Origin: Candidatus Aegiribacteria sp.
GTDB lineage: Bacteria; Fermentibacterota; Fermentibacteria; Fermentibacterales; JCC-6
Reading direction: 5' to 3'
NCBI GenBank assembly: GCA_030613065.1
Contig: JAUWMQ010000005.1
Coordinates: 1-49,207, forward strand
Length of the DNA: 49,207 bases
Shown here: positions 1 to 49,207 of the stretch, one piece after another
Position numbering within the stretch: position 1 is the first letter of the stretch
Layout of the letters: every line of letters starts with the position of its first letter
Program-made: the position numbers and the translations under genes
Notes under the pieces: generated by a model
Databases searched by the model: none
What the model saw: only the letters and a program-made list of their open reading frames with translations
Told to the model about the DNA's origin: nothing

Positions 1-2
1 GT

Positions 3-110
3 GAAGCTCAGGAAACCCCCGAGAGAATCCCCCCTAAAATAAAGCTTCTTATCGCTATGCCAGACTTTCCAGAAAAGTTGGTGGCTATGATAAAGAAGGC
101 TATCGCCTGA
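3..110 (+). CDS. 3' end of an ORF running in from outside the window, possibly a transposase
   Basis: Frame 3 is open from the window edge: EAQETPERIPPKIKLLIAMPDFPEKLVAMIKKAIA*. It is followed by a short hairpin (AAATCC-aacc-GGATTT, 115-130). The transposase guess is an impression only. Confidence 0.3.
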   Translation, partial: EAQETPERIPPKIKLLIAMPDFPEKLVAMIKKAIA

Positions 111-303
111 CCCCAAATCCAACCGGATTTTGCGGTAATAGCAATTAACTGATGGATGATTACATATCCATATTAAATTCAGTCTTTTTCCGCTGCTTTT
201 TCTCTGTTCCATTTCGTATGCTGCCGATCCTGTTATGCTGGCGGATTCTCTGTACAGCTTTGAATTATCCTGAACAGCTGAAATCGATTTTGACTGAACG
301 GCT

Positions 304-1116
304 TCAGGCGGTTTCTGATCTGATCCTCTCGATGATAAGCGAAACTACGTAAGCGAATGCCGCGATAAGTATGATTACGGCCCCCGGCGGCAGGTCCAGC
401 ATCCACGCGAGGGAGAGGCCTGCAAGGTTGAACAGTGCTGCCAGGATTGAAGCGAGCAGCATCATTTTCCAGAGGCTGCCGGTGAACATCAAAGCGATAG
501 CGGCGGGAATGGACAGCATCGCTATAACCATGATCAGACCCGTTATCTTCATAAGAAGTACCGCTGTCAGAGCTGTCAGTATCAGGAATAACCCCCTGAT
601 GAGGCTGGTCGGCACTCCCTGTAGCATGCTGAATTCCTGATCGAACGAAACCGAGAGGAATTCCTTGTACAATCCTGTGATTACAAGGAGAATAACTATG
701 TCTAATATGATCGCGAACGTAATATCAGAAGCGGATACCGCAAGCAGACTCCCGAAAAGCCAGCTCATCAGGTCCGCAGAATAGGTTCCTGACAGTTTTA
801 TGAAAACAAGCCCCGCAGCCATACCTGTTGCCCACATAGTTGCCATGGCTGTATCTGTTCTTTCCCGCTTTCTTGAAGATATGACTGCTATGCCGGCAGC
901 TGAAGCTACCGCGACACCGGTCGCTCCCAGCAAGGGGTCGAAACCTGCAAGATACGCGAGGCCAAGGCCTCCGAACGAGGCGTGTGCGATGCTCCCTGCA
1001 AAGGCTGACATTCGGTTAACTGTCACGAGTGTGCCGATTATGCCGCAGGCTATTGATCCAAGAACCGATACGATCAGCGCATTCTGCATGAATGTATAGC
1101 CCAGCGCGTCAATCAT
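304..1116 (-). CDS. znuB: Zn/Mn ABC transporter permease (ZnuB family)
   Basis: Very hydrophobic 270 aa; motifs IAHASFGG, WLFGSLL and SFDQEF typical of ABC-3 permeases; overlaps the ATPase gene by 4 nt. Confidence 0.92.
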   Translation of the reverse strand: MIDALGYTFMQNALIVSVLGSIACGIIGTLVTVNRMSAFAGSIAHASFGGLGLAYLAGFDPLLGATGVAVASAAGIAVISSRKRERTDTAMATMWATGMAAGLVFIKLSGTYSADLMSWLFGSLLAVSASDITFAIILDIVILLVITGLYKEFLSVSFDQEFSMLQGVPTSLIRGLFLILTALTAVLLMKITGLIMVIAMLSIPAAIALMFTGSLWKMMLLASILAALFNLAGLSLAWMLDLPPGAVIILIAAFAYVVSLIIERIRSETA

Positions 1117-1871
1117 GTTTTCGATCCCTTCCCGAGAACCCTGTGGGGAATTCCACCGTGTGAAATCAGTTCGAATGGACAGCCGTAAGCCTTTTCTACT
1201 GATTCAGACGACAGTGTTTCTCCGTGACTAATAATTGTTCTGTTAATGCATGCGATGTTCTTAACATGTGCAGATACAGCGCCCACATCGTGAGTGACAA
1301 GCAGGATCGTCATCGTACTGTTCAGCTCCGCAAGAAGATTGAAAAAACTTTTCTGTGTATCGTGATCAACACTTGCTACAGGCTCATCAAGAAGTAGTAG
1401 CTTCGGATTTCCCGCAAGAGCTCTGGCTATCAGTACCCGCTGCTTCTGGCCCCCTGAAAGAGAGTTCATGTCCAGGTCGGCAAGGTCTCCCACATCAAGC
1501 CTTTCAAGGTTCATTTCAGCTATATTTCTGTCCCTCAGAGTAAATCTGCTGAACAGGCCGGAATCCTTCAGCCTTCCCATTAGAACCACATCCTTTACGG
1601 TAATGGGAAATGATTTCTCAGGTATAAGTTGAGGTACATAGCCGATTTCACAGCGGGTCTTCTCAGGAGATCCGCCAAGGACTACGGCGCTGCCTTCCCA
1701 GGGTGTAATCAGACCCAGGATCACTTTAAGAAGTGTTGTTTTCCCGCCGCCGTTGGGACCTATTACAGCCAGAAAATCGCTCTTCGGGACTGTAAGATCA
1801 ATGTTATGTATGACAGGGCTGCCCCTGCGGTAACCGGCAGTGACGCCGTCAAACCTGATTGCTTCGTTCAT
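1113..1871 (-). CDS. znuC: Zn/Mn ABC transporter ATP-binding protein (ZnuC family)
   Basis: Walker A GPNGGGKTT, signature LSGGQKQR, Walker B LLLLDEP, H-loop VTHD. Confidence 0.93.
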   Translation of the reverse strand: MNEAIRFDGVTAGYRRGSPVIHNIDLTVPKSDFLAVIGPNGGGKTTLLKVILGLITPWEGSAVVLGGSPEKTRCEIGYVPQLIPEKSFPITVKDVVLMGRLKDSGLFSRFTLRDRNIAEMNLERLDVGDLADLDMNSLSGGQKQRVLIARALAGNPKLLLLDEPVASVDHDTQKSFFNLLAELNSTMTILLVTHDVGAVSAHVKNIACINRTIISHGETLSSESVEKAYGCPFELISHGGIPHRVLGKGSKT

Positions 1872-2771
1872 TTAAGGGGTTACCGTTCCGGAAAGCTGTT
1901 CCGCCACATAATAGAGATTACTCTTCCAGTCCTCTGCAAGGGGGTCTATATAACTTACCTCAACGCCGATCTCCGTTGCGATGGCTTCCGCTGAGGAAGT
2001 GCTGAACTGCGGAGAGACAAAAATCGCAAGTATATCGTTCTCCCTGGCGTAATCGACAAGCCTGGACATTTCCCGAGGTGATGGTTCGCTGCCTGCTGTC
2101 TCAATCGGTATCTGAACAAGACCGAATTCATCGGCGAAATACCCCCAGGCTGGATGGAAGACAATGAAGCTTCTTGAGGATGAAGAACCGATCAATGAGC
2201 GGATACTCTTCTGAAGGGAATCGATCTCCGTGTAAAAACCATTCAGGTTTATCATGTATTCATCCGCTTTTAATGTATCAAGCAGTGAGAGTTCCTCGGC
2301 GATTACTGCCGCCTGGCTCCGGACCAGTTCCGGTGAAAGCCATACATGCGGATCCAGGGAGCCGTGTCCATGATGCTCAGATGATGTATCATGACCGGTA
2401 ACTGTGTACCTGTTGATGGGAAGTCTTTCGATGTTCTCTATAGTGCTTCTGACCCTCAGGTCAGGGTTGGTGCCTGTGAACCTTGGAAGCCATGGGGATT
2501 CAAAAGGAACTCCAACTGTGAACCATACGTCTACACTGCTCATGTCCCTCATGTCCGATGGTGACGGTTCGTAAGTGGCGGGATTTGCCCCTGGGGGTAC
2601 GACAACTACAATGTCAATTGAATCGCCTGCTATCATCTCCACGAAATACTTCTGCGGTAGTACGCTAACGGCTACTTTCAATTTTTCCCCTTCACCTGCG
2701 GATGCTCCTCCGCAACCCGATTGAAGAAGTACTGACAGAAAGGTAAGAGATGTCAGACAACCTGTGGTCAT
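1872..2771 (-). CDS. znuA: Zn ABC transporter substrate-binding lipoprotein (ZnuA family)
   Basis: Lipobox LQSGC; PATYEPSP, His-rich loop EHHGHGSLDPHVW, FHPAWGY. Start placed at ATG 2771 (ATGA overlap with the regulator stop); the ORF track gives 2786. Confidence 0.9.
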   Translation of the reverse strand: MTTGCLTSLTFLSVLLQSGCGGASAGEGEKLKVAVSVLPQKYFVEMIAGDSIDIVVVVPPGANPATYEPSPSDMRDMSSVDVWFTVGVPFESPWLPRFTGTNPDLRVRSTIENIERLPINRYTVTGHDTSSEHHGHGSLDPHVWLSPELVRSQAAVIAEELSLLDTLKADEYMINLNGFYTEIDSLQKSIRSLIGSSSSRSFIVFHPAWGYFADEFGLVQIPIETAGSEPSPREMSRLVDYARENDILAIFVSPQFSTSSAEAIATEIGVEVSYIDPLAEDWKSNLYYVAEQLSGTVTP

Positions 2772-3193
2772 TCTACTGCTGCGCATTTACTGCATTTCCC
2801 TTCAAGGAAGAAATCCGAATTTACTATTTGAAAGCTGCACGTGTTTTCAACCATTTTAATGAAATCGTCCGGGAGCTTGCAGGAAACCGGGAATCTTTTC
2901 CCACACTTCTCGCATTTGAAGTGGCCATGGTCGGGGTAGAAAGATCTGGAACACCGGTAACGCAGATTACCTTCGAAGCTTCTATCAGGCCTGAGAAAAC
3001 CGATTTGCTCCAGGGAACCGAGACACCGGTGAACTGTTGATATATGAGGACTGCAAGACAGTCTGTCATGAACATCTCTTGCGGAAAGGCCACAGGCACC
3101 ATTAATGAATAGCTCAACCACCTGTTTTTTGAGGGGGGTGATTCTCAGCCCCCTGTCTCTCAGTTTATTCAAGATACCTGCGGAATTCATCAT
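2768..3193 (-). CDS. zur: Fur-family transcriptional repressor, probably Zur
   Basis: RGLRITP...STVHRCL helix-turn-helix, HGHF, two CxxC motifs (CEKC, CSKC); AAGGA RBS before ATG 3193; heads the znuACB operon. The ORF-track extension to 3583 overlaps yggS and is not real. Confidence 0.82.
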   Translation of the reverse strand: MMNSAGILNKLRDRGLRITPLKKQVVELFINGACGLSARDVHDRLSCSPHISTVHRCLGSLEQIGFLRPDRSFEGNLRYRCSRSFYPDHGHFKCEKCGKRFPVSCKLPDDFIKMVENTCSFQIVNSDFFLEGKCSKCAAVE

Positions 3194-3203
3194 CTTTTCC
3201 TTA

Positions 3204-3220
3204 ATGCGAAACAGTTGCAA
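3204..3220. promoter_or_regulatory. Candidate Zur operator
   Basis: Imperfect palindrome ATGCGAA-ACA-GTTGCAA just upstream of the zur RBS; resembles the TGCAAC-N3-GTTGCA type of Zur box (recalled, not computed). Confidence 0.5.
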
Positions 3221-3280
3221 TAATATGTACAGCATGCAGTGTGACAGCAAGCTTACCTTTACCCATATTTCTCCCTGGAG

Positions 3281-3988
3281 GTGAACGTGATTACTTCTGT
3301 TCAGACTATTGAAAACAATCTTCAGACTGCTGTGGAGCTGGTCGAGAATGCTCTCAATTCCTGCGGGGAGAGCGACCGTACGGTCGCAATAATGGCAGTC
3401 ACGAAAACACATCCTGTAGAAGTCGCAAAGATGGCTATCGAAGCCGGCATCGCGCTCCTCGGAGAAAATCGAGTCAGTGAGGGGGGACGCAAAATAAAAG
3501 CGCTGGGAAAGGCTGCTGCTGAATTTCATATGATCGGCCCCATACATACGGGAGAGGTTCGGCAGGCCGTACGGGATTTTCACTGGATAGATTCCGTTGG
3601 TAGATTGAAAATCGCCAGAGAAATAGCTCGAAAAACGGTTTCAAGAGGAGAGGAGCAGCCTGGTATCCTTGTAGAGGTGAATACATCCGGAGAAGAATCC
3701 AAACATGGCTTCAATCCAGACTATCACGAGCTCTGTGACGTTCTGGGTGAGATCAGTGAAACCGGTCTGCGTATTTCAGGATTGATGACGGTAGGGCCCC
3801 TTGGAGGAAGCGAACTGGATACCTCTGAAGCCTTCGCTCTTCTCAGGCAGCTCAGGGACCGTCTTGAAAGCAGCTCTGATTATGACCTCTCCGAACTTTC
3901 CATGGGGATGAGTGATGATTTCGTACTCGCGGTTAAAGAAGGGGCAACAACCATCAGGCTCGGCAGATACCTTTTCGGTCAAAGGTAG
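3281..3988 (+). CDS. yggS: PLP homeostasis protein (YggS/PROSC family)
   Basis: MAVTKT (PLP lysine), GENRV, HMIGP, GLMT, LSMGMSDDF, GATTIRLGRYLFG. Confidence 0.93.
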   Translation: MNVITSVQTIENNLQTAVELVENALNSCGESDRTVAIMAVTKTHPVEVAKMAIEAGIALLGENRVSEGGRKIKALGKAAAEFHMIGPIHTGEVRQAVRDFHWIDSVGRLKIAREIARKTVSRGEEQPGILVEVNTSGEESKHGFNPDYHELCDVLGEISETGLRISGLMTVGPLGGSELDTSEAFALLRQLRDRLESSSDYDLSELSMGMSDDFVLAVKEGATTIRLGRYLFGQR

Positions 3989-4099
3989 ACTCCTGAATAT
4001 GGAATTGACTTCAAATGAACAATAATTATCATTTATATATGTGTATACTCGAACACAGGGGGTCAGTTTCCCTGATCTCAGCGGAAATGGAGAATCACC

Positions 4100-4633
4100 G
4101 TGCGTATTACACCTCTTGATATTAGAAGACAGAATTTTCGCAAAACCATGAGAGGTTACGATGTAGATGAGGTTGAGGCGTTCCTTGAAATGGTCGCGTC
4201 CGCCTGGGAGGAACTTGTCGATAACCTTGAGAATGCTGAGAAAGAATTGATCGTCCTAAGAACCAGAGCAGCGGATTTTGACCGGATGGAAGGCGCTGTA
4301 AGGGATGTACTTGTACAACAGCAGCAGAGCGCTGCGCAGGCAAGAAAGGAAGCTGACCGAGAGGCTGAGCTTATTATCATGGATGCCGAGGTTAAATCAT
4401 CCAATCTTGTATCCGAAGCCAGGGAAAGGGTTCAGGTTCTGACTGAAACTATCCGTGAGCTGCAGGATAGAAGACTGTCAGTGCTGTCGCAGATAAGGTC
4501 ATTCGTTGATTCTCACAGAAAAATGCTGGATCTTGAGGAGGAAAGAATTAAATCAGAAATGATCCCTGATGAAGAAAGACTGCCCGGTGAAGAGGATGGC
4601 GACGTTCCCATACTTGAATTAACGGAGCTCTAG
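4100..4633 (+). CDS. divIVA: DivIVA-domain coiled-coil protein
   Basis: N-terminal ITPLDI..QNF..MRGYDVDEVEAFL signature followed by a coiled coil; GGAG RBS before the GTG start. Confidence 0.88.
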   Translation: MRITPLDIRRQNFRKTMRGYDVDEVEAFLEMVASAWEELVDNLENAEKELIVLRTRAADFDRMEGAVRDVLVQQQQSAAQARKEADREAELIIMDAEVKSSNLVSEARERVQVLTETIRELQDRRLSVLSQIRSFVDSHRKMLDLEEERIKSEMIPDEERLPGEEDGDVPILELTEL

Positions 4634-4635
4634 AA

Positions 4636-7600
4636 ATGTCTGTCCTGCTCATTTTACTGCTAGGCTTAAACTCCATTTCATCTCCCTCAAGGCAGGCAAG
4701 CGATACGCCGGTACAGGTGGGAACATCCTCAACATTTCTCACATGGGTGTGTTCTGGGGTAGAGCCGATTGAATGGCTGCCGGAGGGCCTGACAGGTTAT
4801 TACGCGGACAACTGCGGCTTATCCGGATCTTCAGGTTCCGTACTGCTGCCAGGGGCGAACCTGTTTTTCGCGATACCACCTGGTGTTGAGCCGGAGCTGG
4901 AGATTATTCCCGAGGGGGTTCGTTACCTTTCGGGAGGTACCGTATCGAGCGTAAGTGTATCGTCAGACGGAATAGACATGTTTGATGCGGCAGCCGTTGA
5001 AGATATCCCGCGAACGTGGGGTCAGATAAAAGGTACCGGAACATTCAGAAGAGCAGGCTACGCTCATATTCAGCTGTATCCTGTAATAAGCCGTAATGGT
5101 GCTCTTTATACAGCCGACAGGTTCCAGGTACGCTTGAATTATCCCGATGCCGGACCATCGGTTTCCGCATCAGGGGTAAGCGGCACCATATTCGATGCCC
5201 TGTTCGAAGGTGGAAATCAGATATGGAAAACTCCTGAAGAAAGAATTGATTCAAGCCCCTTCTGGGGTCTTCCCTGGTATGCCCTGGATATTGATACGGC
5301 AGGAGTATACTGTATTACCGGAGCTGATATCCCTTTGGCGGATGGTACTTCATCGGCCAGTCTTTCGCTGTTCTGCGGCAGAGGACGCGAAATGGGGGAG
5401 GAACCCTGGCTGGATGAGTATATCCCAAGGCCTGTTCCAATATTGGTTGATGACGGTGGAGACGGTGTCTTCAATTCAGGAGACAGACTATTCTTCTTCG
5501 GAAGAGGGCTGGCATGGTGGGAACCCACCAATGACAGTCTTCCTGCCCACTTTAATCACAGGTTTGCAACCAGTAACACCTACTGGCTGACATGGGGCGG
5601 GGAAGACGGAGCCAGGATGAATGTTCAGAACGGGGAACTGACCGGTGCTCCGGCAATGCCCGACAGTTTTCTGTCAAGGCAGCATCTGGAACAAAACCAT
5701 ACCAGAACCCGTGGAATCGTAAATCTGTCGGATGACTGGGCATGGATCCTGTCCGAAGGCAGTTCTGACACCTGGCATTACCTTAATTTTGATGCTCCGG
5801 AGGCTGAAGGCAGCGCTCTCCTGAAGATTAAACTGATTTCAAACGTCGGTATCAGGCATCGCATCAGAATACTGCTGAATGGAACCGCAGTGTGCGATAC
5901 AACCTGGGACGATACAGGTGTATTCATGCCCACTGTGCCCATGGATGGGATTCTGGATTCGGGGAACTTGCTCGCCCTGGAATTAATAAGGATGTCAGGG
6001 AGTGATACGGTTTTCCTTGACTGGTTTGAAGTCTTCAGCTGGACTGATAATTCGCTTTCGGGTCAGGTTCAGGTACCCCTGGAATGGTGGCCTGTTTACG
6101 ATCGTCAGGAATTCACATGGGGAAATGATCTCAGTGATGCCCTGGTTTTCCTGGTGAGTGGTGATACACTTGCGGAGAACATCAGTGTTGACGACCCGCA
6201 TCAGTTCGAATTTGAAGTGCCTGTTTCCTGGGAGGCCAGGGAACTCTGGATCTCAGATTACGGTGATATGCGCTCTCCTGCAGAAGTACGGTATGAATCA
6301 CCGGGCAGGATCATCGGATCCCTGAATGGTGCCCGGTGCCTCTTCGTTGCGGCAGATGAGTTTTTCAATGACATAACCCCGCTGACGCAGCTGAGCGGAG
6401 ATCTGATCGCGGTCAGAGCTTCAGAGGTTTACAACGAATTCAACGGGGGTGTAAGAGATCCCCGGGCAATACAGGCGATGGTTTCAAATATCATCGATTC
6501 CTGGCACACGATACCGGAAAACCTGATTCTTGTAGGGGGCGGCAACTGGGATCCGCTCAATTTCGTTTCCAGCAAGATCTCTTACATTGATATTCTATAC
6601 ATAAGTAAATACTCAATATTTGTGTCGGATGATAAGTTTTCGATAGTTGAGGGATCCCATCTTCCTCAGATAGCGCTATCCAGAATGGGGATAACCAACC
6701 GTTCGGACCTGCAGCTGCTGGTCGACAGGAGTCTTTCATACCGCAGCAGCGAAAACTGCGGGGAATGGCAGACCGTTGTTCTGGGTGCTGCCGACGATGA
6801 GCGGTCACCTGAGGGCGGGGATGACGAAAGGTATCATACACAGAGTGTTGAGAGGCTATTGACTGATCATCTTCCCGATGTGCTTCGCCCCGAAAAGCTC
6901 TATCTTATTCTCTACAATTGGAACAGTTTATGGAAGAAACCCGAGGCACGGCTGGATTACATAGACCTCTGGAGCGAAGGGGCGCTTGTCTCACTCTACC
7001 TTGGACATGGCGGCTATGACCAGCTGGCGGACGAAGGTCTTCTCTACCTTGAAGACAGCGGGCTCCTTGCGTGTGAGAAGCGGCTTCCAGTGGCTCTTTT
7101 CGGTTCCTGCGATGTCGGGCAGTTTCAGAATCCTTCGTCCGAATGCCTGGCTCAGCAGGTCACAACTTCTCAGGCGGGGGGAGCGATACTCGGCCTTGGA
7201 GCCACGGGCTTAACATCCGGTCCCCAAAACGAAATTTTTGTAGCCTATATTCTGGATAACTTTTTCAGTGAACCGGATCTTTCGGTGGGCATGTGCGCAA
7301 TGCTCGGGAAGATCAGTGCGGGTTACAACTCTAATATGGCCAAGTACATACTTTTTGGCGACGGAAGCCTCAAGCTTGCTTTCCCCTGGGATTCGTTCAG
7401 CGTCTCTAGCGATACTGTTTTTGCGGGGGAAGAAGTTACTCTCACCGGCACGGCACCTTCTGATGGCATTATTTTCGTTGAATCATGGGAATCGTGCCGG
7501 CCGGATACACACTACACTTTAGGCTCTCATTTACCTATTGAATACCTGTCAGTTCCAGGTAGATTCTATTCCGGTACGGTTTACGCTGAACCAGGTTACA

Positions 7601-8382
7601 GCGCGAGCATGTTCGTACCGGTAGACAGTGATACAGGAGCCCTGGCCAGAACCCAGCTTACATTCCTCAGCAGCAACGGCTTTGCAGCTGCTTCAACCTA
7701 CCCCGCAATGCTTTTGTTGGGAAATCCCCTTCCGGATAACGAGGGCCCCTCGATAGAACTCTGGGTCGAGGGATACCGGAACGCAACTAATCCTGAGATC
7801 TCAGGCGATATTAATGTCAGGGCCATTCTTTCGGACAGTTCCGGCATTAACCTTCTGGGTAATGTGGGCCGTCAGCTTGCTCTTTATGTGGATGGCACAG
7901 CTGATGATGTTTCTGACTGTTTTCAGTATCACAACGGTTCAAGTACTACTGGTGAACTCAGGGTTGGAATCGGTGTTCTTGAACCCGGGGGCCATATCAT
8001 TCAGTTAAGAGCGTCAGACGGACTCCTGAATTCAACCATTGTCGAGATAGAGATCACCGTAACCGAGGATAATTCATTCGGGATCAGTGGTGTATTTCCT
8101 TATCCGAATCCATGTAACGACGGCACATCCATAAACTGGACACAGTCATCACCTGGAAAGGTTGATATTTCTGTATACACGATTGCCGGTAGAAGGCTGA
8201 TTTTGTTCGGGAACATTGAAGGAACAGACGGATATAACCAGTGCTGGTGGGACTGCAGAGATGTAGATGGAGATGCAGTGGCCAGCGGAACGTATATCTT
8301 TGTTGTATCTGCTGCTTCGATTTCCGATACTGGAGAGAATTCAGAGGCTACAGGAATAATAGCAGTTGTACGTAACCAGTAA
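4636..8382 (+). CDS. porU: C25 (gingipain-family) cysteine protease, PorU sortase-like, with a C-terminal T9SS type A/FlgD-like domain
   Basis: N-terminal hydrophobic signal; C25 features VYNEFNGG, YLGHGG (His), FGSCDVG (Cys), YILFGD; PorU-like DNEGPSI...DSSGINL segment; C-terminal YPNP...SVYTIAGR...WDCRD..G..VASGTYIF. Confidence 0.8.
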   Translation: MSVLLILLLGLNSISSPSRQASDTPVQVGTSSTFLTWVCSGVEPIEWLPEGLTGYYADNCGLSGSSGSVLLPGANLFFAIPPGVEPELEIIPEGVRYLSGGTVSSVSVSSDGIDMFDAAAVEDIPRTWGQIKGTGTFRRAGYAHIQLYPVISRNGALYTADRFQVRLNYPDAGPSVSASGVSGTIFDALFEGGNQIWKTPEERIDSSPFWGLPWYALDIDTAGVYCITGADIPLADGTSSASLSLFCGRGREMGEEPWLDEYIPRPVPILVDDGGDGVFNSGDRLFFFGRGLAWWEPTNDSLPAHFNHRFATSNTYWLTWGGEDGARMNVQNGELTGAPAMPDSFLSRQHLEQNHTRTRGIVNLSDDWAWILSEGSSDTWHYLNFDAPEAEGSALLKIKLISNVGIRHRIRILLNGTAVCDTTWDDTGVFMPTVPMDGILDSGNLLALELIRMSGSDTVFLDWFEVFSWTDNSLSGQVQVPLEWWPVYDRQEFTWGNDLSDALVFLVSGDTLAENISVDDPHQFEFEVPVSWEARELWISDYGDMRSPAEVRYESPGRIIGSLNGARCLFVAADEFFNDITPLTQLSGDLIAVRASEVYNEFNGGVRDPRAIQAMVSNIIDSWHTIPENLILVGGGNWDPLNFVSSKISYIDILYISKYSIFVSDDKFSIVEGSHLPQIALSRMGITNRSDLQLLVDRSLSYRSSENCGEWQTVVLGAADDERSPEGGDDERYHTQSVERLLTDHLPDVLRPEKLYLILYNWNSLWKKPEARLDYIDLWSEGALVSLYLGHGGYDQLADEGLLYLEDSGLLACEKRLPVALFGSCDVGQFQNPSSECLAQQVTTSQAGGAILGLGATGLTSGPQNEIFVAYILDNFFSEPDLSVGMCAMLGKISAGYNSNMAKYILFGDGSLKLAFPWDSFSVSSDTVFAGEEVTLTGTAPSDGIIFVESWESCRPDTHYTLGSHLPIEYLSVPGRFYSGTVYAEPGYSASMFVPVDSDTGALARTQLTFLSSNGFAAASTYPAMLLLGNPLPDNEGPSIELWVEGYRNATNPEISGDINVRAILSDSSGINLLGNVGRQLALYVDGTADDVSDCFQYHNGSSTTGELRVGIGVLEPGGHIIQLRASDGLLNSTIVEIEITVTEDNSFGISGVFPYPNPCNDGTSINWTQSSPGKVDISVYTIAGRRLILFGNIEGTDGYNQCWWDCRDVDGDAVASGTYIFVVSAASISDTGENSEATGIIAVVRNQ

Positions 8383-8418
8383 CTGGTAATGATGCTGGCT
8401 GTGGTAATGATGCTGCCT
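8383..8418 (+). repeat. Tandem 18-bp direct repeat, 2 copies
   Basis: CTGGTAATGATGCTGGCT / GTGGTAATGATGCTGCCT, immediately after the C25 gene stop. Confidence 0.6.
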
Positions 8419-8503
8419 GACAGTTGGTCGGGATTGAAAAACCAAGCAGATGTAAATGATATGGATGATCCGGAAGAGCTTCCGGTTTAAAGCAGGAGGA
8501 ACA

Positions 8504-9508
8504 ATGAATAAAGGACTTCTTTTAATTACCATGATTCTTGCCCTGGCTTCGGTCTCGTTCGCTTCTACAGCAAGTGTTATCTGGATGACAATAACTCCGG
8601 GTGCACGCCCGAATGGTATGGGTGAAGCTTTTACTGCTCTGGCCAACGATGCAACCGCGTCGTACTGGAATCCGGCGGGGCTGGCTTTCGTCGACACCAC
8701 CGGAAATGAACTTACCCTGCAGCACAGCAACTGGCTTCCCCAGCTGGCTGATGACCTGTACTACGAGTTTCTGGGTTACGCCACGAACATTGAAGGGTGG
8801 GGCGGTGTTGGAGGGAACATCACTTTCATGTCAATGGGTGAACAGCTGGAAACGACCGAATCGGGACAGGAACTTGGATCATTCTATTCGTATGGTATCG
8901 CCCTGACTGGTTCCTTCGGAACCGAAGTGGCTCCCGGCGTTGCTGTGGGACTGGGTCTGAAATTCATTTACGATCATCTCTACTACAAGGATGAGGGCAA
9001 AGGTACGTCCTTCGCGGCTGACCTTGGAGTGCTGTACCATCTACCCATGGAGGCGCTCGGGCTTGAAAGCGCTGGTCAGGTGAACATAGGTGCGAGTCTG
9101 ACAAACCTTGGACCCAATGTAAGCTACGGGGGCAATGCCGAGAATAATCCCCTTCCGCGAACCATCAGAATGGGAATTGCCTACATCCCATTTGATTCTC
9201 ATCTGACACGTCTCAGGTGTACTGCAGATTACAGCAAGCTTCTGACCAACGTCGATGAAGGAATGGCAACGGAGTTCAACGAGAACAAATGGGGAGCCGG
9301 AGCCGAGTTCTGGTATTACGACCTTCTGGCTCTCAGGGCAGGATTCATCCACGACACGGAGGGCATTTCAACTATCCAGGGACCTACCTTCGGCGCAGGA
9401 CTTCAGTATGCCGGTTTCCAGCTTGATATGGCCTTCATACCCGTAGAGGAGAATCTGCAGGGTTCAGGGAAGTACAATTCCAAATACTCCCTTTCCGTAA
9501 GGTTCTAG
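8504..9508 (+). CDS. porV: PorV/PorQ-family outer-membrane beta-barrel (T9SS cargo shuttle-like)
   Basis: ITPGARPNGMGEAFTALANDATASYWNPAGL and HSNWLP are characteristic PorV-family N-terminal motifs; ends in ...LSVRF; AGGAGG RBS before ATG 8504. Confidence 0.85.
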   Translation: MNKGLLLITMILALASVSFASTASVIWMTITPGARPNGMGEAFTALANDATASYWNPAGLAFVDTTGNELTLQHSNWLPQLADDLYYEFLGYATNIEGWGGVGGNITFMSMGEQLETTESGQELGSFYSYGIALTGSFGTEVAPGVAVGLGLKFIYDHLYYKDEGKGTSFAADLGVLYHLPMEALGLESAGQVNIGASLTNLGPNVSYGGNAENNPLPRTIRMGIAYIPFDSHLTRLRCTADYSKLLTNVDEGMATEFNENKWGAGAEFWYYDLLALRAGFIHDTEGISTIQGPTFGAGLQYAGFQLDMAFIPVEENLQGSGKYNSKYSLSVRF

Positions 9509-9514
9509 ATAAAA

Positions 9515-12346
9515 ATGAGAAATCTCTTACCGATGCTGCTGTTCATCCTGATCGGAGCGGTTTCGGCTGCCCCGCCTATAATTCACGGAGCCGTACCGCC
9601 ACTGCATGAAAGACCCTCAGAAGGGGCCGCGATTGCCGGGCCTGGCAAGGTCGACAGCTCTGATGAAACTATGAATGTCTGTATGATAAGGGCGCAGTTT
9701 CTGGAGGATTTTACCGATGAAACCAGCGGGAACGGTAGAATTGATCTGAGCGCCGACCCGCCCCATAACAAGGATTATTTTCAGGGCATAGCAGACGATA
9801 TCGCTTCCTATTACGTGGATATAAGCGGAGGAGAACTGGTTCTTTCCATTGATGTATACCCAGCATCAATGAATGGTTCTTATACAATGCAGCACCAGAT
9901 GATGTATTATGGTAACGACGCGAACTACATGCAGGGGGCATGCCTGCTTCTGGAGGACGCTGTCCTGCAGGCGGATGAGGATATTGATTTTAGTCTGTAC
10001 GATGCGGTTATTGTCATTCATGCCGGTTCCGGTCAGGAAGCTGACATTTACAGGAACAGCCCGGGAGACATCGGATCGCTCTTCCTTACCCTGACTGATT
10101 TGATCTTTTACCTCCCCGGGGCAGGCCTGGGATTTCAGGGAATTCGCACATCCGACGGAGTTTTCGTCCGTGAGGGCATGATCGTACCCGAGCAGGAATC
10201 ACAGGACGGATTCGGCCTTGGCGTGCTTGGAACCATCTGCCACGAATTCGGACACCAGCTGGGGTTGCCGGATCTTTACGATACCAGTACGGGACATGTG
10301 GGAGTCGGCGGCTGGGACCTGATGGGTTACGGTCAGTGGATTATGAGCGGTTACTGGCCTGCGTCACTCAGCGCGTGGTCCAGGATATATCTCGGCTGGG
10401 ATACGGCTACGGAAGTATCCGATGGAACCTTCACACTGGCTTACAACGATTCGATTCTTAAAATTCCTCTTAACGGCTCGGAGTATCTGCTGGTGGAAAA
10501 CAGGCAGCGTGACCCTGATGGGAACGGGATGTGCGGAATACATGAGCACGATTTCGGCCTTCCCGGTTCAGGGGTTCTGATATGGCATATCGATGAAACT
10601 CGTCTGGGAGATTACCTCGCAATGAATATGGTCAATGTGGACCCCGAGCATAAAGGTGTTGATCTTGAGGAAGCTGACGGTATACAGGATTTTGACTATT
10701 CACTTCCCGATATATACGGTTACGAAGGCAGTGAGTTCGACCCCTGGTTCCCGAGTGGTTACGCCTGGGAGTTTTCTCCCACCTCCGAACCATCAAGCGA
10801 TGCCAGCTGGGGAGGTAAAACTTTTGTTACGGTAGAAGTCCTGGATGACCCGGCAAACGAAATGGATGTTCTGGTAACAAGAACAACAGTATGTGACGGG
10901 TGGCCCATTCAGGCATCTCTTATTAAATGGGGACCACTGATCTGGGAAGATGCCGATGCTTCAGGAGATCGGCTTGTAGTAACAACGATTACCGGGCACG
11001 TAAGCGCTTATATGCAAGATGGTTCCGGGCCATACCCCATGGGAAATGGAATTACTGCTCCTCCCGTGGCCGAAAACCCTTCTGGCGGTGCATCACTTCT
11101 GCTTGTATGCGGAAACGACGGACAGGTGCATTTAAGGGATATACAGTGGAACGAGCCTGATGGCTGGCCTGTTACTCTTTCGGGAGGCGGCACAGGTACA
11201 ACTGCTCTGATCAGTTCGGAGCTTGGTATTGTAGCGGTGGCCGATGATGTGAGTAAAGTACACCTTTACAATTCCGCCGGAATACAGCAAAGCGGATGGC
11301 CTGTTGATACCGAGGCTCAGGTAGCTGGTATGGCTGTATATCCCGATGATGAGTATCCTGGCATAGTTGCGTCAACGATTGATGGCCGTGTTTATCTCTG
11401 GAATATTGATGGAAGTGAAGCAGATGGCTGGCCCGTTACTCCGGGCGATGAAACAATCAGCATACCCCTATCCGCTGATATAAACCGTGACGGTTCTGCC
11501 GATATCGTCGTAGTCAGCGGTGATTACCTCTACGCATATGACATAGAAGGAGATATCCTTCCGGGATTCCCATCAATGCTTCCCGGTTCCCCTCTCTCTT
11601 CACCCAGTTTGAGTGACCTGAACAGTGATGGAAGACTGGAAACAGTTATCCCCACGGATTGTGGTGCAACTGCTGTTTGCGCCTCGGGTGTCACCCTTGA
11701 GGAGTGGCCCGTGAAGCTTGAACAGGACAGCCTGGTTTCCGGATTCAGCAGAAACAGAATGGGTATCGGAGGCAGCGGGTTTGTATTGATTTCAATGGAT
11801 GACGGCCGGATATGCATGTTCGACTCGGATGGTAAACAGTTCGGAGTATTCCCGGTATCCGTTGGAGACGAACCAATCGGGCGTCCCCTGCTGTGGGATC
11901 CTGAGAATACAGGGAACTGGAGGTTAGTCGCTGCCGACACGAACGGCAATGTCTGCTGCTGGAACATTTCGGTGAAGCCTGAGGGCTGGTTCACCGGTAT
12001 GGACATGTCCGGCAGCAACTGCTGGTGGAGTGAGGATCTTCCTCCTGCTCCGGTTTCCGGCTCCACACTCCGGGAGGGTTCCTTCTACGTTTATCCGAAT
12101 CCGGTTCAGCAGGGAAGCGGAATAATACGTTTCCAGCCCGGTGAGAATTGTTCCTGGGAGATAAGGATATTCAATATGGGTGGCGACCTTGTTGCCCATA
12201 AAACCGGAACAGCACCCGGAGGATCACCCTGGGAAGTACCCTGGAACACCGAGGATCTTGCCCCCGGTGTCTATTTTGTAAGCCTGCACATTTCGAGCCC
12301 AACCGGCTCAACTGATGCTTTATTCCATGCGGCGGTGATAAACTGA
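9515..12346 (+). CDS. M6 (immune inhibitor A-like) metalloprotease with an FG-GAP/VCBS-like propeller and a T9SS type A CTD
   Basis: VIHAG, HEFGHQLGLPDLYDT, WDLMGYG, YLLVENRQ, GVLIWHIDE, LEEADG; repeated (D/S)GWP blades and ADINRDG/DLNSDG motifs; C-terminal YVYPNP...IFNMGG...LAPGVYF. Confidence 0.85.
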   Translation: MRNLLPMLLFILIGAVSAAPPIIHGAVPPLHERPSEGAAIAGPGKVDSSDETMNVCMIRAQFLEDFTDETSGNGRIDLSADPPHNKDYFQGIADDIASYYVDISGGELVLSIDVYPASMNGSYTMQHQMMYYGNDANYMQGACLLLEDAVLQADEDIDFSLYDAVIVIHAGSGQEADIYRNSPGDIGSLFLTLTDLIFYLPGAGLGFQGIRTSDGVFVREGMIVPEQESQDGFGLGVLGTICHEFGHQLGLPDLYDTSTGHVGVGGWDLMGYGQWIMSGYWPASLSAWSRIYLGWDTATEVSDGTFTLAYNDSILKIPLNGSEYLLVENRQRDPDGNGMCGIHEHDFGLPGSGVLIWHIDETRLGDYLAMNMVNVDPEHKGVDLEEADGIQDFDYSLPDIYGYEGSEFDPWFPSGYAWEFSPTSEPSSDASWGGKTFVTVEVLDDPANEMDVLVTRTTVCDGWPIQASLIKWGPLIWEDADASGDRLVVTTITGHVSAYMQDGSGPYPMGNGITAPPVAENPSGGASLLLVCGNDGQVHLRDIQWNEPDGWPVTLSGGGTGTTALISSELGIVAVADDVSKVHLYNSAGIQQSGWPVDTEAQVAGMAVYPDDEYPGIVASTIDGRVYLWNIDGSEADGWPVTPGDETISIPLSADINRDGSADIVVVSGDYLYAYDIEGDILPGFPSMLPGSPLSSPSLSDLNSDGRLETVIPTDCGATAVCASGVTLEEWPVKLEQDSLVSGFSRNRMGIGGSGFVLISMDDGRICMFDSDGKQFGVFPVSVGDEPIGRPLLWDPENTGNWRLVAADTNGNVCCWNISVKPEGWFTGMDMSGSNCWWSEDLPPAPVSGSTLREGSFYVYPNPVQQGSGIIRFQPGENCSWEIRIFNMGGDLVAHKTGTAPGGSPWEVPWNTEDLAPGVYFVSLHISSPTGSTDALFHAAVIN

Positions 12347-13008
12347 TGAAAAATTTCGCGCTTCTGCTCGCATCCGTTCTGATTCTTCTTCCCGGAATCT
12401 CGGAAGCAGATCTGAGCTCCCGAAAGGGAGCAATGCTGCGATCCGTCCTGCTTCCCGGATGGGGTCAGATGCACCTTGGACATTCAACAAGGGGGATAGT
12501 CTTCATGAGTCTTGATGTCCTGACCTGGACAGGAGTTGGACTCTCCTATCTTGAAGGTACCTTCAACAGAGACGATTACAGGTGGCTTGCAGTATCCGAA
12601 GCCGGTGTTTCCGTTTCCGGCAGATCAGGCGATTTCCTCGATGATATGTCAGATTTTGCTTCAAGCGCTGAATTCAACGATTACATTCACAGGCTCGCCA
12701 GGTACTATTACCCCGATGATCCCGATGCTCAGAGGGCATATTTTGAATCCCATGCCCTGTACGGCGGTGACAGTTGGGACTGGTCATCTGACGCGGCCAG
12801 GAACCAGTTCACCGACAGACTGAGAGACAGCAGGCAATGGTTCAGAAGAAGCATGTATATAGCCGCCTTTGCTGTGGTTAACAGGGTTGTAAGTGTGATA
12901 GACGCTTCTCTTCTGGATGAGAGCCAGCCGGGCGTTTACACCTCACTGTCTTTCCCCGAATTCCGTGACTTCTCATCAGTCAGGTTTTCGATAGGAGCCA
13001 GATTCTGA
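12346..13008 (+). CDS. Hypothetical envelope protein (DUF5683-like)
   Basis: Signal peptide; RSVLLPGWGQ motif; VNRVVSVIDA; C-terminal Phe; TGATG-coupled to neighbours on both sides. Confidence 0.6.
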   Translation: MKNFALLLASVLILLPGISEADLSSRKGAMLRSVLLPGWGQMHLGHSTRGIVFMSLDVLTWTGVGLSYLEGTFNRDDYRWLAVSEAGVSVSGRSGDFLDDMSDFASSAEFNDYIHRLARYYYPDDPDAQRAYFESHALYGGDSWDWSSDAARNQFTDRLRDSRQWFRRSMYIAAFAVVNRVVSVIDASLLDESQPGVYTSLSFPEFRDFSSVRFSIGARF

Positions 13009-14672
13009 TGGTATTACTTATTCTCTCGCTGATTCTTCAGAGTTCCGCCCCGGCATGGTGGATCGATGGAACACCTCTGGTTCCGGGTATCATGGAGATA
13101 GAAAGACGCCACGACCCCTCTTTTGAGCCCACTGGTCCCCTCAGTTCCGGCAAGGGTCACAACATAGGAGATACGATAAATTTCTGGTCGATCGATCACA
13201 GTACCCAGTACCCCATGTTCTATCTAACTTCCGCCACCTGCAGGTATGTTGGAGAAAGAACGTACATTTTTGTAGAGGATACTCAATGGGATATTGATAC
13301 GGTCACTCAGAGCTATGTTGACGAGTTTTCAGCCGCCCTGGAGGACAGCACTCCATCGGGGCCCGGAGGAATCGTTGAAACCGATATCGCAGTTTTCGGA
13401 CAACCGCCCGATGCCATCGACGGAGACCCGAAGATCTACTTCCTGGTGCTTGATATCAGGGATGGTTTTATCGATTCGCTGGGTGGTGCCTACATTGCCG
13501 GTTTCTTCAGCCCCTACAATCAGTTCACCGAGACCGAGGCGTATCTTTACTACGGTGGGCATTCCAACGAAGTTGAGATGCTTTACATAGATTGTCACCC
13601 GAGTAATCAGAGTGATGCGGCTTACACGGCATCTCATGAACTTGTGCACCTTATCCAGTGGGGAATTCAGCCCTTCAGCTACGAGGAGCTGTGGGTGATA
13701 GAGAACCAGGCCCAGTCAGGAACATTCGTATGCGGTTATCCCGCGTTCCAGATTGAAACATTCCTGGAGGTGGGGGGAATAACCCCTATCAAGTGGACGA
13801 ATCTGGAAGACATCATAGAATACGTTGCAGGCTACGGGGCAGGCTACCTTTTCTTCGCTTACCTGTACGAGAATTATGGTGGAGTGGATTTTCTTCATGA
13901 ATCCCTGAGATCCGCAGAGCGCGGAATTGCTGGAATAAGTGAGGCCATCCGCGACGTCACCGGTTCGAATCCCGATATGAACCGGATTCTCCTTGACTGG
14001 ATGCTGGCCTGCTGGATAGATGATCCGGACTTCGGCAATGGGAAATACGGATGGGAATCCTTCAGGATCGCTGATTATGATACGGTATCTCCTGGCAACA
14101 GACCCGGGCTTGATTACACTTTCGAGATAGCCACAGATCCTTTTACGCATTCAGGTGACCATATGTCCTCGTACCAGGGCAGATATTACAGCGTTGATGA
14201 ATTGCTTACAGGCAGCTTCCGCGCTGCGACCTCAGGTCTCGGAGATCTGGAGGCATTCCTGTACGACGACACATTGGGAACACTTGAGGAAGTGAATATC
14301 GGTTCAGCAAACGATGTTGCGATATCACTTCCTGTAGAAGCTGACATTCTACTTCTCTGCAGCTCATTCTCAGGACTTAACCTTGATGTTTCTGCAGGCT
14401 CAGTCCTCTCCTCCGGGGATGTATTCACGTTCTATCCGCAGCCATGCCGCGGTACACTCTACTTCCAGTTTATTTCTGATGGAGGAGATGTGGAACTTTC
14501 GGTATTCACTCTTGCCGGTGAATATGTGGAAACCGTGGGCTTCAGCAGCGTAAACAGCGGAGAAGTGACACTCGCCTATCCCGGTGCGGCCGATCTCTCG
14601 TCGGGTATCTATTTCTTCAGATTCAGCCAGAGCGGCAGCATGGAAACCGGCTCCTTCGCAGTTGTGCGCTAA
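13008..14672 (+). CDS. Secreted zinc metalloprotease (M30/hyicolysin-like) with a T9SS type A CTD
   Basis: DAIDGDPKI, AGFFSPYNQ, SNEVEMLYID, SHELVHLI (HExxH), W..E; C-terminal FYPQP...SVFTLAGE...LSSGIYFFRF. Confidence 0.75.
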   Translation: MVLLILSLILQSSAPAWWIDGTPLVPGIMEIERRHDPSFEPTGPLSSGKGHNIGDTINFWSIDHSTQYPMFYLTSATCRYVGERTYIFVEDTQWDIDTVTQSYVDEFSAALEDSTPSGPGGIVETDIAVFGQPPDAIDGDPKIYFLVLDIRDGFIDSLGGAYIAGFFSPYNQFTETEAYLYYGGHSNEVEMLYIDCHPSNQSDAAYTASHELVHLIQWGIQPFSYEELWVIENQAQSGTFVCGYPAFQIETFLEVGGITPIKWTNLEDIIEYVAGYGAGYLFFAYLYENYGGVDFLHESLRSAERGIAGISEAIRDVTGSNPDMNRILLDWMLACWIDDPDFGNGKYGWESFRIADYDTVSPGNRPGLDYTFEIATDPFTHSGDHMSSYQGRYYSVDELLTGSFRAATSGLGDLEAFLYDDTLGTLEEVNIGSANDVAISLPVEADILLLCSSFSGLNLDVSAGSVLSSGDVFTFYPQPCRGTLYFQFISDGGDVELSVFTLAGEYVETVGFSSVNSGEVTLAYPGAADLSSGIYFFRFSQSGSMETGSFAVVR

Positions 14673-15420
14673 CACCTTAACCTTTCTGCTCGCAGCTCTG
14701 AGTGTTCTCTACGTTTCCGAAACAGCTTCACCACTGCCAGACAGTGATGAACGATACCTTACGGTTCCCGATGGGATAATTGACGCCGAGATAAACGGGG
14801 CAGGGGATATCTACGTGCTTCTGCCGGGGTTGCCTCACCTGCGCATCTACGCAGCGGGGGGGTCCATCTCCGAATATGACCTGTCCGATGTTCTTCTTCC
14901 AGGAGGAATGTGCATCGATGAAAGATGGGGATGGTTTATTACTGGTGAACTCACGGATATGGTTTACCTGTATGACAATGCAGGTGAGCTTACGGATTTC
15001 TGGGATTCCCGCGGCATGCCGGGTGATATATGTCTCAGGGGTTTATCCGTTCTGTACGTTTCACGGGCAAGCGGTACGATTACTCTGATTGATGAACCGG
15101 ATGATATTCTTGTAAGACTGAACGGTTCCGGTAATGGCCAGCTCACCGCGTCGGGAAATGAAGCGGTCTATTCAAGTGGAAACGAATCCCTGCTCCTCAG
15201 AAATTATTCCACCCCCGAATCTTTGCCCGATGCAGGCACTTGGACCGTTGCCGGAAGAGGGATGATGGTTCTGCAGGATTCCTGCGTACTTGACGGTAGC
15301 GGGGCTGTTCTGTTCCAACTGCCCGAACCGGGGGAATTCTCCAGGATATCCTGTTCGGCGAACGGCAATCACTGCCTGCTCTGGACACCGGGGAAAGGCA
15401 GAATTCTGGTGCTGCGATGA
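14662..15420 (+). CDS. Hypothetical exported protein, possible NHL-type beta-propeller
   Basis: Hydrophobic N-terminus after an in-frame TTG at 14662 (start uncertain; ORF track 14584); PGGMCID, GDIYV, VYLYDNAGE blade-like repeats; ATGA overlap with the next gene. Confidence 0.55.
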   Translation: MCANTLTFLLAALSVLYVSETASPLPDSDERYLTVPDGIIDAEINGAGDIYVLLPGLPHLRIYAAGGSISEYDLSDVLLPGGMCIDERWGWFITGELTDMVYLYDNAGELTDFWDSRGMPGDICLRGLSVLYVSRASGTITLIDEPDDILVRLNGSGNGQLTASGNEAVYSSGNESLLLRNYSTPESLPDAGTWTVAGRGMMVLQDSCVLDGSGAVLFQLPEPGEFSRISCSANGNHCLLWTPGKGRILVLR

Positions 15421-18400
15421 GCCTCTTCTCCGCCGCGATAATACTTCTTACATCAATGACCCTGGAGTTTGAAAGTGATGGTTCGGCTTTCTTCGAGACT
15501 CCCGATTCTATCTGGATTGCGCCAGGCTCGATTACAGCCATCGCTGACGGTGATACGCTGAGTGCGGTGCCCGGAACATCGGGAAGTAGGACAGGCGTCA
15601 TTTTCGATCCCCCCCCGCCAGCAGGCTGTACCGTTGAACTGGAATTTGAAGTGCTTCATTTGAGCATCCCTTCATCGACTTCACTTGATGTGGGCTTTTT
15701 AGAGAGGCGGATAATCGAGCAGCTTCGAGGGTATGAAACCGATCCTTTTCAGGAACATGGTCTTTACATATCAGGTTCAAAAAGAATAGGGTTTTCAGTG
15801 GGTGACGGAGGAGGACTGGATCAGGGAACAAGAATTTCGGTTGAAGGCAGCGCGGCTCCGGGAATCACGGTTTCAGGAAGCATAACCGACCGCAACCTGA
15901 CAGCCGGACCCACTTCCTCAGAACTTGTCTCACAGCTTGACAGGATATTTTTCATAGTTGATGGTGGATCATGGAGAGCCAGGCTGGGCGACATGGACTG
16001 GATAAGCGGTAACGGAGAGAACGGACCCCTTTCATGGAGACGGGAAGTAAGCGGAGTTGATGCTCAGGGGGATATCACCAGTTCCATCACCACCGGTGCC
16101 GGTTACGGAACATCGGGGGATTCCAGGCAGAGGTCCGTATTCTATACAGATGAGGGAATTCAGGGGCCATACGATGTGTCAACCGGATGGGAGATCGTCC
16201 CCGGCAGTGAGAAGGTATGGCTGGATGGACAGCTTATGCGCCGTGGCGCCACTGAAGACTACCAGATGGAATATACAGCAGGTCTGATAACTTTCACTGC
16301 AGTGCGACTCATAAGGTATGACCAGAGAGTGGAGATCACCTTCTTCCAGCGAGGTGATGGCTTCAGGAAGGATTTTGTGACCGCCTCCGCGCTCTACTCC
16401 CTAAGCGACCTTGAGATTGAATTCAAGGGTTTCCACAGTTTAGATGACAGGGAATCACCTCTGGGGTTCCTGCTGACCGAAGAGGCGGCTGAAGTTCTCC
16501 GCAACGCCGGCGAGGATCCTGCTGACGCATGGCTTGACGGGGCTACCAGCGTCGGGCAGGGGGAAGGCAGTTATACTCTGGATTCACTGGGACATTACGT
16601 GTATGCAGGACCGAATCAGGGCGACTGGAATGTCATTTTCGGAAGACCGCCATCCGGGAACGGAGATTACATTTTCGACAGTTCACTCGGAGGGTACTTA
16701 TGGGCAGGCGAAGGTAGTGGAACTCATCTGCCGCGTCAGTACGTGCAGATTCCTTCAGGCTACAGTACAGGCGGTTTTAAAGCGGAATACGCATCCGGCA
16801 GTATTGACATGGAGCTTGAAGCAGCCTTTTCCGGAAGAACCGGAAATCTGTACAACCCGGATAATACTTCAAGGGAGGGAACCTGTTTTATCGCTGCCGC
16901 CGAAATGGAATTCTGGGAAGACGGTCCGGGACTGGGTATCGGGGGAAGGATCGTTTCGTCCGGTTACGAACCTCCCGGAGAGCTCGAGCCGGACAGTGCT
17001 CTTTCCGCATGGTCCCTTCCCACACAATACGATGGCAAAGATAACGTCGTGGATGTGAGTCTTGGAGGAGACAGACTTCTTGCGTCTGCTTCGGGCAGAT
17101 TCATGGAATCCGGAGGTATCCTTGAGCGATATCGCATTGCTTCGAATCCTGTTGTGGGGAATATCAGTGTCCAGGCAGGAGGATTATTCCTCAGGAGGAA
17201 CGATACCCCTGAAATGGCTTTAGGTCAGACCTCATCCATCTCCGTATCAGCAATTCCGGTGACAGGTTCGCTCAAACCTTTCGTGGGCTGCAGCTTCTTA
17301 AAGGAGTTCTGGGAGGACAGCCTCTCAGGAGGAGTGAATACAGAATATGCAGGTCTCTCCTATTTCAGGAATACTACCGATGCTCTCCTCCGAATTGAGC
17401 TTCAGGACGACGGAAGGTCCGGTGGAGCTTCAGGCGGATCCTTCAACGTGTGGAGAGCCCGTCTCGAAGGATCCGGTCCCGCTGGTGAATTCAGATACAA
17501 AGGCAGCCTGGAGCATTCTTCAACCTCGTTCGATTCCGGTGGAGAACTCCAGGCGGATGCTATCAGGCTATCCATGACCGGAACATCGGGGGATATATGG
17601 ATGCAGGCGGTCTACAGTGGTTCAGGAACCGTAAGCAGGTCACTTGATGTTATGTTCGTATACGCGGGAGAGGGGGAAGGAAACTACAGCTACGATCCCG
17701 AAAGCGGTCAGTACTACGCTGACCCGGATGGCGATTACATTGTAATCTACCAGCCGGGAGCTGCAGGCGATGTTATTACTTCCGCATCTCTTGAGACTAC
17801 ATTATCCTCAACCGGAGCATCATCCGGCGTCAGTTCCGTTTTAAGGCTATCGGCCAGCAATTCCCTGGACAGAAAAAAATCTCTTCTGCTGTACGGCGCA
17901 TTTGACAGCAGCGAGGAGGGAGGATACAGCCTGGATATTTCACCGTGGTTTCGGTGGGAAACCGCTCTTCTGAGCAGGCTTAATTTCAGAGGGAGGCTGA
18001 GGAATGAAAGGATATCTTACAGTGGCGCGGGATTGAAGGATGAAAGGTTCTGGTCCATAAGGGCGGCGCCGGAGTTAAGCCTTTCGGATATTCTTCTGAT
18101 CGAATGCTCCGCTAAATTCTGGCGTGAGGAGGAGGAACTCTACTACCCTCGAGATACTCGTGGGTTGAGGCTGGAGATCGATCCGACCCTGGAGCTGTTT
18201 CCCGGCCTGAAATCCGGTATCATGACGGCTTACGAGTCCAGAAGAGAAGTGGTTTCAAGTCTGGATAAATACATGATTGAAGCCGGTCCGCATTTCTCCT
18301 GGATCGGTGGAGGCTGGAACGCGACAGCCCTCGTATCCGCGGGATATATACCCGGGGATGATCTGCTTCCCGCATGGTTCTTTGATGGAAACGACAGCGG

Positions 18401-18539
18401 TATCTCATGGAGAACATCTGCAAGGATAGGCAGGAGCCTTTCATCGGGGCTGGATATCAGTATTTTCTACTGGGGAAGAAAACCATCCGGAAGCAGCTGG
18501 AGTCAGAGGGCGGGCCTTGAGGGAACGGTGAATTTCTAG
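15417..18539 (+). CDS. Large outer-membrane protein with a SprA/Sov-like motif
   Basis: 1040 aa; signal peptide; QGPY...IVPGSEKVWLDGQLMRRG..EDYQMEYTAGLITF resembles a motif recalled from SprA-related proteins; alternating amphipathic beta-strands in the C-terminal half; ends in Phe. Confidence 0.55.
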   Translation: MSLFSAAIILLTSMTLEFESDGSAFFETPDSIWIAPGSITAIADGDTLSAVPGTSGSRTGVIFDPPPPAGCTVELEFEVLHLSIPSSTSLDVGFLERRIIEQLRGYETDPFQEHGLYISGSKRIGFSVGDGGGLDQGTRISVEGSAAPGITVSGSITDRNLTAGPTSSELVSQLDRIFFIVDGGSWRARLGDMDWISGNGENGPLSWRREVSGVDAQGDITSSITTGAGYGTSGDSRQRSVFYTDEGIQGPYDVSTGWEIVPGSEKVWLDGQLMRRGATEDYQMEYTAGLITFTAVRLIRYDQRVEITFFQRGDGFRKDFVTASALYSLSDLEIEFKGFHSLDDRESPLGFLLTEEAAEVLRNAGEDPADAWLDGATSVGQGEGSYTLDSLGHYVYAGPNQGDWNVIFGRPPSGNGDYIFDSSLGGYLWAGEGSGTHLPRQYVQIPSGYSTGGFKAEYASGSIDMELEAAFSGRTGNLYNPDNTSREGTCFIAAAEMEFWEDGPGLGIGGRIVSSGYEPPGELEPDSALSAWSLPTQYDGKDNVVDVSLGGDRLLASASGRFMESGGILERYRIASNPVVGNISVQAGGLFLRRNDTPEMALGQTSSISVSAIPVTGSLKPFVGCSFLKEFWEDSLSGGVNTEYAGLSYFRNTTDALLRIELQDDGRSGGASGGSFNVWRARLEGSGPAGEFRYKGSLEHSSTSFDSGGELQADAIRLSMTGTSGDIWMQAVYSGSGTVSRSLDVMFVYAGEGEGNYSYDPESGQYYADPDGDYIVIYQPGAAGDVITSASLETTLSSTGASSGVSSVLRLSASNSLDRKKSLLLYGAFDSSEEGGYSLDISPWFRWETALLSRLNFRGRLRNERISYSGAGLKDERFWSIRAAPELSLSDILLIECSAKFWREEEELYYPRDTRGLRLEIDPTLELFPGLKSGIMTAYESRREVVSSLDKYMIEAGPHFSWIGGGWNATALVSAGYIPGDDLLPAWFFDGNDSGISWRTSARIGRSLSSGLDISIFYWGRKPSGSSWSQRAGLEGTVNF

Positions 18540-19907
18540 ATGATTACCACTATCAGCGCTATACTCTGCATTACTTTTGCGGCGTCCCCTGCGGAGAGTA
18601 AACTCACCGTTGACATTGGTGGCAGTCCTCCCGTTCCCGCTTTGTACGAACTTGGAATTGATTCAGTTCTTGCTTCCGATTCATCAATCACAGTGCTGCA
18701 GGAAAGTGTCCTGCAATGGTATCTAGAAGAAGGATACCCATTTGCCGGTGCTGGTTACTACTTTATATCGGACGATTCCCTTATTGTGAATACTGTTCCC
18801 GGCAGGCACGCCCTCCTTGAAGAAGTTCGCATTGAGGGGGCAGAGGGAACCCGCAGTGAAGTTTTTGAAAGGCTGCTGGTAATTGAGCCCGGCGATCCCT
18901 ACAGCCGTGAGGAGGTTAACGCATGGGTTTCAAGGATCGAGCAGCTGAAGTTTATTAAAGTCGCGGGCACGACCGAGCTGTTCCTTGGAGAGGGCGGCAA
19001 TCTCGTCATCGTACAGCATATTCAGAAAGGGAGGGCAGGGCATTTCGCCGCGTCCATGGAGTGGCAGGGGGATTATCTTGAAGGTGCCGGAGAGGTTCTT
19101 TTCCTGAATCTGGCTGGAACCGCGCGGGAACTGGAGATATCCGGCAAGACTACCGAATGGGGAGGTTTTAACGCGTATCTCAGGTACAGAGAGCCATGGC
19201 TTTTCGGCATTCCCCTTTCAGCCCAGCTTGAAGTATCCCAGGAAATCCCCGAAAGCCTATGGGTCAACCGGGAGGGAATCCTTTCAATTATCTGGAGCTT
19301 TGACCGGTCCGAGATCATTGGAGGAGCCGGTATCTGGAGGGGATATCCCCCGGACGGAGAGCGGCAGAAGTACGATTACGGGCTTGCGGGAATAACATTC
19401 CGCACCGGTTCCAGAGTGCAGCAGGGCTGGGACGGAATTGAGATTCAACTGGAGGCTAGATCCGGCAACAGAACAGGGCAGGATTCTTCCGGTATTCTGA
19501 CAATGGCGGAACTGATAATTAATGGAAATATTTACAGAGGTGTAATTGGTTTCGGGGGTAGATTGCTGACAGGTGGAGTTATGCAGGGGGACTGGTTCGA
19601 AGGTCTTCTTGAACAGCTTGGCGGACAGGAAACCCTGAGGGGTTATCCCGAAAACGCTTTCAGAGCGGTACGATATGCAGTTGCAAGACCTGAGATCTCT
19701 CTGGGCGAAACCGAAACCAGACTATACCTGTTCTGTGATCTCGCTGCCGCTTTAACACCTTTCGATGGGATGAGATATCCCGTAGGCTGCGGGGCCGGAA
19801 TAAGGGGGATGAGCGGTATCTTCTATGCAGATGCAGCAGCCGGATTCCCGTTTCAGGAAGGGCTTGGCAGCGCCAGGCTCTATCTTCGCCTCACCGCTTC
19901 GATATAG
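18540..19907 (+). CDS. Omp85 (BamA/TamA-like) protein with POTRA domain(s)
   Basis: YLEEGYPFA and EVRIEG..GTR POTRA motifs; NLAGTAREL, YREPWLFG, and the loop-6 motif LGG.ETLRGYPE. Confidence 0.78.
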   Translation: MITTISAILCITFAASPAESKLTVDIGGSPPVPALYELGIDSVLASDSSITVLQESVLQWYLEEGYPFAGAGYYFISDDSLIVNTVPGRHALLEEVRIEGAEGTRSEVFERLLVIEPGDPYSREEVNAWVSRIEQLKFIKVAGTTELFLGEGGNLVIVQHIQKGRAGHFAASMEWQGDYLEGAGEVLFLNLAGTARELEISGKTTEWGGFNAYLRYREPWLFGIPLSAQLEVSQEIPESLWVNREGILSIIWSFDRSEIIGGAGIWRGYPPDGERQKYDYGLAGITFRTGSRVQQGWDGIEIQLEARSGNRTGQDSSGILTMAELIINGNIYRGVIGFGGRLLTGGVMQGDWFEGLLEQLGGQETLRGYPENAFRAVRYAVARPEISLGETETRLYLFCDLAAALTPFDGMRYPVGCGAGIRGMSGIFYADAAAGFPFQEGLGSARLYLRLTASI

Positions 19908-20170
19908 ACCTGCAATCCCACGGACAGACCCGAAGTTAAGCGATAGGAATCTCACTCAGGGCACTTCAATGCGTCAACATCCCAGCCTCTCGTCAGGTGC
20001 CATATCAATCATGATCCGTTATTCACCTATTGGCGAAGCATACATTCATCAATGGCTCACCATTCCTCCTGTAATTCAGGTAGCATATTTGCACAATAAT
20101 GAGAATCAAATTCAGTAGAACTACAACAGGTAAAAATCGTATTGATCGCTTTCTACTGAATCAGCTTTTC

Positions 20171-23158
20171 TTATTCATCCAGCGCTTTTCTGACAATTCT
20201 TGCCAGATCTTTTCTGGAGAACGGCTTCTGAATGAACAAAACCCCTTCGTTCAGGACTCCGTGATGGGCGACGACATTGGCTGTATATCCAGACATGAAT
20301 ATGTACTTGATGTCCGGATAAATGGATTGGAACCTTTCTGCCAGTTCATGCCCATTCATTTCGGGCATGATCACATCGGTGATGAGCAGGTTAATCTCGC
20401 CGGCGTGTTCCTCAGCCAGGCCGATGGCCTCGGCTGGTGTGCCCGCTGTCAACACGGCGTAGCCCAGCCCGCCAAGGATTTTTTGGACGAGGTTCAGGAT
20501 CGAACGGTCATCCTCCACCAGCAGGACCATCTCACCGCGACCTTGCTGGATTTCCGCTGCGCTTGTCTCCCTGATCTCGACAGCTTTGCCCTCATGCCGG
20601 GCCAAGTATATCTTGAAGGTCGTTCCTTTACCCGGTTCGCTGTAGACATTGATGAACCCGTTGTTCTGCTTGACAATGCCGTAGATCGTTGCAAGCCCCA
20701 GGCCGGTGCCCTTATTCACATCCTTTGTAGTGAAAAACGGCTCGAAAATACTGTCCAGAATTTCCTTTTCCATGCCGCAGCCGTTGTCGCTCACGGCCAG
20801 TAGGACAAACTCACCGGGAACAAAACCGGCGTGATCGGCGCAGTAGGCCGCGTCGAAAGATGTGTTTCTCGTTTCGATAGTAACCTTGCCCACACCATCG
20901 ATGGCGTCCCGGGCGTTGACGCACAGGTTGGCCAGGATCTGGTCGAGCTGGGAGGGGTCTATTTTGACAGGCCATAGGTATGTCGCCGGCAACCAGGCAA
21001 GATTGATGTCCTCGCCGATGAGCTGACTGAGCATTTTAAGCATGCTCTCCACATTTTTGTTCAGCTCAATCACCCTGGGTGCGATGGTCTGCTTCCGGGC
21101 AAAGGCCAGCAGATGCCGGGTAATGTCAGCCGCACGTTTTGCGGCATTGAGGATTTCATCGAGATCTGCACGCAGCGGCCCGGTTGCGCCCACCTCATCC
21201 ATCGCCAGTTCAGTGAAGCCGATAATCACGCTGAGCGCATTGTTGTAATCATGTGCCACCCCGCCTGCCAGGCGCCCCACGGATTCCAATTTCTGGGCCT
21301 GACGAAGTTGGTCTTCAATTGAAGCCTTTTCTGCCTTAAGTTTTTTTTGAATTGTAATATCTTTGTCAAAACCGCGATACCCTATCATTTCTCCGTCGGC
21401 ATTAAGAATCGGAACAGCGTTTGTAAGAAGACAAACTTTGGTTCCATCTTTAGCAAGGTTCCAGTTTTCCAGATCAACAATCGGTTCTGAATTTGAAACG
21501 ATTTTGACGAATCTATCTTTGATTGTAGCCGCTTCTTCCTCTGGCATAAACTCAAATGGTGTTCTTCCTAACATCTCTTTTGCTGTATACTTAAGAACAT
21601 ATTCTACTGAATCGGAAATATATGTGTAAGTGCCGTTTATATCCACTTCCCAAATCCAATTCGCCATACTATGGGCAATATCCCGAAAGCGTCGTTCACT
21701 CTCCAACAGCTGCTCCTCTGCCAGCTTACGCTCGGTGATGTCCTCCACCGTCTCGTGGACAAAGATAGTTTTTCCATCAGGATCGATGAGCGGCGCTGCG
21801 GTGACGAACAGGGTCCGCATCCCCTGTTGCATGTTGGCTTCCCTTTCGAATGAATGCACCTGACCGTCCTGGAAAGCCATAATCACGGGACATCCCTCGC
21901 ACGGTTCCGTTCTGGGAGGAAGATTGAAAGCGCCATAACAGGGCAGATCCTTTCCGGAGTCGTCTTGGGGAAACCATTTGCGCGTGGTGGAATTGGACGC
22001 CAGAATTTCCATGTCCGGGCCGATGATCGAACCCCCCATCGGCAGGCTGTCGATAAGCACACGGAATTTCTCCTCGCTTTGCCGCAGGGAATCGGTCATC
22101 TCTCGCGCCAGTGAAATCGCACGGCTATGTGTGTTTTCCTGGCCCTGGATGAAAAGGAAGACTAACAGGCTGATGACAATCCCGGCGGCGAGGATAATCC
22201 AGGAAGCGAATTGATCAATGGTAGCCTCGAAAGACGGGCTGGACTCAAAGGACAGGGTCCATTGATGACCGCAAAGATCAAGCGTCTGTCGGCTGGAAAA
22301 CATGTGCTTGTGGTTCTCATCCGGGGCGATGGAATGTTCATTAAATTCATACATCAATCCTGCCGAAGAGACTGTAGTTCCATCGTAAATTTCAAATTCA
22401 ACATCATGCATGAGGTCCGGAAAGATTCCTTGCATGAGAGCGTCCATACGGAACGGGCTGTATACAAATCCGATGAGGGCCGCTCTCCTCTCTTGGGCGG
22501 TATTTAAGGACAAGCCCTTCGCGTAGATAGGGACATACAGCAGGAATCCCGCCTGAACCTGTTCGTCGATCTCCTGGACCAGCACAACCTTACCCGAAAG
22601 CGAGACCTCGCCGGTATCCCGCGCCCGCTCCATGGCGGCCCGCCGCATCGGCTCGGAAAACATGTCGTAGCCGAAAGAGTGCTGATTGCGCACGTTAAAA
22701 GGTTCCAGCAAGATGATGGCCGTGTACACGTCGCGTTCACCTTCGGGCCAGACCGTATAGTCGGAAAATCCCTCCGCCCTGATCCCTTGAATATGACGCT
22801 CAAGTTCCGACGGCTGGACGACTCTGGAATATCCGATGCCCTGGACGCCGGGGAAAAAGGTTTGGACTTCCCTGTATTCATAATATATCCGCCATTCATT
22901 CCGGGTCACGTCTTCGGAAACTGCAAAGAGCCCTGAAAATCCCTGAAGGGCAATCGCGTAATCATGAAATCGATGGGTGATATTCGAGGTAATCATTAAG
23001 GTCTTTTCGTCGAATCTGAGCCGTGCTTTTTCCATCTCCCGGTTGCTCCAAAACAGCCAGACAGAGATGGCAAGGGAAAGCGAAAGCGCCAGCACAACAT
23101 AGGGAAGGAGCTTTCTGAGCTTAATCGATTCGTGTATTTGGTGGAGAGATTCCTTCAT
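20171..23158 (-). CDS. Hybrid sensor histidine kinase (CHASE-PAS-PAS-HisKA-HATPase-REC)
   Basis: Two TM helices around a CHASE domain ([21 protein letters not shown]); two PAS/PAC domains; H-box [12 protein letters not shown]-box [21 protein letters not shown]; receiver LITDVIMP...QKPF. Confidence 0.93.
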
Positions 23159-23541
23159 CTTCAGTTTCCTTAATAAATATTCAGGAATATTTGAAACTCG
23201 AACATTCTTGCATTAATACTATCAAATCAAATCCCAAAAGAAAAGAACTATTATAGAAATAAGTTTATTCAGCGAAAAAGAGTACTTCAAGTATCTTGCA
23301 GTGGGCAACATTCAGAATGTGGTTCCTGAATGAAAGATTCCTTTGCTGGAGAACACAAGCACCCTTCCAGCAACAGGCAGATATATCCTACCTTTTCAAG
23401 CGGAAGGAAAGCGATTGTGGCGCCTTTCGGCAGAAGGTGGATCTCCTTTATATTCTTCCGGTATGAAAAATATTCTCAGGTTCGTGTTTCACGAAATACT
23501 CAGAAACGAATGCATTCTTAATCATCTGAAAGGGGAGCGGT

Positions 23542-24771
23542 ATGTCATCCAGAAAGCAGACAATAATATCTGCCGATGTTCTCTACGACGGCCATAAGAA
23601 AGTCGAGAACTTCTCGATTATTGTTGAGGAAGATAAAATCGTTGATGTAGTTTATAAGAAGATGAAATCCGATTATCACGGCTTTGTGACTCCGGGATTC
23701 ATAGACGCTCATTCCCATATCGGGATGGACAGGGAAGGGGAGCCCTGGGCCGAATCCGAGACCAACGATACTCTCAGTCAGATTCTACCTGTTAATGACC
23801 CCCTTAACAGTATCTACTTCGATGACAGGGCTTTCAAAGATGCTGTTGATTTCGGTGTGCTTTACAGCTGCGTGGTCCCCGGGAGCGGGAATCTTCTCGG
23901 AGGAAAAGCAAAGGTTATCAGGAATTTCGAGCCGAACAGGAAGAACGCGGTTTTGAAGGACTACGGCTACAAGATGGCTCTGGGTTACAATCCGAGGTCC
24001 ACGACTGACTGGAAGGGTGACCGTCCCAGTACCAGAATGGGAGTATACGCCCTGCTCGAACAGAAATTCGATGAGGTTATCAACAAACGAGACTGCGCGG
24101 AACTCGATAAGGAGAGAAGTCTCCATAAGCTTCAGCATGACATAAAAAAGGAAAAACTGTCAAAGAAAGAGCAGGATTTTCAGAGAAAAGCAATTGATCT
24201 GGAATACCTGCACGAGTTCAACCCTGTTGAAGTAGCTATTATCGAACTGCTGGATGGTAAGAAAACCGCCAAGGTTCATGTTCACAAAGAAGACGATGTC
24301 CTCTACCTGATCTGGCTTGCAGAGAAATACGGTATCAAGGTTACCGCTGATCACACCTGTGATGTATTCCACAGAGAAATATTCGATGAACTGGCAAAGG
24401 CCGGTATTCCGGTTGTATACGGACCCATGGGTTCGGTGGGATACAAAGTCGAGCTGAAGCATGCCTATTATCAGAACGCCGGGCTTCTGATGAAATCCAG
24501 GGCATTCTACGGTCTGATGACCGATCATCCTGTAATATGGGCACCTGCCTTGAGAGACAGTCTCAAATTCTTCCTGATTGCCGGAATGAGCCCCGAGGAG
24601 GCCATCTCACTGATTACGTTCAAGAATGCGAAGATACTTGGTATTGATGATCAGCTCGGTTCCATCGAAGCAGGGAAGACAGCAAGTCTGATTGTATGGG
24701 ACCGCCATCCACTGGACCTCGCAGCTTTCCCGAGAATGGTAATGGCCGAAGGAAAAATCATCAGGAAGTAG
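23542..24771 (+). CDS. Amidohydrolase family protein
   Basis: PGFIDAHSH, PGSGN, KMALGYNP, HVH, TDHP, GSIEAGKTASLIVW. Confidence 0.88.
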   Translation: MSSRKQTIISADVLYDGHKKVENFSIIVEEDKIVDVVYKKMKSDYHGFVTPGFIDAHSHIGMDREGEPWAESETNDTLSQILPVNDPLNSIYFDDRAFKDAVDFGVLYSCVVPGSGNLLGGKAKVIRNFEPNRKNAVLKDYGYKMALGYNPRSTTDWKGDRPSTRMGVYALLEQKFDEVINKRDCAELDKERSLHKLQHDIKKEKLSKKEQDFQRKAIDLEYLHEFNPVEVAIIELLDGKKTAKVHVHKEDDVLYLIWLAEKYGIKVTADHTCDVFHREIFDELAKAGIPVVYGPMGSVGYKVELKHAYYQNAGLLMKSRAFYGLMTDHPVIWAPALRDSLKFFLIAGMSPEEAISLITFKNAKILGIDDQLGSIEAGKTASLIVWDRHPLDLAAFPRMVMAEGKIIRK

Positions 24772-24775
24772 TATG

Positions 24776-24798
24776 GGGAGGTCCGGTCTGACCCCCCG
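24776..24798. terminator. GC-rich hairpin between convergent genes
   Basis: GGGGAGGTC-cggtct-GACCCCCC between the amidohydrolase and OmpA stops; no U-tract. Confidence 0.35.
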
Positions 24799-24804
24799 AG
24801 GATA

Positions 24805-26790
24805 CTAAATGCTGAGGACTGTGAACTCGATTCTTCGGTTTTTGGCTTTATTGGCCGCGGAGTCGTTAGAAACAACAGGCATGGACTCACCGTAGCCCAC
24901 AGTGGTGAGTCTGTCACCTGAAATGCCAGTACTGACCAGATACTGGAAGACCGATTGAGCACGACGCTCGCTGAGGGTCTGGTTGGATGCCTCACTTCCA
25001 TCGCTGTCTGTGTGTCCTGCTATACGTATTCTTGCATTTGGATTATCTCTCAAGAGAATCGCCACACTATCCAGAATGCTGAAGCTTTCAGGTTTGAGAG
25101 TAGCGCTCCCGGAGGTGAAATAGATGTTGTCAAAGCTTAATACAGCACCCGCGCGGAGTGCATCTCGAAGATTAAATGAGACATTTACCGTTTCATTGGC
25201 AATAAGGCTTACAGACCGGTTATCTGAAATGTAACCATCCGCCTGAACAGTTATCGGCCAGGTTCCCGCTTCCACATCAGCAGTGAATACTCCAGCATCA
25301 TTGGTTGTTACAGTGACAGGTGTGGTGCTTCCGATCGTTACTGAAGCACCTGCGATGGGTATACCTGCTCCATCCCTGACAGAGCCTGTTATCGAACTAA
25401 GATTCGGAAGCAGCGCAAAGTCAAGGGTGGCAGCTTGATTGCGGCCAAGAACTATAGTTGCACTGGTATTTCCGTATCCGGGGGCAACAACAGTTACGGG
25501 AACTTCTCCAGAGGGGATTATATGTGTATAGAAACCGGTAACACCATCACTTGTGACATTGGCGATGGGCATACCAGGGAAGGTGATCGTTGAAAAGACA
25601 GCTTCACCGGTAAGAGAATCAGTCACTGTCCCACTCAAGGTTGCCGAATCGGTCTGCCCTTCATCGGTTACTATATCAGAAGAGAAACCCATTGCTACGC
25701 TTACACCCCAATCGAAAACTCCACCGATCGGCAGTGGAGCTCTCTCGGCGCGCTGATCCTCGGTAACAACACTGTCTGTCTGGTAGAGGCCATGACCGAG
25801 ATCGTAATATCCAGGATCAAATGTGCTGGTACTCAGATCGAAAATAACATTCAGGTATGTCCCTGAATTGTCCTTGAATCTGATTCCAGGCGTGAAGTAG
25901 GATACCGAAGCGTTGTCCCGGTCGATAAGTTTCTGATTTGTGTATTCCAGGAAGATATCAAGGTGGGAGGTTGGAATCTCAAGGCCGAAGCCCATGTTAA
26001 AAACACCGTCTGCAACTTCAATATATACAATCGTGGAATCGGAATAGGACCATCCAGCAACGACCGGCATAACTCTGAAGTCTGTGAAGTGGTAATTCTG
26101 CATATATTTTGCATAGCCGAAATTGAGATGTGCTTTTACCGGTGCCATTGGAAGCCAGCGGTTGAAATCACCGGTAATAAGGAGCTCCATTGCCAGACTG
26201 TTATTGCCTGTTGTGGTGAATGGTCTGCGAGCTGTGCTTATCAGCTGTCCCGAGTGCCAGATCCCATCAGGTCCATCTTCGTTACGCAGGAAGACCGTAT
26301 CCGCCGAAGAAAACCCAAGACGCAAATCTCCACCGAACCACACAACATCCTTCAGACTGGTGATAGGATTGTATCCGCCATGGAGAATCAGATTATATCC
26401 CTCGAACCCATAAATCTCCTCCCAGTGTCCTGTTGAACGCTCTTCAAACGAACCTCTTTCATAAAAGGTACTGGAGTAAGCTGCGTTCGCCGCTAGATCA
26501 ATATAGTCCCAGATTCCGTATGCAAGGCTGAATCTAGCCTGTCCAGTGTGCTCTACATCGGTCACCTCGGGGAACATAAGTGTATGTGGCAGAAAATGGC
26601 TGTGGTAAATGAAATTCTTGTACTCATTTACCGCTGTCCAGTAGGTCAGTCCCAGACCGAATGACATTTCATTAAAACCAATCGGTATGGCACTGTTCAC
26701 ACGGTGAAGGCCGGGGATCCCGTGGGTTGAAGGAGCCGCGAATGAAAGAGTAATTATTACTAACAGGATCAAAGGTGTAATTCTTTTCAA
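24805..26790 (-). CDS. OmpA-family protein: N-terminal barrel-like region, two carboxypeptidase-regulatory-like domains, C-terminal OmpA peptidoglycan-binding domain
   Basis: GAGGA RBS before TTG 26790; signal peptide; SGTVTDS.TGE and GSVRD..G.PIAGA repeats; NIYF..GSA, GHTDSDG, NQTLSERRA, GYGES.P, NRRIEF. Confidence 0.85.
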   Translation of the reverse strand: MKRITPLILLVIITLSFAAPSTHGIPGLHRVNSAIPIGFNEMSFGLGLTYWTAVNEYKNFIYHSHFLPHTLMFPEVTDVEHTGQARFSLAYGIWDYIDLAANAAYSSTFYERGSFEERSTGHWEEIYGFEGYNLILHGGYNPITSLKDVVWFGGDLRLGFSSADTVFLRNEDGPDGIWHSGQLISTARRPFTTTGNNSLAMELLITGDFNRWLPMAPVKAHLNFGYAKYMQNYHFTDFRVMPVVAGWSYSDSTIVYIEVADGVFNMGFGLEIPTSHLDIFLEYTNQKLIDRDNASVSYFTPGIRFKDNSGTYLNVIFDLSTSTFDPGYYDLGHGLYQTDSVVTEDQRAERAPLPIGGVFDWGVSVAMGFSSDIVTDEGQTDSATLSGTVTDSLTGEAVFSTITFPGMPIANVTSDGVTGFYTHIIPSGEVPVTVVAPGYGNTSATIVLGRNQAATLDFALLPNLSSITGSVRDGAGIPIAGASVTIGSTTPVTVTTNDAGVFTADVEAGTWPITVQADGYISDNRSVSLIANETVNVSFNLRDALRAGAVLSFDNIYFTSGSATLKPESFSILDSVAILLRDNPNARIRIAGHTDSDGSEASNQTLSERRAQSVFQYLVSTGISGDRLTTVGYGESMPVVSNDSAANKAKNRRIEFTVLSI

Positions 26791-27029
26791 TTTATTCCTC
26801 CGCTTATTGACCGAAAAGAGATCTCTATTTCTTGTTAGATGAAGAATGTGCATATTGATCAATATAGTCAAGCAACTCAATTTCCACACTTGATTTCAAT
26901 GTTCTATCAAATTGCAGTTCAGCTATCTTCATGATTTACATGAAGAAATGAGAGAGGATTGACATGACTACGCTGAAGAAAGAGTATCCATCGGTATGAA
27001 ATGAGCTATTTATTTGTTGGAGGTTTTGA

Positions 27030-27818
27030 ATGAGAGTATCAGTGGCATCTCTTATCATGTTGGTTTCTGTTACTTTATACTCAAGCTGTGGTGATTCTGC
27101 TACAGAAATATCCGGTACGCTTCCTGTTGTGACAGGGATTACTGTTGATTCCGTTGCAAGTAAAGGTGATACTATTGTGGTTACCTGGACCGCATTGACC
27201 GGTACCCAGATAGAGGGGTATCTCCTCTGGTCCAGAGTAAAGATTGAAGATCCCTGGGAGTTACTTGAAGTAGTCTATCAGAATACTGGAATCCACATCG
27301 CTGACAGGTCGGCCTACTACACCGTCATGGCTTTCTATGGAGATAACACTTCATCCGATACAGGCTTGTCAGACAATACAAGAACTGAAAGTCTGTCAGA
27401 GACAAGACTGCCGGTTTCGACTGAACCAGTGGGCTTCCGTATTGACCTTGAGGGAGATTCTCTTATTTCCGGTAACCCCTCTTCTCCAGAATTCCATCAG
27501 CAATTCACAGTTGCCGTTGATTCACTCAGCGGAGAGAGGTTCATTTACCCGGGTACTGCTAATCCATGGCCCGGTGGAGCAAAAACGATGGTGTCATCAA
27601 GTGGTGGCTATGTTGCTCCAGCTCCCAATGACAGTATTCTATGGCAGGACAGTATCTCCTACGGTGCTAACTTCTTCCTTGCACTTGAGAGCGGATACTA
27701 CTGCAAGCTTAATGGCTTGGAAATATCCCCCGATACATTAACAGTGCCTGACACTCTGATCATTGATGGCCAGTATCAACCTATCCAAAGTGTCAGGGTG
27801 TTTAATCAGAACAGGTAA
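27030..27818 (+). CDS. Hypothetical lipoprotein
   Basis: GGAGG RBS; lipobox LYSSC; Fn3-like N-terminal beta region (VTWT..., YYTVMA). Confidence 0.7.
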   Translation: MRVSVASLIMLVSVTLYSSCGDSATEISGTLPVVTGITVDSVASKGDTIVVTWTALTGTQIEGYLLWSRVKIEDPWELLEVVYQNTGIHIADRSAYYTVMAFYGDNTSSDTGLSDNTRTESLSETRLPVSTEPVGFRIDLEGDSLISGNPSSPEFHQQFTVAVDSLSGERFIYPGTANPWPGGAKTMVSSSGGYVAPAPNDSILWQDSISYGANFFLALESGYYCKLNGLEISPDTLTVPDTLIIDGQYQPIQSVRVFNQNR

Positions 27819-27929
27819 TCGATTCCACGTGAGGAGTCGGCTTTTCCAACTTCAAGGGATTGATTTGCAGATGGCGAACTGCGTGCTGGTGAGGTAAGGC
27901 TTGCTGAAAATCTTCCAAGTAACTTAAAT

Positions 27930-29330
27930 TTAACATATTGCTACAGCAGGAGATAGGTTTTCATTGATTTCAGACGGAATCAGCGTATATCCCATCTGAG
28001 ATGCCGTTCGCTTCAGGTTCTTCAAGACTCGATCTTTGTACTGGCTTTCATAGTAATCCTGACCCTGTTCAACAAATTCCATTCCGTTTTTCAGCATGCT
28101 GTAAATCAGTCTCGCCAGCTTGTGAGCTGTGGCGGTGATCGCTTTAGGTGATCCGTGCCTTGCCCGCATCCGGCGATGGTACGCTCCTATTGCACTCTTG
28201 GAGTTCGTCACTGCAAAAGCTGACATTCTCAGGGCTAAAGCGGCTCTGTTTGCCGTTCGTTTTGTTTTTTTGCTTAACACTTTTCCACCGGAGACATTCG
28301 TGCCCGGGCTGAGGCCGAGCCATGAGGAAAAATGCTTTTCTGTTTTCCATCGACTCATGTCTGTGCCTATCTCTGAAATTATCTTAAGAGCTGTAACTTC
28401 GCTGATACCGGGTATACTTGTAAGGTCTACTCCGGTTATCCGAAAAAGCTCCTCCCGAACATTGAATGATGGAGCGCTGGCTGACTTTCTGTCTTTGGAG
28501 GGTGGCAGTGAATTGGAGTCTGCATTTGATTCAAATGTATCCAAAAGCTTTGCGATCGCAAGGTCGCATTCATGAATCTTCCCCTGATAGGTCTCGTAAA
28601 GATCCAGAGATTGTTGCAGTGCCAGAATGTATTCATCACGGTAATGACCGTGCAGAGATTCCGATATTTCTTCTTCACTTTTCTTGCATCGCACATCTCT
28701 ATGAACCGCAAGTTTGTCAGGATCCCTTTCTCCATCCAGAATTGCACGGATAATGGTCATACCGGTTTTGCCGGTGATATCGCTGACAACATTGTCGAGC
28801 AACAGATTCATTTGCCGCAGAGCTTTCTGCATATGCTGAATATGAGCACTGGCATACTTTATCAAAGAATCCCTCTGCCGCATATAGGCCCGAAGTGAGG
28901 TAATATGTTCAGGTGGGCGAAAGGCTCCCTGCAGCAATCCGTATGTGTGCAACTGCTGCAGCCACTGACAGTCCAGCACATCACTTTTCCGTCCTGAAAC
29001 ATTCTTAACATTGCGTGCATTTACCAGAAGCACTTCAAGCCCTGACTCCTCAAGAATCTCATATGCCGGAATCCAGTAAATACCGGTTGATTCCATCGCG
29101 ACTGTCTCAACCCCTATTTTAACAAGCCAGGCAGCCATTTTCTTCAGGTCACCGGTGAAGCAGGAAAATGACCGTACAGGTTCTGTATCCAACCCCTCGG
29201 GAACGGCCACATAATGCATCTGCGAACCTATATCTATCCCTGCAGCATAAAGATTAACCTGCTCAAGATGTTTGCTCAGCCTGTTTCTTTTCCGGACAGC
29301 ATTCGGATCAGTCTTCTTCTTGCCTTTCAT
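27930..29330 (-). CDS. IS110-family DEDD recombinase/transposase
   Basis: GIDIGS, VAMESTGIYW, GRKSDVLDC (DEDD RuvC domain); LTSIPGI, WLGLSP...SGGK (Ser of the Tnp domain), ITATAHKLAR; GGAGG RBS before ATG 29330. Confidence 0.95.
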   Translation of the reverse strand: MKGKKKTDPNAVRKRNRLSKHLEQVNLYAAGIDIGSQMHYVAVPEGLDTEPVRSFSCFTGDLKKMAAWLVKIGVETVAMESTGIYWIPAYEILEESGLEVLLVNARNVKNVSGRKSDVLDCQWLQQLHTYGLLQGAFRPPEHITSLRAYMRQRDSLIKYASAHIQHMQKALRQMNLLLDNVVSDITGKTGMTIIRAILDGERDPDKLAVHRDVRCKKSEEEISESLHGHYRDEYILALQQSLDLYETYQGKIHECDLAIAKLLDTFESNADSNSLPPSKDRKSASAPSFNVREELFRITGVDLTSIPGISEVTALKIISEIGTDMSRWKTEKHFSSWLGLSPGTNVSGGKVLSKKTKRTANRAALALRMSAFAVTNSKSAIGAYHRRMRARHGSPKAITATAHKLARLIYSMLKNGMEFVEQGQDYYESQYKDRVLKNLKRTASQMGYTLIPSEINENLSPAVAIC

Positions 29331-29365
29331 CGTACTTTCCTCCATAGTAAGGTGGTTAAATATGG

Positions 29366-29513
29366 GCGTGCAAGGGTGCGGAGTGATCGTAATGCGCACT
29401 CTTCCAAAACGGGATCGCAAAGCGTCACCGATGATGTTGTCGCTCACTCCAGACCACGCTATTTGTCGGGTATAATACGCCAATGATTAGACGGTCTTTG
29501 TACCCCTGCACGC
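29366..29513 (-). ncRNA. Predicted IS110 bridge RNA
   Basis: Outer stem 29366-79/29500-13 encloses two stem-closed loops (29380-86/29444-50 and 29451-55/29493-97) containing segments that match the element junction and the target flanks. Confidence 0.72.
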
Positions 29514-29519
29514 TCTCTA

Positions 29520-29548
29520 AAGATAATCCATACAATGATAAGGCTCAA
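29520..29548 (-). promoter_or_regulatory. Sigma70-like promoter for the bridge RNA/transposase
   Basis: Minus strand TTGAGC-N17-TATCTT; predicted +1 near 29513 coincides with the start of the outer stem. Confidence 0.5.
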
Positions 29549-29644
29549 GTTACTTATAGATGTAGGCTCGTCCGCGGGCTGGGACGCTATTTGAACTTCA
29601 GGAGTGAGTGCTGTTGTTTATTGCCGTCAGACAAGATATTGATT

Positions 29645-29692
29645 TTGACATTGAATTCTGTGGTACCTATAATAGGGTCGTAGAATAGGTAC
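29645..29692 (+). promoter_or_regulatory. Consensus sigma70 promoter with an overlapping operator for the TA operon
   Basis: TTGACA (29645-50)-N17-TATAAT (29668-73); inverted repeat GTACCTAT (29663-70) / ATAGGTAC (29685-92). Confidence 0.75.
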
Positions 29693-29718
29693 TGATAATA
29701 GGGATCGAAAGGGGCCGT

Positions 29719-29952
29719 ATGCTGCAGGCGAAATTCAGTGTAGAAGAAATGCAGGCTGAATTCCTGAGTGAATTCAAGACCTACGGGTTTAAGGACAGGA
29801 GCGCCATGGTCAGAATGGCTATAACTCTTTTCAAGAAGAAAATGGAACTTGAAAGCCTTAAGAAATCTGCTGACCTGTATTCAGAGATCTATTCTCTGAA
29901 TGATGATCTTAAGGAATTGACCGAAACAGCAGTAACTGGATGGCCGGAATGA
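29719..29952 (+). CDS. Antitoxin, ribbon-helix-helix-like
   Basis: 77 aa; GFKDRSAMVRMAI RHH-like helix; acidic C-terminus; ATGA overlap with the toxin. Confidence 0.7.
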   Translation: MLQAKFSVEEMQAEFLSEFKTYGFKDRSAMVRMAITLFKKKMELESLKKSADLYSEIYSLNDDLKELTETAVTGWPE

Positions 29953-30308
29953 CGGTGTTGAAAAGAGGAATGGTTATTGATGTAAATCTTGATCCTTCAA
30001 AGGGTTCGGAAACCGGGAAAATCAGACCCTGTGTAATTGTAACCAATGATATTTACAATGAAAGAGTTCCGGTTATTCAGGTTGTTCCGATTACTGAATG
30101 GAGTGCGAAAAAAGCACGGATAATGACCAATGTCGAAATTCTTCCCTCAGCGGAGAATGGGCTCTCGAAAAAATCAATTGCGGACTGCCTGCAGACACGT
30201 CCAATCGATCATAGTCACAGAATGGTTAGAATTCGCGGGAAACTATCATCTGGCGAAGTAAAGGAAATTAATAAATCACTCAGAATTCTATTTGAACTTC
30301 AGGACTGA
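29949..30308 (+). CDS. mazF: PemK/MazF-family endoribonuclease toxin
   Basis: KRG...VNLDP..GSE.GKIRPCVIVTND..N, VVPIT, NGLSKKS. Confidence 0.92.
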   Translation: MTVLKRGMVIDVNLDPSKGSETGKIRPCVIVTNDIYNERVPVIQVVPITEWSAKKARIMTNVEILPSAENGLSKKSIADCLQTRPIDHSHRMVRIRGKLSSGEVKEINKSLRILFELQD

Positions 30309-30476
30309 ACGCCCATGAGAAACTCGAGTATGTAGATCTGAGTTGCAATGAATCAGAGCAGTACGATTGAATGCGCAGCTCGGATGAAATAAGCTTTGCA
30401 TTCTTCACATTTGAAAGGCACAAGAATCCGGGGCATGGATTCCTTAACTCGATACTGGAAAATACTGTTAATCGCT

Positions 30477-32327
30477 TTACCGTTCCGCGATTACTACTAT
30501 CCTTGTATCGATATCATCGGGTAATTCATCCGGTTTCCCAGGGTTCAGGCAGACCTCTGCTTCACAGCCAGTTCCGGTAAGCCAGCCTAGAACTATTTCC
30601 CCGCGTTCCAGACCCTCAGCCGATAGCTGAGCGAATGACCGGGAGCTGTAAGCGGAAAGGCATCTCAGCTGGATCTCACAGCCGGAGGGGTCGAATATCT
30701 CCTCGTATACGCTACCAAGACAGGGTTCCAGTACCAGTTGTGCCATTATCATACTGCATACCTCGTTGGATATGACAAAATCATCTATCCCGGCAGCGGA
30801 AGCAAGGAGTCTGTTCCTCGGATTCCTTATCTCGGAAACCACGGTGCCCTTCCATGAATCCCCCAGCTTATCAGCGATATTCCTCAGTATCAGGAGCGTG
30901 ATGATGCATTCCGAGTCTGCGCTTTCATCTGACATTCCCGCTGCTTTCCCGGATATCACCATGATGCTGTCATACTTTTCCGGATGAAGTTCTTCAAGCC
31001 GGTCGGGATCGGTTCTTTCCGTCTGCACATACTCGACGTTACAGTTTACTGTTCCAACTTCGGAGAGAAGAGCTTCTCCCTCTTCCTGTGGCAAAGATCC
31101 GGCAACGAGTATCCCGCCTCCCTCCATCGAGTAGGCGTCCAGAAGGCCAAGCATGAAACTGAATTTTCTGCTGTTTCCTGAGAAGATAAGCATGCTAAGC
31201 TGCTTCCTGCATGTATCCACGCTTGATCTCTCGAATTTCCCGGTTGAAACAGGCTCATCTTCAAAAGCATAGGATCTGGAGTTCTCCGCCAGAAGAAGAA
31301 GCCTGTCCCCCGGATTCAGCTTCATATAAGGTTCAGGATTGATCCATATCTTTCCGGCGGATTGTATACCGATGGCAATCCCACTATGGATTCTGTTCGC
31401 TATCTCCCTGAACGTGCAGTTCTCCACCTCGGGGCATTTGTTCAGATAGAACTCGTTCCGATCGAAGCTCAGTACTTCATTGTAGACCGCACTCAGTCCG
31501 GGCTGCCTGCTGACCTGCACGACCAGGCGCATGACGATCTCACGTACAGGGAGCCAGTGGATATCACTGTAAGCCATTTCTGCTATCCTTCTCGTTGGCC
31601 TGTTACGCAATTCACAGACTCCCACAGGATGGCTGTTCTTAATTATGGAATTAACGGCAACCAGGGTTTTAAGTATTTCACCGTCATCATCGCCTACGAT
31701 GACGAAACCCGCGCATTTCTGAAAACAGGGCAGCTGCAGGGAGTCAACATCGGTTGTATTGCCCGAGCGGCAGATGACCCTGCGTATACTCTTTCTTCCA
31801 AGGCGCTGAATGAGAGTCTCTTCAATCTCCTCGCGCGTAATACTTGAAAAGATCACGATCTTGCCCTTGATTGAATCTTCCTCGTGAGCTTTAATAAGTT
31901 CCCTGGTTACTTCGAAAAGCCTGTCTCCATCTCCGCATACGATGTAGTGGCCCTTCTCAAGGATCGGAGATTTCCCCCTTTTCAGGGCGTCAAGCTGTTC
32001 GGTGATCTTGGAGGAGAGAATGCCGATAAGAAGGGAGAGAACAAGAATGCCGCCAATAGTGACCAGAACACCCACCATTGCGATCTGTGGATTGCAGTTG
32101 TCGTTAATAAAGGTTCCCTGGTCCAGCAGTCTGGTGAATGACCACCAGAAGCTGTCGGGGGTAAGGTCACTCACCAGAACCATTCCTGTAACGATTATCA
32201 ATCCGGAAATTGTGAAGAGAACAAGTATCTGCCAGACAGGATTCCTGATCAGAAGATTGTTTATAAAGTATCTGATCCTGCTCCCGGGTGTATTGCTCCT
32301 CATTTTGTCCTTCTTGAGGAACATCAC
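30477..32327 (-). CDS. CASTOR/POLLUX-like cation channel with two RCK domains
   Basis: TM-pore(SFWWSFTRLLDQG)-TM; LKRGKSPILEKGH, VICRSG, RQPGLSAVYNEVLSFD, DDFVISNE, EIFDPSGCEI. Confidence 0.78.
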   Translation of the reverse strand: MMFLKKDKMRSNTPGSRIRYFINNLLIRNPVWQILVLFTISGLIIVTGMVLVSDLTPDSFWWSFTRLLDQGTFINDNCNPQIAMVGVLVTIGGILVLSLLIGILSSKITEQLDALKRGKSPILEKGHYIVCGDGDRLFEVTRELIKAHEEDSIKGKIVIFSSITREEIEETLIQRLGRKSIRRVICRSGNTTDVDSLQLPCFQKCAGFVIVGDDDGEILKTLVAVNSIIKNSHPVGVCELRNRPTRRIAEMAYSDIHWLPVREIVMRLVVQVSRQPGLSAVYNEVLSFDRNEFYLNKCPEVENCTFREIANRIHSGIAIGIQSAGKIWINPEPYMKLNPGDRLLLLAENSRSYAFEDEPVSTGKFERSSVDTCRKQLSMLIFSGNSRKFSFMLGLLDAYSMEGGGILVAGSLPQEEGEALLSEVGTVNCNVEYVQTERTDPDRLEELHPEKYDSIMVISGKAAGMSDESADSECIITLLILRNIADKLGDSWKGTVVSEIRNPRNRLLASAAGIDDFVISNEVCSMIMAQLVLEPCLGSVYEEIFDPSGCEIQLRCLSAYSSRSFAQLSAEGLERGEIVLGWLTGTGCEAEVCLNPGKPDELPDDIDTRIVVIAER

Positions 32328-32530
32328 TTATTCCTTTTTCGCTCCCCAATGAAGTGATGCGCAAGGTATCCCATTGCAAAACCGATTATGGCAACGAAGA
32401 AGATAAGGATTATCATGGACATGCTCAGCTTCCAGAAGAGAAGATGAAGCTCCGCTACATTTGAATTCTGAACTACGATGACAGTAAGCAGGATCGCCAG
32501 GATTAGAATTGCGACCATCTTTGGCTTCAT
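32324..32530 (-). CDS. LapA/DUF1049-family small membrane protein
   Basis: Two TM helices separated by VQN...LHLLFW. Confidence 0.75.
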   Translation of the reverse strand: MKPKMVAILILAILLTVIVVQNSNVAELHLLFWKLSMSMIILIFFVAIIGFAMGYLAHHFIGERKRNK

Positions 32531-32829
32531 AACAAACCATCCTAACCTTGTTATACTGAAATGGGGACTGTTCCGGTTACCCGTCTGTTCGTACGATCAT
32601 TATAACTATCGATAATAATAAGTTTAATCCTGTCACGCACTCCGAACCTCTTACATCACACAAACGGGCCTGACTTATCAAGGGGGTCTACTAATTTATG
32701 TAGTCCTGAGTTTGTGTTAACCTGGAGAAGAGCCTAAGTAAACAAATATTCAAGCTTTGCTGACACCACTTGAGCACCAGATTCAAATTATTTTTGAAAT
32801 ACTGCTCTCTGTCAGCGTTGATGCTGTTA

Positions 32830-33897
32830 CTATGCATCTTCGAGTTCGCGGAGAAGCTCCTGAATAAGATCGGTAACAGTAGTAATTTCGTTAACGCGAT
32901 GCGCGTTCTGCCCGCAGAAAATGAGGCCGTTATCCACATCACCAAAATAGGAATTCAGAAGCGCCAGTGCGATACAATATCTCGCAGTTTCGACTTTGCA
33001 GGCAGTAAGGCATCTGTAAGGACAGGATATTTTTAGTTTTCCCTTAACTTCAAGATCCTTTAAAAATTGATTATTTATCGCCCGGCCAGGCATACCAACA
33101 GGACTTTTTATGATAACAATGTCCTCTTCTTTGGCATCAAGATAAGCCTGCTTGAATTGCGGTGACACACCGCATTCCTTGGTACAGACAAAGCGTGTTC
33201 CCATCTGAACACCTGAAGCTCCGAGAGAGAGCATTCGCGCAATATCTTTTCCGGTGTAAATACCGCCTGCGGTGATAACAGGAATTTTCTTTCCGTGTTT
33301 ATCTTCGTAAGGTTTAATAGTTTCCAAGACTTCAGGCAGAAGCTTTTCAAGAGAGTAATCCTCCGGATGTTCCAGTTGTTCAGCTGAAAAACCGAGATGT
33401 CCTCCGGCCAGAGGTCCTTCCAGGATCAACGCATCGGCGATTCTTTCATATCGTCTGTCCCAGGTTCGAAGGATTAATTCAGCTACTCTGGCGGAACTGA
33501 CTATGGGTACAAGGTTTACACCGGGGTCAGGGACTAATGTCGGAAGCCTCGTTGGTAATCCGGCGCCGAAGACGATCAGCTTAATTCCCTCTTGTACCGA
33601 AGCTCTGATAAGATCATCCACGTTGCTGAGCACACCCATGAAGTTTACCGCGATATGGCCATCTGTCATCCTCCTGGCTTTGCGGATCTCATTTATTAAT
33701 GCCTCCAGGGATGTTCTTTCACAGACCTCTGCCGAACCTTCTATATTCCCTAAACCGATACACGAAATTGTGCCGATCCCGCCTTGATTTGCAACTGCTG
33801 AAGCCAGCGAGGAAAGTGAAACCCTGACTCCCATACCCCCTTGAACAATAGGTAATTTTGCGGATAATTGCCCGATTCGAAGCTCAGGAATTCTCAT
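32830..33897 (-). CDS. Nitronate monooxygenase/FabK-like flavoprotein with a C-terminal 4-Cys motif (FabX-like)
   Basis: PIVQGGMGV, GAGLP, EGPLAGGH, AGGIY, GVQMGTRF, SPVGMPGRA; CPYRCLTAC...YCI; GGAG RBS before ATG 33897. Confidence 0.82.
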   Translation of the reverse strand: MRIPELRIGQLSAKLPIVQGGMGVRVSLSSLASAVANQGGIGTISCIGLGNIEGSAEVCERTSLEALINEIRKARRMTDGHIAVNFMGVLSNVDDLIRASVQEGIKLIVFGAGLPTRLPTLVPDPGVNLVPIVSSARVAELILRTWDRRYERIADALILEGPLAGGHLGFSAEQLEHPEDYSLEKLLPEVLETIKPYEDKHGKKIPVITAGGIYTGKDIARMLSLGASGVQMGTRFVCTKECGVSPQFKQAYLDAKEEDIVIIKSPVGMPGRAINNQFLKDLEVKGKLKISCPYRCLTACKVETARYCIALALLNSYFGDVDNGLIFCGQNAHRVNEITTVTDLIQELLRELEDA

Positions 33898-35143
33898 ATG
33901 AATCTCCATATTTCTTTATCACAAGGCAGGCGTTGCCCCCGCCAAAACCAAACGAATTGCTCAATGCAGCATTTAGATCAAGTGATTCAGCGCCATTGGT
34001 AACATAATCAAGAGTGCAATCAGTATCAGGTTCTTCATAATGAATGGTAGGAGGGATCATACCGGTAAAAACACTCATTACGGTCGCCACGAACTCCACA
34101 GATCCAGCGCCTGCTAAAAGATGACCAATCATTGATTTAATTGAACTGACTTTCAAAATATCCGCATGTTCACCGAATACTTTTTCAATAGCTGTACTCT
34201 CACATTTATCATTTAAAACAGTTGAGGTTCCGTGAGCATTAATATAACCAATTTCTTCAGCATCCATACCAGCGTCATCCAGCGCTGCATTCATAACCCG
34301 GACCATTCCATCGCTCTCGGGTTCTGGTGCCGTAATGTGATAGGCATCGGCCGTGTTACCATAACCAACGATTTCAGCGTAGATATTCGCCCCTCGATTT
34401 AATGCGTGCTTCAGATTTTCCAGAATAACAATCCCTGCTCCTTCACCCATCACAAAACCATCACGGTTCTTATCAAAGGGTCTGGAGGCATTTTCCGGAT
34501 AATCATTGGAAGTCATGGATCGTGTAGCGCAAAAACATCCCCAGGGTAGCGGGTTTATACATGCTTCCGAACTGCCTGCGAGCATGATGTCGGCATCGCC
34601 TCTCTGAAGAATCCGAAAAGCATCACCGATAGCGTTTGATCCTGTAGAACAGGCCACAGAGGGAGCAGAGAGGGGACCTTTAAAACCGTATTTAATTGAA
34701 ACCATGCACGCTGCCATATTGATGAGCAGCCTGGAGACAAAGAACGGATTCATACTTCTGGGTCCTTTTTCAAGAAGTATGGTATAGCCATCTTCGATAG
34801 CCTGCGCACCACCAATCCCGGAACCGATGATCACACCCGCTCTATTATTGTCAAATGAGATTGTATCCAATCCCGCATCTTTAATCGCCATGGCGGATGC
34901 AGCGAGTCCAAACTGAGTGAATCGATCCATACGCCTCGACGATTTTCTGTCAATCCATTCTTCAACTTGAAAATCCTGTACCTCAGCCGCGAGCTTTGAA
35001 GTAAAATCCGTTACATCAAAATTAGAAACTTTCGCAATTCCATTTCGTCCAGCCATTAATCCTTCACAAAAATCCTTTACACCTATACCGATCGGTGTTA
35101 CAACACCCAAGCCTGTGACAACAACCTGATGTTCGTTCATCAT
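33884..35143 (-). CDS. fabF: Beta-ketoacyl-ACP synthase II
   Basis: VVVTGLG, ACSTG (Cys), RPFDKNRDGFVMGEG, INAHGTST, GHLL, NSFGFGG. Confidence 0.93.
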   Translation of the reverse strand: MMNEHQVVVTGLGVVTPIGIGVKDFCEGLMAGRNGIAKVSNFDVTDFTSKLAAEVQDFQVEEWIDRKSSRRMDRFTQFGLAASAMAIKDAGLDTISFDNNRAGVIIGSGIGGAQAIEDGYTILLEKGPRSMNPFFVSRLLINMAACMVSIKYGFKGPLSAPSVACSTGSNAIGDAFRILQRGDADIMLAGSSEACINPLPWGCFCATRSMTSNDYPENASRPFDKNRDGFVMGEGAGIVILENLKHALNRGANIYAEIVGYGNTADAYHITAPEPESDGMVRVMNAALDDAGMDAEEIGYINAHGTSTVLNDKCESTAIEKVFGEHADILKVSSIKSMIGHLLAGAGSVEFVATVMSVFTGMIPPTIHYEEPDTDCTLDYVTNGAESLDLNAALSNSFGFGGGNACLVIKKYGDSYENS

Positions 35144-35285
35144 TAGAAATTCCTTCTTATAGTGCCGAGCAACATCAAATCAATGCAAATTCTTCTGAAG
35201 ATTTGAATGAATTGTTCTGAAAAAACATACTGATAATATATGGCATTTTATCAACCATCGCCAAGAACTGCTCAACTCCAAGCCG

Positions 35286-35675
35286 TTAAACATGCTGTTT
35301 GACGATCTTGACCCACCGCCTTCTCCATTCAGGAGCTTCAAAGTTATCCGGCCAGAATTCTGTTTGTCTGGTGATTAACCCATTCTCTACTGTATGGAAT
35401 GTTATCGCTCTGGCACTGACTGTACCATCTGTAACATCAACATCACTTACCACTTGATTACCCTCAGAAATAATTGAATTGATGTGAAATTTCCATGTGT
35501 CCTTTGCAGGATAATTAGTATTTATCTCAGCGAAATTTATTCTGCCAACGATCAATTCTGAGGATTGAGGCCAGTAGCATTCGAAATCTTCAGAGAGCCA
35601 TTCACTTGCCTTGTAGAAGTCATTGCTTTCCGTTGCCTTCCAAAACGCGATTACCACTTCCTTAGCGCTCATCAT
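35286..35675 (-). CDS. SnoaL-like / NTF2-family protein
   Basis: AGGAGG RBS; WPQSSE.I.GR.NF..IN..YP, EFWPD..EAPEWR. Confidence 0.8.
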   Translation of the reverse strand: MMSAKEVVIAFWKATESNDFYKASEWLSEDFECYWPQSSELIVGRINFAEINTNYPAKDTWKFHINSIISEGNQVVSDVDVTDGTVSARAITFHTVENGLITRQTEFWPDNFEAPEWRRRWVKIVKQHV

Positions 35676-35704
35676 ATTTCCTCCTTGCTGCCCTGCATAT
35701 GAAA

Positions 35705-36025
35705 TCACCGCCGCTTGGTAGCGTCCGCATATCTTCCCCAGTTCAGGATGAAAACGAGAAGGGCAGTTGAAGCCGTTGCCAGGTTATTCAAGCCGGATTG
35801 GATCTGATACGCGCGATCAGGTTTATACCCGATCTTCTCAGAACCCGCCTCGCCCAGTATCAAAGATTCAAATGCAACCGTTCCTGACATGATAAGTACC
35901 ATGACAGGTCCCAGAATATGAAAAGTTGATACGGCATCGGTACCAAGATATTTTGCAAGAAAATACGTAAGCACGATAAGAGCAGGTCGAATCCACTCCA
36001 TCATCTTCGAAAGCTGTTTCTTCAT
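35705..36025 (-). pseudogene. Probably truncated membrane protein (DUF6790-like)
   Basis: GAGG RBS, three hydrophobic segments and YQIQSGLNNLA, then an abrupt ...YADATKRR* end. Confidence 0.45.
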
Positions 36026-36385
36026 TTTCTCCCCCTCTTAATTGCAAACTTGCAAGTTCTGGATGCACTTGAACAGTGCGAACGCCATTGCTTTATCTTA
36101 CAATACGAATTACAGTGAGTTAAAGTATTCGCTGAATATTAATATTATGCTTCTTCACATTAAATCCTTCTGAAGACCTCTACACCAAACGCTTCAAATC
36201 AGCAGACTGTGAATACATAGTTATCTGATTCTGGATTACAGTTCTACTGAATTTAGTATGTTCGCTATTCAACGCGTTCGAATCCAAATACTCGCTTATT
36301 CTACCTGATCATACATCCAAGAAGCATCAAATTTAAGCTTGGAGTAATCCTGCGAACAAAGGCAACATATTAAATATAACAATTT

Positions 36386-36631
36386 TTACAATTGGGTCGG
36401 ACAAGAATCGCTTTCAGGTAGTAAATTCTGCGGGAAACCCACATGACGTAAAAGGCGAAGTGCGTTGCTCCGGTCAACAATTCCCTCCTGCAGCTTATAA
36501 TCAAAGGCAATTGAACCCTCCTGTATTTCTTCAGTAAAATAGAAGTTATCATATTCCTTAGCAAGATTGCGTGAGATGTCCTGCTCATGTGTAGTAACTA
36601 TAATGAGTGAATCACTTCTAATCAGAGACAA
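36386..36631 (-). pseudogene. C-terminal remnant of a MutS-domain-V ATPase
   Basis: IVTTHE...NFYF.E......FDYKLQEGIV..SNALRLL..VGFP is the MutS_V tail; Walker A/B and a credible start are absent. Confidence 0.7.
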
Positions 36632-36800
36632 ATGTTATTCCGGTTCGCAGTGGATCACACTTTTTGTTACCGAAAATGAAACTGACGCTGGACACGGAGT
36701 ATAAAAGCATAGCGACTGCCAGAGTTATCATCCTGTGGTGAAGAGTATTAGGAGCTATGTAAGGAGCTACCTGGATTTGCAGGATGATGAATAGTATCCG

Positions 36801-36829
36801 TTGACGATATGAAGGTATTATCATATAAT
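36801..36829 (+). promoter_or_regulatory. Sigma70 promoter with an embedded SahR-type operator
   Basis: TTGACG (36801-06)-N17-TATAAT (36824-29); 20-bp palindrome ATATGA-N8-TCATAT (36807-26); ATG only 7 nt downstream. Confidence 0.75.
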
Positions 36830-36836
36830 CATATCT

Positions 36837-37763
36837 ATGAAAAACCTATTCGATGCTCTGGCGAATACAAATAGATTGAGAATGACCCGCATACTTCTGC
36901 GGGGGCCGCTTAATGTAAGTGAGATAACCATTGTTCTGGGGCTGAGCCAGTCCAATGTAAGCCACAGTCTTCGTAAGCTGCTGGATGCCGGAATTGTATT
37001 AAGGAAGGGGAGGGGCAGCTGGGCTTATTACAGTCTGAATAGAAAATATCCAGTTCTGGAGATAATTCTTGATGGTATTTCCTTCGGCAGTAAGGAGATC
37101 GAGAATTATGAAAATGACATGTCCGAACTCAGGCTTTGTTATGATAAAAGAAAGTCCGAGGCCATCGAATTCTTTAACCGTGTGGCCTCAGAGCTTGATG
37201 AGGTGTCTTACCTTATGCCTGATCCTGAGGCTTACATTACGGATGTCATTGATTTGTATCCTGCAGAAAGCGCAATTCTTGATGCCGGGTGCGGCAGCGG
37301 CGAACTGGTTCTGAGACTTGCCAGAAGAGGTATGACCGTCATTGGGGTGGACCAGTCCCGGGAGATGCTGTCACAGGCGGGAAAGAGAGTAGAGTCCGAC
37401 GGTAACGGAAGAAACGTTGAGCTCCGCCTTGGTAGTGCCGAACACCTTCCCCTTGCGGACTCTTCAGTTGACGGAGTAATTGCCCATATGCTTCTTCATC
37501 ATTTAAGTGAACCTTCCATGTTTTTCAAGGAGGCTTCAAGGGTATGTGAGGAGAACGGAAGGTGCACTGTCATAGAGCTTGCGCCGCATGAGAATACCGA
37601 TCTTAAACGGATGCAGGGTGACCTCTGGCCGGGTCTTGACCGGGATGAAGTCAGAGTCTGGATGTCCTTTGCGGGATTCAGCGGAATTGAAGAAATTGTA
37701 ATTGATGATGCAAGAGTGTTCATTCTTTCAGGAGTTCTGGATGAGAGGAATTTTAATGGTTGA
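36837..37763 (+). CDS. sahR: ArsR-HTH + methyltransferase-fold regulator (SahR-type)
   Basis: ALANTNRLR...SQSNVSHSL ArsR HTH; [12 protein letters not shown] motif, MLLHH; overlaps ahcY. Confidence 0.82.
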
Positions 37764-39165
37764 CTACAAGGTTGCTGATATATCTCTGGCGGATTTCGGT
37801 CGTCGGGAAATAGAGATCGCCGAAAAAGAGATGCCCGGGTTGATGGCTGTCAGGGAAAAGCATGGAAAGAGCAGACCCCTGGATGGATTGAGGGTCACAG
37901 GTTCGCTTCACATGACCGTGCAGACCGCTGTACTGATAGAGACTCTGGTCGAGCTTGGAGCTGATGTAAGGTGGGCAAGCTGCAATATCTTCTCCACTCA
38001 GGATCATGCCGCAGCAGCGATTGCTGTGACGGGCATTCCTGTTTTTGCATGGAAGGGTGAGAGTCTTGACGAGTACTGGTGGTGTACCAGGAAGGCACTG
38101 AGTTTCCCAGGGGGGAAGGGACCCAGCCTGATAGTCGATGACGGCGGTGATGCTACCCTTATGGTTCACAGGGGATTTGCGCTGGAGCGTGACTTTGCAG
38201 AAACAGGTAAGCTTCCGGAGGTTATTGAAGGGTCGGTGGATGAAGTAGTCCTTGCTGCTAATCTCGTTGAAGGAATCCGTGAAAACCCGGGATACTGGAC
38301 TTCTATTGTTCCTGAGATAATCGGGGTTTCAGAAGAGACAACAACTGGTGTTCACAGACTCTACAGCATGTTGAAGGCAGGAATCCTGCTTTTTCCCGCA
38401 TACAATGTTAACGACTCAGTTACGAAGAGCAAGTTCGATAATTTTTACGGATGCCGGGAATCTCTTGCGGACGGGATCAAACGAGCCACGGATATTATGG
38501 TCGCCGGAAAGACCGTCCTCATCTGCGGGTACGGAGACGTGGGCAAAGGCTGTGCTCAGAGCATGAAAGGTTTCGGGGCAAGAGTCCTGATAACCGAGAT
38601 CGATCCTATCTGCGCTCTTCAGGCGGCAATGGAGGGCTTTGAAGTTACTACCGTTGAGGATGCATTGCCGGAGGTTACCATATTCGTAACAGCAACCGGC
38701 AACTACAACGTGTTAACCGCAGAGCATATGAGCATGATGAAAGACCAGTCCATAGTATGCAATATCGGTCACTTTGATAACGAGATCGAAGTTGCGGGGC
38801 TGGAGGCTCTGCCAGGTGTAATTAAAGAAGAGATCAAGCCGCAGGTTCACAGGTTCCGTTTTGCGGACGGTAATTGCATCTTCCTTCTTGCTGAGGGAAG
38901 GCTGGTCAATCTTGGATGCGCAACGGGGCATCCAAGCTTCGTGATGTCCAGCTCCTTCACCAACCAGTGTCTGGCACAGATAGTTCTGGCTGATGAGAGA
39001 CCCGGAATCGGTGTTTACATGCTCCCGAAGCTTCTTGATGAGGAAGTGGCCAGGCTGCATCTTGATAAGCTGGGAGTCAAATTGACAAAGCTGACTCCTA
39101 AGCAGGCAATGTACATCGGTGTTGAGCTGGAGGGTCCCTACAAACCGGAGCATTACAGATACTGA
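37756..39165 (+). CDS. ahcY: Adenosylhomocysteinase
   Basis: [68 protein letters not shown]; GAGG RBS before ATG 37756. Confidence 0.97.
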
Positions 39166-39268
39166 TTATTTGTGTTGACCGATGTGGCGGGGGAGAGTAC
39201 GGAATGCTTATATTCCCCGTCCTTCATGAGAGAAGTATGACCGGCAGTTTTAGACGAAAGGTAAAACA

Positions 39269-39667
39269 ATGGCAGACAAGATCAGAGTATTGCTGATTGA
39301 CGATGATTCAGATTTCATTGAAGCAAACAGCATTGTCCTTGAAGCCATCGGATTTGAGGTTCTGACTGCACTCAGCGGTGCTCGGGGCCTTGAAATGGTC
39401 AAGGAAGAAAATCCGGATGTTGTAGTGCTGGATGTGATGATGGAGCAGACAGATGAGGGTTTCGCGGTTGCCAGGAGAATTCGCACTAAATTGAGAAGCA
39501 ATGTTCCGATTCTGATGCTTACATCTGTGGGTAAAGTTACCGGTTACGATTTTAATCCGGAAGAGAATCCTGATTTCTTCCCGGTGGATATTTTTCTTGA
39601 GAAGCCTGTTCCTCCAGATGTGCTGGTTCAGAAGATCAAAGATCTGCTTGCGAAAGGAGACCGGTAA
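39269..39667 (+). CDS. Single-domain response regulator (REC)
   Basis: LLIDDD, VLDVMM (phospho-Asp), MLTS, EKP. Confidence 0.9.
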   Translation: MADKIRVLLIDDDSDFIEANSIVLEAIGFEVLTALSGARGLEMVKEENPDVVVLDVMMEQTDEGFAVARRIRTKLRSNVPILMLTSVGKVTGYDFNPEENPDFFPVDIFLEKPVPPDVLVQKIKDLLAKGDR

Positions 39668-40128
39668 TGCCACGCAATCCCGAAGAGATTGTCGCTGATG
39701 GTATTAGAGAATTCGGCGAAGGGCGTGAGAAGGTATTGCAGCTTCTCAATAAGGTCAACGAGGAGCTCAGCTGGATTCCGACAGCAGCGATCAATGCAAT
39801 AGCACAGGCAACTGGAATCAGTGTTGCCGAGGTATACAGTGTCGTAAGTTTCTACAGTTTTTTCAGCACCGAACCACGGGGCAGGAATATAGTTCGTCTT
39901 TGCAGCACCATCAGCTGCGCTATGACAGGACAGCGTGAAATTCTTGAAGCCCTGATGGACGAGTTCGGTATCGAACCATTTGAGACCACGGATGACGGCC
40001 GCCTTACCATTGAAACAACACCCTGCATCGGTCTTTGTGACCAGGCTCCGGCAATGCTGGTGAACGGTGAACCTCATGTAAAACTCACACCCGAAAAGGC
40101 GTGCGAGATCGTACGCGGACTGGGATAG
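39667..40128 (+). CDS. NuoE-like [2Fe-2S] subunit of an NAD-linked formate dehydrogenase
   Basis: EVYSVVSFYSFF, CSTISC, CIGLC..APAM. Confidence 0.9.
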   Translation: MPRNPEEIVADGIREFGEGREKVLQLLNKVNEELSWIPTAAINAIAQATGISVAEVYSVVSFYSFFSTEPRGRNIVRLCSTISCAMTGQREILEALMDEFGIEPFETTDDGRLTIETTPCIGLCDQAPAMLVNGEPHVKLTPEKACEIVRGLG

Positions 40129-40137
40129 GAGGCTTCA

Positions 40138-41343
40138 ATGGAAAAGAAAGTGTTGCTTGCTGAAAACCAACCCGAATTCGGTGCAGGATTTGAACTGGCT
40201 CTAACGATGTCTCCTGCGGATGTTGTCTTCATAGTGCGTGATTCCGGAATAAAAGGTCGCGGCGGGGCAGGATTTCCTACAGGAATCAAATGGAACCTTG
40301 CAGGTGCTGCCTCGTCCGATGTTAAATACGTGGTCTGTAACGCTGATGAGGGTGAACCGGGAACTTTCAAGGACAGGATCCTTCTGGAGAAGTATTCCGA
40401 AAGGCTTCTGGAGGGGATGGCTATCGGCGGGTATGCCATCGGCAGTTCCCATGGAATCATATACCTCAGGGCTGAATATCCCTACCTCATTCCGGCCATT
40501 AAAGAGGCCAGGAAGAACATGATTAACAGGGGGTTTCTTGGTAAGAACATCGGTGGCAAAGGATTTGACTTCGATGTGGAGATCAGAATCGGTGCGGGAG
40601 CATACATCTGCGGAGAGGAAACTTCTCTGATCGAGAGTCTTGAAGGCAAGAGTGGTTACCCTAGAAATAAGCCTCCCTTCCCGGTGAACAGCGGTTATCT
40701 TAACAAACCCACCATCGTTAACAATGTTGAGACCTTCTGTAACATTCCCCATATTGTTCTTAACGGACCTGAATGGTACGCTGATCTGGGAATCGGAGAC
40801 TGTTCTGGAACCAAACTATTCAGTATTTCCGGTAATGTTGAGAAACCCGGGGTGTACGAGCTTCCTCTTGGAGCACCCCTTAAGGATCTCCTTGAACTCG
40901 CAGGAGCGGGCGATATCCAGGCTGTTCAAGTTGGCGGTGCAAGCGGAAGGACTATCCCCGCATCCGAAATTCACAGGTCCCTCTCCTTCGGCGATCTTCC
41001 ACCTGGAGGCTCCGTGATCGTGTTCGACAGCACTGTGAACATGCTGGAAGTATTGGAGAACTTCATGGAGTTCTTTGTTCACGAGTCATGTGGACAGTGC
41101 GTTCCATGCCGTGAAGGAACTCTTCAGCTTATGAACGCTGTTGATGATCTGATCTGTGGTGATATATGCTGCAGAGAGGATCTGGACAACTGCTTCAGAC
41201 TGGCTGAGGTAATGAGGATCACCAGTAAATGTGGTCTGGGTCAGACAGCGGTCAACTGCTTCGTAGATATCATTAACAACTTCGTAGATTTCACAGATGA
41301 ATGCCTCAGCGAAGAGTGCTGCTGCGAAAGAGGTGATCAATAG
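40138..41343 (+). CDS. NuoF-like FMN/NADH-binding subunit
   Basis: GRGGAGFPTG.KW, NADEGEPGTFKDR, GAGAYICGEET, ESCGQCVPCREG, SKCGLG. Confidence 0.92.
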   Translation: MEKKVLLAENQPEFGAGFELALTMSPADVVFIVRDSGIKGRGGAGFPTGIKWNLAGAASSDVKYVVCNADEGEPGTFKDRILLEKYSERLLEGMAIGGYAIGSSHGIIYLRAEYPYLIPAIKEARKNMINRGFLGKNIGGKGFDFDVEIRIGAGAYICGEETSLIESLEGKSGYPRNKPPFPVNSGYLNKPTIVNNVETFCNIPHIVLNGPEWYADLGIGDCSGTKLFSISGNVEKPGVYELPLGAPLKDLLELAGAGDIQAVQVGGASGRTIPASEIHRSLSFGDLPPGGSVIVFDSTVNMLEVLENFMEFFVHESCGQCVPCREGTLQLMNAVDDLICGDICCREDLDNCFRLAEVMRITSKCGLGQTAVNCFVDIINNFVDFTDECLSEECCCERGDQ

Positions 41344-44030
41344 TGCATAACATTTCAATCAAGATCAACGGCCAGGCGTACAGCATCCGTGAAGGTTCCA
41401 CGATCCTTGAAGCCTGTCGGGAAGCCGGCATTGAAGTACCGACTTTGTGTCATCATCCCAAGGTGAATATTTCGGGTAACTGTCGTATCTGTGTTGTTGA
41501 GATCGAGGGTTGGAACACACTTGCTACAGCCTGTGTGACACCAATAATACCCAACATGATCGTCAGAACTCATAGTTCAAGAGTAATCGAATCCAGGAAA
41601 GTCGTGGCGAACCTTCTGCTTGCCGCGCACAACTGTGACTGCATGGTTTGTGATACTGCCGGTATCTGTGAACTGCAGGATCTTGCATACGATCTTGGGA
41701 TAGACTCACGCTCAAGAATGTTCGACAGTTTCGATAGATCTCTGGAACTAGTTGACGATTCATCACCTGTACTGAAATACGATCCTTCGAAGTGCATCAT
41801 GTGCACGAGATGTGTAAAAGCATGCAGGGACATCCAGGGTAAGGGAATAATAGCTGTTCTGAACCGCGGAGCGGACATGAGAGTCGGCACTGGTGTAAAC
41901 CTCTTGGATATATCAGACTGCGATGGATGTGGTGAGTGTGTTCAGATCTGTCCTACTGGCGCTCTTTCCGCGAAGGTTTCAACCGGTGTTAGAAGCTGGG
42001 AAGTCGAGAAAACCCGCACCAGCTGCTCCTACTGTGGAGTCGGATGCCAGCTGGACATGTGGGTTCATGGTAACAAGCTTGTAAAAGTTGAAGGTTCAGA
42101 TATAGTTCCCAACTACGGATCGACCTGCGTGAAGGGCCGCTATGGCCATACGTTCATCGACAGTGATGATCGACTCAAGACACCTCTGATCAGGCGTAAT
42201 GGAGCATTAGTCGAAGCCACCTGGGATGAGGCTATTTCGCATATTGCGGAGAAAATCGGGAAGATCAGGGAAGAGAACGGTCCTGACGCGATTGCAGGTC
42301 TTTCTTCCGCCAGGGTTACCAACGAGGAGAACTACCTTTTCCAGAAGATGATGCGTGCGGCTGTGGGAACCAACAATGTCGACCATTGCGCAAGACTGTG
42401 TCATGCTTCGACTGTTGCTGGCCTGGCGGCAGCTTTCGGATCGGGAGCGATGACCAACTCTATTGCAGAGCTTGAGCACGCGAAATGTATTCTGGTTACA
42501 GGTTCGAACACAACCGAGACTCATCCGGTAATTGCGACAATCATCAAACGTGCTGTCCGTGAACACGGTGCAAAGCTCATAGTAGTGGATCCCAGAAGAA
42601 TAGATCTGGTGGAACATGCAACCCTCTGGCTGAGACAGAAGAACGGTACCGATGTAGCATGGATGAATGGTTTGATGAATGTGATCATCAGCGAGAACCT
42701 TCAGGATAAAGCGTACATCAGCGAAAGAACGGAAGATTTCGAAGCCGTGAGCAAGATGGTTGAGCGTTTCACTCCTGAAATGGTAGAAGAGATCACAACC
42801 ATTCCTGCTGAGAAGATAAGGCAAGCAGCAAGGATCTTCGCAACTGCTGAAGTGTCGTCCATCGTTTATTCGATGGGTATCACCCAGCACATAACGGGAA
42901 CGGACAATGTCCTCTCCACGGCGAATCTTGCCATGCTTACCGGAAATGTCGGGAAACCCTCCGGTGGTGTTAATCCACTCCGAGGTCAGAACAACGTTCA
43001 GGGTGCCTGCGATCTTGGAGCGCTTCCCAACGTCTACTCGGGATACCAGAAGGTTGCTGATCCTGCTTCACAGGAGAAGTTCGAAAAGGCATGGGGAAGA
43101 AAGTTATCGAAAGATAACGGGCTCACGGTTGTGGAGATCATCAACGGTCTGGAAAGCGGTGATGTGAAGGGCCTCATCATTATGGGTGAGAACCCCATGG
43201 TTTCTGATCCCAATCTCAACCATGTGGAGAAAGCTCTGGAGAGTGCTGAGTTCCTGGTTGTCTGTGATATCTTCCTTACTGAAACTGCAGAGAAAGCGGA
43301 CGTTGTTTTACCTGCTGCTTCCTTTGCCGAGAAAGAGGGAACTTTCACAAACACCGAACGTCGGATTATCCTTCTCAGGAAATTTCTCGATGCTCCTGGT
43401 GAGGCCAGACCCGACTGGAAGATAATCTGCGACCTGTCCACATCTTTTGGATACCCCATGAGCTATGCGGACCCCGCTGAGATCATGGATGAGATCGCCA
43501 GTGTTACTCCCATTTACGGTGGCATTCATCATAACAGAATCCAGGAGACAGGCCTTCAGTGGCCCTGTCCTGATGATACACATCCCGGGACGATGTATCT
43601 GCATAAAGGTGAATTCAAGCGAGGCAAAGGAAAATTTCACCCGGTTGATTTCATTCCCCCGGCAGAACTTCCGGATGCAGAGTATCCTTTCATCCTATCC
43701 ACCGGCAGGATACTATTTCACTACCATACCGGAAGCATGTCCCGGCGGGCTCCAGCGCTTAACGAATATGTGAGCGGTGGATACGCTGAAATTCACCCGG
43801 CTGATGTTAAACGCCTTGAGCTTGTAGATGGAGGACCGGTCAGTATCAGTACAAGAAGAGGTCAGATAGAAACAACTGTTAAATCGACGGAAAAGGTAGA
43901 AATAGGTTCTGTTTTTGTCCCGTTCCACTTTGCGGAAGCTGCTGCGAACAGGCTCACGAACGATGCTCTTGATCCCAAGGCAAAGATTCCTGAGTTGAAG
44001 GTAGCAGCATGTCAGGTATCAAAAATTTAA
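41343..44030 (+). CDS. fdhF: Formate dehydrogenase alpha subunit (Mo/W-bis-PGD, Cys-containing) with an N-terminal NuoG-like Fe-S module
   Basis: PTLC, CRIC, H..C..C.....C, two CxxCxxC motifs, CSYCGVGC, DHCARLCH (Cys ligand), RGQNNVQG, TNTERR. Confidence 0.93.
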   Translation: MHNISIKINGQAYSIREGSTILEACREAGIEVPTLCHHPKVNISGNCRICVVEIEGWNTLATACVTPIIPNMIVRTHSSRVIESRKVVANLLLAAHNCDCMVCDTAGICELQDLAYDLGIDSRSRMFDSFDRSLELVDDSSPVLKYDPSKCIMCTRCVKACRDIQGKGIIAVLNRGADMRVGTGVNLLDISDCDGCGECVQICPTGALSAKVSTGVRSWEVEKTRTSCSYCGVGCQLDMWVHGNKLVKVEGSDIVPNYGSTCVKGRYGHTFIDSDDRLKTPLIRRNGALVEATWDEAISHIAEKIGKIREENGPDAIAGLSSARVTNEENYLFQKMMRAAVGTNNVDHCARLCHASTVAGLAAAFGSGAMTNSIAELEHAKCILVTGSNTTETHPVIATIIKRAVREHGAKLIVVDPRRIDLVEHATLWLRQKNGTDVAWMNGLMNVIISENLQDKAYISERTEDFEAVSKMVERFTPEMVEEITTIPAEKIRQAARIFATAEVSSIVYSMGITQHITGTDNVLSTANLAMLTGNVGKPSGGVNPLRGQNNVQGACDLGALPNVYSGYQKVADPASQEKFEKAWGRKLSKDNGLTVVEIINGLESGDVKGLIIMGENPMVSDPNLNHVEKALESAEFLVVCDIFLTETAEKADVVLPAASFAEKEGTFTNTERRIILLRKFLDAPGEARPDWKIICDLSTSFGYPMSYADPAEIMDEIASVTPIYGGIHHNRIQETGLQWPCPDDTHPGTMYLHKGEFKRGKGKFHPVDFIPPAELPDAEYPFILSTGRILFHYHTGSMSRRAPALNEYVSGGYAEIHPADVKRLELVDGGPVSISTRRGQIETTVKSTEKVEIGSVFVPFHFAEAAANRLTNDALDPKAKIPELKVAACQVSKI

Positions 44031-44050
44031 TGAAACTAGGAGGATATTCA

Positions 44051-44869
44051 ATGGACGTGAACTGCACTCCGCCAGCAGCTGTTGCAGAAGCGCTGGCGAA
44101 CAATATTGGTGTCAAAAAGGCACAGAACAGCTTCAAGAATCTGCTCATCCTGGGCATTTTCGCTGGTGTTTATATCGCTTTTGGAGCGCAGCTGGCAACA
44201 ATAGTAGGGCATGATATCTCCCAATACCTTGGAGTTGGAATCGCCAAACTCGTTATCGGTTCAGTTTTCAGCGTTGGCCTGATGCTTGTTGTCATTGCCG
44301 GTGCTGAACTTTTCACCGGCAATAACCTGATCATGATGTCCGTTCTTAACAAACAGACATCTCTCGGATCATTGCTTCGGAATTGGGGTATAGTCTTTTT
44401 CGCCAACCTTATCGGTTCACTGCTGATCGTATGGCTTATTCACAGCTCAGGGCTTCTGAACGTAAATGACGGAGCTGTCGGAGCTAAGGCTGTCGCTATT
44501 GCAAATGGCAAAGTGAACCTGGGTTTCATGGAGGCTTTTTCAAGAGCCATTCTCTGTAACTGGCTTGTATGCCTCGCAGTATGGCTTGCCGTTGCGGCCA
44601 AGACTGTCATTGGAAAGATATTCGCATGTTTCTTCCCGATCATGGCTTTCGTAGCCAGCGGTTTTGAGCATAGCATCGCTAACATGTACTTCATTCCCAT
44701 CGGAATACTTAACAAGGGTATGGCTGCTGTCGGGATGGATGTTTCCAACCTGAACATAGGTGGATTCATTAGTAATCTTATCCCTGTGACTCTTGGCAAT
44801 ATTGTCGGTGGAGCATTTTTCGTCTCAACACTTTACTACATCGTGTTCCTCAAGGGAAAGAAAGCGTAA
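44051..44869 (+). CDS. fdhC: Formate/nitrite transporter (FdhC/FocA family)
   Basis: GAELFTGN, ANLIG, LCNWLVCLA, FVASGFEHSIANM, TLGNIVGG; GGAGG RBS before ATG 44051. Confidence 0.92.
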   Translation: MDVNCTPPAAVAEALANNIGVKKAQNSFKNLLILGIFAGVYIAFGAQLATIVGHDISQYLGVGIAKLVIGSVFSVGLMLVVIAGAELFTGNNLIMMSVLNKQTSLGSLLRNWGIVFFANLIGSLLIVWLIHSSGLLNVNDGAVGAKAVAIANGKVNLGFMEAFSRAILCNWLVCLAVWLAVAAKTVIGKIFACFFPIMAFVASGFEHSIANMYFIPIGILNKGMAAVGMDVSNLNIGGFISNLIPVTLGNIVGGAFFVSTLYYIVFLKGKKA

Positions 44870-44881
44870 ACGCTTCCTGTA

Positions 44882-44914
44882 AGGGAAGGGCTGCTGACTC
44901 AGCAGCTCTTCCCT
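44882..44914 (+). terminator. Strong intergenic hairpin (terminator or mRNA stabiliser)
   Basis: AGGGAAGGGCTGCTGA-C-TCAGCAGCTCTTCCCT inverted repeat (one G-U pair); no U-tract. Confidence 0.55.
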
Positions 44915-44932
44915 CGAAGTGAGAACAAAATA

Positions 44933-45631
44933 ATGTCAGTGACAGACAGAATAATAATTACGACGATCAAAGACGGAAAAACTGTAGAGCGCGAGGACAC
45001 TCTCGTTCAGCAGATGACATACACTCTGGAATTGAACGGGGTACACGCCATTACTTCTGTCTGTTGCCCGGGAGATCTTCAGTCTCTTGCCTATGGATAC
45101 CTGGCAACACAGGGTTACATATCGCGAGGTGACAAGCCCTCATCTATGAAACAGATCGGATGTACTGTAAGAATTGCATTTGGTGAAACCCCGGTCGTAA
45201 AGGAACTGGTACCGGTAGCGTCAGATTACAGGGTCACACCGGAAATCATAGTGAAACAGGTAGTTGAATCTGTTAAGGCAGGAGTAATCTTTAATGAAAC
45301 AGGTGCAACACACTCTGCTTCAATAAGCCGGGAAGATTCTATTGAGTGTTACGTAGAGGACATAAGCCGCTCGGCTGTGTTAGAAAAAGTTATCGGTTCC
45401 GCATACCTGAAGAATCTTGAGATCCATCGATCATTCATTATTCTGTCATCTCGTGTTCCATCAGCTTTTGTCAGAAAGATAGCAAGGGTTGGTGTTCCGA
45501 TCATTGCTGCTATTTCTGCACCTACTGTGCAAGCTGTCAATGAGGCGGATAAGCTGGGTATATGTCTTTGCGGTTTTGTCCGGGGTAATCGAATGAATGT
45601 ATATGCAAACAAATGGCGCCTGGGTCTATGA
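44933..45631 (+). CDS. fdhD: Formate dehydrogenase accessory protein FdhD (divergent)
   Basis: P..L..LAYGYL, F..TG.TH, SSRV, ISAPT..AV..A, GFVRG.RMNVY; operon context. Confidence 0.8.
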   Translation: MSVTDRIIITTIKDGKTVEREDTLVQQMTYTLELNGVHAITSVCCPGDLQSLAYGYLATQGYISRGDKPSSMKQIGCTVRIAFGETPVVKELVPVASDYRVTPEIIVKQVVESVKAGVIFNETGATHSASISREDSIECYVEDISRSAVLEKVIGSAYLKNLEIHRSFIILSSRVPSAFVRKIARVGVPIIAAISAPTVQAVNEADKLGICLCGFVRGNRMNVYANKWRLGL

Positions 45632-46215
45632 TCTTCAAAGAGACTTCACTGCTTATCCTTGCGGGTGGAGCATCCAGCCGTATGGGTTGTCCGAAGCATC
45701 TTCTACCGGTTTTCGGCGGGACGATGATGGATAGCATAATAAACCGTCTCGGAGGGATGTTCGCAGAAACCATTGTTGCCGGCAGGGGTATTGAACTTAA
45801 TCACAGAGACGCAAGGATCGTGGAGGATATCAGGCCTGAGCAAAGTCCATTGGTCGGGATACTATCGGGTTTGAAGGCATCGAGTACGTCAAATGTATTC
45901 GTGCTGGGGTGTGATATGCCTTTCGTTAAGCCCGGTTTAATACACCTTCTTACCTCCAGAAAAGATGATACAAGTGATGTAGTAATTCCTGTCATAAGGG
46001 GGTATTTTGAGCCTCTTTGCGCGATTTACAGCTGCAGGACTTCAGATAGAATCGCGCAGTACATTGATTCGGGAGGTAGAAAAGTAACAGGTTTTTTTCA
46101 GACTGTGAACGTAGCGGAAGTCCGGGAATCCGAGATCAGATTATTCGACCCTCTTCTCAAATCGTTTACTAACCTTAATACACCCAACGACTATCGCAAT
46201 TACTATCTTTCATAG
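45628..46215 (+). CDS. mobA: Molybdenum cofactor guanylyltransferase
   Basis: ILAGG.SSRMG.PK, PLVGI, CDMPF, EPLCAIY, NLNTP.D; ATGA overlap with fdhD. Confidence 0.9.
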   Translation: MIFKETSLLILAGGASSRMGCPKHLLPVFGGTMMDSIINRLGGMFAETIVAGRGIELNHRDARIVEDIRPEQSPLVGILSGLKASSTSNVFVLGCDMPFVKPGLIHLLTSRKDDTSDVVIPVIRGYFEPLCAIYSCRTSDRIAQYIDSGGRKVTGFFQTVNVAEVRESEIRLFDPLLKSFTNLNTPNDYRNYYLS

Positions 46216-46625
46216 TTCCCGAAAGAACCCTCTCAAGCATTAATGTCATGAACTTCAGACCCAGGAGGCAGCATTTCGTATTCTATTTCCTGTGCTTCAT
46301 GCACTTCTCAATATCCCTGTAGTAATTCGCGTGTGGGCCGATCATGATTAATTCAAGAGTATCGGCATCCTTCCCTTATCAGGCGGCTGGTTCATACAGT
46401 TATTCTAGACTTCATTGCATTCAATAATTCATTGCTTCGTACTTAAGAATTACAATAGCGTGAAGTGACAGGTAGCACAAGACATCAGTATCAGGTTTAT
46501 CTGTACCATTTTGCCCGAATTAATTCGTACCAGCCTGTTGTCGTCAGGATTGTTGTATACCGGGGGATTGAGCGATTGCTTCGATGACTTTCAGAATTCT
46601 CTTTTCACCCTTCAGATTTACTGGA

Positions 46626-46654
46626 TTGACGTATGACGTAATGCGTAATAGTAT
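46626..46654 (+). promoter_or_regulatory. higB promoter with a palindromic operator
   Basis: TTGACG (46626-31)-N17-TAGTAT (46649-54); imperfect palindrome TATGACGTAATGCGTAATA in the spacer; ATG 6 nt later with no RBS. Confidence 0.6.
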
Positions 46655-46660
46655 TCTATA

Positions 46661-46853
46661 ATGATTAAATCATTCAAGTGCAGGGACACGAAAAAGCTTT
46701 TCAACGATATTGATGTTCCCAAATTCAGGAGTATCAATAGGGCTGCAAGAATAAAACTTGAAGTCTTGCATGCGACCGTTTCTCTTCAAAGCCTGCGAGT
46801 TTCATCGGGAAACAGACTTGAGCAATTGCAAGGTAAGAGGAAAAGGCAGCATA
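46661..46853 (+). pseudogene. higB: HigB (RelE/ParE-family) toxin, 5' part, interrupted by a mobile element
   Basis: MIKSFKC.DT.KLF...KL..L...L..LR...GNRLE.L.G.RK.QH; similarity stops where SIRIN..WRICF is expected. Confidence 0.78.
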
Positions 46854-47146
46854 ACGAGTTAAGGATTCGTAGCGCACGTGTGCGCTGCAATTCTGTGTTG
46901 AATTAAGCGGTGCGTCTATTTGGATTTTCTATTCGTGGCGTATGGTGATCATAGTCTCTTGAAAACAGTCAAAAACAGTAAAGTATCCGGTCGGACTTGT
47001 GGAGTTCAGGCCGGTTCTCTTGTATTTCCGGGTAGCATCGGTCATCAGGATTGATGGCTCAGAGATTTTGGGTAGACCGGTTCCTGGCCGCTTCATTGTG
47101 GTTTTCAGCGGCATATACCATGTGGGATAGTACAATCTCTCTTCTC

Positions 47147-48208
47147 TCACGGTGGTGCCCTCATCCGTTGCAGCGCGAGAACATGTATGAGCTCCGTACC
47201 ACAATACAGGCAGTTAAGTATTCGCGGTCTCTCAACCAGAAGCAGAACAGGTGGCAGCCCCAGTTGTTCGCGAAGAGCATTCAGTTTTTCCGTACATCGT
47301 TGATGGAGGAATCCGTAGTATCGTACTTTGCAGAAGCCTTTCGGCAGCACATGCTGAAGGAAGCGAGCCATGAACACAAGGACAGGAAGTGTCATCGGCT
47401 TCCAGTCCTTTGTACCAACCGGCTGGTATCGGAACGTGACTTCATTATTTTGGAGAGAGAGAATGCGGCTGTTCGTTATTGCCACACGATAGATATAGCG
47501 TGAGAGATAGCGAATTACTTCAGGTCCCTTTCCCACAGGTTCACAGTGTACAACCCAGTTCTTTTTCCAGACTCCTGCCGGAACAGAGTCATAAAGCCCG
47601 AGAGCTTTTACTCCATCGCGGAATTTACCACGGTAGATGGGTGAGAGTGCCCTGACGGGCAGGAAGAAGTCTTCATAAGGAGTTCTAACCCATTTTCCGC
47701 TCTCATTGATACCGCCACCGGGAACCAGGTAATGAACATGTGTATGATATGAGATATCACGACCCCATGTATGCAGAACGCCGAACATGCCGGGCTGCGC
47801 TCCGAGATGACGGGGATCAGCCGCAAGCTTCTTTAGAGCGTTTGATGAGGCTCGGAACAACAGCCCGTAACAATCCTTCTGATTACTCCTGACGACTTTG
47901 TTCAGCTCATGTGGTAAGGTGAAGGTTATCAGGAAGCACTGGACTTCGGGAATACGAGCTGACTGTTTTTCCACCCACCGTGTCGCATCATCGTTACCGC
48001 ACTTCGGACAGTGTCGGTTACCGCATGAATGGTAGCTGTACTTCTTCTTCCCGCAGGAGGGGCAGCTGTAGAGATTGCCGCCGAGCGCGGGAGTACGGCA
48101 CGCGATGATATCATCTATTGCTCTTCTGTGACTCGGTAGAACCTTATCACCGAACTTTCTGAGATATTCACCCCTGTACTGGCGGAAGATATCCGCCATC
48201 TCGATCAT
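47147..48208 (-). CDS. IS91-family (Y2 HUH) transposase with an N-terminal Zn-binding domain
   Basis: CRT..LGG, CPSC, SCGNRHCPKC, TFTLP, LHTWG, HTHVH (HUH), YLSRY (YxxxY), QHVLP.GF..VRYYG. Confidence 0.93.
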   Translation of the reverse strand: MIEMADIFRQYRGEYLRKFGDKVLPSHRRAIDDIIACRTPALGGNLYSCPSCGKKKYSYHSCGNRHCPKCGNDDATRWVEKQSARIPEVQCFLITFTLPHELNKVVRSNQKDCYGLLFRASSNALKKLAADPRHLGAQPGMFGVLHTWGRDISYHTHVHYLVPGGGINESGKWVRTPYEDFFLPVRALSPIYRGKFRDGVKALGLYDSVPAGVWKKNWVVHCEPVGKGPEVIRYLSRYIYRVAITNSRILSLQNNEVTFRYQPVGTKDWKPMTLPVLVFMARFLQHVLPKGFCKVRYYGFLHQRCTEKLNALREQLGLPPVLLLVERPRILNCLYCGTELIHVLALQRMRAPP

Positions 48209-48219
48209 TGTTCGTCAGA

Positions 48220-49101
48220 TCAGGGAAGTTCATTCATGATTTCATCCAGATTTACTCTGGCTTTTTCTTGAGCAATACCAGTCAGATGCGTGTAAATAGC
48301 TGTAGTTGCCGGGCTGTTGTGACCGAGATTTGTCTGGATTTGTCGCAGGTTAACACCAGCTTCAAGTAAGTGAGTTGCATAGCTGTGGCGCAGCGAATGC
48401 ACCTGTGCCTTTTTACGGATACCACTGGCAAGAAGGGCTTCTTTGAAGGCCATCTGAATAACTGCTATTGAAAATGGCTCATTGATCGGATTGGTTTTGT
48501 TGTAGCTGCCGTGACAGCCCCGGCCAACTCTGGGAAACAGCCATTCCTCATTTCGGTGAATCAACCAGAATTCCCGCAGAAGTTTGAGAGTTCGCTTGGG
48601 TAAGGGCACATAGCGATCCTTACCTCCTTTACCATTGTGTACATGAACTACCATCCGGGCACTGTCTATGTCACAAATCTGTAATCTGGTACCCTCGCCC
48701 ACACGCAATCCAAGGGAGTAGATTGTTTCAAGACACGCCCTGTAACGGAAGAATCTTACATTCTGCATTATGGTAATAACTTCGCCACGAGAAAGAACTA
48801 CCGGCAGCTTGCTCTCCCGTGCAGGCCGAATCAACCCCAGAATTGACCAATCCCGTTTCAATGTCTTTTCCCAGAAGAATTTGATACCGCATATCGCTAT
48901 CGTACAGGTAGCACGAGCCCACTTCTTTTCATTCTTCACATAGAGAAAGTACGCTCGAATCTCTTGCTCATCAATCTTGTCAGGTGATTTACCGTAGTAT
49001 TCAGCAAGCTGCCTAACCGACCGGACATATGATTCCTGTGTTCTTGGATTCAACCCAGCGAGCTGAATATCCTCGATCATTCTCTTCTGCAGTGCTGTCA
49101 T
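48220..49101 (-). CDS. Tyrosine recombinase/integrase with an N-terminal SAM-like domain
   Basis: KLPVVLS, YSLGLRVGE (R), GKGGKDR (K), HSLRHSYATH, LGH, TAIYTH (Y). Confidence 0.93.
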   Translation of the reverse strand: MTALQKRMIEDIQLAGLNPRTQESYVRSVRQLAEYYGKSPDKIDEQEIRAYFLYVKNEKKWARATCTIAICGIKFFWEKTLKRDWSILGLIRPARESKLPVVLSRGEVITIMQNVRFFRYRACLETIYSLGLRVGEGTRLQICDIDSARMVVHVHNGKGGKDRYVPLPKRTLKLLREFWLIHRNEEWLFPRVGRGCHGSYNKTNPINEPFSIAVIQMAFKEALLASGIRKKAQVHSLRHSYATHLLEAGVNLRQIQTNLGHNSPATTAIYTHLTGIAQEKARVNLDEIMNELP

Positions 49102-49207
49102 GACATTCTCCCTATTTTACGGGAGTACTTGATTGCACTCCCTAGAGGAAGTATGCTACAAAGGATGTATGTTGTTTTTATCTGCGCGGTACGCGCTTAG
49201 TTCAACA

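Follow-up and report, generated by a model that had tools for sequence, protein, structure and literature searches.

Almost all that is established about type IX secretion comes from Bacteroidota. According to several abstracts, the system is confined to this phylum, and one passage in the introduction of the review PMC11285876 allows that further phyla of the superphylum may have it too; PMC8542988 names T9SS in its reference list only. No literature report of type IX secretion in Fermentibacterota was found, nor any paper pairing 'Fermentibacter' with 'T9SS'. As outlined in abstracts on Bacteroidota, the attachment complex consists of PorU, PorV, PorQ, and PorZ, porU and porV sharing an operon; these outlines name none of the M6 protease, DUF5683-like protein, propeller, giant barrel, and Omp85 found in the locus described here.

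This locus lies in a stretch of 49,207 nt (the window) on contig JAUWMQ010000005.1 of assembly GCA_030613065.1, assigned to Candidatus Aegiribacteria sp. A preceding sequence-only reading had taken the genome for a non-Bacteroidota one, in agreement with the nearest homologues, which are named Candidatus Aegiribacteria or Fermentibacteria. It had also described eight co-oriented, mostly abutting or overlapping genes, and both the open reading frames and the junctions bear this out: eight genes called on the + strand span positions 4636-19907 (Table 1), with neighbours overlapping by one base (CTGATG) at 12346 and 13008 and by ATGA at 15417-15420, and with TAG and ATG abutting at 18539/18540, while the remaining junction gaps are 2, 73, and 6 nt. 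Gene order is kept in all three of the other Fermentibacterota genomes checked, which represent two families, and in part in other lineages, which supports that reading in this respect. In our judgment, the locus is probably a conserved operon for cargo processing and attachment in a type IX-like system, joined to a three-gene outer-membrane module, and is not self-sufficient.

Table 1. Genes of the locus and of its upstream context, with positions in the window.
Product	Coordinates	Strand	Basis
YggS-like PLP-binding protein	3281..3988	+	Pfam Ala_racemase_N, E 3.9e-15
DivIVA	4100..4633	+	Pfam DivIVA, E 4.7e-29; syntenic in 3/3 genomes
PorU-like C25 sortase, 1248 aa, own type A CTD	4636..8382	+	Peptidase_C25, NF033707
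PorV/PorQ-family outer-membrane barrel, 350 aa	8456..9508	+	NF033709
M6-family metalloprotease, 943 aa, type A CTD	9515..12346	+	TIGR03296, TIGR04183
DUF5683-like secreted or membrane protein, 220 aa	12346..13008	+	DUF5683, below cut-off
HELVH protein with type A CTD, 554 aa	13008..14672	+	TIGR04183, motif
NHL-like beta-propeller protein, divergent, 252 aa	14662..15420	+	Orthologue profile comparison
'Mini-SprA' outer-membrane protein, 1040 aa	15417..18539	+	Model, hhalign against SprA
Compact Omp85, 455 aa, two POTRA	18540..19907	+	POTRA match, fold match

The first part of the operon resembles the described attachment complex in that a PorV-family barrel comes after a C25 sortase that has a His/Cys pair and its own CTD, cargo with CTD tags is encoded, and further PorV/PorQ-family barrels occur in the genome. 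The sortase matches Peptidase_C25 of Pfam (E 5e-49) and aligns with NF033707 over model positions 7-1089 at 311.5 bits, below the equivalog cut-off of 420. Its GHGG at aa 790 (nt 7003-7014) and SCD at aa 824 (within nt 7102-7119) align with the GHGG and TCD of Porphyromonas gingivalis PorU (6ZA2); judged by this alignment, the C25 domain has its catalytic His/Cys pair intact, as had been proposed. The 350-aa barrel, the best PorV-family match of the genome, scores 227 bits against the PorV/PorQ family model NF033709 (cut-off 90) and matches F. johnsoniae PorV (6h3i_F, E 2.5e-21), whereas it reaches 159 bits against the PorV equivalog NF033710 (cut-off 250). Besides missing these two equivalog cut-offs, the locus differs from the attachment complex in that the genome has three PorU paralogues and in that no PorZ match extends beyond the CTD. 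The two other PorU copies are both on C2 (394 and 388 bits against NF033707), each 31% identical to the copy in the locus, and three paralogues are likewise present in 3/3 other genomes of the phylum. Five PorV-family loci exceed the cut-off, i.e., four PorV/PorQ barrels beyond that of the operon.

Three proteins had been assigned type A CTDs, and all of them lie at or near the TIGR04183 cut-off of 23 bits: the PorU-like, M6, and 554-aa proteins score 22.7, 23.8, and 19.1 bits by hmmscan and 27.8, 27.5, and 23.3 bits in the six-frame search, respectively. The 943-aa protein contains an M6 domain (TIGR03296, 117.6 bits, cut-off 110.8) with an intact HEFGH at aa 243-247 (nt 10241-10255) and FG-GAP-like repeats (FG-GAP_3 of Pfam). 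It is a CTD cargo, and possibly an accessory of the sorting step. The 554-aa protein, for which hmmscan found no Pfam family, has HELVH at nt 13635-13649; this motif and the CTD mark it as probably a secreted metalloprotease cargo of no assigned family. With regard to the 220-aa protein, its match to Pfam DUF5683 (17.7 bits) is below cut-off, and it carries an LLPGWGQ motif and ends in ...GARF. In the atlas, it neighbours DUF5683-like clusters from Cloacimonadota, WOR-3, and Fidelibacterota (scores 0.96-0.97).

Proteins of the same kinds are modelled by NF052323, NF052324, and NF052325 of NCBIfam, which are named for a T9SS-dependent M6-like inactivated metalloprotease, a putative sortase PorU2, and a putative PorV2, respectively; from their names and adjacent numbers, they would describe one gene cassette. 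The literature search found no paper on these models. In the locus, as in this trio, a C25 sortase occurs together with a PorV-like barrel and an M6-like CTD protein, and NF052323 is the best whole-protein match of the M6 protease. However, all three cut-offs are missed (341.4/600, 21.5/450, and 56.8/325 bits, in the order of the model numbers), and the M6 protease keeps its HEFGH where NF052323 is named 'inactivated'. A similar pattern of scores was seen in four operons of other lineages.

The 1040-aa protein had been singled out for a SprA motif. TIGR04189 matches it in one segment with 14.2 bits (E 0.0045; cut-off 200 missed), and a relative reaches 30.9 bits on the same segment. The motif was then backed by profile comparison: hhalign of 80 members of the barrel family against 12 SprA sequences gave 96.9% (E 2e-10) over 85 columns, corresponding to aa 259-342. 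At the level of profiles, this establishes homology to SprA over one segment of ~85 residues only. The predicted structure (pLDDT 86.3, pTM 0.75) has an N-terminal beta-sandwich and then ~42 strands from residue 115, the chain ending in ...GTVNF. Its VIA-align match to SprA (6h3i_A; Z 12.8, rmsd 9.5) covers 688 residues, the longest of all matches, and unrelated smaller barrels outrank it with Z 13-16.6 over 230-360 residues (top Z 15.2 and 16.6 in two fold searches). Foldseek returned generic barrels only (TM <=0.24), and the barrel profile had no match at E up to 1 among the sequences of solved structures in the PDB. Thus, the protein is like SprA/Sov (TIGR04189; 6H3I) in being a giant outer-membrane barrel with one homologous segment, and unlike it in being at most half its size (the genome's own SprA has 1869 aa), in its score, in coexisting with a true SprA, and in having a propeller and an Omp85 as its own conserved neighbours. 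The family, which comprises 2003 representative clusters, is matched by no Pfam or NCBIfam model in hmmscan. The barrel was also considered as the LptD of the genome and rejected as such, since the LptD match is on C141 (27.8 bits, cut-off 22.4); an LptD match was present in 8/9 genomes sampled.

The 455-aa protein belongs to the Omp85 superfamily. It has a Pfam POTRA match (E 5e-5, 24.4 bits, cut-off 21.3), and its model (pLDDT 88.8) contains two POTRA-like units and a 16-strand barrel, with fold matches to BamA (E 1e-18, TM up to 0.71) and to TamA (4c00). In its family, 22/38 members match POTRA and 11/38 match Omp85 in Pfam, the window protein not being among the latter. The gene identities given beforehand are thus borne out. 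In common with BamA, TamA, and TpsB, the protein has POTRA and a 16-strand barrel; unlike those insertases and transporters, it has only two POTRA in 455 aa. Three Omp85s were found in the genome, namely, this protein, BamA on C95, and another on C80; identity of the 455-aa protein with the genome's BamA was rejected, the one on C95 scoring 473 bits. The 455-aa form is nearly confined to Fermentibacterota, and the partners in other lineages have 560-660 aa.

The propeller protein BamB accompanies BamA, and the module likewise includes a beta-propeller gene. The reading frame of the 252-aa protein is open from 14584, and the start at 14662 was adopted from orthologues; an identical protein is contained in the protein collection. 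By hmmscan against Pfam and NCBIfam, no family was assigned to it. Its orthologue profile aligns with NHL-repeat ORFs upstream of the barrel genes of other lineages (96.1%, E 3.3e-9). A direct profile comparison with 270-aa lipoproteins of WOR-3 was unsupported (9.5%), and the two families each match the NHL family separately.

Among 20 loci, each from a different genome outside the phylum, five repeat the order PorU-PorV-M6-DUF5683-like-barrel, and in these five the homologues of the 220-aa protein hold the same operon position; no PorU or PorV was found within ~10 kb in the other 15. Downstream of the barrel gene, at least 13/20 loci have an Omp85 gene (10 by tblastn and three among eight downstream ORFs scanned with Pfam, a scan in which 7/8 had Omp85 or POTRA), and an NHL propeller precedes the barrel gene in five of the six loci scanned. 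The literature search returned nothing on a propeller-barrel-Omp85 module, supplementary gene tables lying outside the search. These three genes are the new feature of the locus and are candidate components of what would be a variant form of type IX secretion.

An alternative reading, which is unlikely but deserves the most attention of the rivals, is that the module serves general outer-membrane biogenesis or transport (TAM-like, two-partner-like, or as a surface-polymer exporter) with no role in type IX secretion, its adjacency to porU-porV reflecting no shared function. Such a role would suit a gene that is a single-copy core gene of the phylum (67/70 Fermentibacterota genomes, 45/46 of high quality) and present in 41/41 WOR-3 genomes, and it would suit the loci where PorU and PorV are unlinked, which amount to the 15/20 above and 5/6 in WOR-3. 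Some Omp85 partners also have weak ShlB/two-partner-type Pfam matches, and a structure search with the barrel model returns generic porins and ushers as well as the alginate exporter AlgE (Z 15-16.6). Yet the PorU-PorV-M6 order recurs in Fermentibacterota and in the five genomes of different families, a segment of the barrel is homologous to SprA, and LptD and BamA are encoded elsewhere in the genome. In addition, the family is nearly limited to SprA bearers, occurring in 39/41 SprA-bearing and 7/110 SprA-less genomes of a sample of 151 genomes (144 genera; SprA threshold 1e-40, barrel-family threshold 1e-15) in which kin are not independent. This co-occurrence could stem from common ancestry of related phyla and not from shared function. 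In WOR-3, the barrel gene is near PorU/PorV in 1/6 loci and tblastn found no Omp85 neighbour in these six loci; a 451-aa ORF downstream of the barrel was rejected as an Omp85, having no similarity and no Pfam match. In favour of a link with SprA, the barrel profile also has weak secondary matches in frames of ~1800-1900 aa in WOR-3.

It was also considered whether an ordinary, complete type IX system is present, with PorK/L/M/N that diverge too far to be recognised or that the search tool missed, the locus being its porU-porV operon and neighbours. SprA is encoded at C156:1707-7316, outside the locus (1869 aa; TIGR04189, 436 bits, cut-off 200), and was found in 70/70 genomes of the phylum. As stated in the sequence-only reading, no porKLMN occurs in the window, none of its 28 ORFs matching PorK, PorL, PorM, or PorN in a scan against NCBIfam. 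That reading had held that a full-size SprA together with PorKLMN elsewhere would make the locus an ordinary accessory one: the SprA is there, whereas PorKLMN was not found elsewhere by a search without a positive control. GldL, GldM, and GldN were not detected in the genome, nor GldM in 46 high-quality genomes of the phylum, one of them a single contig, nor GldL and GldN in 21 genomes each, by models that likewise had no positive control. Nor did these models match any of 14 named controls, of the 41 genomes of WOR-3, of 151 wider relatives, or of the genomes with the strongest SprA matches, and a full GldK match was seen in no genome searched, the 14 controls included. Because the models matched no genome, their sensitivity is not established, and all four were built on Bacteroidota, which is in keeping with a complete system having been overlooked. 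On the other hand, GldK candidates did score, indicating that the pipeline works, yet with no more than 93-105 bits (cut-off 350), over a generic sulfatase-modifying-factor domain with TPR and with unrelated genes as neighbours; the absence of GldM matches in all 46 high-quality genomes points the same way. An ordinary system is accordingly improbable in our estimation. More probable than that, though still doubtful, is CTD secretion outside the classical Bacteroidota that dispenses with the PorLM motor and the PorKN ring in Fermentibacterota, WOR-3, and other lineages and relies on the propeller, the half-size SprA paralogue, and the Omp85 beside SprA, PorV, and PorU, as either an ancestral form of type IX secretion or one with alternative drive or gating.

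Least probable of all is the original proposal of a self-contained minimal or ancestral CTD system with the 1040-aa barrel as translocon and neither SprA nor PorKLMN: although a barrel with a SprA segment, PorV, PorU, and CTD cargo share one operon that recurs in 5/20 genomes of other lineages, and GldL, GldM, and GldN were not found by the models without positive control, it is contradicted by the full SprA throughout the phylum and in 39/46 barrel-bearing genomes of the wider set, by ~80 CTD proteins scattered across the genome (88 six-frame TIGR04183 matches, 80 over the cut-off and three in the locus) and two more PorU paralogues outside the locus, and by a WOR-3 barrel gene mostly unlinked to PorU/PorV.

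For the preferred reading, that of an attachment operon with an outer-membrane module, a course of events can be proposed by analogy with Bacteroidota. Cargo would pass the inner membrane via Sec and the outer membrane via SprA, PorV would then collect it, and the PorU-like sortase would cleave the CTD and probably link the cargo to a surface anchor. The new module may be an accessory part of the secretion or sorting machinery, in which the 1040-aa barrel may work beside SprA as a second conduit or as a docking platform. The Omp85 might insert the giant barrel, perhaps with the help of the propeller, as BamB helps BamA.

The locus provides a concrete conserved gene set for type IX-like secretion outside Bacteroidota, and shows that SprA, PorU, PorV, and many CTD proteins can exist in genomes in which no known motor or ring gene is detected. 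A widespread uncharacterised barrel family tracks SprA and shares an operon with PorU/PorV in several lineages. If the module belongs to the machine, its genes are testable candidates for gating, energising, or assembly outside Bacteroidota; otherwise, several uncultured phyla still have in it a core outer-membrane system with no assigned function.

A signal-peptide-like stretch is present at the N-terminus of all eight proteins. Within the block, neither promoter-like sites (12, against 16.3 in shuffles) nor terminator-like sites (16, against 15.0) are enriched. Since DivIVA ends 2 nt ahead of the PorU-like gene, the two may be co-transcribed. The YggS-like gene is located upstream of DivIVA in 3/3 other genomes of the phylum as well, and is a context gene syntenic within the phylum, outside the secretion gene set.

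The eight genes of the operon abut or overlap one another according to the ORF calls and the junctions read in the sequence. Promoter-like and terminator-like sites within this block showed no excess over shuffled sequence, and a signal-peptide-like N-terminus is present in all eight products. The window, 49,207 bp long, is one entire contig (C145) of the host genome, which comprises 2.81 Mb in 159 contigs (92.7% complete). For the 1040-aa, 455-aa, and 252-aa proteins, the sources of the nearest homologues give the names Candidatus Aegiribacteria or Fermentibacteria (identity up to 87%); the genome thus belongs to Fermentibacterota, which bears out its earlier description as non-Bacteroidota.

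The gene order YggS-like, DivIVA, PorU, PorV, M6, 220-aa, 554-aa, 252-aa, 1040-aa, and Omp85 is kept in all three other genomes checked, which come from two families of Fermentibacterota, so the operon also stood the synteny check in relatives. In one of them, a single-contig genome, the 252-aa gene gave no tblastn match, but an ORF is present at that place. The sortase retains GHGG and SCD, aligned with GHGG and TCD of Porphyromonas gingivalis PorU, while HEFGH is intact in the M6 protein and HELVH is present in the 554-aa protein. All three tagged operon proteins score at or close to the cut-off of the type A C-terminal domain (CTD) model. The PorU, PorV, and M6 trio is alike in kind to the NCBIfam PorU2, PorV2, and M6-like inactivated protease models but falls below all three cut-offs. 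Because HMM scans, intact motifs, and CTD scores agree, the operon as observed in the sequence-only reading (ORFs, junctions, gene identities, GHGG/SCD, and three CTDs) is confirmed.

Features of the contig and of related loci, with the matches that characterize them
Feature	Contig or locus	Coordinates (strand)	Evidence
Eight-gene operon	this contig	4636-19907 (+)	
PorU-like sortase	operon		Peptidase_C25, E 5e-49; NF033707, 311 bits across nearly the entire model (cut-off 420)
PorV/PorQ-family barrel	operon		NF033709, 227 bits (cut-off 90)
M6-family metalloprotease	operon		TIGR03296, 117.6 bits (cut-off 110.8); FG-GAP-like repeats and type A CTD
220-aa protein	operon		weak DUF5683 match only
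554-aa protein	operon		CTD-bearing
252-aa protein	operon		no family by hmmscan
1040-aa protein	operon		weak local SprA match only, E 0.0045
455-aa protein	operon		POTRA domain by HMM scan
CHASE-PAS hybrid histidine kinase	this contig	20171-23158 (-)	receiver domain; convergent with operon end
694-aa protein	this contig, ~5 kb from operon	24805-26889 (-)	carboxypeptidase-regulatory-like and OmpA domains; PorE model NF052230 partial, C-terminal part only, 109 bits (cut-off 600)
IS110-family transposase	this contig	27930-29483 (-)	
Formate dehydrogenase cluster	this contig	39667-46215 (+)	NuoE-like, NuoF-like, formate dehydrogenase alpha, FocA-like formate channel, FdhD, MobA
IS91-family transposase	this contig, end	47147-48208 (-)	
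Tyrosine recombinase/integron-integrase-like	this contig, end	48220-49101 (-)	
Tandem PorU pair	contig C2 of the same genome (L016)	3-8001	Sir2-family deacylase gene between the pair, then TPR protein
Genes downstream of barrel homologue	L052 (WOR-3 genome)	12374-15180	conserved 194-aa membrane-anchored protein, MotA/ExbB-family gene, two small paralogues (140-142 aa), 210-aa gene

A SprA translocon of 1869 aa is encoded on another contig of the same genome, C156 (TIGR04189, 436 bits; cut-off 200), and SprA was detected in all 70 Fermentibacterota genomes, exceeding the cut-off in 67. The tandem PorU paralogues on C2 score 394 and 388 bits, retain GHG and CD, and share 31% identity with the sortase of the operon; the set of three paralogues, tandem pair included, recurs in 3/3 other Fermentibacterota genomes. 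In addition, five PorV/PorQ-family loci in the genome exceed the cut-off, and the CTD model matches at 88 places, 80 of them above cut-off. Given this SprA, the extra PorU and PorV paralogues, and some 80 CTD proteins, the operon serves genome-wide cargo and relies on a translocon whose gene lies elsewhere. The earlier interpretation as a compact, possibly minimal system therefore holds for gene identities and synteny and fails for self-sufficiency. On C156, SprA is flanked on one side by an LptF/LptG-like permease gene and on the other by a block of type IV pilus genes (two PilB-like ATPases, PilT, and PilC), accompanied by a sensor kinase gene and one for a sigma-54 regulator. The 694-aa protein near the operon is possibly a PorE-like peptidoglycan anchor.

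As for the motor and ring genes, the host genome had no match to GldL, GldM (two models), or GldN. GldM was likewise not found in any of 46 Fermentibacterota genomes at least 90% complete, nor GldL or GldN in any of 21 at least 95% complete, the single-contig genome included. GldK produced partial matches only (93-105 bits; cut-off 350), in proteins with a generic domain and TPR whose neighbour genes are unrelated. The same models were also silent in the 14 named controls, in 41 genomes of WOR-3, and in 151 wider relatives, of which 41 bear SprA, as well as in the genomes where SprA matches most strongly. Since they were silent in every genome searched, the absence of motor and ring is to be read as not found, with no positive control. 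Outside the phylum, 35 of 145 genomes have SprA (E up to 1e-40, frames of 1835-2364 aa); GldM was found in none of these 35, and full GldK in none of the 12 strongest. Either these lineages commonly have SprA without the known motor and ring, or the search misses these families.

The 1040-aa gene is single-copy in 67 of 70 Fermentibacterota genomes (45/46 high-quality ones). A full library search with its family returned 2003 representative clusters when E up to 0.001 was allowed and 158 when the limit was 1e-30, most of them 1000-1200 aa long; members with a name belong to WOR-3, Edwardsbacteria, and 'FCB group' bacteria, and clusters of Zixibacteria and Stahlbacteria are found in the atlas as well. 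Of 17 diverse members, none had a Pfam match above cut-off, and the family profile matched no solved structure by sequence. An AlphaFold model built from 80 sequences is confident (pLDDT 86.3, pTM 0.75) and consists of an N-terminal beta-sandwich, after which about 42 strands extend from residue 115 up to the Phe at the C terminus. Foldseek retrieved generic barrels only with this model, while VIA-align gave porins, ushers, and AlgE at Z 13-16.6 across 230-360 residues, and SprA (6h3i_A) at Z 12.8 across 688 residues (model 115-1040). The fold comparison fits a giant SprA-like barrel, without deciding it. Sequence comparison argues more firmly for the relationship: the family profile matches 12 aligned SprA proteins of Fermentibacterota and WOR-3 (96.9%, E 2e-10, 85 columns), the shared segment being residues 259-342 of the 1040-aa protein and 542-635 of SprA, and TIGR04189 touches the same segment. 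In WOR-3, profile positions 22-95 and 278-360 also match, weakly, frames of ~1800-1900 aa. The 1040-aa barrel was rejected as the LptD of its genome.

The model of the 455-aa protein shows two POTRA units and 16 strands (pLDDT 88.8) and matches BamA (E 1e-18, TM up to 0.71) and TamA; its close family is nearly confined to Fermentibacterota. It was rejected as the BamA of its genome, as BamA and another Omp85 are encoded elsewhere. A profile of 252-aa orthologues matches NHL-repeat ORFs that precede the barrel gene in other lineages (96.1%, E 3.3e-9), and so do 270-aa lipoproteins in the same position in WOR-3 (96.3%).

Outside Fermentibacterota, the barrel family is present in all 41 sampled WOR-3 genomes; PorU and PorV are nearby in one of six barrel loci, and tblastn found no Omp85 beside the barrel in WOR-3 loci. 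A wider set comprised 151 genomes in 144 genera; with thresholds of E up to 1e-40 for SprA and 1e-15 for the barrel family, SprA was found in 41 genomes and the barrel family in 46, that is, in 39 of 41 SprA-bearing genomes versus 7 of 110 others (five of these seven being partial matches). Barrel loci were fetched from 20 of these genomes. By tblastn, PorU, PorV, M6, and a homologue of the 220-aa protein lie upstream of the barrel, in the order of the operon, in five loci, and an Omp85 lies downstream in ten. Pfam detected Omp85/POTRA in seven of eight downstream ORFs, three of them unseen by tblastn, which brings downstream Omp85 to at least 13 of the 20 loci; NHL repeats were found in five of six upstream ORFs. 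The PorU, PorV, and M6 proteins of those other-lineage operons score below the NCBIfam cut-offs in the same pattern as those of the operon.

In SprA-bearing lineages outside the classical Bacteroidota, the propeller-barrel-Omp85 trio forms a conserved module, and in several of them, including all Fermentibacterota checked, it is joined into the porU-porV operon. From neighbourhood, co-occurrence, and partial homology, it is most likely an accessory outer-membrane part of the machinery for CTD secretion and sorting, in which the Omp85, perhaps with the propeller, would assemble the giant barrel. In the main rival explanation, the trio is a general outer-membrane system that has only ancestry and location in common with that machinery. 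The locus carries an undescribed, widespread candidate module of type IX secretion. Several abstracts confine this system to Bacteroidetes, and that of PMC12398890 uses 'FCB superphylum' for it; a literature search found no paper on the PorU2, PorV2, and M6-like inactivated models or on the propeller-barrel-Omp85 module.

The hybrid histidine kinase that converges with the operon end has weak matches near the barrel gene in two loci of other lineages (L082 and L088). In four of six WOR-3 loci (L050, L051, L052, and L055), the barrel gene is followed by a conserved protein of ~193 aa with one N-terminal membrane helix, for which no family was found. The MotA/ExbB-family set at L052 may be an energising set beside the barrel, as seen at this single locus.

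Follow-up and report, generated by a model that had tools for sequence, protein, structure and literature searches.

An IS110-family insertion sequence in Candidatus Aegiribacteria and the covarying RNA of its left end

The element, its recombinase and its ends

The window analysed here is the whole stretch of 49,207 nucleotides from Candidatus Aegiribacteria sp. (contig JAUWMQ010000005.1, positions 1 to 49,207). The segment 27914-29586, read on the minus strand, is with high probability an intact IS110-family insertion sequence that carries its own bridge (seek) RNA in the left end. The left end (LE) and the right end (RE) are named in the orientation of the recombinase gene, and the main parts are the following.

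27914..29586, minus strand: insertion sequence proper, 1673 bp, with LE from 29586 and RE to 27914
27912..27913, no strand assigned: CT core dinucleotide of the RE junction, AG when read on the recombinase strand
29587..29588, no strand assigned: core dinucleotide CT at the LE junction, read from the sequence and the LE copies
27930..29330, minus strand: recombinase gene, 466 aa plus stop, with ATG at 29330

The assignment of the gene product to the IS110 family, made in a preliminary description of this DNA, was upheld by Pfam, which detected PF01548 (2.6e-19, residues 31-175) and PF02371 (4.1e-16, residues 304-385) in the order DEDD_Tnp_IS110 (N-terminal) and then Transposase_20, and by the NCBIfam model NF033542 ('IS110 family RNA-guided transposase'), which scored 268.4 bits at a cut-off of 140. 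The motifs GIDIG, MESTG, KSDVLD and GLSPGTNVSGG align with their counterparts in the ISEc21 transposase, and the two proteins could be aligned from end to end with 22% identity. The motifs that hold D, E, D, D and the Ser of G--P----SG (as this motif is defined in Siddiquee 2024, PMC11187229) are present, and by analogy with the work on IS621, in which the catalytic residues were assigned, these would be the catalytic residues here. The recombinase had been described as long. The length was right, but it is not unusual, given the published ranges of about 300-460 aa for IS110-family recombinases (Durrant 2024, PMC11208160) and of 395-455 aa for transposases of the IS110 subgroup as described by Siddiquee 2024 (PMC11187229), and given that relatives of the long form were present at 594 of the 610 candidate stretches. 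Thus, 466 aa is an ordinary length for the family. In tblastn, IS110-family genes of enterobacterial plasmids (about 338 aa) matched only residues 304-420.

The strings named in the preliminary description were all found in place, namely the junctions, CTTCCAA (29401-07), AGCGTC (29421-26), CTATTTG (29459-65) and GATT (29485-88). RE is 16 nt long; its junction reads GAAAAT-CT-TCCAAG (27906-27919) and the LE junction reads GGGACG-CT-ATTTGA (29581-29594). In three further LE copies of the same genome the similarity ends after ...GGGACGCTATT, and in one further RE copy it begins at T-CT-T(C/T)CAAG. In addition, contigs with an empty site join 27911 to 29590 (a contig of run X5 with 194 nt on the shorter side, one of run X1 with 30 nt). 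The empty-site contig lacks 27912-29589 and has TCTC in place, which fits a single core per junction within 2 nt. The three LE copies, the RE copy and the empty-site contig together confirmed the proposed ends to within about 2 nt, the insertion being without target duplication and with one core dinucleotide per junction. The empty target had been predicted to read GAAAAT-CT-ATTTGA; another strain does have an empty site at the same place, but it reads GAAAAT-TCTC-TTTGA, differing from the prediction by one additional T and by C for A beside the core.

In the relatives the core on the recombinase strand begins invariably with A, followed by either G or A. Read on the opposite strand, with which the 3' guides pair, it is C or T and then an invariant T, matching the report on IS621. 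The tandem pair of L051 has the arrangement RE-AA-LE with a single core. A junction of the predicted circular intermediate was not present among the contigs of X1, X2, X4 and X5, which cannot prove its absence. We also considered whether 44 nt at the start of LE and 14 nt at the end of RE might belong to a target repeat of the host, each inverted repeat being one half of it; this was rejected because it is the outer junctions that the guides match, and because the LE and RE parts are absent from the empty site. Separately, mini-elements of 52-59 bp were observed that keep only the end parts.

Conservation, structure and strand of the RNA

27930-29330 is preceded, in the direction of transcription, by a non-coding region that holds the RNA.

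29366..29513, minus strand: bridge RNA core, 148 nt, with helix P1 enclosing the target arm and the donor arm; match to covariance model R1 of 111 bits
29502..29513, minus strand: 5' strand of P1, GCGUGCAGGGGU, pairing with 29377-29366
29366..29377, minus strand: 3' strand of P1, ACCCUUGCACGC, pairing with 29502-29513

The covariance model R1 of this RNA matched 82 of 84 sources, and the RNA lies upstream of the recombinase gene in the window and in all 82 sources with a match. In the R1 helices 95.3% of the cells are paired, and 100 double-change cells were observed; shuffles gave 20.6 and slid controls no more than 26. A covariation model of the non-coding end, which had been suggested as a check, therefore did reveal a covarying RNA. 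The 148-nt core has a minimum free energy of -54.1 kcal/mol (z -2.95), and none of 200 shuffles folded as well; the fold of the whole LE (260 nt) has a z of only -1.26. Each arm consists of a stem, an internal loop and an inner hairpin, and the RNA as a whole is a three-way structure. No Rfam family matched positions 27500-30000 at E values up to 1.

RNAalifold, run on MAFFT alignments, recovered both arms; misalignment of the 3' part made it miss P1 and the donor arm's outer stem. P1 was therefore evaluated by an anchored helix search in which the strands were combined with their own or with mismatched partners. A P1 helix of at least 7 bp was formed with the own partner in 64 of 76 distinct elements (64 different strand sequences) and with mismatched partners in 145 of 380 cases; a threshold on duplex energy for P1 was uninformative. 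This comparison and the fold support the earlier proposal that both loops are enclosed in one outer stem.

The preliminary description had presented the RNA in a plus-strand view. It is read from the minus strand, because four helix positions are G-U in 69-75 of the 75 distinct rows and would become C-A on the other strand; all 86 matches of R1 are likewise on the recombinase strand. Both observations make it extremely unlikely that the RNA is transcribed from the plus strand, for example from the TATAAT at 29471-29476. Although this hexamer is perfect, lies on the plus strand and falls within the region, it has no -35 partner and is located in a hairpin loop that varies among the relatives. 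Moreover, guides read from the plus strand would start with the core, not end with it as in IS621.

The minus-strand RNA would be read in the direction of the recombinase gene, probably from a promoter inside LE.

29520..29548, minus strand: predicted promoter-like site, TTGAGC (29548-43), a spacing of 17 nt and TATCTT (29525-20)

The TATCTT ends 6 nt before P1. In 75 of 78 distinct elements a TANNNT precedes the model start by 9-30 nt, compared with 2 of 78 in a control region, whereas the -35 element was seen in near relatives only and not family-wide. A promoter scan returned no minus-strand site inside LE, and when the joined RE-LE was read by eye, the -35-like hexamers of RE had no -10-like hexamer at a distance of 16-18 nt. 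Because the conserved -10-like element is situated about 60 nt within LE, no promoter can form at the circle junction. A search for RNA runs that contain the sequence returned none. An internal promoter just before the outer stem is thus plausible on sequence grounds, and the earlier suggestion of such a promoter, in place of one formed at the circle junction, agrees with the putative -10 of these 75 elements.

Guides in the target arm and the donor arm

The preliminary description had proposed a bispecific guide RNA in the non-coding end that can be read against the element's own target and donor. This was partly supported and its core holds: the two target-loop guides and the 3' donor-loop guide co-vary with the DNA, and the junction is not read by the 5' guide of the donor loop.

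29485..29488, minus strand: 5' guide of the target arm, AAUC (described earlier as GATT), pairing with G-ATT of the recombinase-sense strand
29459..29465, minus strand: 3' guide of the target arm, CAAAUAG (described earlier as CTATTTG), identical to the left flank plus the core
29456..29458, minus strand: handshake bases CGU, the same as CGT at the start of LE

The 3' guide of the target arm matches the element's own flank in each of the 12 lineages inspected. Ten LE junctions were located without use of the guide, and in all ten the core-adjacent three bases of the flank agree with it; two of these copies carry changed guides, and the flank still matches. The flanks of other copies thus follow the CTATTTG guide, as had been expected, over the three core-adjacent bases. 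Natural flanks match only the five guide-proximal bases of CTATTTG, and the distal TG is not kept. The partners of AAUC are the second core base and the first three nucleotides of the right flank. In 39 pairs of guide and site, the pairing of the 5' guide with flank positions 1-3 exceeded all 2000 permutations within core type, and the mutual information of this guide and the flank is anti-diagonal. The GATT guide is therefore real by the permutation test, albeit only 4 nt long here.

The CGU that follows CAAAUAG equals LE bases 1-3, also in the 12 lineages inspected, and the window contains two occurrences of the 10-mer ACGCTATTTG, at 29456-65 and 29584-93, where 0.08 would be expected; none of 100 shuffles contained as many. 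The proposed extension of the match across the junction, in the manner of handshake pairing, was thus upheld for ACG/CGU. The mutual information of the handshake bases with LE bases 1 and 2 was 0.66 and 0.76, with junctions that were located by the guide and hence not independent. Since tables of mutual information are confounded by relatedness and are circular for 3' guides where the guide locates the junction, we relied on independently found junctions and on permutation tests.

The donor arm and the subterminal sites beside it comprise the following.

29431..29440, minus strand: 5' strand of the donor arm, ACAACAUCAU, without match to the RE-LE junction
29410..29429, minus strand: inner hairpin of the donor arm, which holds AGCGTC (29421-26) as helix, with compensatory changes
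29399..29407, minus strand: 3' guide of the donor arm, UUGGAAG (described earlier as CTTCCAA) plus AG, equal to the RE end, the core and the first flank base
29559..29563, minus strand: ACATC within LE, matching the donor arm's 5' strand letter for letter, beside the left inverted repeat
29547..29555, minus strand: left subterminal inverted repeat AAGTAACTT, 9 bp
27917..27925, minus strand: right subterminal inverted repeat AAGTTACTT, 3 nt from the RE end

The CTTCCAA guide is borne out by the relatives, in which ten different variants of the RE end are each matched by their own RNA. The sequence TCTTCCAA has three occurrences where 2.86 are expected; the count alone is at chance, and its weight therefore comes from position and from the relatives.

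The second donor guide that had been proposed, AGCGTC (GACGCU in the RNA), is helical and not looped: it accounts for five base pairs in the donor arm's inner hairpin, whose helix shows compensatory changes. At this copy GACGCU is complementary to AG-CGTC of the LE junction. However, it does not track the donor in relatives: L028 keeps GACGCU and its LE starts with CACTCC, and L010 and L011 have GAAGCA at this place and an LE that starts with CGTC. Across 51 elements no fixed place of the RNA was complementary to the core plus LE start, and the complementarity of the donor 5' strand to the core plus LE start was at chance level in the permutation test. It is accordingly very improbable that all four guides read the junctions exactly as first proposed.

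The ACAUC of the donor 5' strand is identical to LE positions 24-28, and the identity of this strand to the segment before the left inverted repeat exceeded all 3000 permutations. Its complementarity to that same segment and its identity to the LE start were both at chance level. A match of the donor 5' strand to the interior of RE (ATGTT) was considered and had no counterpart in relatives.

An inverted repeat of 6-13 bp is present in 37 of 39 elements and lies at LE positions 30-39 in 37 of 39, and a conserved LE hairpin of at least 5 bp was found in 26 of 51 elements (196 of 1020 shuffles). Both features, together with the donor guide missing at the junction, would suit a recombinase that finds its sites by protein contacts with hairpin and inverted repeats, the LE structure being a mere mRNA leader or regulatory region and the flank matches reflecting only a conserved target sequence. 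The movement of ISEc11 with a short RNA holding the target matches alone, as described by Siddiquee 2024 (PMC11187229), points in the same direction. We nevertheless consider this explanation unlikely, as the guides change with the flanks (target 3' guide, 12 of 12) and with the ends (ten RE variants), the 5' target guide passes the permutation test with sites found independently of it, and the mechanism of the family is experimentally established.

With the RNA acting as guide, the strand-exchange partners would be the circular RE-LE junction and the target. The 3' guide CAAAUAG would pair with the strand reading CT-ATTTG, its CGU extension would pair after strand exchange with the element's own first bases (handshake), and the short 5' guide AAUC would pair on the other strand, covering the second base of the core and three bases of the flank. 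The right end and the core would be read by UUGGAAG(A), the 3' guide of the donor arm, and a tetramer of the 466-aa DEDD/Ser recombinase would exchange the strands at the CT core. The element would presumably be programmable, as had been suggested.

Relation to known bridge and seek RNAs

The IS621 recombinase has 326 aa, compared with 466 aa here. Common to the two systems are the DEDD/Ser recombinase, an RNA that is encoded before the gene in the left end and forms two arms, each with an internal loop, guides that end at the core, handshake bases after the 3' guide and the invariant T of the core. The bridge RNA mechanism of the IS110 family was described in 2024 (Durrant, PMC11208160; Hiraizumi, PMC11208158). 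In IS621 the guide identical to the coding strand (LTG/LDG) is 5' and the complementary one (RTG/RDG) is 3' according to the description of Hiraizumi 2024 (PMC11208158), whereas here the order is reversed, with the complementary guide 5' and the identical guide 3'. On the coding strand the core here is AG, both arms are surrounded by an outer stem in place of the separate 5' stem-loop of IS621, the subterminal inverted repeat is 9 bp instead of 2-3 bp, and no 5' donor guide reads the junction. With the -10-like element about 60 nt inside the left end, an IS621-type promoter rebuilt at the RE-LE circle junction does not appear to be encoded.

The IS1111-family elements ISEc11, ISPa11 and ISKpn4, compared by their published description (Siddiquee 2024, PMC11187229), share with this element a top-strand match that is 5' of the bottom-strand match, and subterminal inverted repeats with short terminal extensions; the 9 bp found here fall within the 7-17 bp of the IS1111 type. 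They differ in having the RNA downstream of the transposase gene and transposases of 330-350 aa, while here the RNA is upstream and the recombinase, at 466 aa, is outside that range. The layout is therefore a hybrid, sharing the upstream position of the RNA with IS621 and ISEc21, and the guide order and the 9-bp inverted repeats with the IS1111 type.

The element follows a known mechanism and adds no new one, and its novelty is modest. It contributes to a comparative record of a large subfamily that joins traits of two characterised groups. This subfamily shows that an upstream RNA is compatible with the IS1111-type guide order, and its RNA probably has an internal promoter of its own. On one donor side, recognition may proceed via a subterminal site, a hairpin and inverted repeats instead of the junction. 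These features bear on the relation of the two groups and on the minimal ends needed by cargo. Bridge and seek RNAs are under development as programmable DNA-insertion tools, and their natural diversity determines the usable guide lengths, geometries and donor requirements. We regard it as possible but rather doubtful that this widespread long-recombinase subfamily has a distinct, undescribed bridge-RNA layout, characterised by the hybrid features, the outer stem, the internal promoter and the subterminal reading of the left end. Were that so, the internal promoter might allow the RNA to be made from integrated copies, and the donor loop might read RE at the junction and LE about 25 nt inside, at a site adjoining the inverted repeat with a DNA hairpin between. 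Such a layout would connect the two known groups in evolution and would account for the mini-elements of 52-59 bp. The subfamily may already be contained in large published catalogues, such as that of a 2026 preprint, which describes 86 covariance models over 32,190 RNAs.

ISEc21 (IS110 type; Siddiquee 2024, PMC11187229) shares with this element the upstream non-coding region that encodes the RNA, besides the end-to-end alignment of the recombinases; compared with the ISEc21 protein, the one studied here is extended at both termini and its variable region is longer. ISEc21 carries its match identical to the left flank ahead of the one complementary to the right flank (checked on L102), which is the opposite of the order here, and both of its donor guides are at the junction. 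As a control of the method, the same word search applied to ISEc21 recovered both target guides and both donor guides.

Guide segments and pairing geometry

The preliminary description had read four guides in the putative bridge RNA of the IS110-family element (27914-29586, minus strand), and every string it cited was found in the window at its coordinates. The segments concerned, all in the minus-strand RNA, are:

29488-29485, AAUC, 5' guide of the target arm; base-pairs to core position 2 and to the first three bases of the right flank
29465-29459, CAAAUAG, 3' guide of the target arm; equals left flank plus core
29458-29456, CGU, handshake bases; equal the first left-end bases
29440-29431, ACAACAUCAU, 5' strand of the donor arm; its ACAUC equals left-end (LE) positions 24-28 in the window
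29407-29401, UUGGAAG, 3' guide of the donor arm; equals right end plus core

The target 3' guide (CTATTTG on the plus strand) and the handshake segment matched the element's own junction in 12 of the 12 lineages inspected, with sequences differing between lineages. The donor guide CTTCCAA was likewise borne out, as ten distinct right-end variants were each matched by the donor 3' guide of their own RNA. For the target 5' guide (GATT), sites were located without using that guide, giving 39 distinct guide/site pairs. Pairing at flank positions 1-3 was 0.62, 0.56 and 0.64, compared to 0.47, 0.32 and 0.45 when permuted within core type, and none of 2000 permutations reached the observed sum. In the window this match is only 4 nt long, and it is still weaker in several near relatives.

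The proposed fourth guide, AGCGTC (GACGCU in the RNA, 29426-29421), was rejected. Five base pairs in the donor arm inner hairpin involve this segment, with compensatory changes, and it does not track the left-end start: the relative at L028 retains GACGCU despite a different start, whereas those at L010 and L011 retain the CGTC start yet carry GAAGCA at this place. The sequences indicate that its match to the left end is due to chance. Across 51 elements, no fixed RNA place complementary to the core and left-end start was found; the same word search recovered both target and both donor guides of ISEc21 at its junctions.

Complementarity of the donor 5' strand to the core and left-end start was also at chance level. 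However, its identity to the stretch of LE that immediately precedes the left inverted repeat summed to 109 versus 85.7 ± 4.6 (0/3000 permutations), and 8 of 31 distinct sequences shared at least a 5-mer there. A left-end hairpin with a perfect stem of at least 5 bp was present in 26/51 elements versus 196/1020 shuffles. Candidates for recognising the left-end side of the donor are this conserved hairpin, the inverted repeats, and pairing between LE 24-28 on the antisense strand and the donor 5' strand.

According to the text of Hiraizumi et al. (PMC11208158), the 5' guides of IS621 pair with the bottom strand, and its 3' guides, then the handshake bases, with the top strand reading CT. Since the 3' guides and handshake bases of our element are identical to the coding strand, they pair with the CT-reading strand, opposite the gene. 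Relatives have C or T as the first core base of that strand and always T as the second, the rule described for IS621. The text of Siddiquee et al. (PMC11187229) reports that guide order is reversed between IS1111-type and IS110-type RNAs; the window element has the IS1111-type order, in contrast to IS621 and, judged from its sequence, ISEc21. It also carries 9-bp subterminal inverted repeats (left at LE 32-40, right 3 nt from the right end), and 37 of 39 relatives have such repeats, 6-13 bp long. An upstream RNA of the IS110 type combined with IS1111-type order and repeats makes a hybrid layout. An upstream non-coding region is mentioned by Siddiquee et al. for a few IS1111-type elements, and bridge RNAs are catalogued for 85.7% of the IS110 entries and 93.0% of those of IS1111 in the text of Durrant et al. 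(PMC11208160) and as 86 models over 32,190 RNAs in a 2026 preprint. The mechanism is already known and many bridge RNA shapes are catalogued; within the literature searched, modest novelty attaches to the hybrid layout and to the odd donor strand. No description of the long-recombinase form was found in the passages and literature listings consulted.

Structure, strand and putative promoter of the RNA

Fifteen left ends were used to build a covariance model. Of 84 sources scanned, 82 (all but L021 and L069) carried matches, 86 in total, each located ahead of a recombinase gene and on its strand; the second match in four sources was a neighbouring copy. Over 75 distinct rows, 95.3% of cells were paired and 100 had changed on both sides, compared to 20.6 in shuffles (0/500 reached 100) and at most 26 with slid partners; the alignment behind these counts was fitted to the model, which favours structure. 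The covariation check suggested in the preliminary description thus yielded a conserved paired structure. G-U occupied four helix positions in 69-75 of 75 rows where the opposite strand would give C-A, so the RNA must be read from the minus strand of the window. The 148 nt of 29513-29366 fold at -54.1 kcal/mol (z -2.95) into the outer stem P1 and two arms. The longest P1 helix averages 8.1 bp and reaches at least 7 bp in 64 of 76 distinct elements versus 145/380 mismatched partners; the strand sequences involved are of 64 different kinds. With this family-wide support for P1, the single outer stem around both loops was correctly recognised.

The putative promoter of the RNA comprises:

29525-29520, minus strand, TATCTT, -10-like, 6 nt before P1
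17 nt upstream of TATCTT, minus strand, TTGAGC, -35-like, at the edge of the inverted repeat

An internal promoter, proposed earlier instead of one formed at the circle junction, is plausible because 75/78 distinct elements have a TANNNT 9-30 nt ahead of the model start (2/78 in a control region). Judged from the sequence, a junction-built promoter using TATCTT is geometrically excluded, and no spanning promoter was seen by eye in the joined right and left ends. However, the promoter scan lists no sigma-70-like minus-strand site in the left end, and the -35 is not above controls family-wide, being visible in near relatives only.

Element ends, copies and the empty site

The 10-mer ACGCTATTTG occurs at 29456-29465 and 29584-29593 (expected 0.08; two copies in 0/100 shuffles). 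For TCTTCCAA, three occurrences in the window compare with 2.86 expected, so this match has no significance taken alone. In the same genome, three further left ends, 84-85% identical and situated at contig ends, and one right end (81%) diverge or converge at the proposed termini: left-end copies agree up to ...GGGACGCTATT and continue as TGAACT, TGATAA, TCCTCA and AGCTAT, and the right-end likeness begins at T-CT-T(C/T)CAAG. A second variant, 81-85% identical, interrupts the assembly at four contig ends of genome G000 (L002-L005); over 60 nt its target arm equals that of the window element, whereas the interval between inverted repeat and P1 differs:

C70:23923-24091
C112:8558-8724
C128:1-140
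C118:5-140

The left end was present in 10 of 70 phylum genomes searched. The expectation that flanks follow the CTATTTG guide held for the three core-proximal bases, equal to the guide in 10/10 junctions with a readable guide and a left end located by its own conserved sequence, but the two distal bases matched fully in only 3/10; these junctions come from kin copies, not independent events. Two carried changed guides (CAAGUAG with flank AGT-AG, CCCGUAG with flank CGT-AG).

A contig from run X5 (shorter side 194 nt) and, more weakly, one from X1 (30 nt) connect 27911 with 29590 through TCTC, and therefore the entire 1.67-kb unit is missing in another strain. An element-free allele was thus found, but it reads GAAAAT-TCTC-TTTGA instead of the predicted GAAAAT-CT-ATTTGA, with two differences, both directly beside the core. 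The simplest reading is strain polymorphism, the left flank of this strain being about 2% divergent (11/500 bases in the X5 contig); the TCTC allele could also be a footprint. In X1, depth rises from about 8-9.5 in the flanks to 20-24 within the element, as expected with several copies.

Recombinase, derivatives and neighbourhood

The 517-aa frame listed from TTG really begins at ATG 29330, preceded by GGAGG at 29343-29339, and its product has the 466 aa previously described. A query one codon longer (467 aa) was used for Pfam (PF01548, PF02371), NCBIfam ('IS110 family RNA-guided transposase', 268 bits versus a cut-off of 140), the relative search and the ISEc21 alignment. The latter runs end to end at 22% identity with the D, E, D..D and SG motifs in register, the surplus length lying at both termini and between the coiled-coil helices. 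Published lengths are about 300-460 aa (text of Durrant et al., PMC11208160) and, in the subgroup to which IS110 itself belongs, 395-455 aa (text of Siddiquee et al., PMC11187229); therefore 466 aa stands at the top of the known range and within the known kind, and length is not the special trait it had seemed. With one genome per species, relatives were encoded at 594 of 610 candidate stretches; the best 80 of the 594 share 49-80% identity across many phyla, and the two closest among the matches listed are from Fermentibacteraceae-type genomes.

Most proteobacterial members (L025, L064, L074, L085 and many more) have target 3' guides UUAAAAAAC(G/A)U and follow runs of A (…TTAAAAAA|C…), which leaves a one-base ambiguity in where the core lies. 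Adjoining head-to-tail copies occur at L051 (second model match 2896-3009), L034, L081 and L035. At L051, right end, single AA core and left end abut directly (…TTAGG-AA-CCTCTTAAGG…), the junction expected of a circle; the others have one or two extra bases or a diverged second copy. In L091 (1591-1694) and L092 (302-401), from related genomes, the RNA is intact to the end of the target arm and unrelated sequence replaces it from the donor arm 5' strand on, which marks them, by sequence, as decayed or interrupted elements.

Mini-elements of about 52-59 bp fuse the first 41-44 nt or so of the left end to the last 12-14 nt or so of the right end, at the inverted-repeat palindrome or within 5 nt of it, with flanks like those of full copies (xAAT-AG ... 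AG). Full-span places number ten in 7 of the 70 genomes searched, and the genome of the window has none; five were inspected closely and the rest come from the match table alone:

L104 (1505-1560), L114, L119, L107, L118
G048:C128, G047:C60, G021:C47, G016:C129, G046:C303

They look like non-autonomous derivatives retaining end parts only.

Beyond the left end lie:

29645-29673, plus strand, perfect TTGACA-17-TATAAT promoter (promoter scan), 57 bp beyond the element
29719-29952, plus strand, 77-aa ORF, first gene of a pair, with no Pfam match
29940-30308, plus strand, PemK/MazF-like toxin, 122 aa (5.4e-24)

The two genes overlap by 13 nt behind this promoter and probably form a toxin-antitoxin operon, directly upstream of which the element is inserted.

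Follow-up and report, generated by a model that had tools for sequence, protein, structure and literature searches.

Bacteria capture genes mainly through integrons, and few types of invader of their cassette arrays are known. At the end of the window (the whole stretch of DNA analysed here, 49,207 nucleotides, which is an entire contig), a gene for an integron-integrase-like tyrosine recombinase lies beside a gene for a rolling-circle transposase, next to a hairpin laid out like an integron attC site. Does this hairpin belong to a mobile unit or to its host, and which of the two enzymes would insert such a unit into its target? A sequence-only reading of this locus had answered that the hairpin is the folded end of the unit, that the HUH transposase makes single-stranded DNA and that the recombinase integrates it through this end. 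The AAC box, the bulged hairpin, the GTTGAAT box, the inverted repeats and a second hairpin are all found where that reading had placed them (Table 1).

A complete IS91-family copy with an IntI-like recombinase gene

From 46853/6 to 49205, the end of the window holds a single IS91-family element, complete and recently inserted, in which an IntI-like recombinase gene lies upstream of an HUH transposase gene. As proposed, the two enzymes belong to one mobile unit. The transposase scores 386.1 bits against NF033538 (cut-off 125) and contains the Pfam domains Y2_Tnp (PF04986, 1.2e-54) and Zn_Tnp_IS91 (PF14319, 4.4e-27); its translation includes HTHVH and YLSRYIY, which we take to be the catalytic motifs. 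The recombinase matches Phage_integrase and SAM_4 in Pfam, and its match to TIGR02249 (177.9 bits, in two stretches) stays below the cut-off of 265. Its best solved relative is VchIntIA (2a3v), where the alignment again falls into two stretches and the recombinase is about 30 residues shorter in between, residues 178-212 corresponding to 180-244 of the 2a3v chain; its homologue in genome G070 skips TIGR02249 model positions 181-207. The motifs GLRVGE, GKGGKDR, HSLRHS, LGH and IYTH align with IntI4 and presumably hold the catalytic residues of a tyrosine recombinase. The enzyme is of the integron-integrase-like kind, and this part of the sequence-only reading is supported. The true intI of this genome lies on another contig, C108 (340.7 bits), and no attC match in the window comes closer to the element than 10 kb, so the locus does not qualify as an integron platform.

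Table 1. Features of the element and of the interrupted gene, in window coordinates
Feature	Position	Strand	Basis or remark
higB 5' part (HigBA toxin), cut after codon 65 (..Q H N)	46661..46855	+	
GCATAAC (AAC box)	46849-46855		read from sequence
AAC common to target and element	46853..46855		junction ambiguous within these 3 bases
7-nt spacer GAGTTAA (TTAACTC in gene orientation)	46856..46862		between cut site and hairpin
tnpA-side subterminal imperfect hairpin, oriIS-type, attC-like layout	46863..46893		covariation
tnpA-side inverted repeat TTGAATTAAGCG	46898..46909		contains GTTRRRY-like box GTTGAAT (46897-46903)
Non-coding stretch downstream of tnpA	46910..47146	-	conserved among copies
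HUH (Y2) IS91-family transposase, 353 aa	47147..48208	-	profiles and motifs
Integron-integrase-like tyrosine recombinase, 293 aa, without IntI-specific insert	48220..49101	-	Pfam, TIGR02249, 2a3v
int-side subterminal palindrome GCGCG-GTA-CGCGC, terIS-type	49184..49196		
int-side inverted repeat CGCTTAGTTCAA	49194..49205		RYYYAAC-like box GTTCAAC with host C 49206
Terminal contig bases CA, where host higB resumes (AAC|A..)	49206..49207	+	fits X1 allele

Across the family, int adjoins tnp in 36 of 38 loci, and every copy has a full-length tnp under the IS91 equivalog model. The sole locus with room for int that lacks it, L032, is a 5'-truncated copy and was rejected as an int-less variant. The non-coding stretch downstream of tnpA shows 74-90% BLAST identity to copies in related genomes, and a miniature derivative retains both IS ends. 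Rfam returned nothing for the ends over 46000-49207, with one sub-threshold RAGATH-28 match inside int. A metagenome scan with the 14-mer GCTTAATTCAACAC gave 115 loci, none of them element-related by BLAST, and these were discarded as chance matches.

The insertion inactivates higB

The look-alike box GCATAAC inside higB is the target of this copy, and the toxin gene is inactivated by the insertion. Residues 4-63 of the 81-aa open reading frame match positions 2-63 of the 91-position Pfam HigB-like profile at 25.3 bits, below the 27-bit cut-off, and the interrupted protein is 71% identical to the intact HigB of locus L011. The similarity breaks at the AAC, as noted previously. On a contig of sequencing run X1 an uninterrupted higB continues from 46855 with ATAAGAATTAACAGTCAATTGCGAATCTGC, which reads as the remaining HigB that had been expected beyond the insertion point. 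The empty allele is GCATAAC|ATAAGAATT; because this uninterrupted gene is available, the insertion point is fixed at GCATAAC|ATAAG, with no target duplication. Element unitigs of the same run cover 46853-49205; in the window the occupied ends read CATAAC|GAG and GTTCAAC|A.

The contig stops 2 bases past the element, and the second flank is therefore unreadable from it; among the contigs of the same genome, an incomplete MAG, none holds the remaining higB and higA. In tblastn, HigB aligned 11 residues beyond the junction into element sequence, with 5 identities; this was rejected as evidence for a host hairpin, and we treat the overrun as chance or as a resemblance between target and element end (ATAAGAATT versus TTAAGGATT).

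Both folded ends belong to the element

The 5' arm of the tnpA-side hairpin, GGATT-C-GTAGCGCAC (46863-46877), and its 3' arm, GTGCGCTGCAATTC (46880-46893), form 14 pairs, including two G.T, with a single unpaired C at 46868; TGT follows, and then the GTTGAAT box. Among 24 distinct copies, 94.2% of the hairpin cells are paired and 5 of the 14 pairs are changed on both sides (20 cells). None of 500 shuffles matches the observed percentage paired or the covariation score, and alignments in slid registers reach only 23-54% pairing; the hairpin is more than chance. It is found in copies from three bacterial groups, and the spacer that separates it from the cut site is conserved as TTAnnTC in the 24 aligned copies.

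Because the 24 distinct copies keep this structure with compensatory changes, the hairpin at 46863..46893 is the element's own tnpA-side end and not host DNA, which upholds, together with the X1 allele, the earlier assignment of the folded 55-bp end to the unit. The competing idea, that it is host DNA, namely the attC of a higBA cassette, draws on the + strand order of GCATAAC, hairpin and GTTGAAT downstream of higB and on the existence of higBA as a cassette in L011. It is refuted, with practically no probability left to it: higB is cut at codon 65, the empty allele continues there as coding sequence with no hairpin, and the same hairpin follows the transposase in the 24 distinct copies with unrelated flanks. 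The conserved boundary of the unit is the AAC box and not G|TTGAAT, and the first four bases of GCATAAC are host DNA, as the empty allele shows. That other copies might end at the repeat without the hairpin, a possibility raised at the outset, is contradicted by the 24 distinct copies; the one exception is contig C41 of this genome, whose degenerate copy breaks exactly at G|TTGAAT.

On the int side, the palindrome begins at an identical offset in 22 of 23 distinct ends with differing stem sequences, such as GCGCTGC/GCAGCGC and GCTCTGCG/CGCAGAGC. The two inverted repeats are complementary at 11 of 12 positions, and these same 11-12 bp are retained in relatives with transposases only 46-57% identical. 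TTGAAC directly opens the element in 23 distinct int-side ends for which some flanking sequence exists, and AAC and TTGAAC are the two points at which similarity to copies from other genomes ends. A mirrored hairpin beyond 49207, predicted by the sequence-only reading, is thus not expected.

The tnpA-side end has the RYYYAAC..GTTRRRY layout of an attC site, with an imperfect palindrome and an extrahelical base. In the bottom-strand attC rule AAC lies on the arm opposite the extrahelical bases (PMC5027507); here the unpaired C46868 shares an arm with the boundary AAC. The spacer from hairpin to cut measures 7 nt in the element versus 2-3 nt in host attCs. The strand with 5'-AAC folds better in 22 of 33 ends, 10 of which are identical copies, and the asymmetry between strands is weak, about 1 kcal/mol on average; GTT follows the element end in 30 of the 33 listed ends.

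Relatives insert antisense at the inverse core of integron attC sites

We built an attC covariance model, R1, from 15 host attC sites. With filters off, its best match to the element hairpin is 6.0 bits (E 1.7, at 46849-46864), so the folded end did not prove to be an attC by this model, which finds 26 sites elsewhere in the same genome. At the insertion sites of relatives the integron link is real. R1 gives a full-length match whose first box overlaps TTGAAC at 12 of the 18 distinct int-side junctions searched, and in all 12 the attC lies on the strand opposite the element genes, i.e., the element is antisense to the cassette array. The cut falls at the AAC of the attC inverse core (R''), which the int-side box replaces, and some copies sit inside cassette arrays. 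An independent hairpin test was positive at 9 of 18 close-family flanks; of 1500 G|TT sites chosen at random, 35 passed it.

Where complete copies lie away from attC sites, in three cases, the targets are GCATAA|C, ACTTAA|C and TGCTAA|C. Agreement of the targets with the R'' consensus extends over 6-7 bases and so exceeds a tetranucleotide. The opposite attC box (GTTATGT), which offers the same tetranucleotide on the other strand, is never used. Our data show that an RYYYAAC box, cut at its AAC, is the family's insertion site; for relatives this box is mostly the R'' of a genuine integron attC, and there they are always antisense. The placement of the int-side junction at genuine host attCs is new here; the searchable literature contained no statement of this target rule (AAC of the inverse core, antisense), nor an end analysis, for elements of the ISShvi3/ISWz1 type.

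Of 70 genomes from the phylum, 38 encode a true integron integrase, this genome included. G070 harbours nine identical copies at unrelated sites and no integron integrase over the cut-off, and the element is therefore autonomous. The G070 copies occupy short motifs that lack hairpins: the hairpin test was positive at 0 of 10 flanks.

Which enzyme inserts the element

The explanation we favour, with roughly even confidence, is that this IS91-family element is both circularised and integrated by its transposase, with the recombinase as an accessory and the AAC box or attC as the target. As in IS91, the transposase would start at the tnpA-side hairpin, peel off the bottom strand (the + strand of the window) up to the int-side palindrome and release it as a single-stranded circle. 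Within the circle the 12-bp repeats could pair and, with the hairpin, would form an attC-like fold with the junction AA|C; the transposase would then cut the target AAC and join the strands. The recombinase, in the place of IS91 Orf121, may recognise repeat or R-box DNA and so either guide the element towards attC boxes or define its ends, without performing the integration chemistry. For IS91, PMC13181058 describes subterminal palindromes at oriIS and terIS beside a GTT-type tetranucleotide (the target, GTTC or CTTG, adjoins oriIS), a bottom-strand single-stranded circle as the functional intermediate, its insertion by TnpA by itself, and improved terIS termination by the upstream Orf121. Because IS91 TnpA alone inserts the circle, a division of labour between two enzymes is possible but not needed. 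The element's hairpins, which our analysis assigns to normal IS91-type ends, do not by themselves call for a recombinase; of the hybrid transposition proposed earlier, the gene pair and the integron link hold. No joint 49205>46853 is listed among the assembled contigs of the runs, from which rare forms drop out.

Several features nevertheless speak against the favoured explanation. The 12-bp terminal repeat, kept across groups with only 46-57% transposase identity, resembles a recombinase binding site, and HUH enzymes are not known to need such a repeat. The targets extend beyond the tetranucleotide, insertion at attC has one orientation (12/12) with the opposite box unused, and the spacers of 7 nt versus 2-3 nt do not both fit one hairpin-plus-distance rule. 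The recombinase is intact, remains linked to the transposase as counted above, and has an integron integrase as its closest solved relative. According to the rival, hybrid explanation, the transposase only makes the single-stranded circle and the recombinase integrates the folded junction by integron-type single-strand recombination; this junction would comprise an R stem, built from the two repeats, together with the hairpin, its partner would be an AAC box in a folded attC or in a look-alike, and the strand polarity would be the reverse of IntI's. Perfect RYYYAAC and GTTRRRY boxes lie within the repeats, which are conserved across phyla, the recombinase is of the kind closest to IntI, and it lacks the IntI insert, which lodges extrahelical bases. 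The junctions lie at the AAC triplet, the cut position of integron integrases (PMC5027507). Donor site and target attC are alike in geometry: AAC and extra bases are on the same arm in 11/11 flank hairpins and in the element's own hairpin, a "top-strand" geometry that IntI disfavours and that predicts inverted orientation (PMC5027507), as in the 12 of 12 antisense copies. An insert-less recombinase may conceivably, then, paste the HUH-made bottom-strand circle by recombining its fold with the normally silent top strand of attC. We regard the hybrid explanation as less likely than the favoured one, since circle formation would already require the transposase to cut these two bonds and IS91 transposase inserts alone, leaving the recombinase dispensable for chemistry; moreover, the nine G070 copies at hairpin-less short motifs would be unusual for a site-specific recombinase, and the element hairpin fails the host attC model.

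It is improbable that the recombinase alone moves the unit, cassette-like, between attC-like sites, with the transposase only amplifying it or riding as a passenger. Insertion does convert one host attC into two attC-like sites bracketing the genes, and the C41 copy breaks exactly at G|TTGAAT; against this, the transposase is full-length in all copies and linked to int in 36 of 38 loci, the hairpin ends and the tetranucleotide logic are those of IS91, and the miniature derivative keeps both IS ends. Even less can be said for an ordinary cassette moved by the host integron integrase, which we consider very improbable despite the frequency of such integrases in the phylum, this genome among them, and the copies within cassette arrays: G070 has its nine identical copies without an integrase over the cut-off, the unit boundaries lie at the R'' AAC, although IntI's preference against this box and strand amounts to orders of magnitude, and the hairpin goes unrecognised by the host attC model.

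Whichever enzyme inserts it, an IS91-type element whose recombinase is IntI's closest relative outside integrons homes to one base of attC in one orientation, here in a second phylum, leaves an attC-like hairpin behind, multiplies without an integron and also hits genes in which nothing but the 7-base box is present. Pasting by the recombinase, if it occurs, would be a mode of recombination with strand polarity opposite to IntI's, and would link rolling-circle transposons to the origin of integrons. The element would then be a self-mobilising "anti-cassette", a plausible relative of the integron ancestor and nature's first known case of a rolling-circle enzyme working together with single-strand tyrosine recombination.

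Comparison with known systems

Other invaders share the destination or the style of movement. The IS1111-attC group and group IIC-attC introns also home to integron attC sites, and the latter insert opposite to cassette orientation, as PMC9229058 states; their enzymes (a DEDD transposase, and a ribozyme with reverse transcriptase) and their ends are, however, unrelated. IS200/IS605 elements (HUH Y1, "peel and paste") likewise have subterminal imperfect hairpins and a short target motif, and move as single-strand circles (PMC5027513), whereas their transposase is from another family and they have no recombinase.

Integron cassettes and attC sites resemble the element in their two boxes, RYYYAAC and GTTRRRY, in an imperfect hairpin that leaves a base unpaired and in junctions at the AAC/GTT triplet; as in a cassette, the first bases of the circular form are complementary to the box before the hairpin, and the recombinase is related to IntI. 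Unlike attC, the hairpin fails the host model and has one unpaired base instead of two, with spacers of 7 and 3 nt; unlike integrons, the recombinase is below the IntI cut-off, lacks the insert and serves an element that multiplies in an integron-free genome.

With IS91, IS801 and IS1294 the element has in common the transposase family (NF033538), the absence of target duplication and a GTT-type tetranucleotide at both junctions; the subterminal palindromes at both ends follow the oriIS/terIS layout of the IS91 family, and the upstream accessory gene close to tnpA recalls orf121 of IS91. It differs from IS91 in that this gene encodes a 293-aa tyrosine recombinase, in its 12-bp terminal inverted repeats and in its target, a longer RYYYAAC-like box, mostly the attC inverse core in one orientation. 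ISfinder lists IS91-family members with an upstream integrase gene, among them ISShvi3 and ISWz1, which have the same gene pair as the present element. Published work places the recombinases of IS91 elements in an "integron-like" subgroup without the IntI insert (bioRxiv 10.1101/542381), reports ISShvi3 beside an attC in a Shewanella integron (PMC9229058), and describes ISWz1 copies with "intI" flanking a resistance region, subgroup relatives doing so in clinical Bacteroidota (PMC9751785). The present copy differs from this ISShvi3/ISWz1 type in coming from a different phylum and in lying within a gene rather than at an attC.

Insertion of the element into higB

The element at the end of the window lies inside higB, and the sequence-only reading had expected the rest of this gene beyond the contig, which is one of 159 in the genome, makes up the entire window and ends two bases past the right repeat. 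Sequencing run X1 contains 95% of the sampled words and probably represents the source community; one of its assembled contigs matches the window through 46855 and then runs on as ATAAGAATTAACAGTCAATTGCGAATCTGC, in frame ..QHN IRINSQLRIC compared with ..QHS IRINSQWRIC in the intact HigB of a related locus (L011). Since this contig reads on as HigB, an uninterrupted higB is present in that community. The target is GCATAAC/ATAAG (slashes mark junctions), without duplication; the single AAC of the empty site is found at each junction of the occupied one, which leaves the junction ambiguous by three bases, and the final two contig bases (CA) are higB resuming. Element unitigs of X1 cover 46853-49205 at a depth of 24-60, with a flank depth of 8.9; the runs were covered as assembled contigs, a form in which circles would not show. 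The end features described from the sequence (AAC box, bulged hairpin, GTTGAAT, inverted repeats, second hairpin) are all found where they had been placed (Table).

Table. Features of the element ends and genes in the window
Feature	Position	Strand	Detail
AAC box GCATAAC	46849-55		sequence read
Spacer, 7 nt	between GCATAAC and hairpin		sequence read
tnpA-side hairpin	46863-93		14 pairs including two G.T; one unpaired C at 46868
TGT, then GTTGAAT	GTTGAAT at 46897-903		sequence read
Terminal inverted repeat, tnpA side, TTGAATTAAGCG	46898-909		11/12 complementary to 49194-205
Second hairpin GCGCG-GTA-CGCGC	49184-96		sequence read
Terminal inverted repeat, int side, CGCTTAGTTCAA	49194-205		11/12 complementary to 46898-909
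IS91-family transposase (Tnp) ORF	47147-48208	-	NF033538, 386 bits (cut-off 125); Pfam Y2_Tnp and Zn_Tnp_IS91
Tyrosine recombinase (Int) ORF	48220-49101	-	11 bases upstream of transposase ORF

Translated in frame, the element end at 46856-46888 shares 5 of 11 residues with the missing HigB part (judged by HigB of L011), and the target ATAAGAATT resembles the element TTAAGGATT at the DNA level, by chance or through target preference. In L011 (1-3000), a cassette array upstream of the element copy carries a methyltransferase gene, an ORF6N-like gene and the intact higBA pair, with an attC site after each; a relative thus carries higBA itself as a cassette.

The terminal hairpin belongs to the element

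Among copies from the same genome (contig C89) and from MAGs titled Candidatus Aegiribacteria or Sabulitectum, homology extends as far as AAC at the tnpA-side end and TTGAAC at the int-side end. In an alignment of 24 distinct tnpA-side ends, 94.2% of hairpin cells are paired, falling to 23-54% in slid registers, and 5 of the 14 pairs differ in both partners (20 cells), e.g., GCGCAC/GTGCGC to GCACACG/CGTGTGC and GGATT/AATCC to GGGTT/AACCC. Neither the pairing nor the covariation score is reached by any of 500 shuffles. These compensatory changes bear out the view that the hairpin is the element's own; an origin in host DNA is refuted. Of 23 distinct int-side ends, 22 have the palindrome starting at the same offset, and its stem comes in at least five versions. 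Copies ending at the repeat without the hairpin had been named in advance as evidence against this assignment; the degenerate copy on contig C41 is one, and the 24 distinct ends retain the hairpin.

That second copy in the window's genome (C41:1-1984) is 84-87% identical, has an internal repeat or frameshift in the transposase gene and a recombinase gene cut down to its last 57 codons beside an inverted fragment, and its tnpA-side end breaks at G/TTGAAT, as it would after recombination at the canonical attC crossover. In the same genome, a hairpin-end remnant, AACGAAGTAAGGATTTGTAGCGCAC, at C94:~20200-20300 continues into unrelated sequence up to CTTCAAC, with no adjoining element. Elsewhere, a foreign 1.6-kb insertion bounded by inverted ends of its own (TTATGAGGCC..GGCCTCA) separates repeat from hairpin (L006:1426-3017, in G048:C34), and locus L002 lacks the final ~90 bases. 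In locus L247 (2831-5095, G013:C10), the last ~65 bases of an element (repeat plus hairpin) are present twice, 2.2 kb apart, enclosing toxin-antitoxin genes and an IS4-like transposase fragment; farther downstream, additional toxin-antitoxin cassettes precede a second copy of the element.

A stable gene pair that multiplies without an integron integrase

The recombinase gene adjoins the transposase gene in 36 of 38 related loci with room upstream (transposase identity 44-92%), and one of the two others, L032, is a 5'-truncated copy; the gene pair is a stable unit. The top NCBIfam model for Int is 'integron integrase', at 177.9 bits under a cut-off of 265, and among solved structures it comes closest to the Vibrio integron integrase 2a3v (E 1.4e-30). 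This match is split in two stretches with ~30 fewer residues in between, so the IntI-specific segment is missing from Int, in agreement with the 'integron-like' subgroup without the IntI insert to which a published classification assigns recombinases of IS91 elements (bioRxiv 10.1101/542381).

In the long-read MAG G070 the element is present nine times in identical form at unrelated sites, and its junctions read R/TTGAAC .. TCTT/TT(T)GTC. No integron integrase above the cut-off is found in this genome, where the only strong matches are the element's own recombinase, skipping model positions 181-207, so the element can do without host IntI. The 11-12 bp repeat and hairpin layout is kept in the G070 family and in Blastocatellia MAGs, whose transposases are 46-57% identical to that of the window.

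Relatives insert mostly at integron attC sites

Of 70 genomes of the phylum, 38 have true integron integrases (above the TIGR02249 cut-off); the window's own genome is among them (C108:624-1547, 340.7 bits, and a partial one on C9), and its integron is spread across many contigs (C108, C9, C22, C97, C106, C12, C70, C60). From arrays adjoining such genes we took 15 attC sites (90.4% of cells paired; 15 of 21 pairs changing on both sides; two unpaired bases on the 5' arm, read in array direction) and built the covariance model R1, whose E-values are rough, as it rests on 15 sites. R1 finds 26 clustered attC sites elsewhere in this genome, e.g., five on C22. A solitary site of host array type (CTAAATTCAGTAGAACTG..CAGTCTGCTGATTTGAAGC; 36.6 bits, E 3e-6) lies at window 36184-36266 (-), between two small minus-strand ORFs and far from any integrase.

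Each int-side flank of a related copy carries an imperfect palindrome of its own that stops a few bases short of TTGAAC, and these are integron attC sites: R1 gives a full-length match at 12 of 18 distinct junctions searched (one in a Blastocatellia MAG), with the first box of the match overlapping the start of the element and the match always on the strand opposite to the element genes (12/12). No R1 match is found at the other six (L230, L252, L254, L012, L016, L024). Most loci are short MAG contigs, and copies within one genome are not independent. An independent hairpin test is positive at 9 of 18 close-family and 2 of 3 Blastocatellia flanks, at none of 10 in the 'delta proteobacterium' family, and at 35 of 1500 random G/TT control sites of the window's genome; the longer arm lies on the same side in all 11 positive flanks. 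In array direction, RYYYAA of the inverse core (R'') is replaced by the element's own GTTCAA, and the bases beyond the tnpA-side end (TTATGC, TTATGT, TTAGGC and similar) are the displaced portion of the R'' box. Nearby cassette genes are mostly antisense to the element, and a true intI is found 1.1 kb from one copy. Outside attC sites there are three complete copies, with the targets GCATAA/C (window), ACTTAA/C and TGCTAA/C, all R'' box forms found in host sites. A 373-bp miniature with both ends kept and the interior deleted (L230:1501-1873, G051:C76) sits behind an attC-like hairpin, with A instead of G before TTGAAC.

Mechanism and relation to known systems

The proposed attC-like folded end holds for layout (boxes, imperfect hairpin, unpaired base, junction at the AAC/GTT triplet) but not for family membership: R1, run without filters, scores the element's own end at only 6 bits (E 1.7), the spacers are 7 and 3 nt, and one base is unpaired instead of two. 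The end is thus an attC in layout, not a family member. According to PMC5027507, IntI cleaves the bottom-strand AAC, which faces the extrahelical bases across the stem; when AAC and these bases share an arm, the geometry is that of the top strand, where recombination is less efficient by orders of magnitude and the cassette would be inverted. This top-strand geometry is seen at the element's own site as well as at its attC targets, and the element is inverted relative to cassette arrays.

According to PMC13181058, IS91 inserts without duplication beside a target tetranucleotide, GTTC or CTTG, at oriIS downstream of tnpA; oriIS has one or two imperfect subterminal palindromes, and terIS has one palindrome adjoining the cut site (GTTC in IS801 and IS1294). 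The functional intermediate is a bottom-strand single-stranded circle inserted by TnpA alone, and upstream Orf121 sharpens terIS termination. Because the element fits this plan point for point, we favor cutting and joining by Tnp as the leading reading, at about an even chance: Tnp would act on the bottom strand (window plus strand), which folds slightly better, and Int would be an accessory reading the repeats or R boxes. This reading does not account for three features, namely the conserved inverted repeats, the 6-7-base target and the strict orientation at attC, and these keep alive the hybrid proposed from the sequence, in which the HUH enzyme makes single-stranded DNA and Int integrates it through the fold, a possible but less probable route. 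Movement by Int alone is improbable beside either, and movement by host IntI very improbable, given the multiplication of copies in G070.

ISfinder lists IS91-family members with an upstream integrase. A resistance region flanked by ISWz1 with 'intI' is described in PMC9751785. Among the open-access papers searched, we found none giving a target rule, orientation or end geometry. The window adds the empty-site proof, an attC test with a host-derived model, an IntI-free genome with multiple copies and the top-strand geometry argument. Within the IS91 plan, the element has GTTG at its int side and takes GTTA as its target. As GTTC reads GAAC on the other strand, the tetranucleotide of IS91 overlaps the integron triplet.
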